A DNA stretch of 64,000 nt from Nitrospinaceae bacterium (GTDB lineage: Bacteria; Nitrospinota; Nitrospinia; Nitrospinales; Nitrospinaceae), in assembly GCA_965223665.1 (NCBI GenBank), contig OZ245011.1:1248001-1312000 (forward strand), in the 5' to 3' direction. Each line of letters starts with the position of its first letter. Positions within the stretch are counted from its first letter, which is position 1. The notes beneath the pieces were generated by a model. That model saw only the letters and a list, made by a program, of their open reading frames with translations. It searched no databases and was not told the DNA's origin. The translations under genes were made by a program, and so were the position numbers. This document shows positions 1-64,000 of the stretch, piece after piece.

Positions 1-381
1 GCTTGCTTGGCGTTAGAAACTTTAATGCTAATGGGCTGTAATCCTATTTTACTGATTGGGCAAGATTGCGCTTTTCCGAATCAAAGAAATTATTCTCGAA
101 ATGTAAATAATTACGATTATCAAATCAAGGAAATTTCGCAAGTTAAAACCCTTCAACAATATGGCAACAGAAAAAATGATGAAATTAAAATGATTAAAGT
201 ACCAAGGTTTGATGGGCAAAGTGTAACCACAAATACCATTTTATATAGTTACTTAAGAACTCTAGAACAAATAATTCAATCCAACCCCGGAACTAAAGTA
301 TATAGCTTATGCTCTCATGGCGCAGCAATAGACAACGTAATAAATTTAGGTTCCATCAATGAGTTAATGTATTTGACTTAA
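1..381 (+). CDS. C-terminal part of a DUF115/MptE-like (motility-associated factor, Maf) protein; 5' end lies outside the window
   Basis: Frame is open from base 1; motif MGCNPILLIGQDCAF matches the LG.npIiLiGqD motif of this family. Confidence 0.7.
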   Translation, partial: ACLALETLMLMGCNPILLIGQDCAFPNQRNYSRNVNNYDYQIKEISQVKTLQQYGNRKNDEIKMIKVPRFDGQSVTTNTILYSYLRTLEQIIQSNPGTKVYSLCSHGAAIDNVINLGSINELMYLT

Positions 382-401
382 TCTAAAAGTAAGCTATAAA
401 A

Positions 402-1076
402 ATGATTCAGAATAAATCCCAAGTAAAAATAGCCTTGATTGTTCTAGGTTTTATTTTTTTGACAGTTACTCTTTACCAAGACTACTTTAGAAGCCCCAGT
501 AAAAATATCATCACCCTACCTGATAAAACCAACGATAAAAATTTAGAAAAATTAAATAATTCCAATCAGAATCTTGAAGAAAATATTGAACACAACCATA
601 ATCATGGTCATCAAGAAAAAGATGAGCTGTCGCCTTTTGATAAACTCCCTGCCCCGGCACCGGATCCCATTAAACAAAGAAGAATGGGCATTTTTCACTA
701 TAATGAGGGCAATAAATTCTTAAAGGAAGGAAAATGGAAGCTGGCAATCGAAAACTACGAAATGGCGCTAAGCCATGATAAAGAAATCTATCAGGTCTAC
801 CTAAATATGAGCAATGCTTTCCTTTTGGGTAAACAATGGGACCAAGCTATAAAAACACTAAAAATATTAGAATCCCAAAAACCAAATCTTCCCGCATTAC
901 ATTACAATTTGGCCTGTTATTATTCTCTTACCCAACAAATCGAAAAAAGCTTAACCTCAATACAACAAGCTGTAAACCTAGGATACAAACCCAGAAATGA
1001 TATCTTAATTGACCCAGATTTAGAACCTCTTCGAAAAAGCCAAGCTTTCCAAAAGTGGATTGATAGCGTTAAATAG
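402..1076 (+). CDS. Membrane-anchored TPR protein
   Basis: N-terminal TM helix, His-rich patch (EHNHNHGH), TPR motifs, C-terminal HYNLACYYS...AVNLGY...DPDLEPLR. Confidence 0.8.
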   Translation: MIQNKSQVKIALIVLGFIFLTVTLYQDYFRSPSKNIITLPDKTNDKNLEKLNNSNQNLEENIEHNHNHGHQEKDELSPFDKLPAPAPDPIKQRRMGIFHYNEGNKFLKEGKWKLAIENYEMALSHDKEIYQVYLNMSNAFLLGKQWDQAIKTLKILESQKPNLPALHYNLACYYSLTQQIEKSLTSIQQAVNLGYKPRNDILIDPDLEPLRKSQAFQKWIDSVK

Positions 1077-1084
1077 AAATTAGT

Positions 1085-2269
1085 TCAGGTATTATCTTTA
1101 TCATTAAATTTCGAGGGAACTAAGGACACTTTGCCCTGCTTATTGATAACTAAGCCTAGTTTTCCCTGAAGAATATGATGCAGGTCATCACCTATTAAAT
1201 CTCTTTTCCACCCCCGGAAAAGAGGATGATCCTCTAAATCCTCATCTTGCTCATGCCCTCTTACAAAGGAGTGAATGGTTTTACGGTCAGCCAAAACATT
1301 AGGCTCAATTTTTAATTCTTCTGAACGAATTTGAACGTATGCCGCAATCAACTCTTCAACTCCTCGACTCGTTGAATAGTTGTTGGACTCAGGAATAACT
1401 GGATATTTGTTTTTGGGAACTTCTAATCCTTTTTGAATAGCGTTGATAATTTTATTTCCTTTTGAAGTCACCTCTTTGGGATGTAATCCGCGTATAATTG
1501 ATAACTTCTCAATAGAATCAGGTAAATTGCGTGCCATTTCCAATAAAGGCTCATCTCGAACTACGGCTTTTGCTAAACAATTTCGTTTTTTCGCTTCCTC
1601 CTCTCTCCAAGCTGCGAGTTCCCTTAGAACCGCCAGGTTTTTTGGTTTGAGAGTTCGGTAGTTCTTGATTCTCATAAACTGCTGGTAAGGATCTGGTAGC
1701 TGATAATTCTTTTCATCTTCTAATGGACACAGTTCCTCATAAACCCAATCCACTCTACCCAGTTCATTTAATTTCTCTAATAACCTCCAATACACAGGAA
1801 GTAAATAAAGAACATCGTTCAAGGCATATTCAATCTGACTTTGCCTAAGCGGACGATGGCACCAATCAGAGTAAGTTTCTGACTTACCAATTTTTTTACC
1901 AATTGCTTTATAAACAATTTTGGCAAATGAAATTTGAGTTCCCCACCCCAAAAGTGAGGCAGCCACTTGAGTATCAAAAATAGGACTAACTACCTTGCCA
2001 CACAATCTATAAAGAATTTCAATATCCTGTTTCCCAGCATGGAATACCTTTATCTTATCTTTTTGCTTAAAAACCTCTAATAACGGATTAAGATCCTTTA
2101 TTTTGATAGGATCTACTGCAGCACAAACCCCCTCCCCTGCGACTTGAATTAAACCAAGTCGGTGAAAATAGGTTTTCTCGCGTACAAACTCAGTATCTAT
2201 GGCTAAGACATTACAGTTTTTTAATTGCTCAGCAAGAGAAATTAGTTCTTCTTGAGTGGTCAGGTACAT
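1085..2269 (-). CDS. rnd: Ribonuclease D
   Basis: AIDTEFVREKTY, FHAGKQD, FDTQVAA, SDW..RPL, YALNDV exonuclease motifs plus HRDC domain. Confidence 0.95.
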   Translation of the reverse strand: MYLTTQEELISLAEQLKNCNVLAIDTEFVREKTYFHRLGLIQVAGEGVCAAVDPIKIKDLNPLLEVFKQKDKIKVFHAGKQDIEILYRLCGKVVSPIFDTQVAASLLGWGTQISFAKIVYKAIGKKIGKSETYSDWCHRPLRQSQIEYALNDVLYLLPVYWRLLEKLNELGRVDWVYEELCPLEDEKNYQLPDPYQQFMRIKNYRTLKPKNLAVLRELAAWREEEAKKRNCLAKAVVRDEPLLEMARNLPDSIEKLSIIRGLHPKEVTSKGNKIINAIQKGLEVPKNKYPVIPESNNYSTSRGVEELIAAYVQIRSEELKIEPNVLADRKTIHSFVRGHEQDEDLEDHPLFRGWKRDLIGDDLHHILQGKLGLVINKQGKVSLVPSKFNDKDNT

Positions 2270-2445
2270 TCATTTTCCAGAGGTATTGCAAAATTAAATA
2301 TTCAAATTATTTTTACAAAAATCACTCATTAAAAAATAAATTGAATAAAAAGTGGAAGAAACAATTAATGGCAAAATCAAATTTCTATTATAAAGGTAAG
2401 AATTGGGTTTCCAACCCTGAAAGGATGGGAATAATTTAAGACATG

Positions 2446-2655
2446 TTAATCAAAATTGCTAAAGGGTCTAATGGAAGAACTATTTGAACTTAAAGACCCA
2501 TTTCCATAATTAAAATCTCCTTCTTCAACTTTAAGGTTTCCATAATATTCTTGACCTTGCTTGTCTGTTTTCCAGAATTTCCTACTTAATGATTTTGAAG
2601 ATATTACTTTTTTTAAGGATCCGTCCTTGTTTAAAATTTTTACTTGATAAAACAT
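2446..2655 (-). CDS. Small hypothetical protein (69 aa, MFYQVKILNKDG...)
   Basis: ATG at 2655 with AAAGGG upstream; the longer 2829 start in the ORF track looks like non-coding extension. Confidence 0.55.
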   Translation of the reverse strand: MFYQVKILNKDGSLKKVISSKSLSRKFWKTDKQGQEYYGNLKVEEGDFNYGNGSLSSNSSSIRPFSNFD

Positions 2656-2917
2656 AGTATGCCCTTTCAAAGAGGTTAAATAATTAAATAGAAAGGACTC
2701 ACCATCTCCCAATTTCTCTTTAAAAATAATGCAATGCAACTCATACTGGTTTACATTGCATGCCAAGAAAATAGTAATAATTGGGTCAATTGTCAAGTAA
2801 ATAAATACCCAAATTACGAAAAATTCCACTACCGATTTTTAATATAAGCTCCAATTTTTCATTTTAATTGAGTTTTTCTAAAATGAATTGGTTAAATCAG
2901 TTGATTCAGATTTCGCA

Positions 2918-2946
2918 TTGACTTTTTGGGTAGAATCTCATAAGTT
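2918..2946 (+). promoter_or_regulatory. Putative sigma70 promoter for tsaB
   Basis: TTGACT-N17-TAAGTT. Confidence 0.4.
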
Positions 2947-3015
2947 AGAGCAATAAACAGAGGTTCAGTGGAATCCAGTAAAACATTTGGGAATGTCTGG
3001 GTTTTAAGGCAATTA

Positions 3016-3720
3016 ATGATGAAAATTTTAGGAATAGACTCCTCCACTCCTCAAAGTAACGTTGCCCTCCTGTTAAATCAGAAAGATTTATATAAAATTA
3101 ACTCCAGTGACAATACAAAGGGATCCCGAACTGTATTGAATATGATAGATAGTGTTTTAACCCAGGCCAAATTAAGTATCCAAGAGATAGATTGCTTTAC
3201 AGTCACTACGGGACCAGGGTCTTTTACCGGCTTACGAGTGGGAATCAGTTTAATTAAAGGATTTGTGTTAGTAACGAAAAAGCCATTTATAGGAATCAGT
3301 ACCTTAAAGGCTATAGCTAATCTAATCAAGCCTTGCTCCCAACCTATTTGCTCAATTTTAGATGCCCGCAAGCAACAGTTGTATGCAGGATTGTACCAAC
3401 ATAAAAATAAAGAACCTAAAGCCCTCAGGCCGGAAAGTGCTATTTACCCGGAAGAATTAAATGATTGGATTAAAGAACCTACTTATTTTATTGGGTCGGG
3501 CCTGAAATCATACAAGGAACAATTAAAGTCACTGTTAGGAGAAAACTTTTTGGATGCTCCTATGTTAAATGATTGGAATATTGCTTCCTCTGCAATTCAT
3601 TTAGCGCGAGAAAACATTGACACTGAAAAAAACTATAACCTAAATTCTTTAAAAATTAGTTACCTTAGAAAATCAGAAGCTGAGATTAACCTTAATCCAC
3701 TTGCCACGAAAGGAGATTAA
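3016..3720 (+). CDS. tsaB: tRNA threonylcarbamoyladenosine biosynthesis protein TsaB
   Basis: MKILGIDSS start, GPGSFTGLRVG, DARK motifs. Confidence 0.95.
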   Translation: MMKILGIDSSTPQSNVALLLNQKDLYKINSSDNTKGSRTVLNMIDSVLTQAKLSIQEIDCFTVTTGPGSFTGLRVGISLIKGFVLVTKKPFIGISTLKAIANLIKPCSQPICSILDARKQQLYAGLYQHKNKEPKALRPESAIYPEELNDWIKEPTYFIGSGLKSYKEQLKSLLGENFLDAPMLNDWNIASSAIHLARENIDTEKNYNLNSLKISYLRKSEAEINLNPLATKGD

Positions 3721-3723
3721 GCC

Positions 3724-3951
3724 ATGGAAATTGATAATGAGTTGCTGGAAAAAGTGAAAAGTAGCAACGCTGAGTTCAAACAACTCTTTGATGAACATAC
3801 TGAATTAAAGTCTAGAGTTGAAGAGTTAAACAAACTAAAATTTCTTACCCCAGAGCAAGAACTCGAAAAGAAAAAAATCCAAAAACAAAAATTGAAAAAT
3901 AAAGATCGAATGGACACAATTATTGGAGAATATCACTCTAGCCTGCACTAG
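3724..3951 (+). CDS. DUF465/YdcH family coiled-coil protein
   Basis: FKQLFDEHTEL...KKQKLKNKD-type pattern; AGGAG RBS. Confidence 0.8.
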   Translation: MEIDNELLEKVKSSNAEFKQLFDEHTELKSRVEELNKLKFLTPEQELEKKKIQKQKLKNKDRMDTIIGEYHSSLH

Positions 3952-3991
3952 AATTCTCTAACAGACTTTTTCGTAATTTCGGGGAGCCGCG

Positions 3992-5254
3992 CTAGGTCGG
4001 CTCTACCGAATACTTTTTCATTGGCTTTTTATTAAACGAATAACCAACCACAGCCCTTAAAAGCTTAAATAAATATCTGTAATTAACCACCTCTTCCGCG
4101 GGAATGTAATCTCCAATTACCCCCACCAATAGATTAGCCAGATTTTTATTCTGAGAAATAGTATTAACTACTAGATTGCTCAATGCAGGAGAATAAATAA
4201 TTTTTTGTAAAATTTTACTTAAAAGAAACTTATTACTGAACTCTTTTTCTCGAGCCATTTCATATCTTTTAAGAAACGATTGCGAATAATCCTTCTCCAT
4301 TAAACTTTGATGAATTGTATTAGCAGCAAGTTGGGAACTACGTAAAGAAAGATAAATTCCTTCTCCAGTAAAGGGGTCAATAAAACCCATTGCATCCCCT
4401 ACCAAAACCAATCCATCCAACAGGTTAGGTCCAACATCAAAGGCCAGGGTATCTACAATTCGAACAGGGCTAATTAATTTTGCTTTCAGAAAAAACTCTT
4501 TACGAAGAGGATTACGATTCAATATCTCACAATATAGTTTTTCAGGATCTCTTCCCTTTACTAATTCAGAATCCAAAATTAATACCACGTTACCAAGCCC
4601 GTCCCCCATCGGAGCCATTCCAGAATAACCTGGATTGCTTATATGCATGTAACAATAAGGACCCGGAAAACTCAAATCCTCCCAATGAGCTGCCAGGGCA
4701 ACTTTACCTGCTCCTTTTTGAGATCTTTTCAATTTGAACTTTCTTAGTGAGATCGCATTTCTACCACCAGCATCAACAACAATAGCAGCCTTAATTTCAG
4801 TTCGCCCGTTTGGCCCAATCACTCTTACTCCATTCACTCGATTTTCTTCGATTAAAATATCTTCTACTCGATGACGAGGAAGAAACTCAATTCCTCTTTC
4901 ACACATTTTTTCAACCAAGATACGATCAAAGTTAAATCGAGGTAAAGAAAGACTGGTAGGTATTTTCCCTGTCTTGGGATGTATTGGATAGTCTAATTCC
5001 AACTCTGAATTTCCATAAGAGGAAATGGCCACTCCGCGGAGACGATTTGAGGACGAAGCTTCTACCGATTTCAAAACCTCTAAATCATTTAATATGGAAT
5101 CAGCAGCAGGACTGATAAATTCTCCACAAACTTTATCTCTAGGGAAATCTGCTTGATCTAATACCAAGACCTTATGCCCCATGGAATGAAGAAACATGGA
5201 ACAACTCGATCCAGCAGGGCCAGCTCCAATTATAATTACATCATAACTAATCAT
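3992..5254 (-). CDS. FAD-dependent oxidoreductase, geranylgeranyl reductase-like family
   Basis: GAGPAG, FPRDKVCGEFISP, DAGGR, VGDAMGFIDPFTGEGI. Confidence 0.9.
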   Translation of the reverse strand: MISYDVIIIGAGPAGSSCSMFLHSMGHKVLVLDQADFPRDKVCGEFISPAADSILNDLEVLKSVEASSSNRLRGVAISSYGNSELELDYPIHPKTGKIPTSLSLPRFNFDRILVEKMCERGIEFLPRHRVEDILIEENRVNGVRVIGPNGRTEIKAAIVVDAGGRNAISLRKFKLKRSQKGAGKVALAAHWEDLSFPGPYCYMHISNPGYSGMAPMGDGLGNVVLILDSELVKGRDPEKLYCEILNRNPLRKEFFLKAKLISPVRIVDTLAFDVGPNLLDGLVLVGDAMGFIDPFTGEGIYLSLRSSQLAANTIHQSLMEKDYSQSFLKRYEMAREKEFSNKFLLSKILQKIIYSPALSNLVVNTISQNKNLANLLVGVIGDYIPAEEVVNYRYLFKLLRAVVGYSFNKKPMKKYSVEPT

Positions 5255-5272
5255 TGTTCATTAAGAATATAT

Positions 5273-5986
5273 TCAGTTTTTATTCTCTACTAAAGCCAGG
5301 CGATAAGGAAAGTGCCTAACCACCTTAAAATGTTTCCAACCCGCTTCTTTAGCTAATTTATTTAATTCGTTTGGGGTGAAAGCATTCATTACCGAAACCG
5401 GAGCATCAAAACGAGTAAGTCGATTTTTAGTTAGTAATCGTGTCAAAATCCAAATTGCCCCAAATGCAATTCTGCTTCTATGCAAATCATTTATGACAAC
5501 AGCTTTCCGAGCTAACCTTGAGAATTCTTTAAGCATTATCAGAGCATTCTCCCAGGAAAAATGATGAAGAGAAAGAGAGTTGACAACAAGATCAAAACTT
5601 TCGGACTTAAATGGAAGGGATAATACATTGCACTGAAGAAACCGAATTTCTTGATACTTTCGAGATTCCTGCCTGGCAAAACTAATCATTTTAGCATTGA
5701 TATCTATGGCTGTGACTTTTATGGGAACACCCAGATTTCGCGCATACTTCACCAGAGCAATAGGTTGATCCGCAGAACCTGTTGCAGCATCTAAGATTGA
5801 AATGGGATGTGATTCGGAATGGCTTTTTAAAAAAGGCATTACATGATTCAATAAAACCTTATAACCGCTTAGGTATTTATTGACAAGCTGGACATCTTTC
5901 AGGCTATCTTTAACTTCCTCAAAAGGAGCTTGATCCAGGTCTAATAATTCTGGTTGTAAATTTCGTGGCGGAGAAGAAAAAAACAT
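5273..5986 (-). CDS. Class I SAM-dependent methyltransferase
   Basis: ELLD N-terminal motif, LDAATGSAD, SLSLHHF, INDLHRS, DAPVSV..AF. Confidence 0.9.
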   Translation of the reverse strand: MFFSSPPRNLQPELLDLDQAPFEEVKDSLKDVQLVNKYLSGYKVLLNHVMPFLKSHSESHPISILDAATGSADQPIALVKYARNLGVPIKVTAIDINAKMISFARQESRKYQEIRFLQCNVLSLPFKSESFDLVVNSLSLHHFSWENALIMLKEFSRLARKAVVINDLHRSRIAFGAIWILTRLLTKNRLTRFDAPVSVMNAFTPNELNKLAKEAGWKHFKVVRHFPYRLALVENKN

Positions 5987-6027
5987 AGCTTGATAATTTC
6001 ATTGTTGAAAAAAACACCGAGAAAAAT

Positions 6028-6423
6028 CTAATTTTTAAAGAAAAACCAGTTTTCGCCTCGAGACATTTTGCTCCGAAAGAAACTCATTGCAATTTTTTTT
6101 GCTATAAAACGTGTTTTTGGAAAAATGATAATCAAACCTATGAAATCGGTTATAATCCCTGGCGTTAAGAGTAGTGAGCTTCCAATTTTCATTATGGCTC
6201 CATTTACTACCTCCTCGGGTGGGTTCTGTCTCGACTTCAAATGCCAAACCATTTTTTCTTGCCATTCGGGTCCATAACCTCTTCCAATAATAACGCCTAC
6301 CAATAAAGTAAACATGCAAAGAGAAATTGTATTCATTGTGCTAATCATGGACCCCATCCAAGCTAAAGAATACATTTCAACCACAGAACCTAATATAAAA
6401 ACCAAAGCCACTATCAATGACAT
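6028..6423 (-). CDS. fxsA: FxsA family membrane protein
   Basis: VE at the end of TM1, LLLTPGIITDFIGL motif. Confidence 0.85.
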   Translation of the reverse strand: MSLIVALVFILGSVVEMYSLAWMGSMISTMNTISLCMFTLLVGVIIGRGYGPEWQEKMVWHLKSRQNPPEEVVNGAIMKIGSSLLLTPGIITDFIGLIIIFPKTRFIAKKIAMSFFRSKMSRGENWFFFKN

Positions 6424-6694
6424 ATTCTGCCTTTCTTAAACCCAAAAAAGTTAAATAAATTAAGAAAATACTTTATTTTTCTAATAAAAACCCCATTAAT
6501 AAATTTGATTCATTTTTCCAGCCCGAAAACACATACACACTTTCAATCTTTGTACGAAATCCCATATTTTTTGCTTTTATCACCTTAAAACCACCCTTTT
6601 TTGTAACTTTTAGAACAACTTGAAAAATAAAGATTTATTTGAATTTAAAATCAAATTAAATAAATTATTGCGAAAAACGTCGTAATCCAATAAT

Positions 6695-6710
6695 TGGTAA
6701 CATATTTGCA
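6695..6710 (+). promoter_or_regulatory. Putative sigma54 (-24/-12) promoter
   Basis: TGGTAACATATTTGCA with GG-N10-GC spacing, about 78 nt upstream of the 6788 ORF. Confidence 0.55.
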
Positions 6711-6787
6711 ACAGATGGTAATTCAAAGTTTTTGGAGGGAGGCTTTGTGATCTGTTTTATTTAATTTCTATTGGGGCGGCCTCAATT

Positions 6788-7177
6788 ATGAGGGCATTAA
6801 TAATTGATCAAGATCACGAATTTTGCAATATCCTTTCCCAAACTTTAAAAAATTTAGGTTGTCAATTAGACAATCCTATTAAAGCTGAAGATATTCTTCA
6901 AGCCCTCCTGAATGAAAACTACGATATTATCTTTTTCCATCAAATCCCCTTGGAAAATTTGGATAAGAATTTAATCTTAAAAACAATCAAAAGTAGAGAT
7001 CGATTATTTGCTTGCCACACCCAACTGGTAGCTCTGTATAACAAAGAAAATTCTGAAAATAGTTTCTCTCAACAGTTTGACTCTTCCCTGGATAAAAACC
7101 TCTTCAAAAAATGTCATCAAACTTTTCAGCAAGAGATTGCAAAAATAGTTCAACAAATTTCCCATTCCCAAATATAA
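6788..7177 (+). CDS. Degenerate (pseudo-)receiver domain protein
   Basis: MRALIIDQD and YDIIFF fit a receiver fold, but the phospho-Asp position is His and no KP motif is evident. Confidence 0.6.
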   Translation: MRALIIDQDHEFCNILSQTLKNLGCQLDNPIKAEDILQALLNENYDIIFFHQIPLENLDKNLILKTIKSRDRLFACHTQLVALYNKENSENSFSQQFDSSLDKNLFKKCHQTFQQEIAKIVQQISHSQI

Positions 7178-7179
7178 AC

Positions 7180-8004
7180 TCACAAATTAAAATTTGCCGC
7201 TTCGGCTAAAAACGAAAAGATTGCATTAAGCGCTTCATCTTGATTCTTAAAATTTTTCATGTCTCTTTTTTCGGGTCTCAGGTCATTGTGTCGATTAATA
7301 AAATCTTTCCGGAATTTTTCATAACCCTCCTTATTAGAATATTTATATTCTTTTAGAAGTCTCGCCCCCTTGTTTCCCCCAACCCCATTAATAGAATGAC
7401 AAAACAAACAATTATCAAAAAACATTTCCTTGCCACTTTGGGCATTATTTGAACTTAAAGCCACTTTTTCAATTGGACCGTAATACTCCTTCAATGAAAT
7501 AAAATTTAACCGATTTATGTTTGCAGCCATAAACCGCTCCTGCAAAGGCGCATTTACCCCATCCGGAACTATTATTAATAAGGGATTTAACCATGAAGGT
7601 TTTTTAGAAGTTTTAAGGTCTATATTTATAGCAAGCTTTAAATTATATTTATGGATATCCTCGACGGAAACCACGCCTTGATAATCATCCCTACAATCTA
7701 ATAAAACTGCATCGGTTCCACCCTTGACCTTACTTTCCAGGACTAAATCGGAAAAAGATACCACCTTAAACCTAGCCCCTTTGTATCCCATACCCCTCTC
7801 AAAATAGGCACTGGATATCCACTTTTTGGAAAGGGATTGTAATACCGGTATTTCCTTTAAAATGCTCTTCTCAATTAAGTCATTATCGGGAGATGGAGCA
7901 GATCCCAAATTTCCACATCCGCAAAGAAAAAATAAGGCCAATACCAACAAAATCATATTCCTGTAAAAGTAATGAACCATATTTTTTGTGAATCCTTTTA
8001 CCAA
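7180..8004 (-). CDS. Lipoprotein c-type cytochrome with an N-terminal sulfite-oxidase-fold-like domain
   Basis: Lipobox-like FLCGC, single CLFCH heme motif, CRDDY...PLLIIVP; true start probably 7980 or 7956. Confidence 0.75.
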   Translation of the reverse strand: MVKGFTKNMVHYFYRNMILLVLALFFLCGCGNLGSAPSPDNDLIEKSILKEIPVLQSLSKKWISSAYFERGMGYKGARFKVVSFSDLVLESKVKGGTDAVLLDCRDDYQGVVSVEDIHKYNLKLAINIDLKTSKKPSWLNPLLIIVPDGVNAPLQERFMAANINRLNFISLKEYYGPIEKVALSSNNAQSGKEMFFDNCLFCHSINGVGGNKGARLLKEYKYSNKEGYEKFRKDFINRHNDLRPEKRDMKNFKNQDEALNAIFSFLAEAANFNL

Positions 8005-8111
8005 ATCTACCTTCCAAACTCTTTTTTATGTTAAGATTTGAACCAAATCAGCAATTCACCTTTATTTAAAGGCTTAAGTAGCAGGGAATTGTATTATTAA
8101 TTAGCAAGGAC

Positions 8112-9467
8112 ATGCAGTTTACCATGAATAATTCGGTAATAGATAAAGATACCCCAACAAATAGCAATCAATTCCGCGCTTATTCCATTTCCTGGAATAT
8201 CACAAAACGTTGCAATCTAAATTGTGATCATTGCTATTTAGATGCAGATTTTCGAGGCGGGTTCAAATCTGATGAGCTTACAACAGAAGAGTGTTTTCGT
8301 GTTATAGACCAAATTGCAGAGGTTAACCCTAATGCATTTCTTATTCTAACTGGGGGCGAACCTTTATTACGTCCAGATATATATGAGATTACTCGCTATG
8401 CAGCCGATAAAAAGTTCATGGTGGTTTTAGGAACTAACGGAACCATGATCACTCGCCAAAATGCTGAAAAAATCAAGGAAGCTGGTGCCCATGGCGTGGG
8501 AATAAGCATTGATTCTATGGATCCTGAAAAACACAATCAATTTCGAGGAGTGACCCAGGCTTGGGAACGCTCAATGGATGCATTTAATATTCTCAACGAT
8601 GTTGGTGTAGATTTTCTTATTCAAATGTCCGTATCTGATATGAATTATAAGGAAATTCCGCAAATTATAGAGTTTTCTGAAAAAATTGGAGCCGTGGCCT
8701 TTAATCTATATTTTTTAGTTTGCACAGGACGAGGCCAGGGTAATACTGACATATCCAATGAGGCTTACGAAGAGGCCCTTAAAATCCTTTATGATCAGCA
8801 AATGAAGTACAAAGGTCGGCTCATGATTAATTCCAAATGTGCCCCTCAATACAAGCGTGTGGTGTATGAAAATGACCCCGACTCGGTATATCAGAGAACC
8901 TATTCGGGCGGTTGTCCAGCAGGAACCCATTACAGCCGTATCAGTCCTGAAGGTAATTTAACCCCATGTCCTTTCATTGTGGAATCTGTTGGAAATCTAA
9001 AAGAAAGCTCCTTTAAAAACTTATGGTTTGATGCACCTCTTATGAAGCAATTGCGTGATCGATCTCAATTAGAAGACCGCTGTGGTAATTGTGAGTTTTC
9101 CGCGATGTGTTCTGGTTGCCGTGCACGTGCCTTTGCCGAGACTGGTAATTATATGGCTCAGGATCCTTCCTGTGATTATGAGCCAGGACAAAATGGGGGG
9201 AAATCCATTGAACTTAAAGTTGAAGACACATTAGGTCTTGAAGTTGAATATCGCCAGAAATGGACCGACGAAGCCAAACAACGATTAGACCGAATTCCCT
9301 CTTTTGCCAGGGGTATGGTTGTGCAAGGAATCGAAAAGTTTGCGACTGAACGTGGCGTAGCTTTAATTGATGAACATGTGGTGCAAAAATCCCGTGAAGA
9401 AATGATAACCAAACGGGGTGCAATGTTTCCCTTCCTTAAAAAGTTTATCAATTCAGAAAAACTTTAA
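8112..9467 (+). CDS. Radical SAM/SPASM enzyme, AhbD/NirJ-like (heme biosynthesis), with C-terminal PCP_red-like domain
   Basis: WNITKRCNLNCDHC, TGGEPLLRPD, LVCTGRG, SPASM CPAG...PCP...CGNCEFSAMCSGCRARA...DPSC; tail WTDEAKQRLDRIPSFAR. Confidence 0.8.
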   Translation: MQFTMNNSVIDKDTPTNSNQFRAYSISWNITKRCNLNCDHCYLDADFRGGFKSDELTTEECFRVIDQIAEVNPNAFLILTGGEPLLRPDIYEITRYAADKKFMVVLGTNGTMITRQNAEKIKEAGAHGVGISIDSMDPEKHNQFRGVTQAWERSMDAFNILNDVGVDFLIQMSVSDMNYKEIPQIIEFSEKIGAVAFNLYFLVCTGRGQGNTDISNEAYEEALKILYDQQMKYKGRLMINSKCAPQYKRVVYENDPDSVYQRTYSGGCPAGTHYSRISPEGNLTPCPFIVESVGNLKESSFKNLWFDAPLMKQLRDRSQLEDRCGNCEFSAMCSGCRARAFAETGNYMAQDPSCDYEPGQNGGKSIELKVEDTLGLEVEYRQKWTDEAKQRLDRIPSFARGMVVQGIEKFATERGVALIDEHVVQKSREEMITKRGAMFPFLKKFINSEKL

Positions 9468-9504
9468 AAAAACAGACCAGTAATTTATTACTATTTTCCT
9501 TTCC

Positions 9505-12500
9505 TTAAGGAACAGTATATGTCACCGAAAGCAAAGGTCGGTTACTGAATCCGGTAACTTCTCTGGAATGAAAACGAATCCCATCGTTGGTTCCTGCAGT
9601 CTGCAAAATAAATCCATTGTTAGTCTTCGTACCATCCACCCAGTCCTGAATCAATTGCACTCCATCCAGATTTAAGGCATAGGTATTAAAACCTGTCGGC
9701 CCTGAGTTCAAAGTTCCAAGTAGAGTGGAACCCACTTCCGAGGCTTCATCAAAGTCTGTCCAATCTGTAGTCGCCTCATCCCAGTTCGTCAGAGCCTCAT
9801 AAAATTCAAAGTCTCCGCTGCTGCCGTTGTACACATTCAACGATATACTCGCAGATTGTATTACCGCTCCTGCTGGAATCTCAGACAAATCCCAAGCTAA
9901 AACAGTTTGCTTTTCTCCTCGTAACGCTGGATTGAACGGATCCGGGGCGTCTCCGTCTACCTGTAAATCTACCAACGTTCCAAAGTTCATCGTAGGAGAA
10001 GTCTCCACAAGTCCTGCATCTCGGGTTCCATCATAAGAGGCATTCGGAAATACTCCATCTTGAAACTCTAAAGTTACCGCACTCGCTCCTGCTTCTACTG
10101 TTATCGATTGAGTCGCCGTCCCCGTATTTCCTGCAGCATCTTCCGCTGTCCAGGTCACTATCGTCGTTCCTACTGGAAATAAATTCCCGGAAGGAGCATC
10201 ATTCGTTATAGAAGTCACTCCCACATTATCCGTAGCAGTTGCCGTTCCTATATCTACAAAAGTGGTCACTCCAGTTGCTGTGACTGTTTCGTCCGCCGGG
10301 GCAGTAACTACGGGAGACTCTGTATCAATTCCACCTGGAACATTGAAAGTGCAAAGGTCGGTTCTGAAAAGTTCCCATCGTTGGTTCCTGCAGTCTGCAA
10401 AATAAATCCAGTCTTCGTACCATCCACCCAGTCCTGAATCAATTGCACTCCATCCAGATTTAAGGCATAGGTATTACCTGTCGGCCCTGAGAGTTGTAAA
10501 GTGGAACCCACTTCCGAGGCTTCATCAAAGTCTGTCCAATCCGTAGTCGCCTCATCCCAGTTCGTCAGAGCCTCATAAAATTCAAAGTCTCCGCTGCTGC
10601 CGTTGTACACATTCAACGATATACTCGCAGATTGTATTACCGCTCCTGCTGGAATCTCAGACAAATCCCAAGCTAAAACAGTTTGCTTTTCTCCTCGTAA
10701 CGCTGGATTGAACGGATCCGGGGCGTCTCCGTCTACCTGTAAATCTACCAACGTTCCAAAGTTCATCGTAGGAGAAGTCTCCACAAGTCCTGCATCTCGG
10801 GTTCCATCATAAGAGGCATTCGGAAATACTCCATCTTGAAACTCTAAAGTTACCGCACTCGCTCCTGCTTCTACTGTTATCGATTGAGTCGCCGTCCCCG
10901 TATTTCCTGCAGCATCTTCCGCTGTCCAGGTCACTATCGTCGTTCCTACTGGAAATAAATTCCCGGAAGGAGCATCATTCGTTATAGAAGTCACTCCCAC
11001 ATTATCCGTAGCAGTTGCCGTTCCTATATCTACAAAAGTGGTCACTCCAGTTGCTGTGACTGTTTCGTCCGCCGGGGCAGTAACTACGGGAGACTCTGTA
11101 TCAATTCCACCTGGAACATTGAAAGTCACCGAAAGCAAAGGTCGGTTACTGAATCCGGTAACTTCTCTGGAATGAAAACGAATCCCATCGTTGGTTCCTG
11201 CAGTCTGCAAAATAAATCCATTGTTAGTCTTCGTACCATCCACCCAGTCCTGAATCAATTGCACTCCATCCAGATTTAAGGCATAGGTATTAAAACCTGT
11301 CGGCCCTGAGTTCAAAGTTCCAAGTAAAGTGGAACCCACTTCCGAGGCTTCATCAAAGTCTGTCCAATCCGTAGTCGCCTCATCCCAGTTCGTCAGAGCC
11401 TCATAAAATTCAAAGTCTCCGCTGCTGCCGTTGTACACATTCAACGATATACTCGCAGATTGTATTACCGCTCCTGCTGGAATCTCAGACAAATCCCAAG
11501 CTAAAACAGTTTGCTTTTCTCCTCGTAACACTGGATTGAACGGATCCGGGGCGTCTCCGTCTACCTGTAAATCTACCAACGTTCCAAAGTTCGTCGTAGG
11601 AGAAGTCTCCACAAGTCCTGCATCTCGGGTTCCATCATAAGAGGCATTCGGAAATACTCCATCTTGAAACTCTAAAGTTACCGCACTCGCTCCTGCTTCT
11701 ACTGTTATCGATTGAGTCGCCGTCCCCGTATTTCCTGCAGCATCTTCCGCTGTCCAGGTCACTATCGTCGTTCCTACTGGAAATAAATTCCCGGAAGGAG
11801 CATCATTCGTTATAGAAGTCACTCCCACATTATCCGTAGCAGTTGCCGTTCCTATATCTACAAAAGTGGTTTCCCCAAGGGAACTAACCGTTTGATTTGC
11901 AGGTGCCGTTACAACCGGTGAGGTGGTATCTCCGACAGTAATATTTTGAATAGCTGAAGATGAGTTTCCATTATTATCGGTTGCGGTCCAGGTCACTTCC
12001 GTCGTTCCTACTGGAAATCCTCCGGCAGGCGCATCATTTGAAATCACTGGTGAAGGATCAATATCATCAACCGCCGTCGCGGTTCCAATAGAAACCGGCG
12101 TTAACGTGCCGGTGGCCTCAACGGTGACATCTCCCGGAATCGTTAGCACTGGAGGCAAGTCAACAATAAAGGAGGCCTCCTCTAACGGGCTCCAGTCATC
12201 TCCGCTTTTAACACGTGCTTTGATGGTTACATTATTTAAAATTTCAACCTGGGTATTGTCGCCACCATTGATCGCGGTCAGCGACACCCCGCCGCCATAC
12301 GCTCTCGGATCGGAACTATCGGTCGTGTAATAAATCGTCGAAGTCACCGCATCATTGGGATTGGAGATATCCAGATTGAATCCGGATTGGACGATACCGC
12401 CTGTGGAATCAAAAATCGGTGCATCCACCTCATAGTCCCAATAGTTATCGAGAAAAGCCAACCGCAGGGTAATCCAATCTTTCATGGCAACAATTTCTCC

Positions 12501-15383
12501 ATGAAGATCATTGATACCATCTGTGTCGCCATCGTACCGAGGACCATAACCGGAAGTGCTTCCCCACCGCGCATCCTCACGAATATAAGCTTCACTGATA
12601 TTAGCTTCCATACCATCAATCATTGCAAAAATATTTGCTTCACTCAAAACGTCCTGTCTGAGTTGTGCCCAACGTTCGCGATACTGAAATTCAAACTCTA
12701 CTCCCGCAAATAACTGCCCCCACCAATCCCAACCGAAGGGATCCACTCCATCACAGCAATTCCAAATCTCCTCAGGGTCATTATCTCTGGAATCCGCTGA
12801 GTTGAGAGTACGATCAAAATCCCAAACCAATCCATTAGATAATTTTCCTCCGCGATCTTTGTAAAAAAAGTTGCTCAATCGGAGAGTATCAGGATCTTTT
12901 GCTAATAATCTAAGTATATGTTGGTCAATCCAGGATAATGTATCTATATATGCCGGGTAACCCGAGGTTGTATCTTCCGGGTTGGGTCCATATAAAGCAT
13001 CCTCAAAATCCTGGATGTAATTTTCAATATAATTTATTTGTTCTGAATTGATATCTTCTAACTTTGGTCGTCTGACATTTACGGTTAGCGAACCCCAGTT
13101 AGGTACATTTCGACTGGTTTTAAAGTTGTATTCATCGCCATCAGGGCGATCTATTGATACGATATAACCTCCTGTGACCCCCGGTTCGGTCGTATCGCCT
13201 GCGGACATTTTTTCAATATCCACGTGATTTTCACCGATTTTAAATTTTGACTCTTGAAACACATATAGCCCGTCATAATCGTCGGAAGAGATCGGTCCGG
13301 TTCCATCGTTAAGATAGACTTCCACAAACCTGGTCTCCGTCTCAAACATCCCTAACTGACCCGACAGCCGATACATCAAAGGATTCGCAACCATACTTCG
13401 GTCATACCGACCGGGAGCATACAACACCCAGTCCGATTCTTCGCCCAAACCCAGTACATCGACGTCAAAATCATCGTCGTTATCGTCCCAGATTTCTACC
13501 TTGTATTGTTTTTTAGGAAACCCGGAAGAACTGCTGCCACGAATACGAATGCCTGCATAACCGGAAAAATTGGGTGCATCGGTAATATTGGCACGCGTTC
13601 CATTCACATCTATAACAGTAATCATAGCAGAGGTGTAATGGTCTGTATTGGATACACCCGTGTTAAACGTATCGATCACGACTATGGGCAGATTGGAATT
13701 GAAGCTTGTGACACTCGAATCCAACTCCGTATAAGTCCCGAATGTAATGCGACCCCCTTTACCATCTCTAAACACTCGCGCACGAATACGTGTGGTATCA
13801 GAAATTGGAATCGGTCCCGTGTAAAGAGAAGAGGATTCCGTCGGCTCACTATTGTCCATCGTGTAGCGAATCACTTCACCCGCTATAAGCGGTCGCTCTG
13901 TATCCAGGGTCAAGGAAAAGTTTGAAGTGAACACACCATTTGGTTGAGAAAATGTCACTAGCGGGCGCGCGGCTTCACTGTTCAATGTCCCCGGGGTGGC
14001 TTGCTCAAGAAACCCAATATTATTCGATGGGGGTGGAAGCTTTTCAAACACCTGCACTTCCGCTAAGTGTAAGAAATTCGTGCCTTCCAGTTGCACCCGA
14101 ACATAACGACCCGAACGGTTCACATCAAAATCGATTTTTCCTACAGCATTGGCGCTACCCGGAAAATGCAAATCCAATACACCTGCCTGCGCCTGCGTCG
14201 TTGCTAAATCCGTTGAAGTGAACGGCGTATCCGAAACAAACACATGAAAATTGTTCAACCGGCTCGAACAACAACTGGTGTTTCCATCAATCCGGTTCCA
14301 GATTGAAATAGTACTTAAATCATGCACAGAACCCAGGTCCACCTGCCACCAGGCCTCCGAATCACTTTGGGTGTGCGAAGCTAAGTGCTCTCCATTACCA
14401 TCGGTGTTCCCATCGATCGCAATACTAGAAAAACGATTGTTAAATAGGGAAGATTGTGTCGCTGTTCCGCTAAGCGCTAAATTCGTTGAACGTGCCTGTG
14501 GAACATCGAACACTTGCAATTCGGCTAATGACAAAGGGTCTGTTCCCTCTATTTGTACTCGTATGTAACGACCCGTGCGGTTCACCTGGAAAAACTCTGA
14601 AGTGTCTGAAGGACCTTGATGAAACAAGTCCAGCACATTCGTTTGAAGTTGAGTGGTGGCCAAATCAGTGGATTCGAATGGTAGATCGGAAACAAGTACG
14701 TGAAAATTTTTCAAACGTTCCATACAACAATCGGTGCGATTCCAAACCTTGATCGCACTCAATTCTTTCACTTCGCCTAAATCCAGCTGCCACCACGCTT
14801 CTGATTCCGAACTGGTGTGTGTCACAGAATTTTGGTTGTAAACTCCATTGGTATTTCCATCAATGGCACGCTCCGGCAAACCACCACTTGCAGTAGAAGA
14901 TTGAGTCGTAGTGCCACCCACAGCGATGTTCACAGGTGCTGAAATTAAACTACCTTCTCGTCCATAAGAAATATCTGTTGATTGGGAGGGATATTCAGGA
15001 GAAAACTCATCGGCGATGGTCACACCATCCGGCATCACTAACGCCAGGTACTCACCACCGGCACTTAAACTAAAATTCGTGTGCAAATTGGGAGAGGTGC
15101 GGTCTTTCTTCGATGCAAAAACAACTAAGTATTCATTGGGATCGATCGTAACTGCTGGAAAGGTCCATTGATCCAATTCCGCAGCATCATCGGTTAAGTG
15201 CCAACCCGTCAAATCAACCGGATTCAAACCGTCATTATATAGCTCCAGCCAATCTTCATCATCTCCATCTTCATCAAATAAGGTGAAATCATTGGAGGCC
15301 ACAAATTCAGAAATAATTACATCCGCGTGAACCGGTGCTATAAAAATAAATAGACCTAGTAATGCAATTAGAAATCTATACAT
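9505..15383 (-). CDS. Giant secreted CotH-kinase protein (lamin-tail, 2x F-type lectin, Fn3-associated, CotH, HYR and 3x HYR+DNRLRE/CBM96-like units); split by a frameshift near 10350-10497
   Basis: ORFs 10308..15416 and 9505..10269 are one repeat protein; signal peptide MYRFLIALL after GGGAGG; VIISEFVASN (LTD); IRGSSS.GFPKKQYKVE and WDFD (CotH). Confidence 0.8.
9521..11870. repeat. Three near-identical intragenic tandem units, period 828 bp (276 aa); middle unit shortened to 776 bp
   Basis: Marker CAAAAGTGGT ends at 11870, 11042 and 10266; near-identical shadow ORFs start at 9827, 10603 and 11431. Confidence 0.95.
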
Positions 15384-16054
15384 CTTCCCCTCCCAAGGAA
15401 TATCCAAATTACTCAAACGGTATAGCCCAACTTTAATTGTTTTGTGTCTACCTGATTTTGAGTAATTCTTTATACTTTAAAAGAAATTATTTTAATACCC
15501 TTTTTTAGCTATAAAGATCATATTGTAAGTAGTTGAAATTTTAGTTACGACTTCTTTACAAATTTGAAAAAGAAAATTTTTTCGGTTCTCGAATAAATTA
15601 TTTTAATCAAATGCAGGTATTTAAATAATTCCACTTTTTGACATCAAAAACTTTTGGAGAGGACATGGAAATTTCATCGGATGCCCGAAGCAATTGGAAC
15701 CAATCTCGACCATCACTCAGAAATCAGATTTTTAGTTAAATCAGGAAGAGGTTTAAGAAAAAGGTAAGAATGGATCCCAAGCTTTTTCAATCGAAGATCT
15801 GGTAGTAAGGAATAAAAGGATCCTGGACTAATACAAAGTTCAAATTTTAATAAATTTGTTGAACTTAAATTCATTAAGATAAAAGGAAAAGTTGATAGTT
15901 ATTGCAAGCCTATTCCCTTCTTTGAAAAAGACGCTCCAATTCCAGAAGCTTTAAGCAGGCAGTAAAAATTAAAATATCTTTGCAAATACTAATATTAATT
16001 TTTTTACAACCCTACTATTTTTGAAAAAAATAATTTAAATCTAATGCTGCAGGA

Positions 16055-17146
16055 TTAAGCAACCTTTTTCTTTTTTCGGTTAGAATTGTTAATTATTAGA
16101 TCTACAATTTCTTTATTCCCTTTTTGCTCAGCGAATCGAATAGGGGTCCAACCTTTATAGGATGTGAGTGGATTTGCTCCATAATCCAAGAGCAATTTTA
16201 CTATCTTAGAATTTTGTAATTTTACAGCTCGCAGCAAAGGAGGATATTTACCATTTGGATAAAGATTGGGATCTGCGTTGTGTTCTAATAATACTTGAAC
16301 ATTTTTGAAATTTTCATTTTTTACAGCAATCAACAGCGGAGTAGAAACATTTTTCATAAATACATTCGGATTAGCACCCTTCTCTAAAAGCATAGAAACC
16401 AATTCATAGTTATTATTAAATGCTGCAGAATAAAGGGTGGGTGCACCTGCAGGATGCTTGTAATTTGGATCTGCTCCTTTGGATAATAAAAACTTTGCAA
16501 AGGAGGTATGGTTCGCACTGGTAGCACAATAGATAGGAACACAACCTTTATTATCAGATTGGTGAATATTGGCTCCGTATTCAACTAATATCTGAGCAAC
16601 TGAGGAATCCTGATGCCATGCTTGATGGGCAGCTTGGTGAAGTGATGTTTGCCCTATAATATTTCTAGCTGAAATATCTGCCCCGTTTTCAATTAAAACT
16701 TTAATAACTTCATTTTGTTTATATTCTGATGCAACAAACAATGGAGTACCATAAGAAATTTGGCGAGCATTAACATTTGCTCCGTTTTTTAAAAGAACCT
16801 TAATCACTTCTATTTTCCCCCTTCGTGCAGCCTCATAGAGAGGGGTTGCCCCTCTACTTTCACGAATATCAACGGGGACGCCACTTTCAATCAGTCTCTG
16901 AACTTCGTTGACATCACCACGTGCTGCGGCACGGTGCAAATCAGACCATCCCTCACCGTCCATTTTTTGCATTCGCTTCTCATGAAATGCTATATCATCT
17001 TCAATTGTTTTGCTGCTATCAAAATCAAAATTAAAATTAAATCTAAACCCTAAGTCTTCCCCAAAAATACCAGCAATCAATGCCCAAGCCAAGATTACCG
17101 GCAAAAAGAATAAATTCGATGCCATACCTTCCTCCAGAACAAACAT
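16055..17146 (-). CDS. Ankyrin-repeat protein with N-terminal membrane anchor
   Basis: About nine G.TPL..AA..G...V..LL..GA.VN repeats; hydrophobic N-terminus. Confidence 0.92.
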   Translation of the reverse strand: MFVLEEGMASNLFFLPVILAWALIAGIFGEDLGFRFNFNFDFDSSKTIEDDIAFHEKRMQKMDGEGWSDLHRAAARGDVNEVQRLIESGVPVDIRESRGATPLYEAARRGKIEVIKVLLKNGANVNARQISYGTPLFVASEYKQNEVIKVLIENGADISARNIIGQTSLHQAAHQAWHQDSSVAQILVEYGANIHQSDNKGCVPIYCATSANHTSFAKFLLSKGADPNYKHPAGAPTLYSAAFNNNYELVSMLLEKGANPNVFMKNVSTPLLIAVKNENFKNVQVLLEHNADPNLYPNGKYPPLLRAVKLQNSKIVKLLLDYGANPLTSYKGWTPIRFAEQKGNKEIVDLIINNSNRKKKKVA

Positions 17147-17312
17147 CCATCATTTTTACCGGGAATTCCAACAGACTATCATATTTACACCGAATTTCAA
17201 TATATCGACTCAAAATTATCTCTAAGCCTGCGTTTAATAGCACATTGATTCCAAACTATATTAATTGCAAACCAAATATGCCTGGGAGAGGTATACGGAG
17301 CGTCAGGTAAGG

Positions 17313-17678
17313 TTATTTTTTCCCGTACAGAGAACCAAGACGGAAAGATTGGGAGTTGACATTATTTTTGTCACTATCCGGTTGGGCTAAAGCGTTTGCC
17401 ACTTCGTCTCGGTAGTTTTTCACTCTGCGATAGAGAGGATGGGTAATATCTAATTTAAGATTGGCCAGAGCAGCACTAAATTTTTCTTTTCCTTCCATTG
17501 CAACCTGGCAAACGATTTCTCCGGATTCGCCATCACGGAAGGCATCAGAAATTGTCAGTGGAGTTTTTTTGTTGGCTACCATTCCCATTTCTCTCATCAA
17601 TTCTATGACAGGACCATTACCATAGGCACGAATGGGTAAATGGGATTTAATTTCCACTAACAAGTTATTTGCTGACAA
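17313..17678 (-). CDS. Hypothetical protein
   Basis: 121-aa ORF with TTG start and GGAG RBS; protein-like composition. Confidence 0.65.
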   Translation of the reverse strand: MSANNLLVEIKSHLPIRAYGNGPVIELMREMGMVANKKTPLTISDAFRDGESGEIVCQVAMEGKEKFSAALANLKLDITHPLYRRVKNYRDEVANALAQPDSDKNNVNSQSFRLGSLYGKK

Positions 17679-17974
17679 ATCGAACTCCAGTTTCCAGGAT
17701 TTTTTAATATTTCATTGTTTATATCACTTCAGCTCTGTATTCAAGACAAGATTTTTAAGATTTTTTTCTTTCTTGAAACTTTTGAATTTTTTAAAATCCT
17801 TTATTATTGGCTAATTCCCAGCAATACAACCATTTCCTAGACAAAAAATAACTGTCAGTTTTTGCTCATATTTATTTAAAATATTGTAAAATAAAAAGAT
17901 AGGCTTACAACTTTGCTCTGGAACCAAAACTTTCCACTAAATTTTGCTATACCAAAAAAGGTATATCTGGGAAA

Positions 17975-18361
17975 ATGAATTTTAAAGTACTGTACGTAGA
18001 GGACAATCTCAATAATTTGGATTTAGTAAAAGCCATATTATCTAAATTAAATAACTTGGAATTCGTCTCTGCCTATCATGCAAAATCGGGTATTGAACTT
18101 GCTTTGAGTGAACAGCCAGACCTTATCTTAATGGATATCAACCTGCCAGACATGGATGGAGTCGACGCCCTAAAACTTTTAAAAAGTTCAGATGAGACCA
18201 AAGAAATTCCTGTAATTGCCTTAAGTGCTAATGCCTTGAAGCAAGACATAAGTAAAGCATTGGAAGCTGGCTTTGATTCTTATATTGTTAAGCCATTAAA
18301 GGTAGAAAAATTTATAAATACGATTGAAGCATATATAAATCAAAAAGAGATGGATTCTTAA
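17975..18361 (+). CDS. Single-domain response regulator (CheY/DivK-like)
   Basis: VEDN, LMDINLPDMDG, LSA and KP all conserved. Confidence 0.93.
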   Translation: MNFKVLYVEDNLNNLDLVKAILSKLNNLEFVSAYHAKSGIELALSEQPDLILMDINLPDMDGVDALKLLKSSDETKEIPVIALSANALKQDISKALEAGFDSYIVKPLKVEKFINTIEAYINQKEMDS

Positions 18362-18510
18362 AATACAATAAACCAAAAAATGTTTTTTGATTAACCAATT
18401 AATGCTCCCTTTATCAACAAGTTTAATAATTCTTTTGCTTAATTAGTAATTCTCAATTTTGTTTTTAGTTTATTGTCAAAATTAAACTTTATTTGACTTA
18501 CCAATCCTAG

Positions 18511-18539
18511 TTGACAATTTTTCAGGGATTTTATATGCT
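18511..18539 (+). promoter_or_regulatory. Putative sigma70 promoter of the T2SS operon
   Basis: TTGACA-N17-TATGCT. Confidence 0.65.
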
Positions 18540-18568
18540 AAGTAATTGATTTTCTTGGATTAATTCAC

Positions 18569-19363
18569 GTGAAAAAGAACCTTGCATTTTTTAATTGGAT
18601 TTTGACTTTCTTCATTATCCTCGGGTTAGCCGGGACATCATATACCTGGATGGTTCCGAACTATCCTTCTCGTATCGATGGGTCGGTACAAATTGCCTCT
18701 CCTCGACAATTGGAAAAACCGGTAGTCACACGAAAGAATATTCCCGCGACTTTCAAAAAACAAATTATAGATGCAAATTTATTCCGCAAGGAAAGAGTTC
18801 AATATTCTCAACCACAAGCTCCTGTGGTTGCAGCTAAAACTAATGAAGAAAGGTTTGAACTGCCGCCACCCAAACTGGCTTTAAAGGGTGTCCTGCTTCT
18901 AGGGGGAACTCAAATAGCTATGATTAATGGAACTTATCCCATTCGCGAAACCAACAATAAAATAACAGACAAACCTGTAAAAAGGCGACCGTATAAAATT
19001 GGCGACAAGATTGGGAATTACAAAATAAAATCCATCAAGAAAACATACGTCACCCTAAGCGCAAAAAGTGGTCAAGACTTGACTTTAAAGGTTTCAAGCC
19101 AAAGCAAGGAAAGCCCTATTCAAAGAGAAGGGACTCAACTTTTTCATAAAGACCCTAGTTCAAGAAATTTTCAAAGAAGAAATATTTCTTCCGATAAACG
19201 TCAGACGAATGCAAGGCCAAACGAACCACGGTCTCCTAGAAACAGACCCGTTCCAAGGGCTTCACGCCCCAGGAAGCCCAAGAGAAATCTGCCTCCTTCT
19301 ACTAATATTTCAGGTGCAAAGGCACCGAATTCTAAAATTGTTGATGCAGATGCAGATGAATAA
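18569..19363 (+). CDS. GspC-like/PilP-like T2SS inner-membrane protein
   Basis: N-terminal TM, NLF motif, LALKGVL...AMI...YKIGDKIGNYKIKSI HR-like domain; first gene of the gsp operon. Confidence 0.6.
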   Translation: MKKNLAFFNWILTFFIILGLAGTSYTWMVPNYPSRIDGSVQIASPRQLEKPVVTRKNIPATFKKQIIDANLFRKERVQYSQPQAPVVAAKTNEERFELPPPKLALKGVLLLGGTQIAMINGTYPIRETNNKITDKPVKRRPYKIGDKIGNYKIKSIKKTYVTLSAKSGQDLTLKVSSQSKESPIQREGTQLFHKDPSSRNFQRRNISSDKRQTNARPNEPRSPRNRPVPRASRPRKPKRNLPPSTNISGAKAPNSKIVDADADE

Positions 19364-19382
19364 TTTTTAGCGAAGAGAATTT

Positions 19383-21080
19383 ATGTTAAAAAAGGTAGAC
19401 CCAATAGAAAACATTCTACTAAGCAGCAAAAAGATCTCCGAAAAGTCTCTCGAGGAATTCAAAAAGAATAGCCTCCAATCAGGGAAATACATGGGAAAAG
19501 CACTTGTGGACCATGGTTACATCCATGTTCAAACTCTTCTCGAAATCTTGAGTCAAAACCTTAAAATTCCACTTTTAAAATCATCCGATTTCCCAAAAGA
19601 TAAAATGCCTGTTGAAGGCTTAGATCTTTCAGACAGTTATCTTAAAGAAAAACTAATACTTCCTCTTCAAGCTGATGAAAACGTTTTAACCATTACCGCA
19701 TATGATCCATTTGATTGGAACACTTTTGAAGATCTAAAACTATCCACTGGAAAAGAACTCATCCTGAATTTAAGTAGCGAAGAAGACATTATGGAAGGGA
19801 TAGAGATGTTTTACGGGGTTGGCGGCTCCGCAATGGATCGCATGGTGGACAACATCAATGAAGAAGAAGGCGTAGATGCAGACTTTGATATTGAGTCCAC
19901 CGAACATATCCGGGACATGGCATCAGAAGCTCCTGTAATTAAACTAGTAAATCATATATTAAATCAAGCCATTGAAATCGGGGCCAGTGACATTCACTTA
20001 GAACCTTTCTCTGATGACATGATCCTACGCTACAGGATTGACGGAATTCTTCATGATTTTGAAGCTCCCCCCAAACGGCTTCAATCAGCCATCATTACCC
20101 GAATTAAAATTATGGCGAAATTAGATATATCAGAAAGACGGCTTCCGCAGGATGGGCGTATCCGAATAAAAACTCAGGGAAAAGATATTGATATCCGGGT
20201 TTCAACTCTTCCTACTTTATACGGCGAAAGCGTTGTTATGCGTATTTTGGATCGAGGGAATATTGTTGTTAATTTAGATTCCCTTGGTTTTCCTGAAAAG
20301 CAATTAGCACAATACCAAAAACTAATCCATAAACCCTATGGGAAAATTTTGGTTACTGGGCCAACAGGAAGTGGAAAAACCACCACACTTTACGGGAGCT
20401 TGGAAAAAATCAATACTCCTGACAAAAAAATTGTAACCATTGAAGATCCTGTTGAATATCAACTCAGAGGTGTGAATCAAATTCATGTTAAATCCTCGAT
20501 AGGATTAACTTTCGCCAACGGGTTGAGGTCCATTGTAAGACAAGATCCAGATGTCATCATGATTGGGGAAATCCGTGATTCTGAAACTGCGGAGATTGCT
20601 ATTCAGGCAGCATTAACGGGACACTTAGTTCTCAGCACAGTTCATACCAATGATGCAGCGGGAGCCATTACTCGGTTACAGGATATGGGAATAGAAAGCT
20701 TTTTAATATCTTCCGCTTTATTAGGAATACTTGCACAACGCTTGGTTCGGGTAATATGCCCTCACTGTAAGACTCAACAAGATATCAGCGGAGAAACCTT
20801 AGCTGAACTGGGAATTAAATCGAGTGGGGACATCCATGCTTATCATGGTACCGGGTGCAAAGAGTGCAATGGAACCGGTTATCGAGGCCGCATGGGAATC
20901 TATGAAATTCTAGTCATAGAGGATCCTATCAGGAATCTAATTCTATCCAAAGCTGGGGCTCAGGAAATTCGAGAAACCGCTAGAGAAAATGGAATGGTAA
21001 TGCTCAGAGAAGATGGAATGGATAAGGTCATCAAAGGCCAAACAACTATTGAAGAAATTATTCGTGTAACACAAAGTTAA
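19383..21080 (+). CDS. gspE: Type II secretion ATPase GspE
   Basis: ASDIHLEP, ERRLPQDGR, GPTGSGKTTT, EDPVE, RQDPDVIMIGEIRD, CPHC..CKEC. Confidence 0.95.
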   Translation: MLKKVDPIENILLSSKKISEKSLEEFKKNSLQSGKYMGKALVDHGYIHVQTLLEILSQNLKIPLLKSSDFPKDKMPVEGLDLSDSYLKEKLILPLQADENVLTITAYDPFDWNTFEDLKLSTGKELILNLSSEEDIMEGIEMFYGVGGSAMDRMVDNINEEEGVDADFDIESTEHIRDMASEAPVIKLVNHILNQAIEIGASDIHLEPFSDDMILRYRIDGILHDFEAPPKRLQSAIITRIKIMAKLDISERRLPQDGRIRIKTQGKDIDIRVSTLPTLYGESVVMRILDRGNIVVNLDSLGFPEKQLAQYQKLIHKPYGKILVTGPTGSGKTTTLYGSLEKINTPDKKIVTIEDPVEYQLRGVNQIHVKSSIGLTFANGLRSIVRQDPDVIMIGEIRDSETAEIAIQAALTGHLVLSTVHTNDAAGAITRLQDMGIESFLISSALLGILAQRLVRVICPHCKTQQDISGETLAELGIKSSGDIHAYHGTGCKECNGTGYRGRMGIYEILVIEDPIRNLILSKAGAQEIRETARENGMVMLREDGMDKVIKGQTTIEEIIRVTQS

Positions 21081-21093
21081 GAAAAATACCTTT

Positions 21094-22320
21094 ATGGAAA
21101 CCTTTTTTTATCAAGCGACTGACAAATCGGGGAAATTTGTAGAAGGAGACATACAAGCAGTTGACTTCAAATCCGCAGTACAAAAAGTTCGCCGGCTCAA
21201 CTATTTTCCAATCAAGGTCACGCAGGGAAAACAGCGACCATCAATATCAAAATTATTTCAATTCCCTCTAGCTCAATGGTTCTCACGAATAAAGCACAAG
21301 GAGTTACTTAGCTTTACTCAACAGTTAGCTACTTTAGTAAGTTCAGGGCTAACTTTGGATCGAAGTCTCGGCATTACCGTCCAACTTTCTGAAAGAGAAA
21401 AATGTAAAGAGGTGTTTTCTGATATTCAAAAAAGGGTTCACGCTGGCAGCACTTTTTCTGACGCACTTGCAAGCCATCCCAAGGTATTTTCAAAGTTATA
21501 TGCCAGCATGATTCATGCAGGTGAAATCGGAGGGGTATTGGACACTGTTCTCCATAGATTAGCCGGATTTTTAGAAAATATTGAAGAGATGAAAGGAAAA
21601 GTTATTTCCGCCCTTATTTACCCATTAATTCTTCTTGTTTTTGGTTTGGGGGCATTAGCAGTTTTAACCATATGGGTAATGCCAAAGTTTATGGTAATTT
21701 TTGAAAGCTCCGACAAAGCACTCCCGTTACTAACGCAAATGTTGATCACTTTCACGGAGATCACCAATCGTTTTTGGCCGTTTCTGCTTTTATTTTTAAT
21801 CTCAGCAGTTATTGGATTTCTTTACTTTATAAAAAGTGAGCCAGGACGATACAAATGGGATAGTTTTTTATTAAAAGTTCCCGTATTCAATGATTTAATT
21901 CGTAAAGTGGAGGTTTCAAGGTTCAGTCGGACCATGGCTACATTATTAAACAGCGGGGTTCCCGTCCTGCAAGCTTTGGGCATAGTAAAGACTATCCTCA
22001 CCAATCAGGTCATTTCAAATTCTATGAAAAGCCTACACGATAGCCTAAAAGGAGGTAAAGGTTTTGCTAAACCTCTAGAAAAAATTGGCATTTTTCCACC
22101 AATGGCAATTCATATGATAGTTGTTGGGGAAGAGACGGGAGCAATGGAGGAAATGCTGAATAAAGTTGCCGATACTTTTGACAAAGAAGTGGATACAGCT
22201 CTCAAGCGTGTCGTGGCATTAATTCAACCCCTTATAATTATTTTCTTGGGGATTTTTATAATTTTCATCGTTGCCGGAACTCTATTAGGAATGATGAGTA
22301 TAAGTGATGCGGTAATTTAA
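21094..22320 (+). CDS. gspF: Type II secretion protein GspF
   Basis: FTQQLATL, AGEIGG.L, ALIYP, GEETG. Confidence 0.93.
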   Translation: METFFYQATDKSGKFVEGDIQAVDFKSAVQKVRRLNYFPIKVTQGKQRPSISKLFQFPLAQWFSRIKHKELLSFTQQLATLVSSGLTLDRSLGITVQLSEREKCKEVFSDIQKRVHAGSTFSDALASHPKVFSKLYASMIHAGEIGGVLDTVLHRLAGFLENIEEMKGKVISALIYPLILLVFGLGALAVLTIWVMPKFMVIFESSDKALPLLTQMLITFTEITNRFWPFLLLFLISAVIGFLYFIKSEPGRYKWDSFLLKVPVFNDLIRKVEVSRFSRTMATLLNSGVPVLQALGIVKTILTNQVISNSMKSLHDSLKGGKGFAKPLEKIGIFPPMAIHMIVVGEETGAMEEMLNKVADTFDKEVDTALKRVVALIQPLIIIFLGIFIIFIVAGTLLGMMSISDAVI

Positions 22321-22338
22321 TTTTATTTACTAAAGAGG

Positions 22339-22764
22339 TTGGATGTGATGAGAAATTTCAAAAGGAGAAACAGAGATAAAAAAACTGAAGATGGTTTTAC
22401 ATTAATAGAAATACTCATGGTTATCATTATGATTGGATTGATTGCCGCCTTTGTGGCCCCAAAGTTTTTAGATCAGGTGGATACTGCCAAACAAACAGAT
22501 GCGCAAGCTCAAATTGGAATGCTGGGTCAAGCACTTGATCTTTATCGTCTGGAAAAAGGCAAATACCCTTCTACTTCTGATGGATTGGAAGCTATTCGCC
22601 CTTATTTAAAAAAAGAAATCCCAAAGGATCCCTGGGGAAATCCTTTCCATTATCAATACCCAGGAAATAATGGAGATTATGACCTTGTTTCTTATGGCGC
22701 AGATAATTCTGAGGGTGGGGAAGGCATTGATCAAGACATTGTAAGCTGGAAAAATTTTAAATAA
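22339..22764 (+). CDS. gspG: Major pseudopilin GspG
   Basis: GFTLIE, YRLE.GKYP, PKDPWG, SYGAD. Confidence 0.95.
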   Translation: MDVMRNFKRRNRDKKTEDGFTLIEILMVIIMIGLIAAFVAPKFLDQVDTAKQTDAQAQIGMLGQALDLYRLEKGKYPSTSDGLEAIRPYLKKEIPKDPWGNPFHYQYPGNNGDYDLVSYGADNSEGGEGIDQDIVSWKNFK

Positions 22765-22770
22765 TTTTTC

Positions 22771-23262
22771 ATGAAAATAATTAACGAACGTGGGTTCACC
22801 CTTATTGAAATAATTTTAATAGTTTTGCTGATGGGATTAATTGCCGGATTGGCCATTCCCGTTGTCATGGACACCCTGGACCGGGTACAACGAAATTCTT
22901 CCTTGAGGGAGGTTTCTTCTATTTTAAGAACAGCCAGAGTACGGGCTGTTGCCATTAAAGCTCCTATCTCTTTCAATGGAGACTTTGAAAGCAATGAGTT
23001 TTGGCTGACAAATGTTAGAGAGGAAAAAGACTATAAAATTTTTGAATTAGAGGATGAAATTATTTTCAGTGAATACGATGACGGTGACTCCATTTTAAAT
23101 GAAGGTGTATTTTCGATTCTTTTTTTTCCGCAAGGAAATTCGTCAGGCGGGGAAATCACATTCACACCTCCTGAGTCCGAAGACTCTGAAGATAAAGAAA
23201 GATACTTTATAAATGTGGATCCAATCACGGGAAAACCAAGTATTGAATTTGAAGAAGAGTGA
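22771..23262 (+). CDS. gspH: Minor pseudopilin GspH
   Basis: GFTLIE, AR..A, FFPQG.SSGG; operon position. Confidence 0.85.
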   Translation: MKIINERGFTLIEIILIVLLMGLIAGLAIPVVMDTLDRVQRNSSLREVSSILRTARVRAVAIKAPISFNGDFESNEFWLTNVREEKDYKIFELEDEIIFSEYDDGDSILNEGVFSILFFPQGNSSGGEITFTPPESEDSEDKERYFINVDPITGKPSIEFEEE

Positions 23263-23851
23263 ATTTGGTTTCACACTTCTAGAAATCATAATTGCTTTAA
23301 CTATTTTGGCATTTGGTTTTATTACCGTAATCCAACTGTTTTCAGGAGGGGCTAAACTAGGAATTGCTTCAGATCAATATTTAAAAGGAGTGGCATTAGC
23401 CCATCACAAAATGAGCGAGTTAGAACTTTCCACCATCGAGTTTGATTCTTTGGGAGGAGAATTTGAAAATGAGGAAGGCTATAGCTGGCGATTAGAAGTA
23501 GAGCCTTTTGATGTTCCTCTAAATAATGAGGAAGAAAATATTCAAATGGCTCAGTTAACTTTGGACGTATTTTGGGAGGACGCCGGAGAAGAAAAGTTTA
23601 TTCAAGTGACTACATTAAAAACATTAGGAAATGCCTATCCCGCTACGGACAATTTACTCCGCAGCACTATTAAGGCACAAACTGGAGCTACCGCACCGGT
23701 AGGAACAGGAACTAACACCCCCACCGGACCAGGGGCCGCTCCACCCATTGATGCAGTTCAACCGGACCCAGACGATGTCCAGTTTGATATCAGCGGTTTT
23801 CCCTTGTCGTCAGATGGAGATAATCAAGGTCAAATTGGTGTAGCAAAATAA
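23213..23851 (+). CDS. gspI: Minor pseudopilin GspI with Pro/Thr-rich C-terminal extension (true start probably near 23243-23249)
   Basis: GFTLLEIIIAL, GYSWRLEV, V.W; operon position. Confidence 0.8.
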   Translation: MWIQSRENQVLNLKKSEFGFTLLEIIIALTILAFGFITVIQLFSGGAKLGIASDQYLKGVALAHHKMSELELSTIEFDSLGGEFENEEGYSWRLEVEPFDVPLNNEEENIQMAQLTLDVFWEDAGEEKFIQVTTLKTLGNAYPATDNLLRSTIKAQTGATAPVGTGTNTPTGPGAAPPIDAVQPDPDDVQFDISGFPLSSDGDNQGQIGVAK

Positions 23852-24717
23852 TGAGGCAAATTAAATCACAAAAAGGATTTACCCTTTTAGAACTTCTCAT
23901 TTCATTAATGATTTTCACTTTGGTGATAATGGTAACCATGCAAGTTATTAGATTGGCGGTAACTTCTCGCGAAATTTCTGATAAGAAATTAGATACACTA
24001 CAAAGATTGCGTTTTATTAACGAGCAACTTAATTCAAAAATCCGGTCCATTCATCCTTTATTTATCCCAAAACCCGGCAAAGAGGATCTTATAAATCGAA
24101 AAAAACCAAAATCAAGTGCAAAAATATTAGCATTTCAGGGTAAATCAGATTCTATTAAATTTATTACTTTCGCCGAGAAATTGGACTCTATAAATCAAGG
24201 CCCACAGATTCATGAAGTTCAAATTTATCTGGGAACCCATCCCGAGACAGATGAAGAAGGAATTTTAATGCTGGAAAGGGAAATCACATCATTTGAAGAT
24301 ATCTTTAAGGATGACTCTGAAAATAATGAAGGAAATCTTTTATTATTAGCTGATGAAGTAGACCACTTAGAATTTAAATTTTATCAAGTAAATGTAGAAG
24401 AAAACCTGACACCGGATGATTCCGGAAAAATTCAATCCTTAGAATATAAAGGAGAATGGGTCGATACCATTAACCAGGAAGTATTTGGTCTTATTGACAC
24501 ATCTCAGGCAGATTCTTTAAGAGACAGAGATAATGACGATGAACCCATCAATTTACCAAGAGCTATTGAATTTTCTCTTGGGATATTTACGGATTCTTTT
24601 GATGAGGAAAATGGGGAGCGAGAATTAATTACTTTGCCTCCAACCATAATTCCCATTCATTCTGGAATGGTTTTTGAGCGGACAATACTAGAAGATGGAC
24701 TGGAACAACCAACTTAA
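23851..24717 (+). CDS. gspJ: Minor pseudopilin GspJ
   Basis: GFTLLELLISL, C-terminal LPRAIE; operon position. Confidence 0.8.
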   Translation: MRQIKSQKGFTLLELLISLMIFTLVIMVTMQVIRLAVTSREISDKKLDTLQRLRFINEQLNSKIRSIHPLFIPKPGKEDLINRKKPKSSAKILAFQGKSDSIKFITFAEKLDSINQGPQIHEVQIYLGTHPETDEEGILMLEREITSFEDIFKDDSENNEGNLLLLADEVDHLEFKFYQVNVEENLTPDDSGKIQSLEYKGEWVDTINQEVFGLIDTSQADSLRDRDNDDEPINLPRAIEFSLGIFTDSFDEENGERELITLPPTIIPIHSGMVFERTILEDGLEQPT

Positions 24718-25876
24718 AAAAAACCAAGGCGGGTTTGCAATGCTTCTTGTTCTTTGGGCAATGGTGTTATTGATTGCTCTAGGGACGGATTTTGCCTTCT
24801 CTATGCGCACTGAGGTTAATTCTACACGTAACTACAAAGAAGATGTGCAAGCCTATTATTTGGCAAAATCAGGTATCCAATTAGCAATGGCAGAAATACT
24901 TCAAAAAGTAAAATATCACTCCAGGACTGAAGAAACAGGTTACATTTTTGGGAAAGACGTCGATACTAATGATGAGGACAATAATAATCTCTTTTCAAAT
25001 GACCTCAATTCCAATAACAAAAAGGAGGAAGAGGACGAAAATAGCCTTATTTCAAAAGGGTTTAGTTTGAAAAACCAGAAAAAAGAAAAAAAAAGTAATT
25101 CTTTTTTTCAGGATTTAATTTTTGGAAAAGAAGAAAACGAGGAAGAATCCTCAGAATCCTGGAGTCGAACAGAAATCGAATTAGGTGACGGCACGGTTAA
25201 TTATTCAATAAGTGACGAAAACGGAAAAATTAATATTAACACCGCATCACGGGAAATTCTGGTTCGGGCACTTCAGGCTAATGGGATTGAATTAGGAAAT
25301 GACCGAGATGAAATCGCTGACTCTATATTGGATTGGATTGATGCAGATGATAATCACCGGTTGAATGGTGTTGAGAGCAATTACTATGAGGGATTGAATC
25401 CACCCTATAAAGCTAAAAATGCGCCATTAGATAGCATTGACGAATTATTGAAAATTCGTGGAATTACTAAGGAACTTGTTTATGGAAGTCCAGATTACGA
25501 AGAATTCGAATCTGAAAATGAAAACTCTGAAAGCAATGATGACAAAGAGAATGATTTTTTAGAAACCGATTCAAAACCTGGGTTGGCAAGAATCTTTACC
25601 GTTCAAAACGTTCCCTTGTTCAACTCAAATACAGCAACGAAGGCTGCATTATCGGTAATTTATACCAGTCAACAAATTGAGGATATTCAATCATCCATTT
25701 CAGATAAAGGTTTTTATAATGAATCGCAATCCACTCATTTCAAAGTCGTCAGCACAGGAAAATTAGATGACAGTGAAACTCAACATACTATTGTCGCGAT
25801 TATTGAAAAATTAGGTGTTGATGATAAAGCTACCTTAATCATTCGATATTGGAAGGACAATGCATTTTTAGAATGA
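24695..25876 (+). CDS. gspK: Minor pseudopilin GspK
   Basis: GFAMLLVLW (no E5), DENGKININ, ILDWIDAD, ELLKIRGI. Confidence 0.9.
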   Translation: MDWNNQLKKNQGGFAMLLVLWAMVLLIALGTDFAFSMRTEVNSTRNYKEDVQAYYLAKSGIQLAMAEILQKVKYHSRTEETGYIFGKDVDTNDEDNNNLFSNDLNSNNKKEEEDENSLISKGFSLKNQKKEKKSNSFFQDLIFGKEENEEESSESWSRTEIELGDGTVNYSISDENGKININTASREILVRALQANGIELGNDRDEIADSILDWIDADDNHRLNGVESNYYEGLNPPYKAKNAPLDSIDELLKIRGITKELVYGSPDYEEFESENENSESNDDKENDFLETDSKPGLARIFTVQNVPLFNSNTATKAALSVIYTSQQIEDIQSSISDKGFYNESQSTHFKVVSTGKLDDSETQHTIVAIIEKLGVDDKATLIIRYWKDNAFLE

Positions 25877-27348
25877 GTATTTTTGTAGAAAAATCTTTAG
25901 GAATCGACTTTAGAGAAAATCACGTTTCTCTTATTCTACTCGGCAAGAAATTCAAATCTGTCGATATATTGGGTTCTCGTGTTTTTAATATTGATTCCCA
26001 ACAGGGGGCGGAAGCATTCGAGCAAACATTTATTAATGAAGTAAGTAACTTTCTAGTGAGCCTTGATGCTCAACCTGATGCAGTCACTCTCAGCTTACCG
26101 CGTGGATCCATTACCCTACAATCTTTCACACTACCTGCACCCGATTTGAAGTCAGTGGAATCAATGATTGAATTTGAATTAGATCGGCATTTTTCTTCCT
26201 CATTAGATGAATTAAACTTTTCGTATCACATCAAGAAAAAAGAAGAGAATAATTTTCACGTTATTGCTGCTGCCACCAAAAAAGAAACTTTAAAATATTA
26301 CGTTTGGTTACTGGGGCAGTTAAATCTGGAACCAGCCACTATTGATATTTCCACTTTTGGAAATATCAATATCATCTACGATAAAGATTATAAAATCCCT
26401 TCAGTAGAAGCTATGGTCGACATTTCCCCCGGAGCAATTGATGTAACCATAATGAAAAATGGATTAATGGAAATTTCAAGAAATGTTCCCTTGGAAGACT
26501 CAGAAATTAAATCTGTATATTATGAAGAAAACCTTCCAGAAACTATTTGTGAAAATGCTTCTCAAAGAATATCCAAAGAAGTTTTAAAAGCTTTACAGGA
26601 TACACTAAATGCATGCAGTGCAATAAACCCGGAAGATGAAGTAAAAAAAATTCATGTTTTTGGAGGAGGAAACTTCACAACCAACCTGGTCAACCAAATA
26701 GAAGTTTCCACTGAAGTCCCCACCGAAGCTGCGCTACCGATTTCATTTATTCAACAAGAATTGCCATTATATTTTGATCCTGGTTATATGATGACCGCAT
26801 TGGGTTTGGCCTTAAGGGGTCTTCAAAGCAATTCTTTCGAATTCAACTTAAAACCATTGGCTCCAGAAGAATTAAAAAAGCGGTCCTGGGCAATTCGAAA
26901 AACCGCCATGCTTGCAACCTTATCAGTTGTTTTAATTTTCGTTTGGATTGCCAGTAAATTCATTCATAACGATCTCATATTAGATTCACTGGACGGACAA
27001 CTTAAGGAAGTAAAAAGTCAAGTGGGCGCCTTAGAAAGAGTAGACAGAGAATTCACCACCCTGAGCCGCCATATAAATTCTCTAAATACCATCGACCAGA
27101 AAGCACCATTAAAAATGCCTGTTCTCAAAGAATTAACAAATTTATTGCCCAGAGACACTTGGCTCACTCGGATTTCAGTCACTAAAAATAAATTGGAGAT
27201 CCAGGGATATTCTAGTTCTGCATCAAAATTAATTTCATTACTTGAGAACTCCAATTATTTCAAAAACAGCTCATTTAAAGGATCAATCGTCAAAGAAGCA
27301 CGAGGAGAGCGGTTTACAATTCGATCAGAATTGGAGGCCATAAGATGA
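25873..27348 (+). CDS. gspL: GspL-like (PilM/PilN-type) protein
   Basis: LGID actin-like N-terminus, ALGLALRG, FNL, TM, LTNLLPRDTWL..I.G PilN domain; ATGA overlap with gspK. Confidence 0.75.
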   Translation: MSIFVEKSLGIDFRENHVSLILLGKKFKSVDILGSRVFNIDSQQGAEAFEQTFINEVSNFLVSLDAQPDAVTLSLPRGSITLQSFTLPAPDLKSVESMIEFELDRHFSSSLDELNFSYHIKKKEENNFHVIAAATKKETLKYYVWLLGQLNLEPATIDISTFGNINIIYDKDYKIPSVEAMVDISPGAIDVTIMKNGLMEISRNVPLEDSEIKSVYYEENLPETICENASQRISKEVLKALQDTLNACSAINPEDEVKKIHVFGGGNFTTNLVNQIEVSTEVPTEAALPISFIQQELPLYFDPGYMMTALGLALRGLQSNSFEFNLKPLAPEELKKRSWAIRKTAMLATLSVVLIFVWIASKFIHNDLILDSLDGQLKEVKSQVGALERVDREFTTLSRHINSLNTIDQKAPLKMPVLKELTNLLPRDTWLTRISVTKNKLEIQGYSSSASKLISLLENSNYFKNSSFKGSIVKEARGERFTIRSELEAIR

Positions 27349-27926
27349 TTAAGAATTTAACCGCTCGCGAAAAAAAAATTGGAGTGATCACAGGAGTTTT
27401 AATTATTGTTTTTATAATTTATTCATTAATAATTTCTCCTCTTTATCAAAAACAGAAGAAAGCAGACCAAGAAATTCAAAGTAAAATTTTATTTATCAAC
27501 AAATACTACGCCATATTAAACCAAAAAGAATATTACCAAAACAAAGGCGTAACCAATAAACAACTTGAAGGCGAGTTAGCCCAAAGATTTCTTAGTCCAT
27601 CGCAACCATCACTTGCGGCGGCAAGCTTACAAAAAATCGTCGAAAATCATGCCAAAGGAAATGCAGTAAATGTCATTCAAGTTAAAATTGAAAAACCAAA
27701 ATATGAAGAAGGACTCTTAAGCATTCCTATACGTATTGTCCTAAGGTCAGATTTGCGAAATTTAACGCAATTTTTATTTCAGGTAGAAAACAGTTCAAAG
27801 TTTTTAGTAATTGAGGAAATGGTAATCCGGAGAGTAAATCGAAGCGAACCTGAGTTTTTGGAAACTCGGCTGCTAGTGAGCGGATTTGTCCAAGAACCCC
27901 AATCGGGAAAAAATAAAAAGATATGA
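27345..27926 (+). CDS. gspM: GspM/PilO-like protein
   Basis: LTAREK followed by TM; L..FL..VE...FLVIE. Confidence 0.75.
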   Translation: MIKNLTAREKKIGVITGVLIIVFIIYSLIISPLYQKQKKADQEIQSKILFINKYYAILNQKEYYQNKGVTNKQLEGELAQRFLSPSQPSLAAASLQKIVENHAKGNAVNVIQVKIEKPKYEEGLLSIPIRIVLRSDLRNLTQFLFQVENSSKFLVIEEMVIRRVNRSEPEFLETRLLVSGFVQEPQSGKNKKI

Positions 27927-30421
27927 AAAACATAAAATTATTTTTAATTATTTGGTTGGCCTTCTTGGCCTTTTATGGATGCTCAAAAAAATCAGCCATT
28001 GAACAACTTAACTATAGGAATAATGATCCTGTAGAAGCAATGCGTTTACCGCCGAAAGATGGGGTCATAATTTCTTCTGAGCAATCCACAACCAAAAAAC
28101 CGTCTGAACCTTCTCCTGAAGACATTGATCTCTCCCGGATTAAAGACTTGCAAAAAGGTCCCTTACAAAAGTTTGTTACTATCAAAGAAGACAATGTTTC
28201 TTTGCTAAAAGGACCAGGCGTTAAATTTCAAACCCTGGGTTCTGTCAATAAAGGAGAAAAGTTTAAAGTCCTTAGAGTCATTCCGAGCACTGAGAGCGAA
28301 CCCATCTGGTACCTGGTGGAATATCCCAAAATAGGCAAAGTATTTATTTCTAGTTTAAAGACCGAACTTTCGGAAGAGAAAGTCAAAGCCCCGCGTAAAG
28401 TCAGTTTAAAGGAAGGAAAAAAAATCTCTTCTTCTAAAGTAAGAAGTGTATTGAGAACAGAACCAAAACTACCCAAAGAATTAAAAAGCGCAAAACATAT
28501 TACTCTAAACTTTGAAGGAACTGATATTTATGACATCATCACTACCTTCTGTGATCTTTTAAAAATAAATTATATTATTGAAGGGGATATCTCAGGGAAA
28601 GTTACTCTTCAAACTTTTAGCAAAATTCCTGCAAAAGATTTATATTCTGTTTTCGAGCAAATCTTAGCTGTCAACAATATTACAGTAACCCGGAGCGGTG
28701 AATTCTATCGTTTCCTTCCGATTAAAGAAGCAGCACGGAAACCTTTAAGCTTATATTATGGAAACGATTCTAAAATTCCGTATAAAGACAGATTAATTAT
28801 TCAAATCATCCCCTTGAAGCATTTAACGCCTCCAGCAATGAAGAAAGTAATATCTCCTATTCTTTCTCCCAATGCACAATTGATCGATGTACCAGAGACC
28901 AACAATTTAATTCTAATCGAATTAGGGACAAATATCCGGCGGATCAGTAAGGTTATAAAAGCCTTGGATGTCGACAAACTGGCTTCATCAGACATCCACT
29001 TATTTAAAATTGCACATTCTGATTCAGATGAAGTAGTAGATGAACTCAATGAAATTTTTACTTCCATTGGATATGGGGCAGCTTTGGAAAAGTCTTTAAC
29101 TTTTCTTTCGGTTAAACGACTAAATTCAATTTTAGTTGTCAGTTCTTTACCAGATATCCATGGCGTTGTAGACTTTTGGATTCAAAAGCTGGATCAACCC
29201 GCTTCCAGCGGATCGTTAAGTACTTTCGTTTACTATATTCAAAACGCGGAGGCCGACAAATTATCAACCATACTTACTTCAATTTTTGACACTAAAAAAT
29301 CTAAAAAAACTGATACCCGATCCAAAAGAAAGTCCAGATCCTCAAAAAACAAAAAGAAAGATGACAAAAAGAAACGGACTAGAGACCGGGATAACGATCG
29401 CAATGTAAATGTTAAAGGCAGTATCAACACAGACTTTGAGGGAGAAATCCATATAATCCCAGATCAAGATACCAATTCTCTTGTAATCAGAACTTTATCC
29501 AGAAATTATCCAGCAATCCTGGAATTAATTAAAAAACTGGATTTACTACCTCAACAAGTTCTTATAGAAGTTCTAATACTCGATTTAACTTTGGATGAAG
29601 AAACACGGTTAGGAATAGAATGGGCTTTAAAAGGAACAGTGGGAGATGATGGTATTAATGGCGGAGATAAAATAATTGGTGGCGGAAGTGGATCGGCAGC
29701 TGTACCCACTCTTGGTTCCCAAATCGGTGATACTGCTACCTCACTCTTTGCGCCAGGCGCCAGTTTCTTTGTTCAAAGAAAAGATAAACTCATTGCTCTT
29801 CTTCAGGCTTTTTCTTCTGATTCCAAAATAAATATCATTGCAAACCCCATTTTGGTCACCTCTGATAACAAAGAAGCAAATATTTCCATCACAGACGATA
29901 TTCCAATTCAGAGTTCTACTATTAGCACTCCCACAGCTGGACAACCTTTAACTCAAACAAGCATTGAGTTCCGAGATGTCGGAATCAAGCTGGGTATTCT
30001 TCCTAAAATAAATAGAGACAATTTTGTTAATTTAAAAATAGACCAGGAAATCAGTGATCAAGGTCCTATTATTCAAAATACTCCCTCATTCATTACAAGA
30101 ACCGTTAAGACTGAAGTGGTCCTTAAGGATAATGAAATTTTAGTGATGGGTGGACTTATGAGAACAAACTCAACTGAAACCATAAGCGGGGTTCCATTTC
30201 TTAAAGATATTCCCTGGCTTGGCAAACTGTTTAGCACTACGAATGTAGATACAAGGAAAACTGAATTAATGTTATTTATCACACCCCATATAATTTCAAA
30301 TACTGATGATCAAAAATTCGTTACTGACCAATTCAAAAGAAAATTGAGCAACCTCTCAGAAGTAGTAAAACCTACTGCCTTCCACGAAGATGTGCCGAAC
30401 TACAGAAATTCTAACAATTGA
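27923..30421 (+). CDS. gspD: Type II secretion secretin GspD with lipoprotein signal and SH3-like domain
   Basis: FYGC lipobox, ITLNFE.TDI, QVLIEV, P.L.DIPWLG.LF, ELMLFITPHII. Confidence 0.93.
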   Translation: MKNIKLFLIIWLAFLAFYGCSKKSAIEQLNYRNNDPVEAMRLPPKDGVIISSEQSTTKKPSEPSPEDIDLSRIKDLQKGPLQKFVTIKEDNVSLLKGPGVKFQTLGSVNKGEKFKVLRVIPSTESEPIWYLVEYPKIGKVFISSLKTELSEEKVKAPRKVSLKEGKKISSSKVRSVLRTEPKLPKELKSAKHITLNFEGTDIYDIITTFCDLLKINYIIEGDISGKVTLQTFSKIPAKDLYSVFEQILAVNNITVTRSGEFYRFLPIKEAARKPLSLYYGNDSKIPYKDRLIIQIIPLKHLTPPAMKKVISPILSPNAQLIDVPETNNLILIELGTNIRRISKVIKALDVDKLASSDIHLFKIAHSDSDEVVDELNEIFTSIGYGAALEKSLTFLSVKRLNSILVVSSLPDIHGVVDFWIQKLDQPASSGSLSTFVYYIQNAEADKLSTILTSIFDTKKSKKTDTRSKRKSRSSKNKKKDDKKKRTRDRDNDRNVNVKGSINTDFEGEIHIIPDQDTNSLVIRTLSRNYPAILELIKKLDLLPQQVLIEVLILDLTLDEETRLGIEWALKGTVGDDGINGGDKIIGGGSGSAAVPTLGSQIGDTATSLFAPGASFFVQRKDKLIALLQAFSSDSKINIIANPILVTSDNKEANISITDDIPIQSSTISTPTAGQPLTQTSIEFRDVGIKLGILPKINRDNFVNLKIDQEISDQGPIIQNTPSFITRTVKTEVVLKDNEILVMGGLMRTNSTETISGVPFLKDIPWLGKLFSTTNVDTRKTELMLFITPHIISNTDDQKFVTDQFKRKLSNLSEVVKPTAFHEDVPNYRNSNN

Positions 30422-30554
30422 ATTTCTTCAAAAAATTAGGGGAAATCATTATTTTTTAGGGGGTTAACCGGGTGATCCTTCCCAGAACCATGATATAATG
30501 CCCCCATCTTTTTTATCCTAGAAAAAAGATTTTATTGATAGACTGGGGTGGTTA

Positions 30555-30582
30555 TTGACTTAACCAACGGTTTCCGTATAAT
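30555..30582 (+). promoter_or_regulatory. Putative sigma70 promoter of the sulfur operon
   Basis: TTGACT-N16-TATAAT. Confidence 0.6.
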
Positions 30583-30631
30583 TTTCCATTTAATTTAAAG
30601 TCACCCACGCATTTTAGGGCTATAAATCCTT

Positions 30632-31567
30632 ATGTTAGAAAAGTTTAAATGCAAATCAGATAACAGCTTAGAACTGATTGGGGGAACCCCATTGGTAAAA
30701 ATTAATAAGGTGACTCCACCGGATGGAGCCCAAATTTTTGCCAAGCTGGAATCTAACAATCCGGGTGGTAGTGTGAAAGACCGCATTGCTTTGTCAATGA
30801 TAGAAGACGCAGAACGAAGTGGGAAAATTAAGCCCGGTGCCACCATCGTTGAACCTACCAGTGGTAACACAGGGATAGGTTTGGCTCTGGTTGGGGCAGT
30901 CAAAGGTTATAACGTAACTCTTGTGATGTCTGAAAATATGAGTATGGAGCGCCGAGCCATTTTAGAAAGCTATGGAGCAAAACTTGAGCTCAGTCGGGCA
31001 GAATTCGGAATGCAGGGAACTATCGAACGTGCAGAGGAACTCGTTGCGCAAAACTCAGATTATTTTATGCCTCAGCAATTTAATAACTCAGCAAATCCAG
31101 AAATTCACCGGCAAACTACCGGACCAGAAATCATTTCTGCTATGGAGGGAGAAGCCGTAGATGCATTTGTGGCAGGAATAGGTACTGGAGGAACCATTAC
31201 GGGCACAGGGGAAGTTTTAAAACAACATTTTGGATTTACTAAAGTCGTGGGTGTTGAGCCTGCCACTTCTGCAGTTTTATCCGGACAACCCGCAGGTCCT
31301 CATAAAATACAGGGTATTGGAGCTGGTTTCCAACCTAAGGTTTTGAATATGTCTATATTAGACGATATCCTTCCCGTCACTGATGAAGATTCTTACGAAT
31401 ATACGCAAAGGTTGGCTAAAGAAGAAGGATTACTTGTGGGTATTTCATCGGGAGCAGCCCTTTATGCCGCCTACCAAGTTGCAAAGGACTTAGGGGCGGG
31501 GAAAAATGTGGTGGTGATCCTTCCTGACACAGGAGAACGATATTTTAGTTTTTATCAATATTTTTAA
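30632..31567 (+). CDS. cysK: Cysteine synthase A
   Basis: NPGGSVKDR, EPTSGNTG, GIGTGGT, HKIQGIGAG, PDTGERY. Confidence 0.93.
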   Translation: MLEKFKCKSDNSLELIGGTPLVKINKVTPPDGAQIFAKLESNNPGGSVKDRIALSMIEDAERSGKIKPGATIVEPTSGNTGIGLALVGAVKGYNVTLVMSENMSMERRAILESYGAKLELSRAEFGMQGTIERAEELVAQNSDYFMPQQFNNSANPEIHRQTTGPEIISAMEGEAVDAFVAGIGTGGTITGTGEVLKQHFGFTKVVGVEPATSAVLSGQPAGPHKIQGIGAGFQPKVLNMSILDDILPVTDEDSYEYTQRLAKEEGLLVGISSGAALYAAYQVAKDLGAGKNVVVILPDTGERYFSFYQYF

Positions 31568-31622
31568 TTTTTTTTCGATTTAATCGAATTAGTTTTTATA
31601 AAAATTTTACCAGGATAGTTAC

Positions 31623-32861
31623 ATGGGTTTTGTAAAAGGATTACGTTGTAAAGAATGCGGAAAAAATTATGAAAAACTTCCCATTCATGTTTGTGAATAT
31701 TGCTTTGGTCCCCTGGAAGTGGATTACGATTATGAAGGTATTAAGAAAGTAATTAGTCGTAAGTCCATTGAATCAGGTCCGCCCTCTATGTGGCGTTACA
31801 AAGAATTAATGCCAATAGATGAAGAACCTAAAGTTGGGCTTCATACTGGATATACCCCACTGGTCAAAGCTAAAAACTTAGGTAAAGCATTAGGTCTCAA
31901 TAATCTTTATCTGAAAAATGATTCAGTAAATCACCCCACCTTCTCCTTCAAAGATCGTGTGGTGGCAGTTGCAGTCTCAAAAACGCTAGAGTTTGGCTTT
32001 GAAACTGTTTCTTGTGCTTCAACCGGAAACTTAGCGAATTCTGTAGCTGCTCATGCAGCTGAAGCTGGGCTCAAAAGTTGTATCTTTATCCCAGACGGTT
32101 TAGAGTCCGGAAAAATTCTTGGAACCTTGGTATATGGATCACAATTAATCGCAGTAAATGGAAGCTATGATGATGTAAATCGTTTGTGTAGCGAAATAGC
32201 CACTACACACCAATGGGCTTTCGTGAATATTAATATCCGAGCCTATTATGGTGATGGTTCAAGATCTTATGGTTACGAAATTGCTGAGCAATTGGGTTGG
32301 AAAGCCCCGGATAATGTAATTGTTCCGGTTGCAGGAAGTTCATTAATCACTAAAATCTATAAAGCACTTCATGAGTTTCAAGATTTAGATTTAATTGATA
32401 ATGTAAAAACCCGAATATTTGCTGCGCAGGCATCAGGGTGTTCCCCAGTAACTACTGCAATTAAAAATGGCTCCGACACAATAAAACCAGTCAAACCTAA
32501 TACCATTGCAAAATCTATTGCAATTGGAAATCCCGCTGATGGATATTATGGGATTAAAACTGCCAAGGAAAGTAATGGTTGGGGAGAAGATGTCTCGGAT
32601 AAAGAAGTGGTCGAGGCAATGAAACTTTTAGCAGAAACCGAAGGTATTTTTACTGAAACTGCTGGTGGCGTTACAGTCGGGGTGACTCGAAAATTGGTCG
32701 AACAAGGTCGGATTAAGCCGGATGAATTGACGGTTATTTGTATCACAGGAAATGGGTTAAAAACTTTAGAGGCACTTGAGGGCCAATACTCCCAAACTGC
32801 GGTCATTCAACCCAACATCCAAAGCTTTGAAGAAATTTTTGCGAATAGTATAACGGTATAA
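31623..32861 (+). CDS. thrC: Threonine synthase (or thrC-like PLP enzyme)
   Basis: N-terminal CxxC..CxxC, PTFSFKDR, CASTGNLA, TIAKSIAIGNP, ITGNGLK. Confidence 0.85.
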   Translation: MGFVKGLRCKECGKNYEKLPIHVCEYCFGPLEVDYDYEGIKKVISRKSIESGPPSMWRYKELMPIDEEPKVGLHTGYTPLVKAKNLGKALGLNNLYLKNDSVNHPTFSFKDRVVAVAVSKTLEFGFETVSCASTGNLANSVAAHAAEAGLKSCIFIPDGLESGKILGTLVYGSQLIAVNGSYDDVNRLCSEIATTHQWAFVNINIRAYYGDGSRSYGYEIAEQLGWKAPDNVIVPVAGSSLITKIYKALHEFQDLDLIDNVKTRIFAAQASGCSPVTTAIKNGSDTIKPVKPNTIAKSIAIGNPADGYYGIKTAKESNGWGEDVSDKEVVEAMKLLAETEGIFTETAGGVTVGVTRKLVEQGRIKPDELTVICITGNGLKTLEALEGQYSQTAVIQPNIQSFEEIFANSITV

Positions 32862-32877
32862 CTAAAGGAGATGTTTC

Positions 32878-33159
32878 ATGGCAGTAAAAGTAAGAATTCC
32901 TACCCCTTTAATGAAACTGACCGATAACCAAAGCGAGGTTATGGCAGAGGGAAATACAGTAGCAGAACTACTAAACAACCTGGAAGCTCAATTTTCTGGA
33001 ATAAAAGATCGCATATGTGAGGAAAACGGAACTCCCCGACGTTTTATTAATATTTACCTTAATGAAGAAGATATCCGGTTTCTGGATGGAGAAAAAACTT
33101 CAGTTAAAGATGGCGATGAAGTTTCGATCATTCCTGCCATTGCCGGGGGTATTTACTAA
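32878..33159 (+). CDS. MoaD/ThiS/CysO ubiquitin-like sulfur carrier protein
   Basis: VRIPTPL, FINIYLNEEDIR, C-terminal PAIAGG-IY. Confidence 0.92.
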   Translation: MAVKVRIPTPLMKLTDNQSEVMAEGNTVAELLNNLEAQFSGIKDRICEENGTPRRFINIYLNEEDIRFLDGEKTSVKDGDEVSIIPAIAGGIY

Positions 33160-33164
33160 GAGTT

Positions 33165-33965
33165 ATGGATTTTTCAGACGAGCAAATTGAAAGATATAGT
33201 CGACACATTATTCTTCCAGAAGTAGGAGGAGTTGGCCAGGCAAAATTGTTAGAAGCTCGCGTATTAATGATTGGCGCAGGAGGCCTTGGATCTCCAGCTG
33301 CATATTACTTGGCAGCCGCAGGAGTGGGCAATTTAGGAATAGTTGACTTTGATCGTGTAGACCTTAGCAATTTACAGCGTCAAATTATTCATAATACAGA
33401 GCGGATAGGTATGCTTAAGACAGAATCCGCAAAAAAAACAATTGAAGCACTCAACCCAGATGTGAAAGTGACTGTTTTTAATGAACGCATCTCCTCCCAA
33501 AATATAAAAATACTATTTGAAAACTATGATTATATTGTTGATGGAACTGATAATTTTGCAACAAGGTATTTAATTAATGATGCTTGTATCATGATGGGAA
33601 AAACCAATATCCATGGGAGTATTTTCCGTTTTGAAGGACAAGCCACCATTTTTAAGCCAAAAGAAGGACCCTGCTATAGATGCTTATACCCTGAACCCCC
33701 TCCCCCCGGGTTGGTTCCAAATTGTCAGGAGGGTGGAGTCTTAGGTGTATTGGCCGGTATTTTAGGAAATATTCAAGCTGTTGAAACTTTAAAATTAATT
33801 CTAGGAATTGGTGAGCCTATTGTGGGTCGTTTACTCATTTATGATGCTCTAAAAACTGAATTTCGGAAACTAAAATTAAAACGTGATGAGAACTGTCCTG
33901 TATGCGGCGACAAGCCTACAATCACAGAATTAATTGATTATGAAGAATTTTGTGGGACCGCTTAA
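33165..33965 (+). CDS. moeB: MoeB/ThiF family adenylyltransferase (no rhodanese domain)
   Basis: RYSRH, GAGGLG, SNLQRQ, DGTDNF, CYRC, NCQEGGVLG, CPVC. Confidence 0.9.
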   Translation: MDFSDEQIERYSRHIILPEVGGVGQAKLLEARVLMIGAGGLGSPAAYYLAAAGVGNLGIVDFDRVDLSNLQRQIIHNTERIGMLKTESAKKTIEALNPDVKVTVFNERISSQNIKILFENYDYIVDGTDNFATRYLINDACIMMGKTNIHGSIFRFEGQATIFKPKEGPCYRCLYPEPPPPGLVPNCQEGGVLGVLAGILGNIQAVETLKLILGIGEPIVGRLLIYDALKTEFRKLKLKRDENCPVCGDKPTITELIDYEEFCGTA

Positions 33966-34023
33966 GTATTGCTAATTTAAAAAAATCAGAAACGCCTTTT
34001 AGCGTTTTGAATCTAATATTTGT

Positions 34024-35037
34024 ATGTCAAAAGTAAAGGTTAACATCCATCCTGAAGAACATTTAACACCGGCTTGCCCGGTCATTATCAATTCGTCTGT
34101 TCTTCGAAAAATAGGGAATACACCTATTATTAAAATAAAAAATTTGGCAAAAGACTTCCCCAATGTTGAAATTTATGCCAAAGCCGAATGGCGGAATGCC
34201 GGTGGATCGGTAAAGGCAAGACCCGCTCTTCAAATGATAGAGGACGGGGAAAAATCGGGTGCTCTAACAAAAGACAAAATTATTTTGGACTCCACCTCAG
34301 GAAATACGGGTGTAGCCTATGCTCTTATAGGAAAAATCAAAGGCTATCGCGTAAAACTCGTAATGGCCGCTAACGTTTGTAAAGAACGCAAAGGATTAAT
34401 GGCAGATTATTACGGGGCGGAAATTGTCACCTCTAGCCCATTTGAAGGTTCAGATGGAGCTATTCGTTTGGCACGCAAAATTTATGAAGAAAATCCTGAA
34501 AAATACTTTATGCCGGATCAATATAACAATGATTCAAATTGGCGATCTCATTATTTAAATACCTCCCAAGAAATTTGGAAACAAACGGACGGTAAAATCA
34601 CTCACTTTTGTGCAGGCATTGGCACAGGAGGGACCATAATGGGAAATACCCGAGGATTTCGAGAACTCAATCCTAATATTAAATGTTTCGCTATTGAGCC
34701 CTTAGAAGAATTACATGGTATAGAAGGTCTCAAACACATGGCTTCTTCAATTGTTCCGGGAATTTATGATGAAAACTTTTTGGATGGCAAAATCAGCGTA
34801 ACAACAGAAGATGCATACCAAATGGTAGAAAAATTAGAAAAAGAAGAAGGAATTTTAGTGGGACATTCTTCAGCAGCGGCCATGGTAGGGGCTTTGGAAC
34901 TGGCTAAACAAATTGATAGTGGAGTCATCGTCACAGTATTTCCTGACAGTTGTGATACCTGTTATATCAACTTTGGGAAATTTAAAGAATATTTCGAATC
35001 ACAAAATACTACAACCATTCCTAAGGCAGATTCTTAA
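34024..35037 (+). CDS. cysM: PLP-dependent cysteine synthase family protein (CysM-like)
   Basis: IGNTP, AGGSVKARPA, STSGNTG, GIGTGGT, HGIEGLK. Confidence 0.75.
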   Translation: MSKVKVNIHPEEHLTPACPVIINSSVLRKIGNTPIIKIKNLAKDFPNVEIYAKAEWRNAGGSVKARPALQMIEDGEKSGALTKDKIILDSTSGNTGVAYALIGKIKGYRVKLVMAANVCKERKGLMADYYGAEIVTSSPFEGSDGAIRLARKIYEENPEKYFMPDQYNNDSNWRSHYLNTSQEIWKQTDGKITHFCAGIGTGGTIMGNTRGFRELNPNIKCFAIEPLEELHGIEGLKHMASSIVPGIYDENFLDGKISVTTEDAYQMVEKLEKEEGILVGHSSAAAMVGALELAKQIDSGVIVTVFPDSCDTCYINFGKFKEYFESQNTTTIPKADS

Positions 35038-35088
35038 ACTTAATTCTTCAATTAAAATCAAAAGTTCTTCAATAATATCCAATTAAAA

Positions 35089-35412
35089 ATGGCTAGATTT
35101 CAAAAACACCTTTTCATTTGTAATAATCAAAGGAAAGAAGATGATCCAAGAGGGTGTTGTTCTTCACGTGGATCTATGAACCTTTTGGACTATATCAAGA
35201 AACGCGTTCATGAAAGCGGCTTAAAAGGGAAAGTCAGAGTGAATAAAGCCGGATGTTTGGACGCGTGCCAATACGGACCTACTCTTGTAGTTTATCCTGA
35301 GGATGTCTGGTATGCCCCCCGCACCCAGGAAGATATGGAAGAAATCTTTACGGAACATATTCAGAATGACCGACCCGTGGACCGATTAAAAATTCTTTTT
35401 AAAAAGAAATAA
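35089..35412 (+). CDS. Thioredoxin-like [2Fe-2S] ferredoxin
   Basis: HLFIC...RGCC...GCLDACQYGP..VVYPEDVWY. Confidence 0.9.
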   Translation: MARFQKHLFICNNQRKEDDPRGCCSSRGSMNLLDYIKKRVHESGLKGKVRVNKAGCLDACQYGPTLVVYPEDVWYAPRTQEDMEEIFTEHIQNDRPVDRLKILFKKK

Positions 35413-35421
35413 CCGCATTCA

Positions 35422-36165
35422 TTACAAATTCACTGTTTCTACTTTAACCCTGGCTGTACCCTTATTAAAAAAACCAAGTTTCTTTGCCGCCGCCTGACTT
35501 AAATCAATAATCCTGCGCCCGGAAGACCTGTTATGAACACTTGGGAAAGGCCCTCTGTCATTTACACGAACAACAATCGATCGTCCATTTTCTAAATTTG
35601 TCACCCTGACATTGGTTGGTAGTGGCAAATATTTATGTGCAGCGGTTAGCCCATTAGGATGAAACGCTTCACCGTTTGCAGTCATTTGGCCACCCTTTTG
35701 ACGATAAGTCTCAAAACCATACCAGGATGCTGTTCCTGTTTCCCTATACTTTTGCGCCTTAGCAACTGACATGGGAAAATATTTTTTACCTTTTACAGTA
35801 TAGGGAGAGTTTTTTACACGACCCTGTCGAATGGCTTCTTTGACCGGCAAGCCATCAATTGTTTCAATATCGTCATTGGTCAAGGGCCATTCCAAAGGAG
35901 CCTTAATCACATTAAAAGTAAACTCACCAACTTTATAAGTTACTTTACCCACTTCATAAACAGCTTTAGCCGTTCCTTTACCAACTGCATAAACCCCTTT
36001 TACCGTTCCCTTGACTGTGTTGTAAGTGCCTTTGACAACAGAACATCCGGAAACAAAAACAATACATATAAAAATCCAAATAATTGTTGATCTGACCAGA
36101 CTCAAGGTACCCCCAAAATGAGAACAAAACACATAACCTATTGAAAAATATAGTCTAGTTTTCAT
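35422..36165 (-). CDS. rlpA: RlpA family septal ring lytic transglycosylase lipoprotein
   Basis: VSGC lipobox, GTASWYG, TANGE, TAAH..LP, VRVNDRGPF, IIDLS..AA. Confidence 0.92.
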   Translation of the reverse strand: MKTRLYFSIGYVFCSHFGGTLSLVRSTIIWIFICIVFVSGCSVVKGTYNTVKGTVKGVYAVGKGTAKAVYEVGKVTYKVGEFTFNVIKAPLEWPLTNDDIETIDGLPVKEAIRQGRVKNSPYTVKGKKYFPMSVAKAQKYRETGTASWYGFETYRQKGGQMTANGEAFHPNGLTAAHKYLPLPTNVRVTNLENGRSIVVRVNDRGPFPSVHNRSSGRRIIDLSQAAAKKLGFFNKGTARVKVETVNL

Positions 36166-36200
36166 TTGAGATCAACAGACTTTTTTTATATGGGTAGAAA

Positions 36201-37988
36201 TCATTTAAGGTGCTTACCTTTGGAGAGTTCGACTTGAAGCTTAACCAAATTAAAATATACACCCTTTTGCTTGAGCAGTTCCTCTCGTGTTCCAAACTCT
36301 TGCACTTTACCTTGCTGTAGCACTAAAACTTTATCGACACTTTTTAAAGTAGATAAACGGTGGGCGATAATAATGGAAGTTCTTCCCTTAATTAATTTTT
36401 GCACAGCTTTTTGAATTAATCGCTCTGTCTCTGTATCGACGTTCGAGGTAGCTTCATCTAAAATTAGAATTTTGGGATCGAAAGCCAACGCACGAGCAAA
36501 AGAAAGTAATTGTTTTTGCCCTAAAGAAAGATTATTACCACGCTCGCTTAATTGCTGTTCATATTTCATGGGAAGATTTTCTATGAAATGGTGTGAATTT
36601 ACTGCATGTGCAATTGATTCTACCTCTTCCAAGCCCTGCCTTTGATTTCCTAACCGAATATTGTCCAAAACGTTCCGGGTAAATAAAAACACATCCTGCT
36701 GTACCAGGGCCATTTGTCGACGCAAATCATATTTATTTCCCTCACTTAAAGGAATATCATCAATAAAAATCTTGCCTTTCTGGACATCGTAAAAACGAAA
36801 CAAAGTATTAATTATAGTAGACTTTCCTGACCCAGTAGCTCCAACAATCGCCAGACTTTCTCCCGGTTCTAAAACAAAATTAATTTTTTTCAAAACGTAA
36901 TCATCATTTTTATAAGCAAACCAAACATCTTTAAACTCGACCCTTCCTTTTAATTTGGAAATTTTCACCGGATGGGTTGGATTCGGCAATTCTTCAGGAG
37001 TATCTAACAATTCAAAAATCCTTTCCGAAGAAGCCATTGCAGTTTGAATAATATTAAATTTTTCTGCCATATCCCTGATAGGTTCGAAAAATTTTTGCAA
37101 ATATTGAAGAAATGCGATGAGAACGCCAAGCTGAATTTCCTCTTGAATAAAGCGCCCTCCCCCATACCAAACCACCACTCCAATACCTATTGCGCTAAAA
37201 ACATCGATAGATGGTAGATACACAGAACTATAATGCAAAGAACGCAAATCTTCCTGGAGTTTCTTTTCGTTAATCGTTTTAAATTTTTCAAAATGATCTT
37301 CCTCTTTGTTGAAAAGCTGCACCGTAGACATCCCGGAAAGATTTTCTTCAAGAAAGGTATTAAGTGTCGTCACATGTGCTCTATTCTTCCTTAATGCATC
37401 ACGAGCCCTAGTTCGATAGGCGTTTGTGGCTAAATATAAAAATGGAAATACAAGGCAGACAACTAACATTAGGCGCCAATCCAACCAAGCCAACATAACA
37501 AAAATTCCAACCAGGGTAAAAACATCACTAAAAACTAAAATTAATCCGGAGGTGAGCATCTCATTAAGCACTTCTACATCATTCACGGCACGAGTTACCA
37601 GTTTGCCAATCGGATTGTGATCAAAAAAACGAAAAGACATCTTATGAATATGACTAAACACCTGAGTCCTTAAATCAAACATGACCCTTTGACCAATGAA
37701 CTGCATAATGTAATGTTGAAAGAACTGAAAAACAAATGCCGCTGCTAAAACAGCTAAATAAGTAAGAGCAATTGTATCCAGGCCTTGGTAATTTGAAACT
37801 TTAATGTAATCATCTATAGCAACTTTCGTTAAATATGGTCCGGCAAGATTTAAAATTGCCACACTAAATAATAGAAAAATCGATAAAACTACTAAGCCTT
37901 GGTAGGGTTTAAGATAACTTAAGATCCGTCTGAATAAAGGCCAATCATAGTAACGATCTTCAATAGACTCCTGAGAAAAATTATTCAT
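36201..37988 (-). CDS. ABC exporter TMD-NBD subunit (degenerate site)
   Basis: GATGSGKS, LSLGQKQ, DEATS, AHRL. Confidence 0.92.
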   Translation of the reverse strand: MNNFSQESIEDRYYDWPLFRRILSYLKPYQGLVVLSIFLLFSVAILNLAGPYLTKVAIDDYIKVSNYQGLDTIALTYLAVLAAAFVFQFFQHYIMQFIGQRVMFDLRTQVFSHIHKMSFRFFDHNPIGKLVTRAVNDVEVLNEMLTSGLILVFSDVFTLVGIFVMLAWLDWRLMLVVCLVFPFLYLATNAYRTRARDALRKNRAHVTTLNTFLEENLSGMSTVQLFNKEEDHFEKFKTINEKKLQEDLRSLHYSSVYLPSIDVFSAIGIGVVVWYGGGRFIQEEIQLGVLIAFLQYLQKFFEPIRDMAEKFNIIQTAMASSERIFELLDTPEELPNPTHPVKISKLKGRVEFKDVWFAYKNDDYVLKKINFVLEPGESLAIVGATGSGKSTIINTLFRFYDVQKGKIFIDDIPLSEGNKYDLRRQMALVQQDVFLFTRNVLDNIRLGNQRQGLEEVESIAHAVNSHHFIENLPMKYEQQLSERGNNLSLGQKQLLSFARALAFDPKILILDEATSNVDTETERLIQKAVQKLIKGRTSIIIAHRLSTLKSVDKVLVLQQGKVQEFGTREELLKQKGVYFNLVKLQVELSKGKHLK

Positions 37989-39733
37989 TCTAGAGTGATC
38001 TCCATCTCACGAGCCAGATTCTGATCTTTATAAATTTTTTGGTAAATCCCCTGCTGTAAAATGAGTTCTTGGTGACGACCTTGTTCCACAATTCTTCCCT
38101 TTTCTAATACAACAATATTGTCAACGTAGGGAGTTAATGAAAACCGATGCGTAACCATCAGAGTAGTAATATTTTTAATTTGCGTTTGAATATTGTTTAA
38201 AATAATTTTTTCGGTCTCCACATCAAGACTGGAAAACGCATCATCCAAGATTAAAATTTTTGGTTCTTTTATAAGAGCCCTGGCTAAAGCAATCCGTTGC
38301 TTTTGCCCGCCCGAAAGAGACACACCTCTTTCCCCAACAATTGTTTCAAGCCCTTGAGGCCATCTTTCCAAATCGGGAATCAAGTGCGCACATTGAACCA
38401 CATTTTGAATTTTTTCTTCATCAACACTTGCGCTTCCCATAGCAATATTTTCCCGAATTGTTGCAGAGAATAGAAATGGTTCTTGATCTACATAACCTAT
38501 TTCCTTCCTTAACAGGGAAAGGGGAATGTTTTCTATTGGTTGATCATCAATTAAAATTTTTCCGTCAGTTAAATCATATATCCTTGGCACAAGTTGAATT
38601 AATGAAGTTTTTCCCGCACCTATCATTCCAATCAATGCTAAAGAAGTCCCTTGGGGAATTTCCAAATTTATATTCTCTAACACCTTTTTCTCATCGTTGG
38701 GATACTGAAAACTCATTTCCTCAAATTTGATTTTTCCTTTAATTTGTATATTTGGACACACGGATTCCGTCGGCTTTAATGTGGACTTACTTTCAAAAAT
38801 TGCCTGAACCCGATCCATCGCAGTTAGCCCTTTTTGTGTGAGGTTTATTACAAACCCTATAGCCATCATTGGCCACGAGAGCATTATTAAATAACTATTA
38901 AATGCAACAAAAGAACCTAATGAAATTTCACCGGAAATAACCTCCTTTCCTCCTATCCAAAGAGAAATCATTGCAGCAATTCCTGTTGTGATTACTAATG
39001 ACGGTGTAAAAAGACCAAAAAGACGAGCCAAACTCATATTTTTCTCAATATGCTTTTGATTGAGATCATCAAATTTCTTTATTTCATTTTGCTCTTGAAC
39101 AAAGGCATGAAGCACTCGAATTCCTGCAAGATTCTCCTGAACCATACTGGTAATTTTTGCTAAATGCTCTTGTATGGCTTTATGACGCAGGCTAATTCGA
39201 CGGATAAACATAAAAAATAAAATAGAAACGAAAGGAAGGGGAATCATTGAATAAAGTGTTAATTTAGGATTTATGTAAAACATCATCGAAACCCCAGCTA
39301 CAATGACTACTAAAGCATCGACTATAATTAACAGATTAAGTCCCCAAAACTCCTTCACGGCACGCAGATCATTGGTAGAACGTGAAATCAGGTCACCCAT
39401 TTGGTGATTTTGAAAAAACGTTTGGTCCAACTTTTGAAAATGTGAAAAGAGTTTATTCAAAATGTCCACTTCAATTTTTCTAGAGGGTCCAAAAAGATAT
39501 TTTCGCCAACCAAAACGGGCAATTCCTTGACCCACCGATGCTAGAAATAACCAACCTGCATATTGGATGAGAATAGAACTGGAAGGTTTGTCAGGAAGCA
39601 AATCAATGACGTTTTTGACCAACCAGGGAATGAGAAGACCTAAAGCATCGGTAAATAGGAGGGCAATAATCCCAATTAAGATTTCCCAACGGTACGCTAG
39701 AAAAAATGGTATGAATGGTCGGAGTCGATCCAT
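37985..39733 (-). CDS. ABC exporter TMD-NBD subunit, heterodimer partner
   Basis: GMIGAGKT, LSGGQKQR, LDDAFS (Walker B E to D), ATGA overlap with partner gene. Confidence 0.92.
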   Translation of the reverse strand: MDRLRPFIPFFLAYRWEILIGIIALLFTDALGLLIPWLVKNVIDLLPDKPSSSILIQYAGWLFLASVGQGIARFGWRKYLFGPSRKIEVDILNKLFSHFQKLDQTFFQNHQMGDLISRSTNDLRAVKEFWGLNLLIIVDALVVIVAGVSMMFYINPKLTLYSMIPLPFVSILFFMFIRRISLRHKAIQEHLAKITSMVQENLAGIRVLHAFVQEQNEIKKFDDLNQKHIEKNMSLARLFGLFTPSLVITTGIAAMISLWIGGKEVISGEISLGSFVAFNSYLIMLSWPMMAIGFVINLTQKGLTAMDRVQAIFESKSTLKPTESVCPNIQIKGKIKFEEMSFQYPNDEKKVLENINLEIPQGTSLALIGMIGAGKTSLIQLVPRIYDLTDGKILIDDQPIENIPLSLLRKEIGYVDQEPFLFSATIRENIAMGSASVDEEKIQNVVQCAHLIPDLERWPQGLETIVGERGVSLSGGQKQRIALARALIKEPKILILDDAFSSLDVETEKIILNNIQTQIKNITTLMVTHRFSLTPYVDNIVVLEKGRIVEQGRHQELILQQGIYQKIYKDQNLAREMEITLE

Positions 39734-39778
39734 GAAAACAACGCAAATAACTTTAAGAGAAGGTTAAATAAAAAAATT

Positions 39779-40504
39779 TCAAACCAGCTCCATAGATAGA
39801 AACATCACTAACAACCCGAATGAAAGGCAAATCAAATTATTATATTTCTTCTCATCTTGTTCGTGAACGGTGGGAAGTAAATCTCCAATTGAAATATACA
39901 GAAAAGTTCCTGCGGAAATACCTAAAGCAAAACCAACGGGATAATTATTTAATTTATCCAAAACAGTCATTGAGATTAAAGCACCAAGGGGAGTTGCAAG
40001 AGAAAACAAAAACATGGATGATAGGATCTTTTCCCGAGAGTATTCACCACCTTTCACAAGAATACTACTTAAAGCTAATGCCGCAGGAAATTTGTGGATG
40101 GTGACAGCTATTAAAATAACCAGACTCAGATTAAATACATTGGCTGCCCCAATTGCCAGTCCATCTAAAAGACTATGAAATCCAATTCCCACATAGGCAG
40201 CCAAACCAATCTTATGGTAATCACAGGCCCCTTCTTCACAAGGGTGTACCATTATAAATTTTTCCATGACATAAATACCCAGAAACCCTAACATCACAGG
40301 GAAACCCATCTCTTTCCCAAGTATGGGAGATATTTCCGGAACCATGTGAAAAAAAACCGCTCCTAACAAAATACCAGCGCAAAAACTTATTAACATACGA
40401 AAGGTATTTTGAGACCAGGTTTTAACGGTAGGAATCCATCCGCCCATAAAGGTAATGGCAAAAATAAAAAATAGAAAAACATAAAGCCAAAAACTGTCTA
40501 GCAC
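39779..40504 (-). CDS. ZIP family metal transporter
   Basis: FHMVPE, HSLLDGLAIG, HKFP, GTFLYI...DLLP. Confidence 0.9.
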   Translation of the reverse strand: MLDSFWLYVFLFFIFAITFMGGWIPTVKTWSQNTFRMLISFCAGILLGAVFFHMVPEISPILGKEMGFPVMLGFLGIYVMEKFIMVHPCEEGACDYHKIGLAAYVGIGFHSLLDGLAIGAANVFNLSLVILIAVTIHKFPAALALSSILVKGGEYSREKILSSMFLFSLATPLGALISMTVLDKLNNYPVGFALGISAGTFLYISIGDLLPTVHEQDEKKYNNLICLSFGLLVMFLSMELV

Positions 40505-40759
40505 CCTTTACAACCTTTTTTAAAATCAAAATTTAAGCGAATTGGAAGTATATATTAATTACAGGTTTTCCGCCCAATTTTCTCCACTAAACTTGGATGA
40601 TAATTTACACAATTAGATTTTAATTTTCATCAAACTATAACTAAAAAACCCGTTTAAAGCTTTAAATTAAACTGTTACCATAAAGAGAAGTGTAACTTTC
40701 ATCAAAAAACTCTTATTTATCTATAAATTTCAAAATTACAATAAGAAATTTCCCATTCA

Positions 40760-42184
40760 ATGATCAGTGTTATTCTAGCAGGTGGTAGCGGCGAACGATT
40801 TTGGCCTCTTAGTCGTGAAAAATATCCAAAGCAATTACTCCCAATTGCAGGGGAAAAAACTTTAATTCAACAATCTGTTGAACGACTATTAACAATTTCG
40901 AAAATTCAAGATATTTTTGTAGTAACAAATGAGCAACATGCTTTAAAAACGTTACAACAATTGTCCCCTTATAATTTTCTTGCACAAAACCTCTTTGCTG
41001 AACCACTGGGTAGAAACACCACACCCGCCATTGTATGGATGGCGGAGTTTCTAAACAAAAACCCTGAAGAAATCATGGGGGTATTTCCAGCAGATCATTT
41101 AATTCGTGATTTTCCCAACTTTCAAAAAACCATACAAAAAAGCGTGGATACTGCAAAGGAAGGTTCATTAGTTACCATCGGTATTCAACCCGATCGCCCA
41201 GAAACCGGTTACGGTTATATTGAATTGGGAAAATCAATTAACCCCTCCGTTTTTCAGGTAAATAAATTTGTAGAAAAACCCAGCAGGGAAATTGCGAAAA
41301 AGTATATAGCTGATGGCAAACACCTTTGGAACTGCGGAATATTTTTATGGAAAGTTTCCACTATCAGAAAAGAATTAAAACATTGGGTACCGGATATTTT
41401 TAACAATATGAGTACTATTGTTTCAAATATGGAATCCGCTGAAGGAAGATTTAATTATCAAAAATTGAATTCTAAAGGTGTAGAAATTTTTAGGAACCTT
41501 CCTTCACTATCTATTGACTATGGGGTAATGGAGAAATCACAAAACGTCAATGTAGTCTCCACAAATATGGATTGGAGTGATGTCGGTTCCTGGAACGCCT
41601 TGGAGGGTTTATCCACAAAAGATCTGCAGGGCAATATTTTTTCCAAAAATGTCTACCACATAGATTGCAAAGGATCACTAATTAAAGCGGACCAACGATT
41701 AATTGGAGCTATAGGTTTGGAAAATCTTATTGTTGTGGATACCACCGATGCTTTACTTCTTTGCCATAAAGACCGAGCTCAGGATATAAAAAAATTAGTG
41801 GGACAACTAAAGAAGGCTGACAGACAAGAAGCCTATATCCACAGAACAGTTCAGAAACCCTGGGGTTCATATACCGTTCTAGACGAAGGAAAAGGTTTTC
41901 TCCTAAAAAGAATCGAAGTAAATCCGGGTGAAAGTTTAAGTTTACAATCCCATACCCATCGAAGTGAACATTGGTTAGTCGTTGAGGGCGTAGCACACGT
42001 ACAATTAGAAAATGAATCCGTACAATTAGCATCCCCACAGTCTATTGAAATTCCAAAAGGGGCCAAACATCGATTGAGCAATTCTAGCGATACCAAATTA
42101 GTATTAATCGAAACTCAACTTGGCGATATTCTTGATGAAAAAGATATCACCAGATTCGAAGATCAATACGGCAGATCATGCTAA
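40760..42184 (+). CDS. manC: Mannose-1-phosphate guanylyltransferase/mannose-6-phosphate isomerase
   Basis: ILAGGSGERFWPLSR..PKQ, SIDYGVME, WSDVGSW, PWG, LSLQSH.HRSEHW cupin. Confidence 0.95.
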   Translation: MISVILAGGSGERFWPLSREKYPKQLLPIAGEKTLIQQSVERLLTISKIQDIFVVTNEQHALKTLQQLSPYNFLAQNLFAEPLGRNTTPAIVWMAEFLNKNPEEIMGVFPADHLIRDFPNFQKTIQKSVDTAKEGSLVTIGIQPDRPETGYGYIELGKSINPSVFQVNKFVEKPSREIAKKYIADGKHLWNCGIFLWKVSTIRKELKHWVPDIFNNMSTIVSNMESAEGRFNYQKLNSKGVEIFRNLPSLSIDYGVMEKSQNVNVVSTNMDWSDVGSWNALEGLSTKDLQGNIFSKNVYHIDCKGSLIKADQRLIGAIGLENLIVVDTTDALLLCHKDRAQDIKKLVGQLKKADRQEAYIHRTVQKPWGSYTVLDEGKGFLLKRIEVNPGESLSLQSHTHRSEHWLVVEGVAHVQLENESVQLASPQSIEIPKGAKHRLSNSSDTKLVLIETQLGDILDEKDITRFEDQYGRSC

Positions 42185-42194
42185 ACCAATAAGT

Positions 42195-43385
42195 TTATTG
42201 GCCCATCACCCTTAGCAAATTTCCTGCAGCATATGTTCGAATGACTAATTGTGGATCATCTAACATCTGAAGTAAAAGGGAAAACGCTTCTACACCCCCC
42301 ATCATGCCAACCGCCCGAACCGCAGCTGTTCGAACCCGAGTTGTTGAATCAGACAGTGCGGTGGCCAATATTTTTGAACGTTGCGAAATAGGAGTACTTC
42401 CTAAAATACGAGCTGTACTGCTTCGAACCCCAAAATCGGGATGCCTGATCAAACTGTCAAAGTTTTTTTCACAAACATTTTCTCCCTGCCGGTTTAAAGA
42501 AACAGCTGCTGTTAACGAAACCAAGGGATCCGGATCATCACAAAAAGCTTCAATGTGTTTTTTAGTGGCAGTTTTTGGAAGATATCCTAATTCTAAAATA
42601 ACTTCACGCCTGACCTTGGGATCAGAGTGCTGGCTAAGTCGAATCAAATTTCGAAAAAATCCCATATCTATTTTTTCGCCAATTGCTTTTAAACTTCGCG
42701 TGAGCACTTCAGAGTCCTGTCCTTGAAGTAAAACTCCTAAATGCGACAAAGAATTCTCATTTCCGATTTTTCCCAAATAAAAAATAGCCTGGTATTTATT
42801 AATTAGATCTCCGCTATCTAATGAATCCACTAATTCATCAAAGTTTTTTTTATCACCCAATTTATAAAGAGCATAATGTGTGGCTAATCGAACCATTCGG
42901 TCTGGGGTGTTCAAAGACAATTTAATTTTAGGAATATCTTGAGGTAATCCCAAATCTGCTAAAATATCCAAAGCGGTACTTTTGACCCAAATATTAGTAT
43001 CCTCCAAACGATCTAGAGCCACCACTCGTGCCTCTTCGGTGGAAATATTTTTCAATCCTTGAAGAGAAAATTGTCGAGTAGTTGGATAAAAATCCCTGCT
43101 ACCCTTTTTCAATAAAGGTATTAATTTTTCATCTTTAGATTCACCGGCAGCCCTTACCGCTCCACTGCGAATAAAGGCCTCTTCACTCGACATTGCTTCT
43201 TCTATAATCGAATAACAGCGATTCCGAATTTTTCTCAGAGTTTCATCCGGTTTGTTAGTGGATTTTTGGGCTTGGGTATTATCGGATCCCCAAACCAAAA
43301 AGACAGAAACCACAATTCCAAAAATTAACCCATTTTTTCTAATTAAAAGGTAATAACATTTCTTTATTAAACAATGATATTTCAT
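42195..43385 (-). CDS. Exported HEAT-repeat protein
   Basis: Repeated D....VR..A...LG units; hydrophobic N-terminal segment; start uncertain. Confidence 0.85.
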   Translation of the reverse strand: MKYHCLIKKCYYLLIRKNGLIFGIVVSVFLVWGSDNTQAQKSTNKPDETLRKIRNRCYSIIEEAMSSEEAFIRSGAVRAAGESKDEKLIPLLKKGSRDFYPTTRQFSLQGLKNISTEEARVVALDRLEDTNIWVKSTALDILADLGLPQDIPKIKLSLNTPDRMVRLATHYALYKLGDKKNFDELVDSLDSGDLINKYQAIFYLGKIGNENSLSHLGVLLQGQDSEVLTRSLKAIGEKIDMGFFRNLIRLSQHSDPKVRREVILELGYLPKTATKKHIEAFCDDPDPLVSLTAAVSLNRQGENVCEKNFDSLIRHPDFGVRSSTARILGSTPISQRSKILATALSDSTTRVRTAAVRAVGMMGGVEAFSLLLQMLDDPQLVIRTYAAGNLLRVMGQ

Positions 43386-44253
43386 CCCACGAATTCAAGT
43401 TTGAATTTAATAATTTCACATAGCATTTTATAGCTTCCCCATACATTTCAGAATCTTCAAGTTTACCTCTATTACGAAATCCCGTTTCTAATATAGAACA
43501 TTTCTCGATCAACATTTCCAAGACCCATTTTCTTTTTTCTTCACTTAGTGTCTTTTCTCGTAAGAGCTTCTCTAAAGAATAAACCCTAAAACGATCCATT
43601 CCCCAAAATTTTTGGGAAAGTTGATCAGCGTGTCCCCCGTATTTAAAAATTAATGGAGTTTCTAAAAATTTAACATGATACCTGGCAGTCAACCGTAACC
43701 AAAAATCATAATCCTCACAGACCAACATATCTTCATCGAAAAATCCTATCTCTTTAAATACAGACGCTCGTAACATAACAGAAGAAGGACTTATAATACA
43801 AAGGGGCAAAGAATGCCGAAATATATCACCAGAGTATTTTTGGTGTTTTTTTTTAGGATTTACTCTCTTGCCACGCCGAATCCAAATTTCATCTGTATAG
43901 CAGGCCTGCGCATTTAAGTGATTCTCCATGAATTGCCATTGTTTTTCTAACTTGTTGGACTTCCATGAGTCGTCCGAATCTAAGAAACAAACATATTTTC
44001 CCTGAGCTTTTTCCAAACCCAAATTTCTAGATGCAGAAACGCCCGAGTTTGTTTTAAAACTTAATATGGTAACCCCCGAATACGCTTTTAATTTCTCTTG
44101 AGTTGAGTCGGTTGAGCCATCATCGACAACAATCAATTCAAATTCCTTAAAAGATTGATTTAAAACAGATTCAACTGATCGCTCCAAACACCAATCTCTA
44201 TTATAAGTAGGTAAAATAACCGATACCTCGGGATTGTTTATTTTGGAGACCAT
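43339..44253 (-). CDS. Glycosyltransferase family 2
   Basis: VSVILPTYNR, VDDGSTD, FLDSDD, EDYDFWLR. Confidence 0.93.
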   Translation of the reverse strand: MVSKINNPEVSVILPTYNRDWCLERSVESVLNQSFKEFELIVVDDGSTDSTQEKLKAYSGVTILSFKTNSGVSASRNLGLEKAQGKYVCFLDSDDSWKSNKLEKQWQFMENHLNAQACYTDEIWIRRGKRVNPKKKHQKYSGDIFRHSLPLCIISPSSVMLRASVFKEIGFFDEDMLVCEDYDFWLRLTARYHVKFLETPLIFKYGGHADQLSQKFWGMDRFRVYSLEKLLREKTLSEEKRKWVLEMLIEKCSILETGFRNRGKLEDSEMYGEAIKCYVKLLNSNLNSWDEISLFNKEMLLPFN

Positions 44254-44505
44254 AATTTATTGGAATATCCTCAATAAGTTCAAAATGTTAAACGATTTTA
44301 GTTAAAAGGCGGATTATAACATCTTGTTTTTTAAAGCTTAACTATGGGTTTAATCATCAGATAAATGTCTTGACAAAAGCTGTATTTTCACATATTACTT
44401 ACTGCTTCGCGAACCATTTATTAGATGTTAAAATTAGCTATCTTTTTTAAATGGATTCCCGGCTGAAAGTTGTGGATAAGTTGAATATTCCTCAAAGGTA
44501 GGTTT

Positions 44506-45519
44506 ATGAAATACCCTGAAGTTGTGGCTTTTTTTCAAAATGACCTTGTACAGGTAGAACGAGCTCTCAGGAGCAATTATCGATCTGAGATTTCTATTGT
44601 TCCGGAAATTGGTGATTACATTATGAGCGCAGGGGGAAAACGAATTCGCCCTCTCCTACTGCTTTTAAGTTCAAGGCTTTGTGGACTCCCACTCAATGAA
44701 AATGTCATAAAGCATTGTTGTGTTGTAGAGTATGTCCATGCCGCATCATTACTTCATGATGATGTTGTGGATGAAACCACTCTCCGAAGGGGACGTCAAA
44801 CCGTAAATTCAAAATGGGGAAGTGACGCTAGCATTTTGGTGGGCGACTATTTAATTTCACGATCCATCCTTTTATTGGCTGATGACGTAGACCAAAAGAT
44901 ATTTAAAACGTTTTCCGAAGCAGCTAAGGTCCTCGTTGAAGGTGGACTTTTAGAATACTGCAATGCTAGAGATATTTTAATAACAGAGGAGTTATGTCAA
45001 AAGATAATTTATGGCAAAACTGCCTCCATCATGGAACTTAGCTGTCAATTGGGCGCTCAATTGGCTAAGAGTGAACCTATTGAAGAGAAAGCCCTTGCCG
45101 AATTTGGAAAAAACCTTGGGATGGCCTTTCAAGTGATTGATGATCTATTAGATTATGATGGCGATCCGGAACTACTGGGAAAACCGGTAGGAACTGATTT
45201 TAAAGAAGGCCATGTGACACTTCCATTATTATATCTCTATCAAAAGGCGGAGAGGTCATTAAAAAGGGAGATAGAAGCTTTCATTGACAATGAGAATATC
45301 ATTCAAAAAGATTACGAATATATTACTGAAAAGATGCGTGAATATCGCATATTTGAACAAGTTTTTGAAAAGGCCTGTTTACATATTGATAACGCGAAAA
45401 GATCTTTATCCGGAAAAAACTTTGCGGAGCCCAAATATATTGAATTTCTTACCGCAGTAGCAGACTTTGTTATAGAAAACTACCTGTCAAATCGCCCTTC
45501 TTTAACCCCCATTCCTTAA
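44506..45519 (+). CDS. ispB: Long-chain polyprenyl diphosphate synthase
   Basis: GGKRIRP, LLHDDVVD...RRG, KTA, FQVIDDLLD. Confidence 0.88.
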   Translation: MKYPEVVAFFQNDLVQVERALRSNYRSEISIVPEIGDYIMSAGGKRIRPLLLLLSSRLCGLPLNENVIKHCCVVEYVHAASLLHDDVVDETTLRRGRQTVNSKWGSDASILVGDYLISRSILLLADDVDQKIFKTFSEAAKVLVEGGLLEYCNARDILITEELCQKIIYGKTASIMELSCQLGAQLAKSEPIEEKALAEFGKNLGMAFQVIDDLLDYDGDPELLGKPVGTDFKEGHVTLPLLYLYQKAERSLKREIEAFIDNENIIQKDYEYITEKMREYRIFEQVFEKACLHIDNAKRSLSGKNFAEPKYIEFLTAVADFVIENYLSNRPSLTPIP

Positions 45520-45619
45520 ATAAAACAATTAGTTAGTTGAAACCGTTTTGAAAATTAGTTGCAGTTCTTTCTTTCTAGACTTACATTAATAAAGAGTGTG
45601 TCTGAAAAAAAAGGGACTC

Positions 45620-46138
45620 ATGAATACTTATCAACATCCCTATGTACAGCTTGCCAAGGATTCAGTTAGATATTTTCTTTCACATAAGCAAAAGCTACCT
45701 TGCCCGCAAAAATTATCTAAAGACTTAAGAGAACAAGCCGCTTCTTTTGTATCGATTAGAAAGAATAAGCAACTGAGAGGATGCATTGGATCGCTAGAGC
45801 CACAAGAACCCAATTTGGCAATGGAGATTATAGAAAATGCTGTAAAAGCCGCTCATTCAGATCCTCGTTTCGACCCAATTACTCCAGACGAAATGGATCA
45901 ATTAACTTTTTCTATTGATGTATTGACTCCATTAGAAAAAGTGCCGAATTCCGCTTGTCTAGACCCCAGGGTTTATGGGCTGGTAGTGAAAAGTAATGAA
46001 AACCAGGGAGTTTTGTTACCAGACATAGAGGGAGTTGCTACAGTCAAGGAACAACTGGGAATATGTCGGGCAAAGGGGAAAATTAAAGAAGCGGATCCGC
46101 AAGAGTTGTATCGATTCAAAGTTTATCGATTCCAATAA
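45620..46138 (+). CDS. AMMECR1-domain protein
   Basis: FVSI...LRGCIG, DPRF, GVLLP. Confidence 0.9.
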   Translation: MNTYQHPYVQLAKDSVRYFLSHKQKLPCPQKLSKDLREQAASFVSIRKNKQLRGCIGSLEPQEPNLAMEIIENAVKAAHSDPRFDPITPDEMDQLTFSIDVLTPLEKVPNSACLDPRVYGLVVKSNENQGVLLPDIEGVATVKEQLGICRAKGKIKEADPQELYRFKVYRFQ

Positions 46139-46139
46139 A

Positions 46140-46170
46140 AAAGCCGCCCAGAAAAGCTCTGGACGGCTTT
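46140..46170. terminator. Bidirectional intrinsic terminator between the convergent AMMECR1 and aclA genes
   Basis: AAAGCCGCCCAGA/TCTGGACGGCTTT hairpin with A and T flanks. Confidence 0.75.
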
Positions 46171-46185
46171 ATAAGTTATTTTACT

Positions 46186-48891
46186 TTACCCTACATAAGC
46201 ACACTTGCTTGCAGGGGTACGGGTGTCCATATTCTTGCCACGATTGGTGTGGTCATCAATCTCAGCCGCGCAGCCAATCATTCGACCAAATAGAAAGGCC
46301 ATGAAACTCGCCCATTCAATATCCTCTTCTTTGTATTTACCCTCTTTATAATCAGACCAAACCATTTTAAGAAGAATAACCGCAATTACTGCATCCACAT
46401 TTACGCAGTAAACATTCTTAGTAACCTTCGTTTTAAAGAGGGCTTGGACTAAATGGTGATAAAAATCCAGAAACACATTATAAAGTCCCTTTTCTTTAAA
46501 TAGACCACTAACATATTCTTCACGGGGATCTACATTAACATCCTTACCTTTGAACACAGGATGATTTACGCAAGGAATCTTATCGTACGCCAAATTACCC
46601 AACCCTTTCTGCTCCTTTTTATATTTCCCATAAAAAGAAGCATACTCCGTGGCAATCTTTTCTAAATCAACACCATGTTTAGAATCAGCCGGATCCTTTA
46701 AAGCGGTATTCTTGAACTGGTCAATTAAAAATGCCGCCGCTTCATAACCATTTCCTCCATGCGCAAAACCTGTGTGGGTTAAGAACCCGATGAAGCTTTT
46801 ATTAATTTGCACTCGATCAGGTTGCTCCGGACCATCCGCACTTACCGCTCCCTTAGAGCCTTGTGCGGAAATTGTTCCCGGTCCATTAGTGATAATCAAA
46901 CCTAATAAAACTTGAAATTCAAACAATTCCCCTTCAGTAGGTTGGCGTCCCATTAATGCTAAAAAGGCCGTTTTGGTAAAACTTTGTTGTAATAGATCCT
47001 CATTTTTAACCCCACAGAATGAATCTTCTGATTGCAAATCTGCCGGGGCAGCAACACCCACCATAGTGCTAAATATCGCTCCATACCAAGGCAACCGAAC
47101 TAAAGTGGACTGAGAAATTTTCTTGGTCCTTAAACTTTGCCATCCAAGAGTTACCCATGCTGCCGCAATAATGCTGTCCATGGATACGTTTCCACCATGT
47201 TCTTTAGCAAAATCATTTAAAAAACCAAAGAATACAGACTTATCCTTAAATGCCTCAATAGCCTTTCCTGCACATGCATTAGATTCAGAAGAAAGTAAAG
47301 CTTCTTTATGACCTGCTGCTCCAGAAATTAATGATTTATAATCAAAACTCTCTTCAGGGTTATCCATTGAACTGAGTTTAAAAATATCCAGCAGTGCCGA
47401 GGCTGCATCCATGGCGGATTGAGCAGATTTTTTACCAACTATGGAAACTGCAGCAGATAAAACTGTATTAGGTGAACTTCCCGCATCTCGAGAAGCGGAA
47501 GCAGCCGCCAAAGTTGGTTTGCCGTGTTGATTCACCCCTCCATTTAATACTGCATTTACCAATTGGATACCTGTTGCAGAAGGATAAACCTTGGTAAGCG
47601 CAAACACCAGGTTCTCCTCAAACGATTTATTGGATGCATCTAAAATGGAAACATTGTGAATTTGTGAAACTTGAGTTTTGGGATCCATTTTAGAGGCTCC
47701 ACTTGCATCTTTTAAAGTTTCACGACTGGGTTGGGCTCCCACTTGTAATTTCAAAGAATCAATTTGTTGATTATAAGGGTCGATGGCTTCTACTGGTTTA
47801 ATATCTAAATTTTGAGGTAATGTAATACCATTATTGTTACCAAACCAACATTTCAAAGCAAGACTACCCTTTGGCGCAAAATCAGGTTCCGAACCATTTA
47901 ATTTCATAACAGCTGTTAATGCTTCTGGGATATGAGCAATGTTGGTAACCAAAGCGCCTTTTTTAGAAATTACTGGATTCTCCGGTGTGTAGATATCGTT
48001 CACACCAAAATACTCTTTAAACCAATTTTCTTTTGCAATAGCATCGTCCCCAGCACCTGCAAGAGACCCTGCATGTCCACAGGACTTGGTCAATTTAGCT
48101 TTCCAGCGTCCTACTACACAAGCAATAATCGGTTTGTCAGATTGTATTCCTTTTTCATACATTCCACCAGGCTCACAGTATATGACTCCCGCTTTAGATC
48201 GGTCATCATTATTAAATCCGTGAATAAATTCGTGAGGTCCATAATGGATATAAACATCTTTACCGCTGGAAACCGACGTAGTGGTTCCCCAACCAGCGGT
48301 AGATAAATAAACCGCGATGGTGGTCGTAAAGTTTCCTGAGTTTGAAAAAATAGCAACAGAACCTTTAATTAAAGATTCTTCCGGACTGTTCCCTCCTAAA
48401 GCGCCCCCTAGACGAACATGATTCCATGCATCCGCAAGCCCCAGGCAATTCCCACCAAATAAATCCACACCATTGGTTTGACAAATCGCTCGCATAATTC
48501 GCGAATCCTTTACCGAAACCTTCTCAGTCAAAACAATTACTTTTTCCAAATCCGGGTTTTCCCTGACGGCTTCAGCCACCCCATCTTTAACCCCTGATGG
48601 AGGCAAATAAACAACCGCAGTATTAAATTTATGGCCCGCTTCAATTCCTTCTTTTATTGAGTTATAAACAGGAATTTTCCCAATTTTGGTAGGTAAAGAT
48701 TTCCCTGACTTACCTGGTCCTGTTCCAAACACAATATTTCCTCCAGAATACTCATGGCTGGTTGGGGTCACCGTAGAACTCTCTTTACCCAATATATTCA
48801 AAACCACAACTCGGTCATCTTTAGTCGCAAGCTCTGACAATGAATTGATTCCGACGTAATAGGGGAATTCTCCCACTCCTTCTTTATGCAT
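46186..48891 (-). CDS. aclA: ATP-citrate lyase alpha subunit, long (901 aa) form
   Basis: CoA-binding domain, GGNCLG, SNSGNFTT, phospho-His GHAG, citryl-CoA lyase motifs AHGGNG, NHPVFK, NVDAVIA. Confidence 0.85.
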   Translation of the reverse strand: MHKEGVGEFPYYVGINSLSELATKDDRVVVLNILGKESSTVTPTSHEYSGGNIVFGTGPGKSGKSLPTKIGKIPVYNSIKEGIEAGHKFNTAVVYLPPSGVKDGVAEAVRENPDLEKVIVLTEKVSVKDSRIMRAICQTNGVDLFGGNCLGLADAWNHVRLGGALGGNSPEESLIKGSVAIFSNSGNFTTTIAVYLSTAGWGTTTSVSSGKDVYIHYGPHEFIHGFNNDDRSKAGVIYCEPGGMYEKGIQSDKPIIACVVGRWKAKLTKSCGHAGSLAGAGDDAIAKENWFKEYFGVNDIYTPENPVISKKGALVTNIAHIPEALTAVMKLNGSEPDFAPKGSLALKCWFGNNNGITLPQNLDIKPVEAIDPYNQQIDSLKLQVGAQPSRETLKDASGASKMDPKTQVSQIHNVSILDASNKSFEENLVFALTKVYPSATGIQLVNAVLNGGVNQHGKPTLAAASASRDAGSSPNTVLSAAVSIVGKKSAQSAMDAASALLDIFKLSSMDNPEESFDYKSLISGAAGHKEALLSSESNACAGKAIEAFKDKSVFFGFLNDFAKEHGGNVSMDSIIAAAWVTLGWQSLRTKKISQSTLVRLPWYGAIFSTMVGVAAPADLQSEDSFCGVKNEDLLQQSFTKTAFLALMGRQPTEGELFEFQVLLGLIITNGPGTISAQGSKGAVSADGPEQPDRVQINKSFIGFLTHTGFAHGGNGYEAAAFLIDQFKNTALKDPADSKHGVDLEKIATEYASFYGKYKKEQKGLGNLAYDKIPCVNHPVFKGKDVNVDPREEYVSGLFKEKGLYNVFLDFYHHLVQALFKTKVTKNVYCVNVDAVIAVILLKMVWSDYKEGKYKEEDIEWASFMAFLFGRMIGCAAEIDDHTNRGKNMDTRTPASKCAYVG

Positions 48892-48929
48892 TGGTTCTAA
48901 CCTCCAATTATTAAAATCTGGATTTCCAG

Positions 48930-50198
48930 TTATTTAATGTTCATACCTTTTTTAATTTCTTCTTTACCGCCATTAAGCATCCATTGGTTTACCGATTTGG
49001 CATAATTGATAACTTCAGACATCGCACTATCATGCCCAAAAAATCGGTAAGGCAACCCTAGTGAATCGCAGGTATCTCGTAAATACGACATGCCCCGAAT
49101 CAAATTTGGACCACCCCTACCAACGACGACAAACAAAGGATGAGGACCATAGGATTGGAAATACCATTTTATGCCATCAGCCATGGCACGAAAGGTTTCA
49201 TATATATCGGTATTGTTCGCTTTACCACCGATAATAAACAATACATTAGTTTGGGGTAACCAATGCTTAAAAGTAATTTTAGAAATTTCATTCATTTTTG
49301 CGTAAGGAGGGTTTCCTCCAAAATCCGAAGAAATCGTTGCATCATCACCTAGCATTTCAGTAACCATAGCGTTTGCACCACCACCAAAAGTCGGAGAAGT
49401 AATGCTTCCCTGATCATTAATTACATAAACGTCACTTTGGCCCTGATAGGTTCTTAGTTGGTTAATCTCCTGCTCAAATTCAGAGTCATCGGAGGCAAAT
49501 AAGTCATCAGGTAAATGTAAACGCTTCCAGGCAGGATCATCCTGGTCAAAGGCACATTTAAAATCACAAGCGACCGGTGTAATTCGTTTGCCATCATTTC
49601 GCATACGAATTGGATTCAATTCCAACATCAACATGCCATAGTTGTTATATAAATCCCATAACTTAGGCAGATTCTGAACCAGAGGACTAATAATGGCCTG
49701 AGGAGCTCCTAAATTAGTTAAAGCATTCGAAACATGAAATGCTTTTAACCCTGTAAGAGGATCAAAAGGAACCACTGCCAGCTTATCCGCAGGCAATTCT
49801 TCAATATCCACTCCACCATGATGGGTAATAGTCATAGCTGGGGATCGGTATTGAGTGTTGTCAGATATGGAAAAATAAACTTCGATATCCGCTGGAACAC
49901 CGCCTTCAAAAGTAACCCCATTGGATTTTGCAGTTACATTGCCGAATTCATGGGTGGCAAAATAAAGCCGCTCTTTTTCCTTTAAGGCATCGGTAATATT
50001 ATCCACACGACCGAGCAAACCGGACTTACCTTTCTTACCCACACCTCCCTTAAACACGGGCTTAATGAAAACCTGCCCATGCTTTTTAATCATTTCCTTT
50101 ATTTCATCTACACTCAGTTCAGGACCACGCACATCGGAGCGAGGAAACTCTACAAGGTCCAGCAACTTCCTCCCCCAAAGCATTCCAGTGATTTGCAT
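48930..50198 (-). CDS. aclB: ATP-citrate lyase beta subunit
   Basis: IKP...GKKGKSGL, GGVDIE, ELNP, GGGA, DFGGNP, GGKANNTDI, RGGPN. Confidence 0.88.
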   Translation of the reverse strand: MQITGMLWGRKLLDLVEFPRSDVRGPELSVDEIKEMIKKHGQVFIKPVFKGGVGKKGKSGLLGRVDNITDALKEKERLYFATHEFGNVTAKSNGVTFEGGVPADIEVYFSISDNTQYRSPAMTITHHGGVDIEELPADKLAVVPFDPLTGLKAFHVSNALTNLGAPQAIISPLVQNLPKLWDLYNNYGMLMLELNPIRMRNDGKRITPVACDFKCAFDQDDPAWKRLHLPDDLFASDDSEFEQEINQLRTYQGQSDVYVINDQGSITSPTFGGGANAMVTEMLGDDATISSDFGGNPPYAKMNEISKITFKHWLPQTNVLFIIGGKANNTDIYETFRAMADGIKWYFQSYGPHPLFVVVGRGGPNLIRGMSYLRDTCDSLGLPYRFFGHDSAMSEVINYAKSVNQWMLNGGKEEIKKGMNIK

Positions 50199-50460
50199 CT
50201 CAATTCTCCTGCCTAAAAAATTACTTAGTTTAAGTTTACCTTTTTGGGCATCTAAAATTTTGAAGTTACTGCAGGTTATTCACCCTGGTGATTGGTGAAA
50301 ACAAGCACAATTAAAAAACCAATTTTTAGAGGCCCTTTATATAAATTTTTATCATCGGGCGAACAATATATACCCTTAGAGAGCTTTCAAAAACAATACA
50401 CTCCCTGCTAATGACGGATTTATTTGGATCGAGAGTGGGAACTCTAGATTGGAACGCACT

Positions 50461-50488
50461 ATTTTAAAAAAATTAGCGATTTTGTCAA
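50461..50488 (-). promoter_or_regulatory. Putative sigma70 promoter of aclBA
   Basis: Minus strand TTGACA-N16-TAAAAT, about 260 nt upstream of the aclB ATG. Confidence 0.55.
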
Positions 50489-50635
50489 CGGATTTGGGCA
50501 AATCCTTATAAAATATGTAGGGAAATCGAACTTTTCCTCAAATTTTTCCTTTCTCTACTGGGAACTTTCGGGATTTCTTTCATTCATATCTGCAATCCGG
50601 GGATTATCTTTATTCTTTTCAATTACATAATTCAT

Positions 50636-50685
50636 AAAAAAAGCCCGTGAGCCTGGCAGTTTTTATCTGCCAAACCCACAGGCTT
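50636..50685 (-). terminator. Intrinsic terminator of the large surface protein gene
   Basis: Minus strand AAGCCUGUGGGUUUGGCAG-7nt-CUGCCAGGCUCACGGGCUU, a 19-bp stem closed only with G-U pairs on this strand, followed by a U tract. Confidence 0.85.
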
Positions 50686-50708
50686 GATTTTTTAATTAAA
50701 AAGGAGTT

Positions 50709-53700
50709 TTATTTCTTCTTTCCTCCTTTTTTGCTTCCACTTTCTTGGTGGTCACAAACGATTACATCGGCATGAGCAATGATGTATAGCGCTTGCTCTT
50801 CAAAGCTTCCTAATTGATAGGTAACACTACCATCAGGATTGACCGTAGCAAGGTCATTGGAGTTAAATTGACCTGGTGCTGCTGGATCTGGACCATTGTC
50901 AGCTTCAGTAGATACGTTGAGGTGCGTATTCAAAAGCACGAAACCATCATCCAACACGTAGGTTACAGTGGCATTGTTTGGATCAGAGTAATCAATGATC
51001 ACTTTACCTACCAAGGTTCCCTTACTCAGGTCATTTCCACCGGCTCCAGTATAAAGGTTAGCTTCATAGATTTGACCCGCTTCCAGGGGACCTAATTGCC
51101 ATCCCCATCGATCCGCAGTCAAACCTAAATCGATGAAAGTTGTACTTAAAGCATCACCCAGGTACGCAAAGCCTGTTTCATCGAAACAATCCACAGGAAT
51201 TTCATCGTCATCCTCGTCCTCAGGAACTGGCGGAGGATTGTTCGGGTCATCATCATCGTCACTGTTAACAAAAGCTACGTTTTTGACAACCTTAGCTTGG
51301 ACATCGTCCTGAGTCACTTCCACACCAACAATTAGAGGATCATTGGTCGGATCAACAGGACAGGTTCCACCCGGTGCTACTGCATCACATTCTTCTATTG
51401 AAGTACCTGCAGGAACCACGGCACCATCCAAGATGACATCTCTATCATCAGTAACGACCATATCAAGAGTTACGTTACCAGTGTTTGTGGCTAAAATTTC
51501 GAAGTACACCACATCACCTAGAGAAATGCCGCCATTACCGTCGTTATCATCGAAATCGAATTCACCCGTATCTGTTTTAACAGCGGTTTTAACAATTTCA
51601 TGTGCAGGATTCTGCGGTAACGGCTCGGTATGATCATCAGGATCGTCTACCGGACAATTTGCCGCCGTACACTGACCCGTCGCCAGCGCTGTATTAAAGA
51701 ACGATCCACTGTCGATGTCCGCTTGCGTTAACGTATAACTACCGGTAAAGGTCGTGCTGTCAGAAGCGCCCGGTGCCAACGTTGCAATCGGACCGCCACT
51801 GATCGTCACTCCACCCACAGTGTCCGCAAGTGTAATATTGGTTAACGTCACATTACCAATATTAGTCACGGTGAAGTTGTAACTGATCGTTTCACCTGCA
51901 TCGGCAAATCCATCACCGTTCTCATCCTGGAAACTTCCAGTCTTCTCTAACTCAATTCCAGGATTCTGCGGTAACGGCTCGGTATGATCATCAGGATCGT
52001 CTACCGGACAATTTGCCGCCGTACACTGACCCGTCGTCAACGCTGTATTAAAGAACGATCCACTGTCGATGTCCGCTTGCGTTAACGTATAACTACCGGT
52101 AAAGGTCGTGCTGTCAGAAGCGCCCGGTGCCAACGTTGCAATCGGACCGCCACTGATCGTCACTCCACCCACAGTGTCCGCAAGCGTAATATTGGTTAAC
52201 GTCACATTACCAATATTAGTCACGGTGAAGTTGTAACTGATCGTTTCACCTGCATCGGCAAATCCATTACCGTTCTCATCCTGGAAACTTCCAGTCTTCT
52301 CTAACTCAATTCCAGGATTCTGCGGTAACGGCTCGTCATTATCATCGTCATCTGTTGCACAATCGATTGAACCATTCGGACAATCACCCGTGGTAAGCGC
52401 CAAATTCTCACGATGACCCGCATCTATGTCGGCTTGAGTTACTACATAACTGCCAGTACATTGCACACTTTCGCCCGGATCCAGAATGCCGTCAAACGCT
52501 CCACAATCCACAGTGATCACAGGATCGGTAACATCAACATTACTCAAGGTCACGTTTCCAATGTTGGTTACGGTCAACGTATAGCTAATGGTCTCACCCA
52601 CCTGGGCAAATCCGTCACCACTCTCATCCTGGAATTCACCTTCCTTGACAATCTGAATCTTTGGATCTTGTGGTAATGGTTCATCGTCATCATCCTCATC
52701 TTCTGCACAATCGATTGAACCATTCGGACAATCACCCGTGGTAAGCGCCAAATTCTCACGATGACCCGCATCTATGTCGTCTTGAGTTACCACATAACTG
52801 CCGGTACATTGCACGCTTTCACCCGGATCCAGAATGCCGTCAAACGCTCCACAATCTACAGTGATCACAGGGTCAGTAACATCAACATTAGTCAGGGTTA
52901 CATTACCCGTGTTAGTCACATCCAAAGTGTAGCTGATAGTTTCACCCACCTGGGCAAACCCATCCCCATTCTCATCCTGGAATTCACCTTCCTTGACAAT
53001 CTGAATCTTTGGATCTTGTGGTAATGGTTCATCGTCATCATCCTCATCTTCTGCACAATCGATTGAACCATTCGGACAATCACCCGTGGTAAGCGCCAAA
53101 TTCTCACGATGACCCGCATCTATGTCGACTTGAGTTACCACATAACTGCCGGTACATTGCACGCTTTCACCCGGATCCAGAATGCCGTCAAACGCTCCAC
53201 AATCTACAGTGATCACAGGGTCAGTAACATCAACATTAGTCAGGGTTACATTACCCGTGTTAGTCACATCCAAAGTGTAGCTGATAGTTTCACCCACCTG
53301 GGCAAACCCATCCCCATTCTCATCCTGGAATTCACCTTCCTTGATAATTTCAATCTTAGGGTCCTGATTAATTGTCAATACCACATCATCGGTAAGATTG
53401 AAGGGTTCAAAACATCCACCTTCAGGAGCTTCGATTGCCAATTGAGCTGAGTTCGTTAACGTACCCGCTTCAATATCATCCTGAGTGATGTTGTAAGTCA
53501 TTTGACAATTAAGGGATGCATTTGGTGCCAAAGTCTGCTGACCTACCGGACAATCACCATTGATGATTCCAGTCAACCCATCAGTAAGGGTTGCAACCAC
53601 AGAGGATGTACCATTGTTAGTCGCGCTGAACTGATAGGTAATCTCATCATCAACCGCTAACTCAGCAGAGGAACCCTCCACATACTCCACACCATTGATT

Positions 53701-55997
53701 AGCAAAGTTTTTGTGAAGCTCACGTCTACATGAGGTGCTATATCCACAACCACCGGTAAAGATTGTTCCATCAGATCATCACCTACTGGAACACCACCTA
53801 CTGCACTTGCAGTGTTGGTAATAGAGCAAGCATCCACATCCGCTTGAGTTACGGTGTAACCGACGATGACATCACAACCTGCACCCGGCAACAAATTAGC
53901 CGAACATTCTGCATTGGTTGTTCCAGTTAAATCATCGGAAACCGTGACAGGAGAAAGCGGAAGGTTTCCGGTGTTCAACACCATAATTTCGTAGAACAGG
54001 TTATCCCCTGCCGTAATGGTGGGATTATTATCACCATCTACAGAACCATCCACATTTTGAAAACAGGAAACATCCGGAATTTGCTCTCCCGGATTGTTAG
54101 GATCTTCCATGAAATTCACATCCGGATCCGAACAATCTTTTAGCAAGTTAATAGATTTTGTGATAGCCATACTCGGAGTGCCAATCTTAACCACCGCATC
54201 ATCTTGCACTTCTGGCACTGGCTGTCCACTTATGGCGTCATCAGCATTAGCTCGAGCTGTATTTTTTATTTCACAAAGCTCAACACCATCAACCTGCATG
54301 CAGGTAACTCCTGTGGTTGATTTCGTGATCTCCTTGCTACAAGTGAAGTTCCAGGTTTCTCCAGATTCGAGTATTCCGTCTGAATCAATATCACCCTCAT
54401 TAAAACCATTAACTAAAACAGGATTAATAGGGGAACAAGTCCCAGGACCCAAGTCATCTGTGACCACAACATTTGTAACAGCTCCATCGGTGGTAACAGC
54501 ATAAGAGTAAATTACAGTTTCACCCTCAAAGATGAGCATTTTGTCAGGGGTTTTTTCGATAAAAATAGAGGAAGGAGCAAGAACTCCAACATCAGCATTG
54601 GTGGGTTCAGTGACTACATTATCGTCTGGATTTAAATCTGGAAAATTAAAAAATACTTCCGCCACATTACACAAATCCGGAACTCCAGAGAGATTCCCAT
54701 CATCACTTTGTGAACAAAACCCATCCACAGCTTGAGTATCTGTATCATTGGATAATCCCTCTAACGGTTGATCCGGAAGTTGTACCACGATTTCAATATT
54801 GACAATTTCTCCTGGTTCGACATTAAATAAATCACAGGTGACTAAATGAGCCCCACCATCATAAGAACAATTTCGACCCTGACCGTCAGGATCAACCGTT
54901 GCACTTACAAATTCGGTTTTTGAATCTAAAGTATCCTCAACCACCACACCCGTTGCTGTATCAGTTTCGTGAGTATTAGTTACTTGTAAAGTATAGGTCA
55001 AAGGAGGATAAACTACTACTGGCTCACCATTAACCAATTGAGCGGTACCCTGTAAAGGATCGGGTTCATCATGTTTTTCAATAATTAAATCAATTTCTGG
55101 AATAACTCCCACCAAATCTTTGATTTGTTTCAAAGGAACGGTTTGATTACCCGCTGAAATGGTATTGGCAGGGGTTGAACTGTCAACGGGTTGTCCATCT
55201 ATTTCAACTACTTTTCCATGAATAATAGAGGCTTGTAAATTACCCGTTGGAGATTCTCCATTACACCCGAGACGTGCATCAATACGAAAAATAACCGTTT
55301 CCCCAGGTTCCAGGTCATCAATTTGAACACTGGAAAGCACATCGGATCCTGAAGTAAAAGCCGGTCCCGTTAATGTCCCATTCAAATCGGTACCATCATG
55401 AGGGTCTGCCCCAGCAGAAACAAAAGAAACCGTACTTCCTAAAGAACCTATAAGGATATTACTGTCGCCCAATACCGGATTAATTTGGAAATCATCGTTT
55501 ATACCCGAATCCAAACCAAAAAAACCGGCCCCGGGATTGTTTCCGGTATCATCGTCTCCGTTTTCAACAGCACCATAATTTATGAGTGTATTATCTACAG
55601 AAGTGTAAGCGGCACCTGATTGCCCGGTTGTATCAGCGGTAAAACTAAAATCCAATTGGATGGTTTGATTCCCTACAGCTCCGGGATCCACATCGATTTT
55701 CACCATATGAGAGACTAAGTCTCCACAAGCGTAATCAGCAGCTTCCAATTCCTCACGGATATCGGCCGTTTCGTTATTGGTCCCATCATTAAACGCCCCG
55801 CCACCAGTGGAATGGGTATAGGTAAATGGAGCAGCTCCAACAAAATTCAAGCTAAAATCTCCACCATCGGCATAAGCCTTAATTGGATTTAAGGATAAAA
55901 AAGTACTTAAAAAAAAGGATACAAAAAAAAGTAATAAATTACTTTTTAAAAAGTGACCTTTTGTTTCAAAATTACTTCTTGTGTCTGAACCGCGCAT
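50709..55997 (-). CDS. Large secreted acidic repeat protein (DUF11/DUF7507-like Ig repeats), probable adhesin or surface protein
   Basis: Signal peptide ending AYA-D; repeated I..EK...GETISY...VTN.GNVTL..V...D units; D.NGDG motifs; paired Cys. Confidence 0.88.
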   Translation of the reverse strand: MRGSDTRSNFETKGHFLKSNLLLFFVSFFLSTFLSLNPIKAYADGGDFSLNFVGAAPFTYTHSTGGGAFNDGTNNETADIREELEAADYACGDLVSHMVKIDVDPGAVGNQTIQLDFSFTADTTGQSGAAYTSVDNTLINYGAVENGDDDTGNNPGAGFFGLDSGINDDFQINPVLGDSNILIGSLGSTVSFVSAGADPHDGTDLNGTLTGPAFTSGSDVLSSVQIDDLEPGETVIFRIDARLGCNGESPTGNLQASIIHGKVVEIDGQPVDSSTPANTISAGNQTVPLKQIKDLVGVIPEIDLIIEKHDEPDPLQGTAQLVNGEPVVVYPPLTYTLQVTNTHETDTATGVVVEDTLDSKTEFVSATVDPDGQGRNCSYDGGAHLVTCDLFNVEPGEIVNIEIVVQLPDQPLEGLSNDTDTQAVDGFCSQSDDGNLSGVPDLCNVAEVFFNFPDLNPDDNVVTEPTNADVGVLAPSSIFIEKTPDKMLIFEGETVIYSYAVTTDGAVTNVVVTDDLGPGTCSPINPVLVNGFNEGDIDSDGILESGETWNFTCSKEITKSTTGVTCMQVDGVELCEIKNTARANADDAISGQPVPEVQDDAVVKIGTPSMAITKSINLLKDCSDPDVNFMEDPNNPGEQIPDVSCFQNVDGSVDGDNNPTITAGDNLFYEIMVLNTGNLPLSPVTVSDDLTGTTNAECSANLLPGAGCDVIVGYTVTQADVDACSITNTASAVGGVPVGDDLMEQSLPVVVDIAPHVDVSFTKTLLINGVEYVEGSSAELAVDDEITYQFSATNNGTSSVVATLTDGLTGIINGDCPVGQQTLAPNASLNCQMTYNITQDDIEAGTLTNSAQLAIEAPEGGCFEPFNLTDDVVLTINQDPKIEIIKEGEFQDENGDGFAQVGETISYTLDVTNTGNVTLTNVDVTDPVITVDCGAFDGILDPGESVQCTGSYVVTQVDIDAGHRENLALTTGDCPNGSIDCAEDEDDDDEPLPQDPKIQIVKEGEFQDENGDGFAQVGETISYTLDVTNTGNVTLTNVDVTDPVITVDCGAFDGILDPGESVQCTGSYVVTQDDIDAGHRENLALTTGDCPNGSIDCAEDEDDDDEPLPQDPKIQIVKEGEFQDESGDGFAQVGETISYTLTVTNIGNVTLSNVDVTDPVITVDCGAFDGILDPGESVQCTGSYVVTQADIDAGHRENLALTTGDCPNGSIDCATDDDDNDEPLPQNPGIELEKTGSFQDENGNGFADAGETISYNFTVTNIGNVTLTNITLADTVGGVTISGGPIATLAPGASDSTTFTGSYTLTQADIDSGSFFNTALTTGQCTAANCPVDDPDDHTEPLPQNPGIELEKTGSFQDENGDGFADAGETISYNFTVTNIGNVTLTNITLADTVGGVTISGGPIATLAPGASDSTTFTGSYTLTQADIDSGSFFNTALATGQCTAANCPVDDPDDHTEPLPQNPAHEIVKTAVKTDTGEFDFDDNDGNGGISLGDVVYFEILATNTGNVTLDMVVTDDRDVILDGAVVPAGTSIEECDAVAPGGTCPVDPTNDPLIVGVEVTQDDVQAKVVKNVAFVNSDDDDDPNNPPPVPEDEDDDEIPVDCFDETGFAYLGDALSTTFIDLGLTADRWGWQLGPLEAGQIYEANLYTGAGGNDLSKGTLVGKVIIDYSDPNNATVTYVLDDGFVLLNTHLNVSTEADNGPDPAAPGQFNSNDLATVNPDGSVTYQLGSFEEQALYIIAHADVIVCDHQESGSKKGGKKK
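51607..52320. repeat. Two near-identical intragenic tandem units, period 354 bp (118 aa)
   Basis: GGATTCTGCGGTAACGGCTC recurs at 51607, 51961 and 52315. Confidence 0.93.
52321..53345. repeat. Three near-identical intragenic tandem units, period 348 bp (116 aa)
   Basis: ATGACCCGCATCTATGTC recurs at about 52413, 52761 and 53109. Confidence 0.93.
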
Positions 55998-56117
55998 TTT
56001 TCCTCCCGGGAAACTTCACCTTAAAATTGATTTTTCAACAATTTTCAAATTTACAATTTATTTTATTCAAAAAGAAACTCTATTGGGGTATGAATATTTT
56101 TCGCAAAATGATCCATT

Positions 56118-56172
56118 AGCTAAACCATAAATTTTTGGTTTAGCTTATAATAAATTCGGAAAATATTGTCAA
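56118..56172 (-). promoter_or_regulatory. Putative sigma70 promoter with overlapping inverted-repeat operator
   Basis: Minus strand TTGACA-N17-TATAAG; AGCTAAACCA-N8-TGGTTTAGCT at 56118..56145. Confidence 0.55.
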
Positions 56173-56391
56173 TAGAAGAAAATTCGATCTAACTAAAATC
56201 ATCGAATATCGGATAAATTTAAAAGCACTCCATTTAGGTAGGCCCTTTGTTTACAAGGGTTTCAAAAATCCTTCTCTTTCGAAATTTTTTTTAAAAATTT
56301 TTAAAAAAATTTTAATTTCGAAACAAAATCTAATGGGAAATTAAATTTTTGGTGGGAAACTTTATTAATGCCAATGGAATTAAAAGAGAAA

Positions 56392-57192
56392 TTAATAGGA
56401 ATAAAAAAGTCTCTTGTTTAACTCACTCACCCTAAGATTTTTTTCATTCTCTGAGATAAATTTTTGAGAGTAGTCTTGGTTGAGCATCAAGATTTCAAAT
56501 TCCAATGCATGCCGGACAGCATTCGAATACGATTGGTGAGAGTGCACATCAAAAGTAACGATGCGCGTATTAAATTTATCCGGATTTATTTTGGTAAGTA
56601 ATCCATCTATGGATTCAGGTGAGATTCCTCCGCCCACGGAAACCTTCAACCCATAGTTGCGGATTTTTTGAACTGCCTTGCCCACTACTTTTTGCACATC
56701 AGCATCGGTTACACTCCTTTTCATTGATTTGGAAAGATCACTGCAACCAATGGTAATCTCATCGAGATCTTTAGCAAAAGGGCTTTCTAAAATAGAATCT
56801 AATTGCTGAATTGAAACTTTCGTTTCAATGTTTATATGTTTTTTAATTCTTTTGTACTGAATGGGAGTAGTATAACTTTTTATAGCTTCAATAAAGTTTT
56901 CCAGACCATATTCTGATTCCACCATCGGAGCAATTAATCCTTCGATCGGCAAATTCAATAATTGTTTTATATCGTTCCGTGCATTTGGTCCACCAATCTT
57001 TACCATAATAGGTATGGTATCCAGACAGATCTCAGACCAAAAAGCAATTTGCGCAATAGTCATTCCCGCATCTTCCGTCGATAGCTTTATACAAGACGCA
57101 TTAAAATCTTCCACCAATTCAACCATCGCAGCTTTTTCTGCAGCTACTTTTGAATAAGGAACAACTTTAAGTGCCGCGCGACGAGTTTTCAT
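56392..57192 (-). CDS. HpcH/HpaI aldolase / citrate lyase (CitE) family protein
   Basis: VKIGG..A..D, IAPMVES, INIET, IGCSDLS, VGGGI. Confidence 0.8.
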   Translation of the reverse strand: MKTRRAALKVVPYSKVAAEKAAMVELVEDFNASCIKLSTEDAGMTIAQIAFWSEICLDTIPIMVKIGGPNARNDIKQLLNLPIEGLIAPMVESEYGLENFIEAIKSYTTPIQYKRIKKHINIETKVSIQQLDSILESPFAKDLDEITIGCSDLSKSMKRSVTDADVQKVVGKAVQKIRNYGLKVSVGGGISPESIDGLLTKINPDKFNTRIVTFDVHSHQSYSNAVRHALEFEILMLNQDYSQKFISENEKNLRVSELNKRLFYSY

Positions 57193-59447
57193 TACAGTAC
57201 TCCTTTTTTATCTCTAACTATGATCGAGGGATCAATTTTTTCAATAGAAGAACATCCTGTCAATATCATTGCCTTTCGCAATTCATTGAGTTTTTGTTTT
57301 AAATAAAAACTAACACCTTCCATTCCCGCTCCAAAAGCAGCAATACAAATAGGTCGCCCAATCATCACTGCATCCGCCCCCAGTGCAAGCATTTTTAAAA
57401 CATCCACTCCCTCTCGAATTCCTCCATCCACTAATATCTTTATGCGACCCGCTACAGCATTTGCAATTTCCGGTAGAACATCGGCAGTTCCGGGCATGTA
57501 GTCCATGACTCGGCCTCCATGGTTAGAAACCACAATGGCGTCTGCCCCTGCTTCCACTGCCATCAATGCCGATTCGGGGTTCATTATTCCCTTCAATATA
57601 AATGGAACTTTTAAGTGGCTTTTCAATTCCTGCAGTTCTTCTATAGATTTTGGGCTTACATTCTGCCCTTTTAAAGCCATCGTCTTGAAGGAGGCCGCAT
57701 CAATATCAATTCCAACCGCTAATGCCCCAGCATCCTCTGCTGCCTGAAACCGTTTAATAATATCCAGGTTAAACTCGCGTGGTTTAAAAATAGGGACTCC
57801 AAGGCCCCCTCTCCTTTTTATTGCGTCCAAACCAATTAAATACTTTTTCGGGTTGGCACCATCTCCTACCATTCCCAGAGTCCCACTGTCTAAACACCCA
57901 TCCAGTACAGCATCGGCATATTCTTTTTCATCCATTCCTCCAGCGAGATTCGTTTCCATTCCTGTGATAGGGGCAGCTAAAATAGGAAGGGCTAATTTTT
58001 TTCCAAATAATTCGATGGATAAGTCAGGGTTTTTTACCGAATGGATGGTCCGCAAATTAAGTTTATATTTTGCCAAAGCCCGTAAATTTTCATGAAAAGA
58101 ACCTCCGGTTCCAATGCCACCGATTCCCGGCACTTTTCCCGAACACTCCACTCCGTCACAGACAACACAAGCCTTACAGGCAACGTAGAATTTCTTCCGT
58201 GCATTGTTTCGAATAATGTCCCAGGTCAACTTGCAAGGAGAACCCGTTTCAATCCGTATGGTTTCACGAGCCAGATCATTGACTCGGATAGCTTCTTCCC
58301 GGGTTTTACCTGTTGAGATAACATAGCCGGTTTTACCCATATTGCTGGTAACCTCTCCTACCATATCGCCGGCTTCTTTCATTAATATTACTTCCCGAAC
58401 ACCCCGAATTTTGCGTGCATCATCTACCCCACGAATGGACAAAATTTTTCCTGGTGAAGGTATAAGAGCCCGTTCCGCTGATACCATTTGAATCTTTGGC
58501 TTTAAATCATCGGGAGGTAAACCCAATGCCACTTGAATCATGGCTTTATAAAGATTTACTCCTGTAGCAAGAGGAAATGTGTATGCCGACATCCAACCTC
58601 CACTTAAGCGGGCAGCTACCTCCACAATCTTTGCTCCATCAGGGGATACTTTAATATCTCCTTTTGCAGCTCCTAAATTTATACCCAAGGCCTGGATGGC
58701 CGCTCGGAATACCTGTACCGCTTCATTTTGTTTATTTTCGGGTAAATTTGAGGGTAAAGTGTGCCCCACCTCTACAAAATGAGGTGATCGTTCAATTATT
58801 CGGTCTGCAATTCCTGTAATAGTAATTTCTCCATTGTAAATAATGGCATCTAAACTCAATTCCGGACCTTCCATAAATTCTTCAAGAATTAAGTTCCCAC
58901 TTATAGAAGCTTCCTTAGCTTCTTTAAAAGCAACAGGTAAATCTTCTTTTCGTTCAATCTTCCTGACCCCACGGGCACCCATATTGTCACAGGGTTTAAT
59001 AACGAGAGGTAAAGACAATTCTTCTAATACGGCTTGACCTTCTTCTAAAGTCCAAATAGGGCGAAATTCAGGAATGGGGACATTAAATTGTTTTAACCGT
59101 CGCCGCATTTTTATTTTATCGGTTGCACGTTCAGCCACTTCAAAAGGAATACCGGGAAGGTTTAACGCGTTGGCCACAGCCGCTACAGTTTGTGAAGCAT
59201 CGGTACCAACAGTGAGGACTCCGTTTATCGGACAGGTTAGATGGAACTGTTTAGCCACGTTAACCGTAAGATTAATATTGCGGGTGCTTACAACCAAAGG
59301 GTAGTCCGCAATTAACATACCAGGTGCTTCCGGATCGTAATCCGTCACGACCACTCTTAGTTTCATTTCTTTGGCGACTTTAATGAGAGGGACTTGAAAA
59401 ATTCCGCCGCCAATAATCAATATATGTTTGGGACGGTCAATGACCAT
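57192..59447 (-). CDS. Fusion of ATP-grasp ligase and FMN-dependent alpha-hydroxy acid dehydrogenase with a four-Cys motif
   Basis: N-half: DKIKMR, VIKP.D.MGARGV, EEFMEGPELS, EVAARLSGG. C-half: CKACVVCDGVEC, APITG, LKGI, SNHGGRVMD, DGGIR.G.DVLK.LALGA...GRP. Confidence 0.88.
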   Translation of the reverse strand: MVIDRPKHILIIGGGIFQVPLIKVAKEMKLRVVVTDYDPEAPGMLIADYPLVVSTRNINLTVNVAKQFHLTCPINGVLTVGTDASQTVAAVANALNLPGIPFEVAERATDKIKMRRRLKQFNVPIPEFRPIWTLEEGQAVLEELSLPLVIKPCDNMGARGVRKIERKEDLPVAFKEAKEASISGNLILEEFMEGPELSLDAIIYNGEITITGIADRIIERSPHFVEVGHTLPSNLPENKQNEAVQVFRAAIQALGINLGAAKGDIKVSPDGAKIVEVAARLSGGWMSAYTFPLATGVNLYKAMIQVALGLPPDDLKPKIQMVSAERALIPSPGKILSIRGVDDARKIRGVREVILMKEAGDMVGEVTSNMGKTGYVISTGKTREEAIRVNDLARETIRIETGSPCKLTWDIIRNNARKKFYVACKACVVCDGVECSGKVPGIGGIGTGGSFHENLRALAKYKLNLRTIHSVKNPDLSIELFGKKLALPILAAPITGMETNLAGGMDEKEYADAVLDGCLDSGTLGMVGDGANPKKYLIGLDAIKRRGGLGVPIFKPREFNLDIIKRFQAAEDAGALAVGIDIDAASFKTMALKGQNVSPKSIEELQELKSHLKVPFILKGIMNPESALMAVEAGADAIVVSNHGGRVMDYMPGTADVLPEIANAVAGRIKILVDGGIREGVDVLKMLALGADAVMIGRPICIAAFGAGMEGVSFYLKQKLNELRKAMILTGCSSIEKIDPSIIVRDKKGVL

Positions 59448-59645
59448 GTAATAACTCCATATATTTTCTAATAGTCTTCAGGGTGGAAGATAGAATATTT
59501 AAATACCCTTTTTTATCGACAATTTGAGGGAGATTCTTTAAATCGAGGCCATGCATGTCAATTCATTATCACGCAAAAACCTTTGAAAAATCAAATATTT
59601 AAATAATTTTAGGAATCAAGGGGAAATGAGGTTTTGTCAAATTTT

Positions 59646-60044
59646 TTATAGGAGAGTCATATCATCCTGGTAGCTATCCTTGATTTGTTCAAGAACAAAC
59701 CCGTTTAAGTTTCTAAGGTCAGCACCCTGCAAGTAAGCTCCAGCAAATTTGGCTCCCCTAACATGTGCGCCTCTAAAATCAGACATCATGAGATCAGCCT
59801 CCTCAAAGTTTGTATTCTCTAATCGAGCATTTTCAAATATTGTATCTTGCAGGTTGGCACCTCTTAGGTCGGCGCCTCTTAAATCTGCAAATGAAAAGCG
59901 GCTACCCATTAAATCCGCTTCAACCAAAACCGCATTGCAGAGTACAGAGTGTTCGAAGTTTATCCCGCGAAGTATGGCTCGGCTTCCTTGATCTCCCTTT
60001 GATTTAAACCAAAGTTCATGATCTTCAAGAATTTTTTCCAGCAT
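59646..60044 (-). CDS. Pentapeptide repeat protein
   Basis: IL..H..W....G..G.RA N-cap, ADLRG/ANLQD repeats. Confidence 0.9.
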   Translation of the reverse strand: MLEKILEDHELWFKSKGDQGSRAILRGINFEHSVLCNAVLVEADLMGSRFSFADLRGADLRGANLQDTIFENARLENTNFEEADLMMSDFRGAHVRGAKFAGAYLQGADLRNLNGFVLEQIKDSYQDDMTLL

Positions 60045-60050
60045 TTTGAC

Positions 60051-60536
60051 TCACGTTTCGTTAATGCGTTTAACTTGATCCAGGCACTCAAACGTTTCTT
60101 CTCCAGTCCATTGAATATCCAGATAATCTGGTAATTTGGTAGAGCGATCCACCCGTGCTGAATGAAGTTGTTGGCAGGTTAAATTAATAATTAATGTCAT
60201 ATCTGCTCCCCGCAAATCAGCATTTTCAAACCTTGCTTTACTTACCGAGCAATGGGCAAAATTCGTCCGTCTTAAATTGGCTCCAGAAAAATTCGTTCCA
60301 ATACACTCGGCTCTCTCCAGGTTGGAACCAAATAAATTAGCTTGAGTTAGATCGGCGGTACTTAAACTGGCTCCCCCTAATTTTGCATTTTCCAATTTGG
60401 TTCCAACCAGCTTTGCCTTACGCAGATTGGTTTCCCTCAAATCACCCTCGGAAAGATCAGCGTTCCTTAAATCCTTTCCGAGTAAATTGAGTTTTTGTAA
60501 TTTATGTTTATTCGATTCAGCTTCTTTTCGATCCAT
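60051..60536 (-). CDS. Pentapeptide repeat protein
   Basis: A[DN]L.. repeats, C-cap LTCQQL..A......LP. Confidence 0.9.
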   Translation of the reverse strand: MDRKEAESNKHKLQKLNLLGKDLRNADLSEGDLRETNLRKAKLVGTKLENAKLGGASLSTADLTQANLFGSNLERAECIGTNFSGANLRRTNFAHCSVSKARFENADLRGADMTLIINLTCQQLHSARVDRSTKLPDYLDIQWTGEETFECLDQVKRINET

Positions 60537-60542
60537 TGAAAA

Positions 60543-61016
60543 TTAGAATAAAAAAGGTTTGAACAACATTAAAAAAAAGATGAGACCCACTGCAGGAAAT
60601 GCGGCCACCCCCAACCAAAACCATTGCCTTTCATACTCCCAATATTTTACAGGTAATTCTTCCTGGTGTTCTTTAAAAGCATGACTTGCTAACTTTTTCA
60701 TTTTCCATTGCAAAACGAAAGCCGCCAACCAACAAACACCGGCCACAACATATAAGAACAAAGATAATAATATCCACGATGCAAAATATGCAAAACCTCC
60801 CATTTGGATCAAATGATACCCAGTCCAAGGAACAATAAAAACCGTAGGCACAGTAAACAGAAAATCTGCTAAAAGGACGTTCCTACAGGCAAAATGTATA
60901 ACTGCTAAATTACGACTGACATTCGCACGATAAAACCAAAAAGCAGTTCCCAGACCAGTCCCCAAAAGAATTATCACAGATAAAATATGAACAAATTTAA
61001 GCCAGAAATAAGTCAT
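60543..61016 (-). CDS. DUF2269 family integral membrane protein
   Basis: KFVHILS...GTG.G, ADFLFT.P, W..LG..AF......LM.FKP. Confidence 0.88.
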   Translation of the reverse strand: MTYFWLKFVHILSVIILLGTGLGTAFWFYRANVSRNLAVIHFACRNVLLADFLFTVPTVFIVPWTGYHLIQMGGFAYFASWILLSLFLYVVAGVCWLAAFVLQWKMKKLASHAFKEHQEELPVKYWEYERQWFWLGVAAFPAVGLIFFLMLFKPFLF

Positions 61017-61125
61017 AATTTTTTAATTTTATAGGATGTGACTTCAATTATGTTGTTTTTATTCACTTTTTCCTTAGTTGACATTAAATTGTTTCCACAC
61101 CCTTTCTATGGTAAATAAGTAAATT

Positions 61126-62658
61126 ATGATATCTCGTGTATTCAGTGGAGCCGTAATGGGCATCGAGGGTTACCTGGTGGAAGTGGAGGTCAACCTGACA
61201 AATCATGTTCCCGGAATGTCCATTGTCGGTCTTCCGGATGCGGCAGTTCGAGAAAGTAGTGACCGTGTCGAAGCGGCAATAAGAAACACTTTACAAACGA
61301 TGCCGCTTTATAAAATCACGGTAAACTTAGCTCCTGCCAATATCAAAAAAGAAGGTTCTGCTTTTGATCTTCCCATCGCCATTGGAATATTAGCGGCTGA
61401 TGGATTAATTGAAAAAAATAAACTATCTCAACTCATGATACTTGGAGAGCTTTCTCTGGATGGACGTATACGTCCAATAAAGGGGGCATTGTCTATTGCC
61501 GCACAGGCAAGAGATCAAGGTTTTGAGGGAATTTTGCTGCCACAAGAAAACGCAGCAGAGGCGGCTGTTGTAGAAGGTTTAAAAGTTTACCCGGTAAACG
61601 ATCTTCCTTCAGCTATTTCTTTTTTAAACGGAGAAACTGAAATCGCTCCGAAAATTTCTGATCCTGAAAAAGATTTTTCCGATTATTCCAGTTACGACAT
61701 TGATTTCACAGATGTCAAAGGACAGCATCATGTAAAACGAACATTAGAAATTGCTGCCGCAGGAGGACACAATATTATTTTAATAGGTCCACCCGGTAGT
61801 GGAAAGTCCATGCTCGCTAAAAGGGTCCCTACCATATTACCTTCGCTCACATTAGAAGAGGCCATTGAATCCACAAAAATTCACAGTGTGATGGGATATT
61901 TAGATAACGGCTGTGGATTATTAAGTACGCGGGTGTTTCGGTCGCCACACCATACTATTTCAGATGCAGGTTTAATTGGGGGAGGCAAATTTCCTATGCC
62001 GGGTGAAGTATCGCTGGCACACAATGGAGTATTATTTCTGGACGAATTACCCGAGTTTAAGCGCAATGCATTAGAGGTTTTACGACAACCCCTTGAAGAT
62101 GGAAAAGTTTCTATTTCCCGGGCCGCAGGCTCTATCACCTACCCCACTCACTTTATGTTGGTGGCTGCCATGAATCCCTGCCCTTGCGGTTACCGAACTG
62201 ACCGCAAACGGGAGTGCCAATGTAATCCTCTTCAAATAAAAAAGTATGTTTCAAGAATTTCTGGGCCTCTCTTAGATCGCATTGATCTTCATGTTGAGGT
62301 CCCCTCTGTGGAATATAAAGATCTTTCTTCAAATTCCATTGGCGAGCCCTCGAATACTATTCGGGAAAGAGTAGAAGAAGCTCGCCAAATCCAATTACAA
62401 CGATTTATCTTAACGAAAACGTTTTTTAATTCGCGAATGAACACGAAACAGCTACAAAAATTTTGTCAATTGGACGAGCCTTCTCAAAAAATTATGTCCT
62501 TAGCTATTGATAAACTGGGATTGAGCGCGCGCGCCCATGATCGAATACTTAAAGTTTCACGTACTATTGCCGACCTGGAAAAATCTGATCAAATTTTGCC
62601 AGAATATGTTGCTGAGGCTATTCAATATCGTTCATTAGATAGAGAAAGTTTTTTCTAA
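61126..62658 (+). CDS. comM: YifB/ComM Mg-chelatase-like AAA ATPase
   Basis: IVGLPD.AVRES, NLAPA..KKEG..FDLPIA, GPPGSGKSM, FRSPHH, NPCPCG, SGPLLDRID. Confidence 0.95.
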   Translation: MISRVFSGAVMGIEGYLVEVEVNLTNHVPGMSIVGLPDAAVRESSDRVEAAIRNTLQTMPLYKITVNLAPANIKKEGSAFDLPIAIGILAADGLIEKNKLSQLMILGELSLDGRIRPIKGALSIAAQARDQGFEGILLPQENAAEAAVVEGLKVYPVNDLPSAISFLNGETEIAPKISDPEKDFSDYSSYDIDFTDVKGQHHVKRTLEIAAAGGHNIILIGPPGSGKSMLAKRVPTILPSLTLEEAIESTKIHSVMGYLDNGCGLLSTRVFRSPHHTISDAGLIGGGKFPMPGEVSLAHNGVLFLDELPEFKRNALEVLRQPLEDGKVSISRAAGSITYPTHFMLVAAMNPCPCGYRTDRKRECQCNPLQIKKYVSRISGPLLDRIDLHVEVPSVEYKDLSSNSIGEPSNTIRERVEEARQIQLQRFILTKTFFNSRMNTKQLQKFCQLDEPSQKIMSLAIDKLGLSARAHDRILKVSRTIADLEKSDQILPEYVAEAIQYRSLDRESFF

Positions 62659-63956
62659 AGAATAATTTCGAAGCGTAATCCCAAAAACAAAACATCTTCA
62701 AAGTTTGGGTTGAGCCCCGGGTTAAGGAACCATTGCAAATCGGGTTGAATGGAGAGCCAAGGCTCTAAGACAAATTCATATGTGAGCTCCATCACAATTT
62801 CCTCGTTTTCCAATGGGGCACCTGCCTGACGACTGGCTTTTAATAGAGAGTCGCCAGCCCAACCGGATGAAATAGCAAGACCTGCGCGATCTTTATTCCT
62901 AAAAGAAAAAAGTCCTGTATAAACTATGCCTCCCGAAATATTAAGATCAAACCTGGCTGAATTTGTATCTGCATTCCCCACACGAAAAAAAACATCTAGA
63001 CCCTGGTCGGAGTTTTTACTTTCTGAATAAAGCCTTAAATCAAAAAAACCATAAACTCCATATCGTCCACGCTTTAAAATGGGATTTCCACTTGTATCCC
63101 GTAAGAATCGGTCTGGAATATTAGTACTATATATCCATGCACCTATACCAATGTGGAATCGTGGGAACTGAGACCCTTTTGTTTTATATCCCATTTCATT
63201 GGCAAATAACAATCCGTCATCCTGGTCCAACACCACTTGAGTTCCATGGGGATTATCCGGATCACCTGGAATTCCATCTACGATTGCGGATTGAATATAA
63301 AATTTACCTAATTCTAGTTTGAATCTAACACCTAAAGCACTAACAGCATAAATAGCCGGACCTTGAACCGTTGCATCCGACAAATCCAGCCCCGTTCCAA
63401 AAACTCCGTTGACAAAAAAGTTTGCCGTTTCTTTAAAGTCAAACTCAGTATCCAGAGAATAAAGACCCAATTTAATTGAAAATGAATTGCTAAAAAGAAA
63501 TTGTTCTAACCAAGCTTCAAAAAGCTTGGCTGTATCTGTTGCCTCAAGGTTACTAACCGTTTGACTTGTTTGTATGGACACAGAAGGATCTGTACTAAAA
63601 GTAGCAAATCCCAGAAATAAAAAATGGGCTCCTTTCCAACCCATTAGTTTTTCAGCATTGATATTCAACTCACCATGTATGTATCCAGTAAAATCGCCTC
63701 TCCGCTTTTGGTTCCCAAAAAAGTTAGCAAAAGTATCTCCATATATTTCAATAAGAAAATCAAACCCTTGATCGTGAAGCCAGGTTCGATTTCCATCCCA
63801 ATTTCCTGTCAGCGTTTCTTGGGTATAGTACTCTCTGGGAAGAGGCTCACGGGGATCCAACCTATGCGCATCCACAACTTCAACCGAGTAGAACGTTAGA
63901 TTTGCATGTAGAAATAATAAGAAATAGAAAAATTTGGGGAGGATGAAATGCCTCAT
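62655..63956 (-). CDS. Carbohydrate-selective porin, OprB family
   Basis: LTGNWDG.R..L...G, LFEAWLEQ, ELTY....PWLSIQPDLQ...NPG. Confidence 0.9.
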   Translation of the reverse strand: MRHFILPKFFYFLLFLHANLTFYSVEVVDAHRLDPREPLPREYYTQETLTGNWDGNRTWLHDQGFDFLIEIYGDTFANFFGNQKRRGDFTGYIHGELNINAEKLMGWKGAHFLFLGFATFSTDPSVSIQTSQTVSNLEATDTAKLFEAWLEQFLFSNSFSIKLGLYSLDTEFDFKETANFFVNGVFGTGLDLSDATVQGPAIYAVSALGVRFKLELGKFYIQSAIVDGIPGDPDNPHGTQVVLDQDDGLLFANEMGYKTKGSQFPRFHIGIGAWIYSTNIPDRFLRDTSGNPILKRGRYGVYGFFDLRLYSESKNSDQGLDVFFRVGNADTNSARFDLNISGGIVYTGLFSFRNKDRAGLAISSGWAGDSLLKASRQAGAPLENEEIVMELTYEFVLEPWLSIQPDLQWFLNPGLNPNFEDVLFLGLRFEIIL

Positions 63957-64000
63957 CTTTTCATTCTAACTCATTGATTTTTCAAAATAAAACTTGAAAC

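Follow-up and report, generated by a model that had tools for sequence, protein, structure and literature searches.

An ATP-grasp ligase fused to a cysteine-capped FMN_dh-type barrel defines a predicted bifunctional enzyme family of Nitrospinota and Spirochaetota

What reaction sequence is served by a single gene that joins an ATP-grasp ligase to a flavin barrel of the FMN_dh family? Both parent families are textbook enzymes, and the fused, cysteine-capped form is represented by many sequences for which no assigned function was found in literature searches. One such gene, P0001, lies with its partner gene P0002 in the window analyzed here, a 64,000-nucleotide stretch of Nitrospinaceae contig OZ245011.1. 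The original prediction described the pair as a three-activity unit that oxidizes a 2-hydroxy acid, forms or cleaves a C–C bond and ligates the acid to an amine. Oxidation, C–C chemistry and ligation are plausible as a general idea, but the third activity is not a constant part of the system.

The fusion gene and its two halves

P0001 (57192–59447, minus strand) encodes 751 residues that begin with an ATP-grasp ligase and end with a Cys-capped FMN_dh barrel. The ORF list, translation and Pfam confirm the uninterrupted reading frame and both domains named by the original prediction. The gene is present in one copy in the window's own genome, and the translations of P0001 and P0002 are free of internal stops. 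A stop or frameshift was looked for at the junction (~58230) and none was found: Logan contigs from three runs (X1 record 4, X2 record 7, X4 record 16) span the junction and the entire ORF with zero differences inside it, all three runs being from one sample that is probably the source of the assembly. The homologs are not always separate genes, as uninterrupted, collinear full-length fusions recur in many independent genomes of several phyla. These matches and the contigs that cross the junction leave an assembly or gene-calling artefact with a negligible probability. The AF2 model has a mean pLDDT of 92.8 and a pTM of 0.61, and both halves are predicted to fold confidently. A search of 5.8 billion protein clusters with the fusion gave 1237 matches at E ≤ 0.001, and the best 120 of the 1237 are all fusions or pieces of fusions. 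Literature searches found no paper describing the ATP-grasp+FMN_dh family and no published characterization, in agreement with the original view of the fusion. The sequence evidence identifies P0001 as a putative bifunctional enzyme of a large uncharacterized family.

The ligase half (residues 1–404; 58236–59447, minus strand) is of the L-amino-acid-ligase type by Pfam, PDB sequence match and Foldseek. Pfam detects ATP-grasp_4 at residues 145–287 (66.3 bits, cut-off 27), ATP-grasp_3, and the LAL_C2 subdomain at residues 328–401 (67.6 bits, cut-off 29.4). The PDB sequence match is 3vot (E = 4e-33), and Foldseek returns 3vot_B with E = 4.5e-34 and a TM score of 0.88 normalized to the target. K151, E189, E196, E276, R280 and S282-G283-G284 are invariant among 19 diverse fusions that are 35–55% identical to the window's protein, and we take K151, the Glu residues and the R280-x-SGG segment to be the nucleotide- and Mg-binding residues of the ATP-grasp fold. 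P0001 reaches none of the NCBIfam ligase equivalogs; the best is NF002563 with 153 bits versus a cut-off of 625.

The flavin half (residues 405–751; 57195–58235, minus strand) matches Pfam FMN_dh with 232.1 bits (E = 1.2e-68, cut-off 24.9) and the PDB profiles of lactate oxidase (1.3e-92) and glycolate oxidase (6.9e-58). The best Foldseek matches of P0001 are L-amino-acid ligases and mandelate oxidase, the latter having the same TIM barrel as the flavin half (TM 0.76 normalized to the target). The SNHGGR motif (residues 641–646; 57510–57527, minus strand), which contains His643 and Arg646, aligns with the SNHG(A/G)R of the oxidases and is nearly invariant in the 19 fusions; its H, G, G and R are invariant in 15 stand-alone relatives. 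KGI is located at residues 619–621, DGGIR at 674–678 and GRP at 697–699. K619 is invariant in the 19 fusions, as is the equivalent Lys in the 15 stand-alone relatives, and the catalytic set of K619, H643, R646 and D581 is conserved over the 19 fusions. His643 and Arg646 are presumably the catalytic His/Arg of the FMN_dh family and K619 the flavin-N1 Lys.

The original prediction of a complete FMN_dh barrel holds for the barrel and its four motifs but not for the substrate-binding residues. R164 of spinach GOX is called invariant in PMC10153336. No conserved Arg occurs within 20 residues after D581/D583 in the 19 fusions or the 15 stand-alone relatives, and the R164 counterpart is therefore missing. 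The tyrosine of the oxidase Q-L-Y segment falls in a stretch missing from the family, which has K-P there instead (in the profile alignment to glycolate oxidase 5zbm, 'lyv' is an insertion). A four-cysteine motif, C424-x2-C427-x2-C430-x4-C435 (58143–58178, minus strand), opens the flavin half in place of the N-terminal segment of the classical oxidases, which holds Tyr24. The alignments show this motif to be nearly invariant in the 19 fusions and invariant in the 15 stand-alone relatives, and the AF2 model is less confident around it (10-residue blocks average 64–85 over residues 411–450). The cap is presumed from its sequence to be a metal site, either Fe-S or Zn. All NCBIfam equivalog models score far under cut-off, among them those for L-lactate oxidase, LldD and MftD (TIGR02708, 122 versus 645.5; NF033901, 142.5 versus 550; TIGR03966, the MftD model, 121 versus 470.85). 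These features mark the flavin half as a predicted non-canonical FMN_dh member, and the missing substrate Arg means that a free 2-hydroxy acid may not be its substrate. The automatic names given to members ('glycolate oxidase', 'L-lactate dehydrogenase' and 'alpha-hydroxy-acid oxidizing protein') are probably misleading because the active site is altered.

A single branch (support 99/97) parts the fused from the stand-alone forms in a tree of 38 flavin domains. The clade of the flavin half also takes in stand-alone proteins of ~340 residues from anaerobes, such as Romboutsia. Neither a ligase nor P0002 is found nearby in any of 80 stand-alone loci, which indicates that the flavin domain can work without the ligase. 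One relative (P0213) is fused to a HAD phosphatase domain.

The partner gene and the distribution of the pair

P0002 (56392–57192, minus strand) encodes a 266-residue protein assigned by Pfam, its model, Foldseek and VIA as a divergent TIM barrel of the HpcH/HpaI-CitE-pyruvate-kinase (PEP/pyruvate) superfamily. The overlap of the P0001 stop and P0002 start codons proposed originally is read directly from the sequence as TAATG (57190–57194), with AAGGAG at 57200–57205 (minus strand). Among 24 loci of relatives with both genes, 17 have them spaced −4 to +3 nt apart, and P0001 and P0002 are translationally coupled. The Pfam match to HpcH_HpaI is marginal (29.6 bits versus a cut-off of 25), and the predicted fold supports the assignment. 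The model (pLDDT 92.3) matches HpaI 7et9 in Foldseek (E = 6.6e-10; TM 0.58–0.60), and the VIA Z scores are 17.1 for GarL (rmsd 3.4 over 199 residues), 16.7 for CLYBL, 16.7 for pyruvate kinase and 16.3 for CitE. The tie with pyruvate kinase means that no subfamily can be named. The segment from residues 121 to 156 (NIET ... GCSDLS; 56725–56832, minus strand) contains E123 and D152, which are invariant in 26 sequences and align with E149 and D175 of Escherichia coli HpaI (4b5s); we take them to be metal ligands as in HpaI. No Arg of P0002 aligns with the catalytic Arg70 of HpaI; I66 occupies this place by spacing from the IKQLL segment, and K65 and R72 are invariant nearby.

The fusion is present in 63 of 120 Nitrospinota genomes, and 57 are without it. 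P0002 accompanies it in 54 of the 63 versus 1 of the 57 others. A profile search for P0002 gave the same tally (64/120) and the same per-genus counts as the protein search, and the family was not found in 56 of the 120 genomes by either search. Full-length fusions are carried by 103 of 151 sampled Spirochaetota genomes (about two thirds), some of 1.4–1.5 Mb. P0002 adjoins the fusion in 38 of 80 loci, all of them Nitrospinota-type except L076, and a P0002-like gene was detected in only one of five non-Nitrospinota fusion-bearing genomes tested, where it is unlinked. The P0002 family is itself rare, with 242 matches in 5.8 billion proteins, and is almost confined to Nitrospinota. P0002 is an add-on rather than a fixed or obligatory third step because it is missing from most fusion-bearing genomes outside Nitrospinota, and these counts do not support the three-activity unit as originally proposed.

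The fusion is a stable, selected unit. Its median identity to the window's protein over 23 loci is 77.5%, alongside 82.0% for aclB and 72.8% for aclA, the neighboring genes considered below. The fusion has also been lost repeatedly in Nitrospinota; in genome G073 it is deleted, and a frameshifted P0002 remnant lies 246 nt upstream of an intact aclB. A gene as conserved as the neighboring carbon-fixation enzyme, yet repeatedly lost, fits an important but conditional trait. Gene neighborhoods of the fusion outside Nitrospinota are variable and give no pathway. Both Coatesbacteria loci (L068, L073) have a class I/II aminotransferase gene immediately upstream of the fusion and in the same orientation, and such a gene also precedes the stand-alone flavin gene at L138 and L166 (2 of 80 loci); these neighbors fit a free 2-oxo acid as an intermediate.

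Order of the reactions and alternative readings

Our best reading, held tentatively and with slightly less than even confidence, is that P0001 catalyzes two reactions on a single small metabolite, which derives from a 2-hydroxy/2-oxo acid and finishes as an amide. The ATP-grasp half would use ATP to activate a carboxylate as its acyl phosphate for coupling to an amine. At C2 of a 2-hydroxy-acid-type substrate, the flavin half would carry out a two-electron oxidation to the 2-oxo compound; the electrons would go to the metal site or to an external acceptor, which need not be O2. In the step order that we infer, along with the chemical steps, substrate and metal site, the substrate would be oxidized to a 2-oxo acid, the coupled HpcH/CitE-like P0002 of Nitrospinota would perform Mg-dependent C–C chemistry on it, and the acid, or an amino acid formed from it by a general aminotransferase, would be ligated to an amine to give a small amide or dipeptide-like compound. 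Fused domains usually catalyze consecutive steps; this scheme does not require that of the two halves, which is unusual for fusions and counts against it.

A further reading is possible but rather unlikely: a new small amide (a cofactor, signal or envelope building block) shared by the majority of spirochaetes and by half of the marine nitrite oxidizers. The FMN_dh-type barrel would be connected to an iron-sulfur or other metal centre, and its substrate, for instance a 2-hydroxyacyl amide, would lack a free carboxylate and be made or consumed by the physically coupled ATP-grasp ligase. The Nitrospinota version of the pathway would be lengthened by an enolate-forming barrel. Such chemistry would be new for both parent families.

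Ligation may instead come first, although we consider this order unlikely. The ATP-grasp half would form an amide from a 2-hydroxy acid and an amine, this 2-hydroxyacyl amide would be oxidized by the flavin half to a 2-oxoacyl amide, and P0002, where present, would act on the product. This order would make the fused steps consecutive, and it agrees with the loss from the flavin half of the residues with which classical members bind the free carboxylate and with the lack of an aligned Arg at the HpaI R70 place in P0002. The R163L variant of mandelate oxidase was solved with 2-hydroxy-phenylacetamide (title of 6a3t), so that loss of the substrate Arg is compatible with amide binding. The altered site and four-Cys cap are, however, common to the stand-alone relatives, which have no ligase nearby. 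We also know of no LAL-type ligase that takes a 2-hydroxy acid.

The genes next door raise the question of whether the pair serves the reductive TCA cycle. Divergent ATP-citrate-lyase-like genes (46186–50198, minus strand; aclB-like 48930–50198, aclA-like 46186–48891) are identified by Pfam and synteny, and the ACL of Nitrospina gracilis is described as low-similarity in PMC3578206. The order fusion, P0002, aclB, aclA is kept on one strand across several Nitrospinota families, with the pair 180–340 nt upstream of the acl genes in 20 of 27 loci. In the window, a gene for a 1762-residue DUF7507/DUF11 repeat surface protein (50709–55997, minus strand; ORF and synteny) lies between them, and a related gene separates them in close relative L024. 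The original description of the pair as isolated by AT-rich spacers is correct for the window, where a 394-nt spacer (55998–56391; GC 0.266 in bin 56000–56499) follows P0002 and a 198-nt spacer (59448–59645) precedes the fusion, but it does not extend to the relatives with the short acl gap. The downstream spacer has no Rfam match and no ORF of ≥50 residues on the coding (minus) strand; its plus strand holds ORFs of 78 and 49 residues. The upstream region contains a conserved motif, TTAAAG-N15-GTCGATAA (59513–59541, minus strand), that has columns invariant in all 10 of the upstream regions aligned. The pattern has its sole match in the genome here (a reversed control pattern matched once) and is probably the promoter or operator of the pair. 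A second promoter-like element, TTGACA-N16/17-TAnAAT (50460–50488, minus strand), is located upstream of aclB and is invariant in 10 of 10 aligned spacers.

A role in citrate cleavage, in which P0002 would, for example, be an enzyme of the citryl- or malyl-CoA-lyase type and the fusion would handle a hydroxy-acid by-product, would suit the shared gene order, the Z scores of 16.3–16.7 that P0002 has with CLYBL, malyl-CoA lyase and CitE, and the equal conservation of the fusion and acl genes. It is nevertheless improbable. aclB is kept at 79–88% identity in all five fusion-less genomes tested and is intact in G073, the fusion and the P0002 family are each missing from nearly half of the Nitrospinota genomes, and most Spirochaetota carry the fusion outside this setting. 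The acl genes are preceded by an invariant promoter-like element of their own, and the aclA-like protein has its own weak citrate-synthase-type C-terminal match (E = 1.6e-4, below cut-off). We read the pair as an accessory transcription unit that has a conserved upstream motif of its own and does not belong to the neighboring citrate-cleaving enzyme.

A peptide or protein end as the substrate, with the ATP-grasp half adding a residue and the flavin half oxidizing it as MftD does on the mycofactocin precursor, is doubtful to a similar degree. MftD belongs to the same Pfam family, a tethered substrate would fit the altered carboxylate site, and some ATP-grasp ligases act on peptides; against this stand the MftD model score far under cut-off, the lack of a conserved small ORF in the spacers and of a partner gene conserved across phyla, and a ligase half closest to free-amino-acid ligases. 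Photorespiratory glycolate salvage, in which glycolate would be oxidized to glyoxylate for aldol or Claisen chemistry, was the alternative offered by the original prediction and draws on the 'glycolate oxidase' names and the HAD phosphatase fusion of P0213, but it is highly improbable: a search of the 98.6%-complete genome turned up no RuBisCO large subunit (control genomes were positive), rTCA-type acl genes adjoin, the glycolate-oxidase substrate residues are missing, and the ligase would be left without a role.

Significance and comparison with known systems

The majority of sampled spirochaete genomes and about half of those of Nitrospinota, the main marine nitrite oxidizers, carry the fusion. 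A function for the family would put a name to a gene that many spirochaete and Nitrospinota genomes contain, and it might reveal a metabolite. LA2659 of pathogenic Leptospira interrogans is annotated with the same two domains as P0001, and PMC2964297 lists it among macrophage-responsive genes, with ratios that include 2.77 and 3.59 in macrophage experiments. From this annotation and the frequency of the family in Spirochaetota, we infer that LA2659 belongs to the fusion family.

The ligase half shares its fold, LAL_C2 subdomain, and ATP-grasp Lys/Glu/Arg and SGG motifs with the L-amino acid ligases BL00235 of Bacillus licheniformis (3vot), RizA (4wd3) and BacD/YwfE (3vmm), but identity is only ~19–23% and the fusion to a flavin barrel is a feature of P0001. 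The flavin half shares SNHGGR, KGI, DGGIR and GRP with the 2-hydroxy-acid oxidases and dehydrogenases (glycolate oxidase, L-lactate oxidase, mandelate/4-hydroxymandelate oxidase, flavocytochrome b2 and MftD) and differs from the classical oxidases at the R164 and Q-L-Y places. P0002 has the barrel of the class II pyruvate aldolases (HpaI/HpcH, GarL, YfaU) and the CitE-type acyl-CoA lyases (CLYBL, malyl-CoA lyase, citrate lyase beta), with Z scores of 16.3–17.1, and it has residues aligned with the two acidic metal ligands of HpaI and, by spacing, no Arg at the R70 place. Two known systems follow the same logic of 2-oxo/2-hydroxy-acid redox chemistry with ATP-dependent ligation. VanH-VanA pairs a 2-oxo/2-hydroxy-acid dehydrogenase with an ATP-grasp ligase, and PanB-PanE-PanC combines an aldolase-like, enolate-forming barrel, a 2-oxo-acid reductase and a ligase. 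The window's genome encodes an ordinary panB (PF02548, 389 bits) and panC (PF02569, 350 bits), which makes replacement of the pantothenate pathway by the pair unlikely. The protein families also differ from those of P0001 and P0002, since VanH and PanE are NAD(P)-dependent and PanC lies outside the ATP-grasp superfamily.

The fusion gene, its upstream region, and its distribution

The fusion gene (57192-59447, minus strand) is a single uninterrupted open frame of 751 codons, and the adjoining gene for the HpcH/CitE-like protein P0002 (56392-57192, minus strand) is a single open frame of 266 codons. Pfam searches placed ATP-grasp_4, ATP-grasp_3, and LAL_C2 matches in fusion residues 108-401 and split the FMN_dh match (232 bits) into two parts, with residues 600-744 scoring best. 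P0002 matched HpcH_HpaI with 29.6 bits against a cut-off of 25. The KGI, SNHGGR, DGGIR, and GRP motifs are all present in the fusion translation. The fusion stop and the P0002 start have one base in common (TAATG), and an AAGGAG sequence is located five bases 5' of the P0002 ATG. The whole fusion ORF is spanned by contigs of three sequencing runs from one sample with zero differences, and the fusion is a single copy gene in the window's own genome. The ORF list, Pfam, the translation, and the run contigs confirm the fused ORF, the motifs, and the TAATG overlap of the original prediction. At window position 56717 within P0002, the X3 and X4 run contigs have an A, the X1 contigs have the window's C, and X2 has no coverage; this difference is probably strain variation inside one sample.

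The spacer 3' of the pair is 394 nt with a GC content of ~0.27, and the 5' spacer is 198 nt. No convincing small ORF was found on the coding strand of either spacer, and an Rfam search of 55800-61200 at E up to 1 gave zero matches, hence no riboswitch or other Rfam family near the pair. Scans with the sigma-70 consensus (10 found against a shuffle mean of 10.3) and a terminator consensus (2 against 4.5) did not rise above shuffled sequence. The pair does have a conserved upstream motif, TTAAAG-N15-GTCGATAA, in 10/10 loci, and a regulon search with it over the genome returned one occurrence, the pair's own. The region directly 5' of the pair (59646-61016, minus strand) encodes two pentapeptide-repeat proteins (132 and 161 aa), whose genes adjoin each other, and a DUF2269 membrane protein. 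Farther out are a gene resembling ComM/Mg-chelatase and one for an OprB-family porin.

The best 120 relatives of the fusion protein are 72-96% identical, mostly full length (~750 aa) with some shorter pieces, and those that are named come from Nitrospinaceae, Nitrospinales, Candidatus Nitrohelix, and Candidatus Nitronauta. Using a best E of 1e-100 or lower per genome, the fusion is present in 63 of 120 Nitrospinota genomes. In this set, the search found it in none of the four g3 genomes (96-99% complete), nor in genera g5, g12, and g21, some g18 genomes, or families f6-f9. Losses also occur at the genus level, with the pair lost repeatedly inside one genus in which genome G073 has a remnant and its sisters G072 and G052 have none. 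The median identity to the window's proteins across 23 loci is 77.5% for the fusion, 55.3% for P0002, 82.0% for the neighboring ATP-citrate-lyase (ACL) gene aclB, and 72.8% for aclA. Judged by sequence, the fusion, where kept, is constrained like a core enzyme.

An evenly drawn sample of 151 Spirochaetota genomes contained 115 with a fusion match at E 1e-100 or lower, 103 of them full-length and collinear, and the matching genomes include some of only 1.4-1.5 Mb. A scan of one genome per species also returned fusions from Leptospirales, Leptospiraceae, other Spirochaetota MAGs, Candidatus Coatesbacteria, and further bacteria. LA2659, a Leptospira interrogans gene annotated with both fusion domains, is listed with macrophage-responsive genes in the accessible part of PMC2964297.

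Among the representatives at 50% identity, full-length fusions account for at least 18 clusters and are 35-56% identical to the window's fusion. The representatives also include stand-alone ligases, of ~400 aa or of ~540 aa with a C-terminal extension, and stand-alone flavin proteins (~340 aa) that carry the same four-cysteine motif as the flavin half (Cys cap). One stand-alone flavin cluster contains Romboutsia proteins labelled 'alpha-hydroxy-acid oxidizing protein'. A tree of 38 flavin domains divides fused from stand-alone forms by a single branch (support 99/97). The wide distribution, the 50%-identity clusters, and the flavin-domain tree thus indicate that the fusion architecture is common and old, and it carries automatic names only in databases.

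Some relatives outside the window differ in their ends. The C-terminal extension of stand-alone ligases P0154, P0160, and P0164 is ~140 aa, has no Pfam match, and contains a common W-x-A-x-LRGG-x-QG segment. The Cys-capped flavin relative P0213 is fused with a HAD_2 phosphatase domain, and the N-terminal part of another, P0155 (RREFLASAAVVGAGA), resembles a twin-arginine export signal.

P0002 and the genomic contexts of the fusion

The P0002 model (pLDDT 92.3) has a TIM-barrel fold of the type found in the PEP/pyruvate superfamily. Three groups tie as its best structural matches: class II aldolases (GarL, Z 17.1; HpaI, Foldseek E 6.6e-10), CitE-type lyases (CLYBL, Z 16.7; malyl-CoA lyase, 16.4; CitE, 16.3), and pyruvate kinase (16.7). 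The invariant E123 and D152 of P0002 align with E149 and D175 of HpaI. No arginine aligns with the HpaI catalytic Arg70. The P0002 family is small, with 242 matches at E 0.001 or better. Searching the window's genome for the HpcH family did not recover P0002, and this search is therefore insensitive for the P0002 family. It picked up another weak frame of HpcH/HpaI type (35.6 bits) outside the window at G000:C1:4182380-4182820. A language-model search returned P0002-like 'aldolase family' clusters, one with Spirochaetota as its most frequent phylum (score 0.96) and another in which Nucleocytoviricota is most frequent, the phylum being known for only 4 members (score 0.95).

A close P0002 homologue is present in 54 of 63 fusion-bearing Nitrospinota genomes versus 1 of 57 others, the sole exception being G038, in which it lies at a contig edge. 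A P0002 profile search agrees (64/120 genomes), with identical per-genus counts. The nine fusion-bearing genomes without a close P0002 are seven of genus g20, five of which have a distant P0002 paralogue elsewhere in the genome, and two that are fragmentary. A distinct class of P0002 paralogues (~134-160 bits with the P0002 profile) occurs in genus g20 and in genomes G100, G010, and G011, with or without the fusion. P0002 adjoins the fusion in 38 of 80 loci. In 37 of these, all of Nitrospinota type, it lies downstream; in L076 it lies upstream. The 42 loci without an adjoining P0002 include five contigs cut at the fusion and two (L055 and L057) in which the fusion is followed directly by aclB with no P0002 between; the other 35 are L067 and loci of Spirochaetota, Coatesbacteria, and other bacteria. 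A P0002-like gene was found in one of five fusion-bearing genomes outside Nitrospinota and is unlinked. This pattern of co-occurrence and adjacency identifies P0002 as a lineage-specific addition rather than a constant third step, and the 'three-activity assembly line' of the original prediction does not hold as a constant unit.

Fusion contexts outside Nitrospinota are variable, with GlpX, MnmA, GGDEF, a metallo-beta-lactamase-fold protein, and a hydrolase among the neighbors. A class I/II aminotransferase gene is located directly 5' of the fusion on the same strand in both Coatesbacteria loci. Six of 10 spirochaete loci (L200-L202, L205, L208, and L209) carry, 5' of the fusion and in the same orientation, genes for a DUF2225 protein and a TPR protein of ~640 aa. 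These two genes are directly 5' in three loci; in the remaining three, genes for a GAF-SpoIIE phosphatase and a STAS protein intervene and an inositol monophosphatase gene lies 3' of the fusion. Many Nitrospinota have a divergent TPR gene (~615 aa) 5' of the fusion. The TPR proteins are not taken as a partner common to the two phyla; their similarity is in the TPR repeats only (E 4e-5, 122 residues). None of 80 metagenomic loci of stand-alone flavin relatives had the ligase or P0002 nearby, and these loci have no common metabolic neighbor, their surroundings being MatE, pseudouridine synthase, RNase HII, and other unrelated housekeeping genes.

Proposed chemistry and rival readings

Two intact catalytic domains are kept together across a wide range of bacteria, an enolate-type barrel is coupled to them in one phylum, and the substrate site of the flavin half is altered. 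We tentatively propose a scheme in which the flavin half would oxidize C2 of a 2-hydroxy-acid-type compound, with electrons leaving via the Cys site. The 2-oxo product may then pass to P0002 where present, or to an aminotransferase, and the ligase half would join the resulting acid to an amine to form a small amide.

The main rival, which we regard as unlikely, reverses the order so that ligation comes first and the flavin half then oxidizes a 2-hydroxyacyl amide. The loss of carboxylate-binding residues would suit such a substrate, and the title of 6a3t describes the R163L variant of mandelate oxidase with such an amide bound; however, the stand-alone flavin relatives have the identical altered site with no ligase nearby.

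That the pair serves citrate cleavage is improbable. In Nitrospinota, the fusion and P0002 are usually followed, after 180-340 nt of AT-rich spacer, by two same-strand acl genes (20 of the 27 loci showing the first of the two acl genes). One acl gene has ATP-grasp_2 and Citrate_bind and the other has CoA_binding and Succ_CoA_lig (Pfam). In the window, the divergent ATP-citrate-lyase-like genes (46186-50198, minus strand) are aclB-like (48930-50198) and aclA-like (46186-48891); they are the ATP-citrate-lyase genes of low similarity that the available part of PMC3578206 describes for Nitrospina gracilis. A 1762-aa surface-protein gene (50709-55997, minus strand) with eight DUF7507 repeats and DUF11/CARDB-like domains separates P0002 from the acl genes in the window, as does a related 1878-aa gene in the close relative L024. 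This gene looks inserted because the 180-340 nt gap to aclB in other loci leaves no room for it. Several of its ~95-aa repeats are nearly identical.

Four observations speak against reading this gene order as a functional unit. The acl spacer carries its own promoter-like element, TTGACA-N16/17-TAnAAT (50460-50488, minus strand), which is invariant in 10/10 aligned Nitrospinota loci including the window's acl upstream region and lies ~260-290 nt 5' of aclB in the window and nearer in relatives. Fusion-less genomes retain aclB (5/5 tested, 79-88% identity). The complete genome G073 has lost the fusion, and all that is left of P0002 there is a frameshifted 3' piece (residues 125-262; L197, G073:C1:2594625-2595045) 246 nt 5' of an intact aclB. 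Finally, aclA-like (901 aa) has a weak citrate-synthase C-terminal match of its own (E 1.6e-4). P0002 as the citryl-CoA lyase of the neighboring ACL was rejected on the retention of aclB without the pair, the absence of P0002 from many genomes, and the aclA-like match.

A peptide-directed role has a similarly slim chance of being correct. Photorespiratory glycolate salvage, the alternative in the original prediction, is very improbable, as the RuBisCO large subunit was not found in the window's genome. Replacement of a pantothenate-synthesis step was rejected; panB and panC are present in the genome.

Comparison with known enzymes

The ligase half is nearest to L-amino-acid ligases, as judged by a PDB sequence match to 3vot (E 4e-33) and by Foldseek (3vot_B, E 4.5e-34, TM 0.88 normalized to target). 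K151, E189, E196, E276, R280, and S282-G283-G284 of this half are invariant in 19 diverse fusions. The AlphaFold model of the fusion has confident domains (pLDDT 92.8), a less confident Cys region, and a low pTM of 0.61.

The flavin half retains K619, H643, R646, and D581 in alignments of fused and stand-alone forms. Unlike classical 2-hydroxy-acid oxidases, it begins with a nearly invariant C-x2-C-x2-C-x4-C followed by PG(M/I)GG. The Cys motif sits at the place of the N-terminal substrate tyrosine of the classical enzymes. An invariant K-P occupies the position of Q-L-Y in glycolate oxidase. There is no conserved arginine after the D-x-D segment, the site of spinach glycolate oxidase R164, which is termed invariant in the accessible text of PMC10153336. 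The fusion scores far below every cut-off of the NCBIfam equivalogs for lactate oxidase, LldD, MftD, and IDI-2.

A literature search found no study of the fused, Cys-capped form; supplementary files may list the gene. FMN_dh enzymes were tested in PMC8491902, in the available part of which 'ATP-grasp' is absent, and the corresponding part of PMC10839748 mentions only an NAD-dependent lactate dehydrogenase for Nitrospinota. The parent families are well known, and databases contain many sequences of the fused, Cys-capped form. Being both widespread and conserved, the family is well suited to experimental work.
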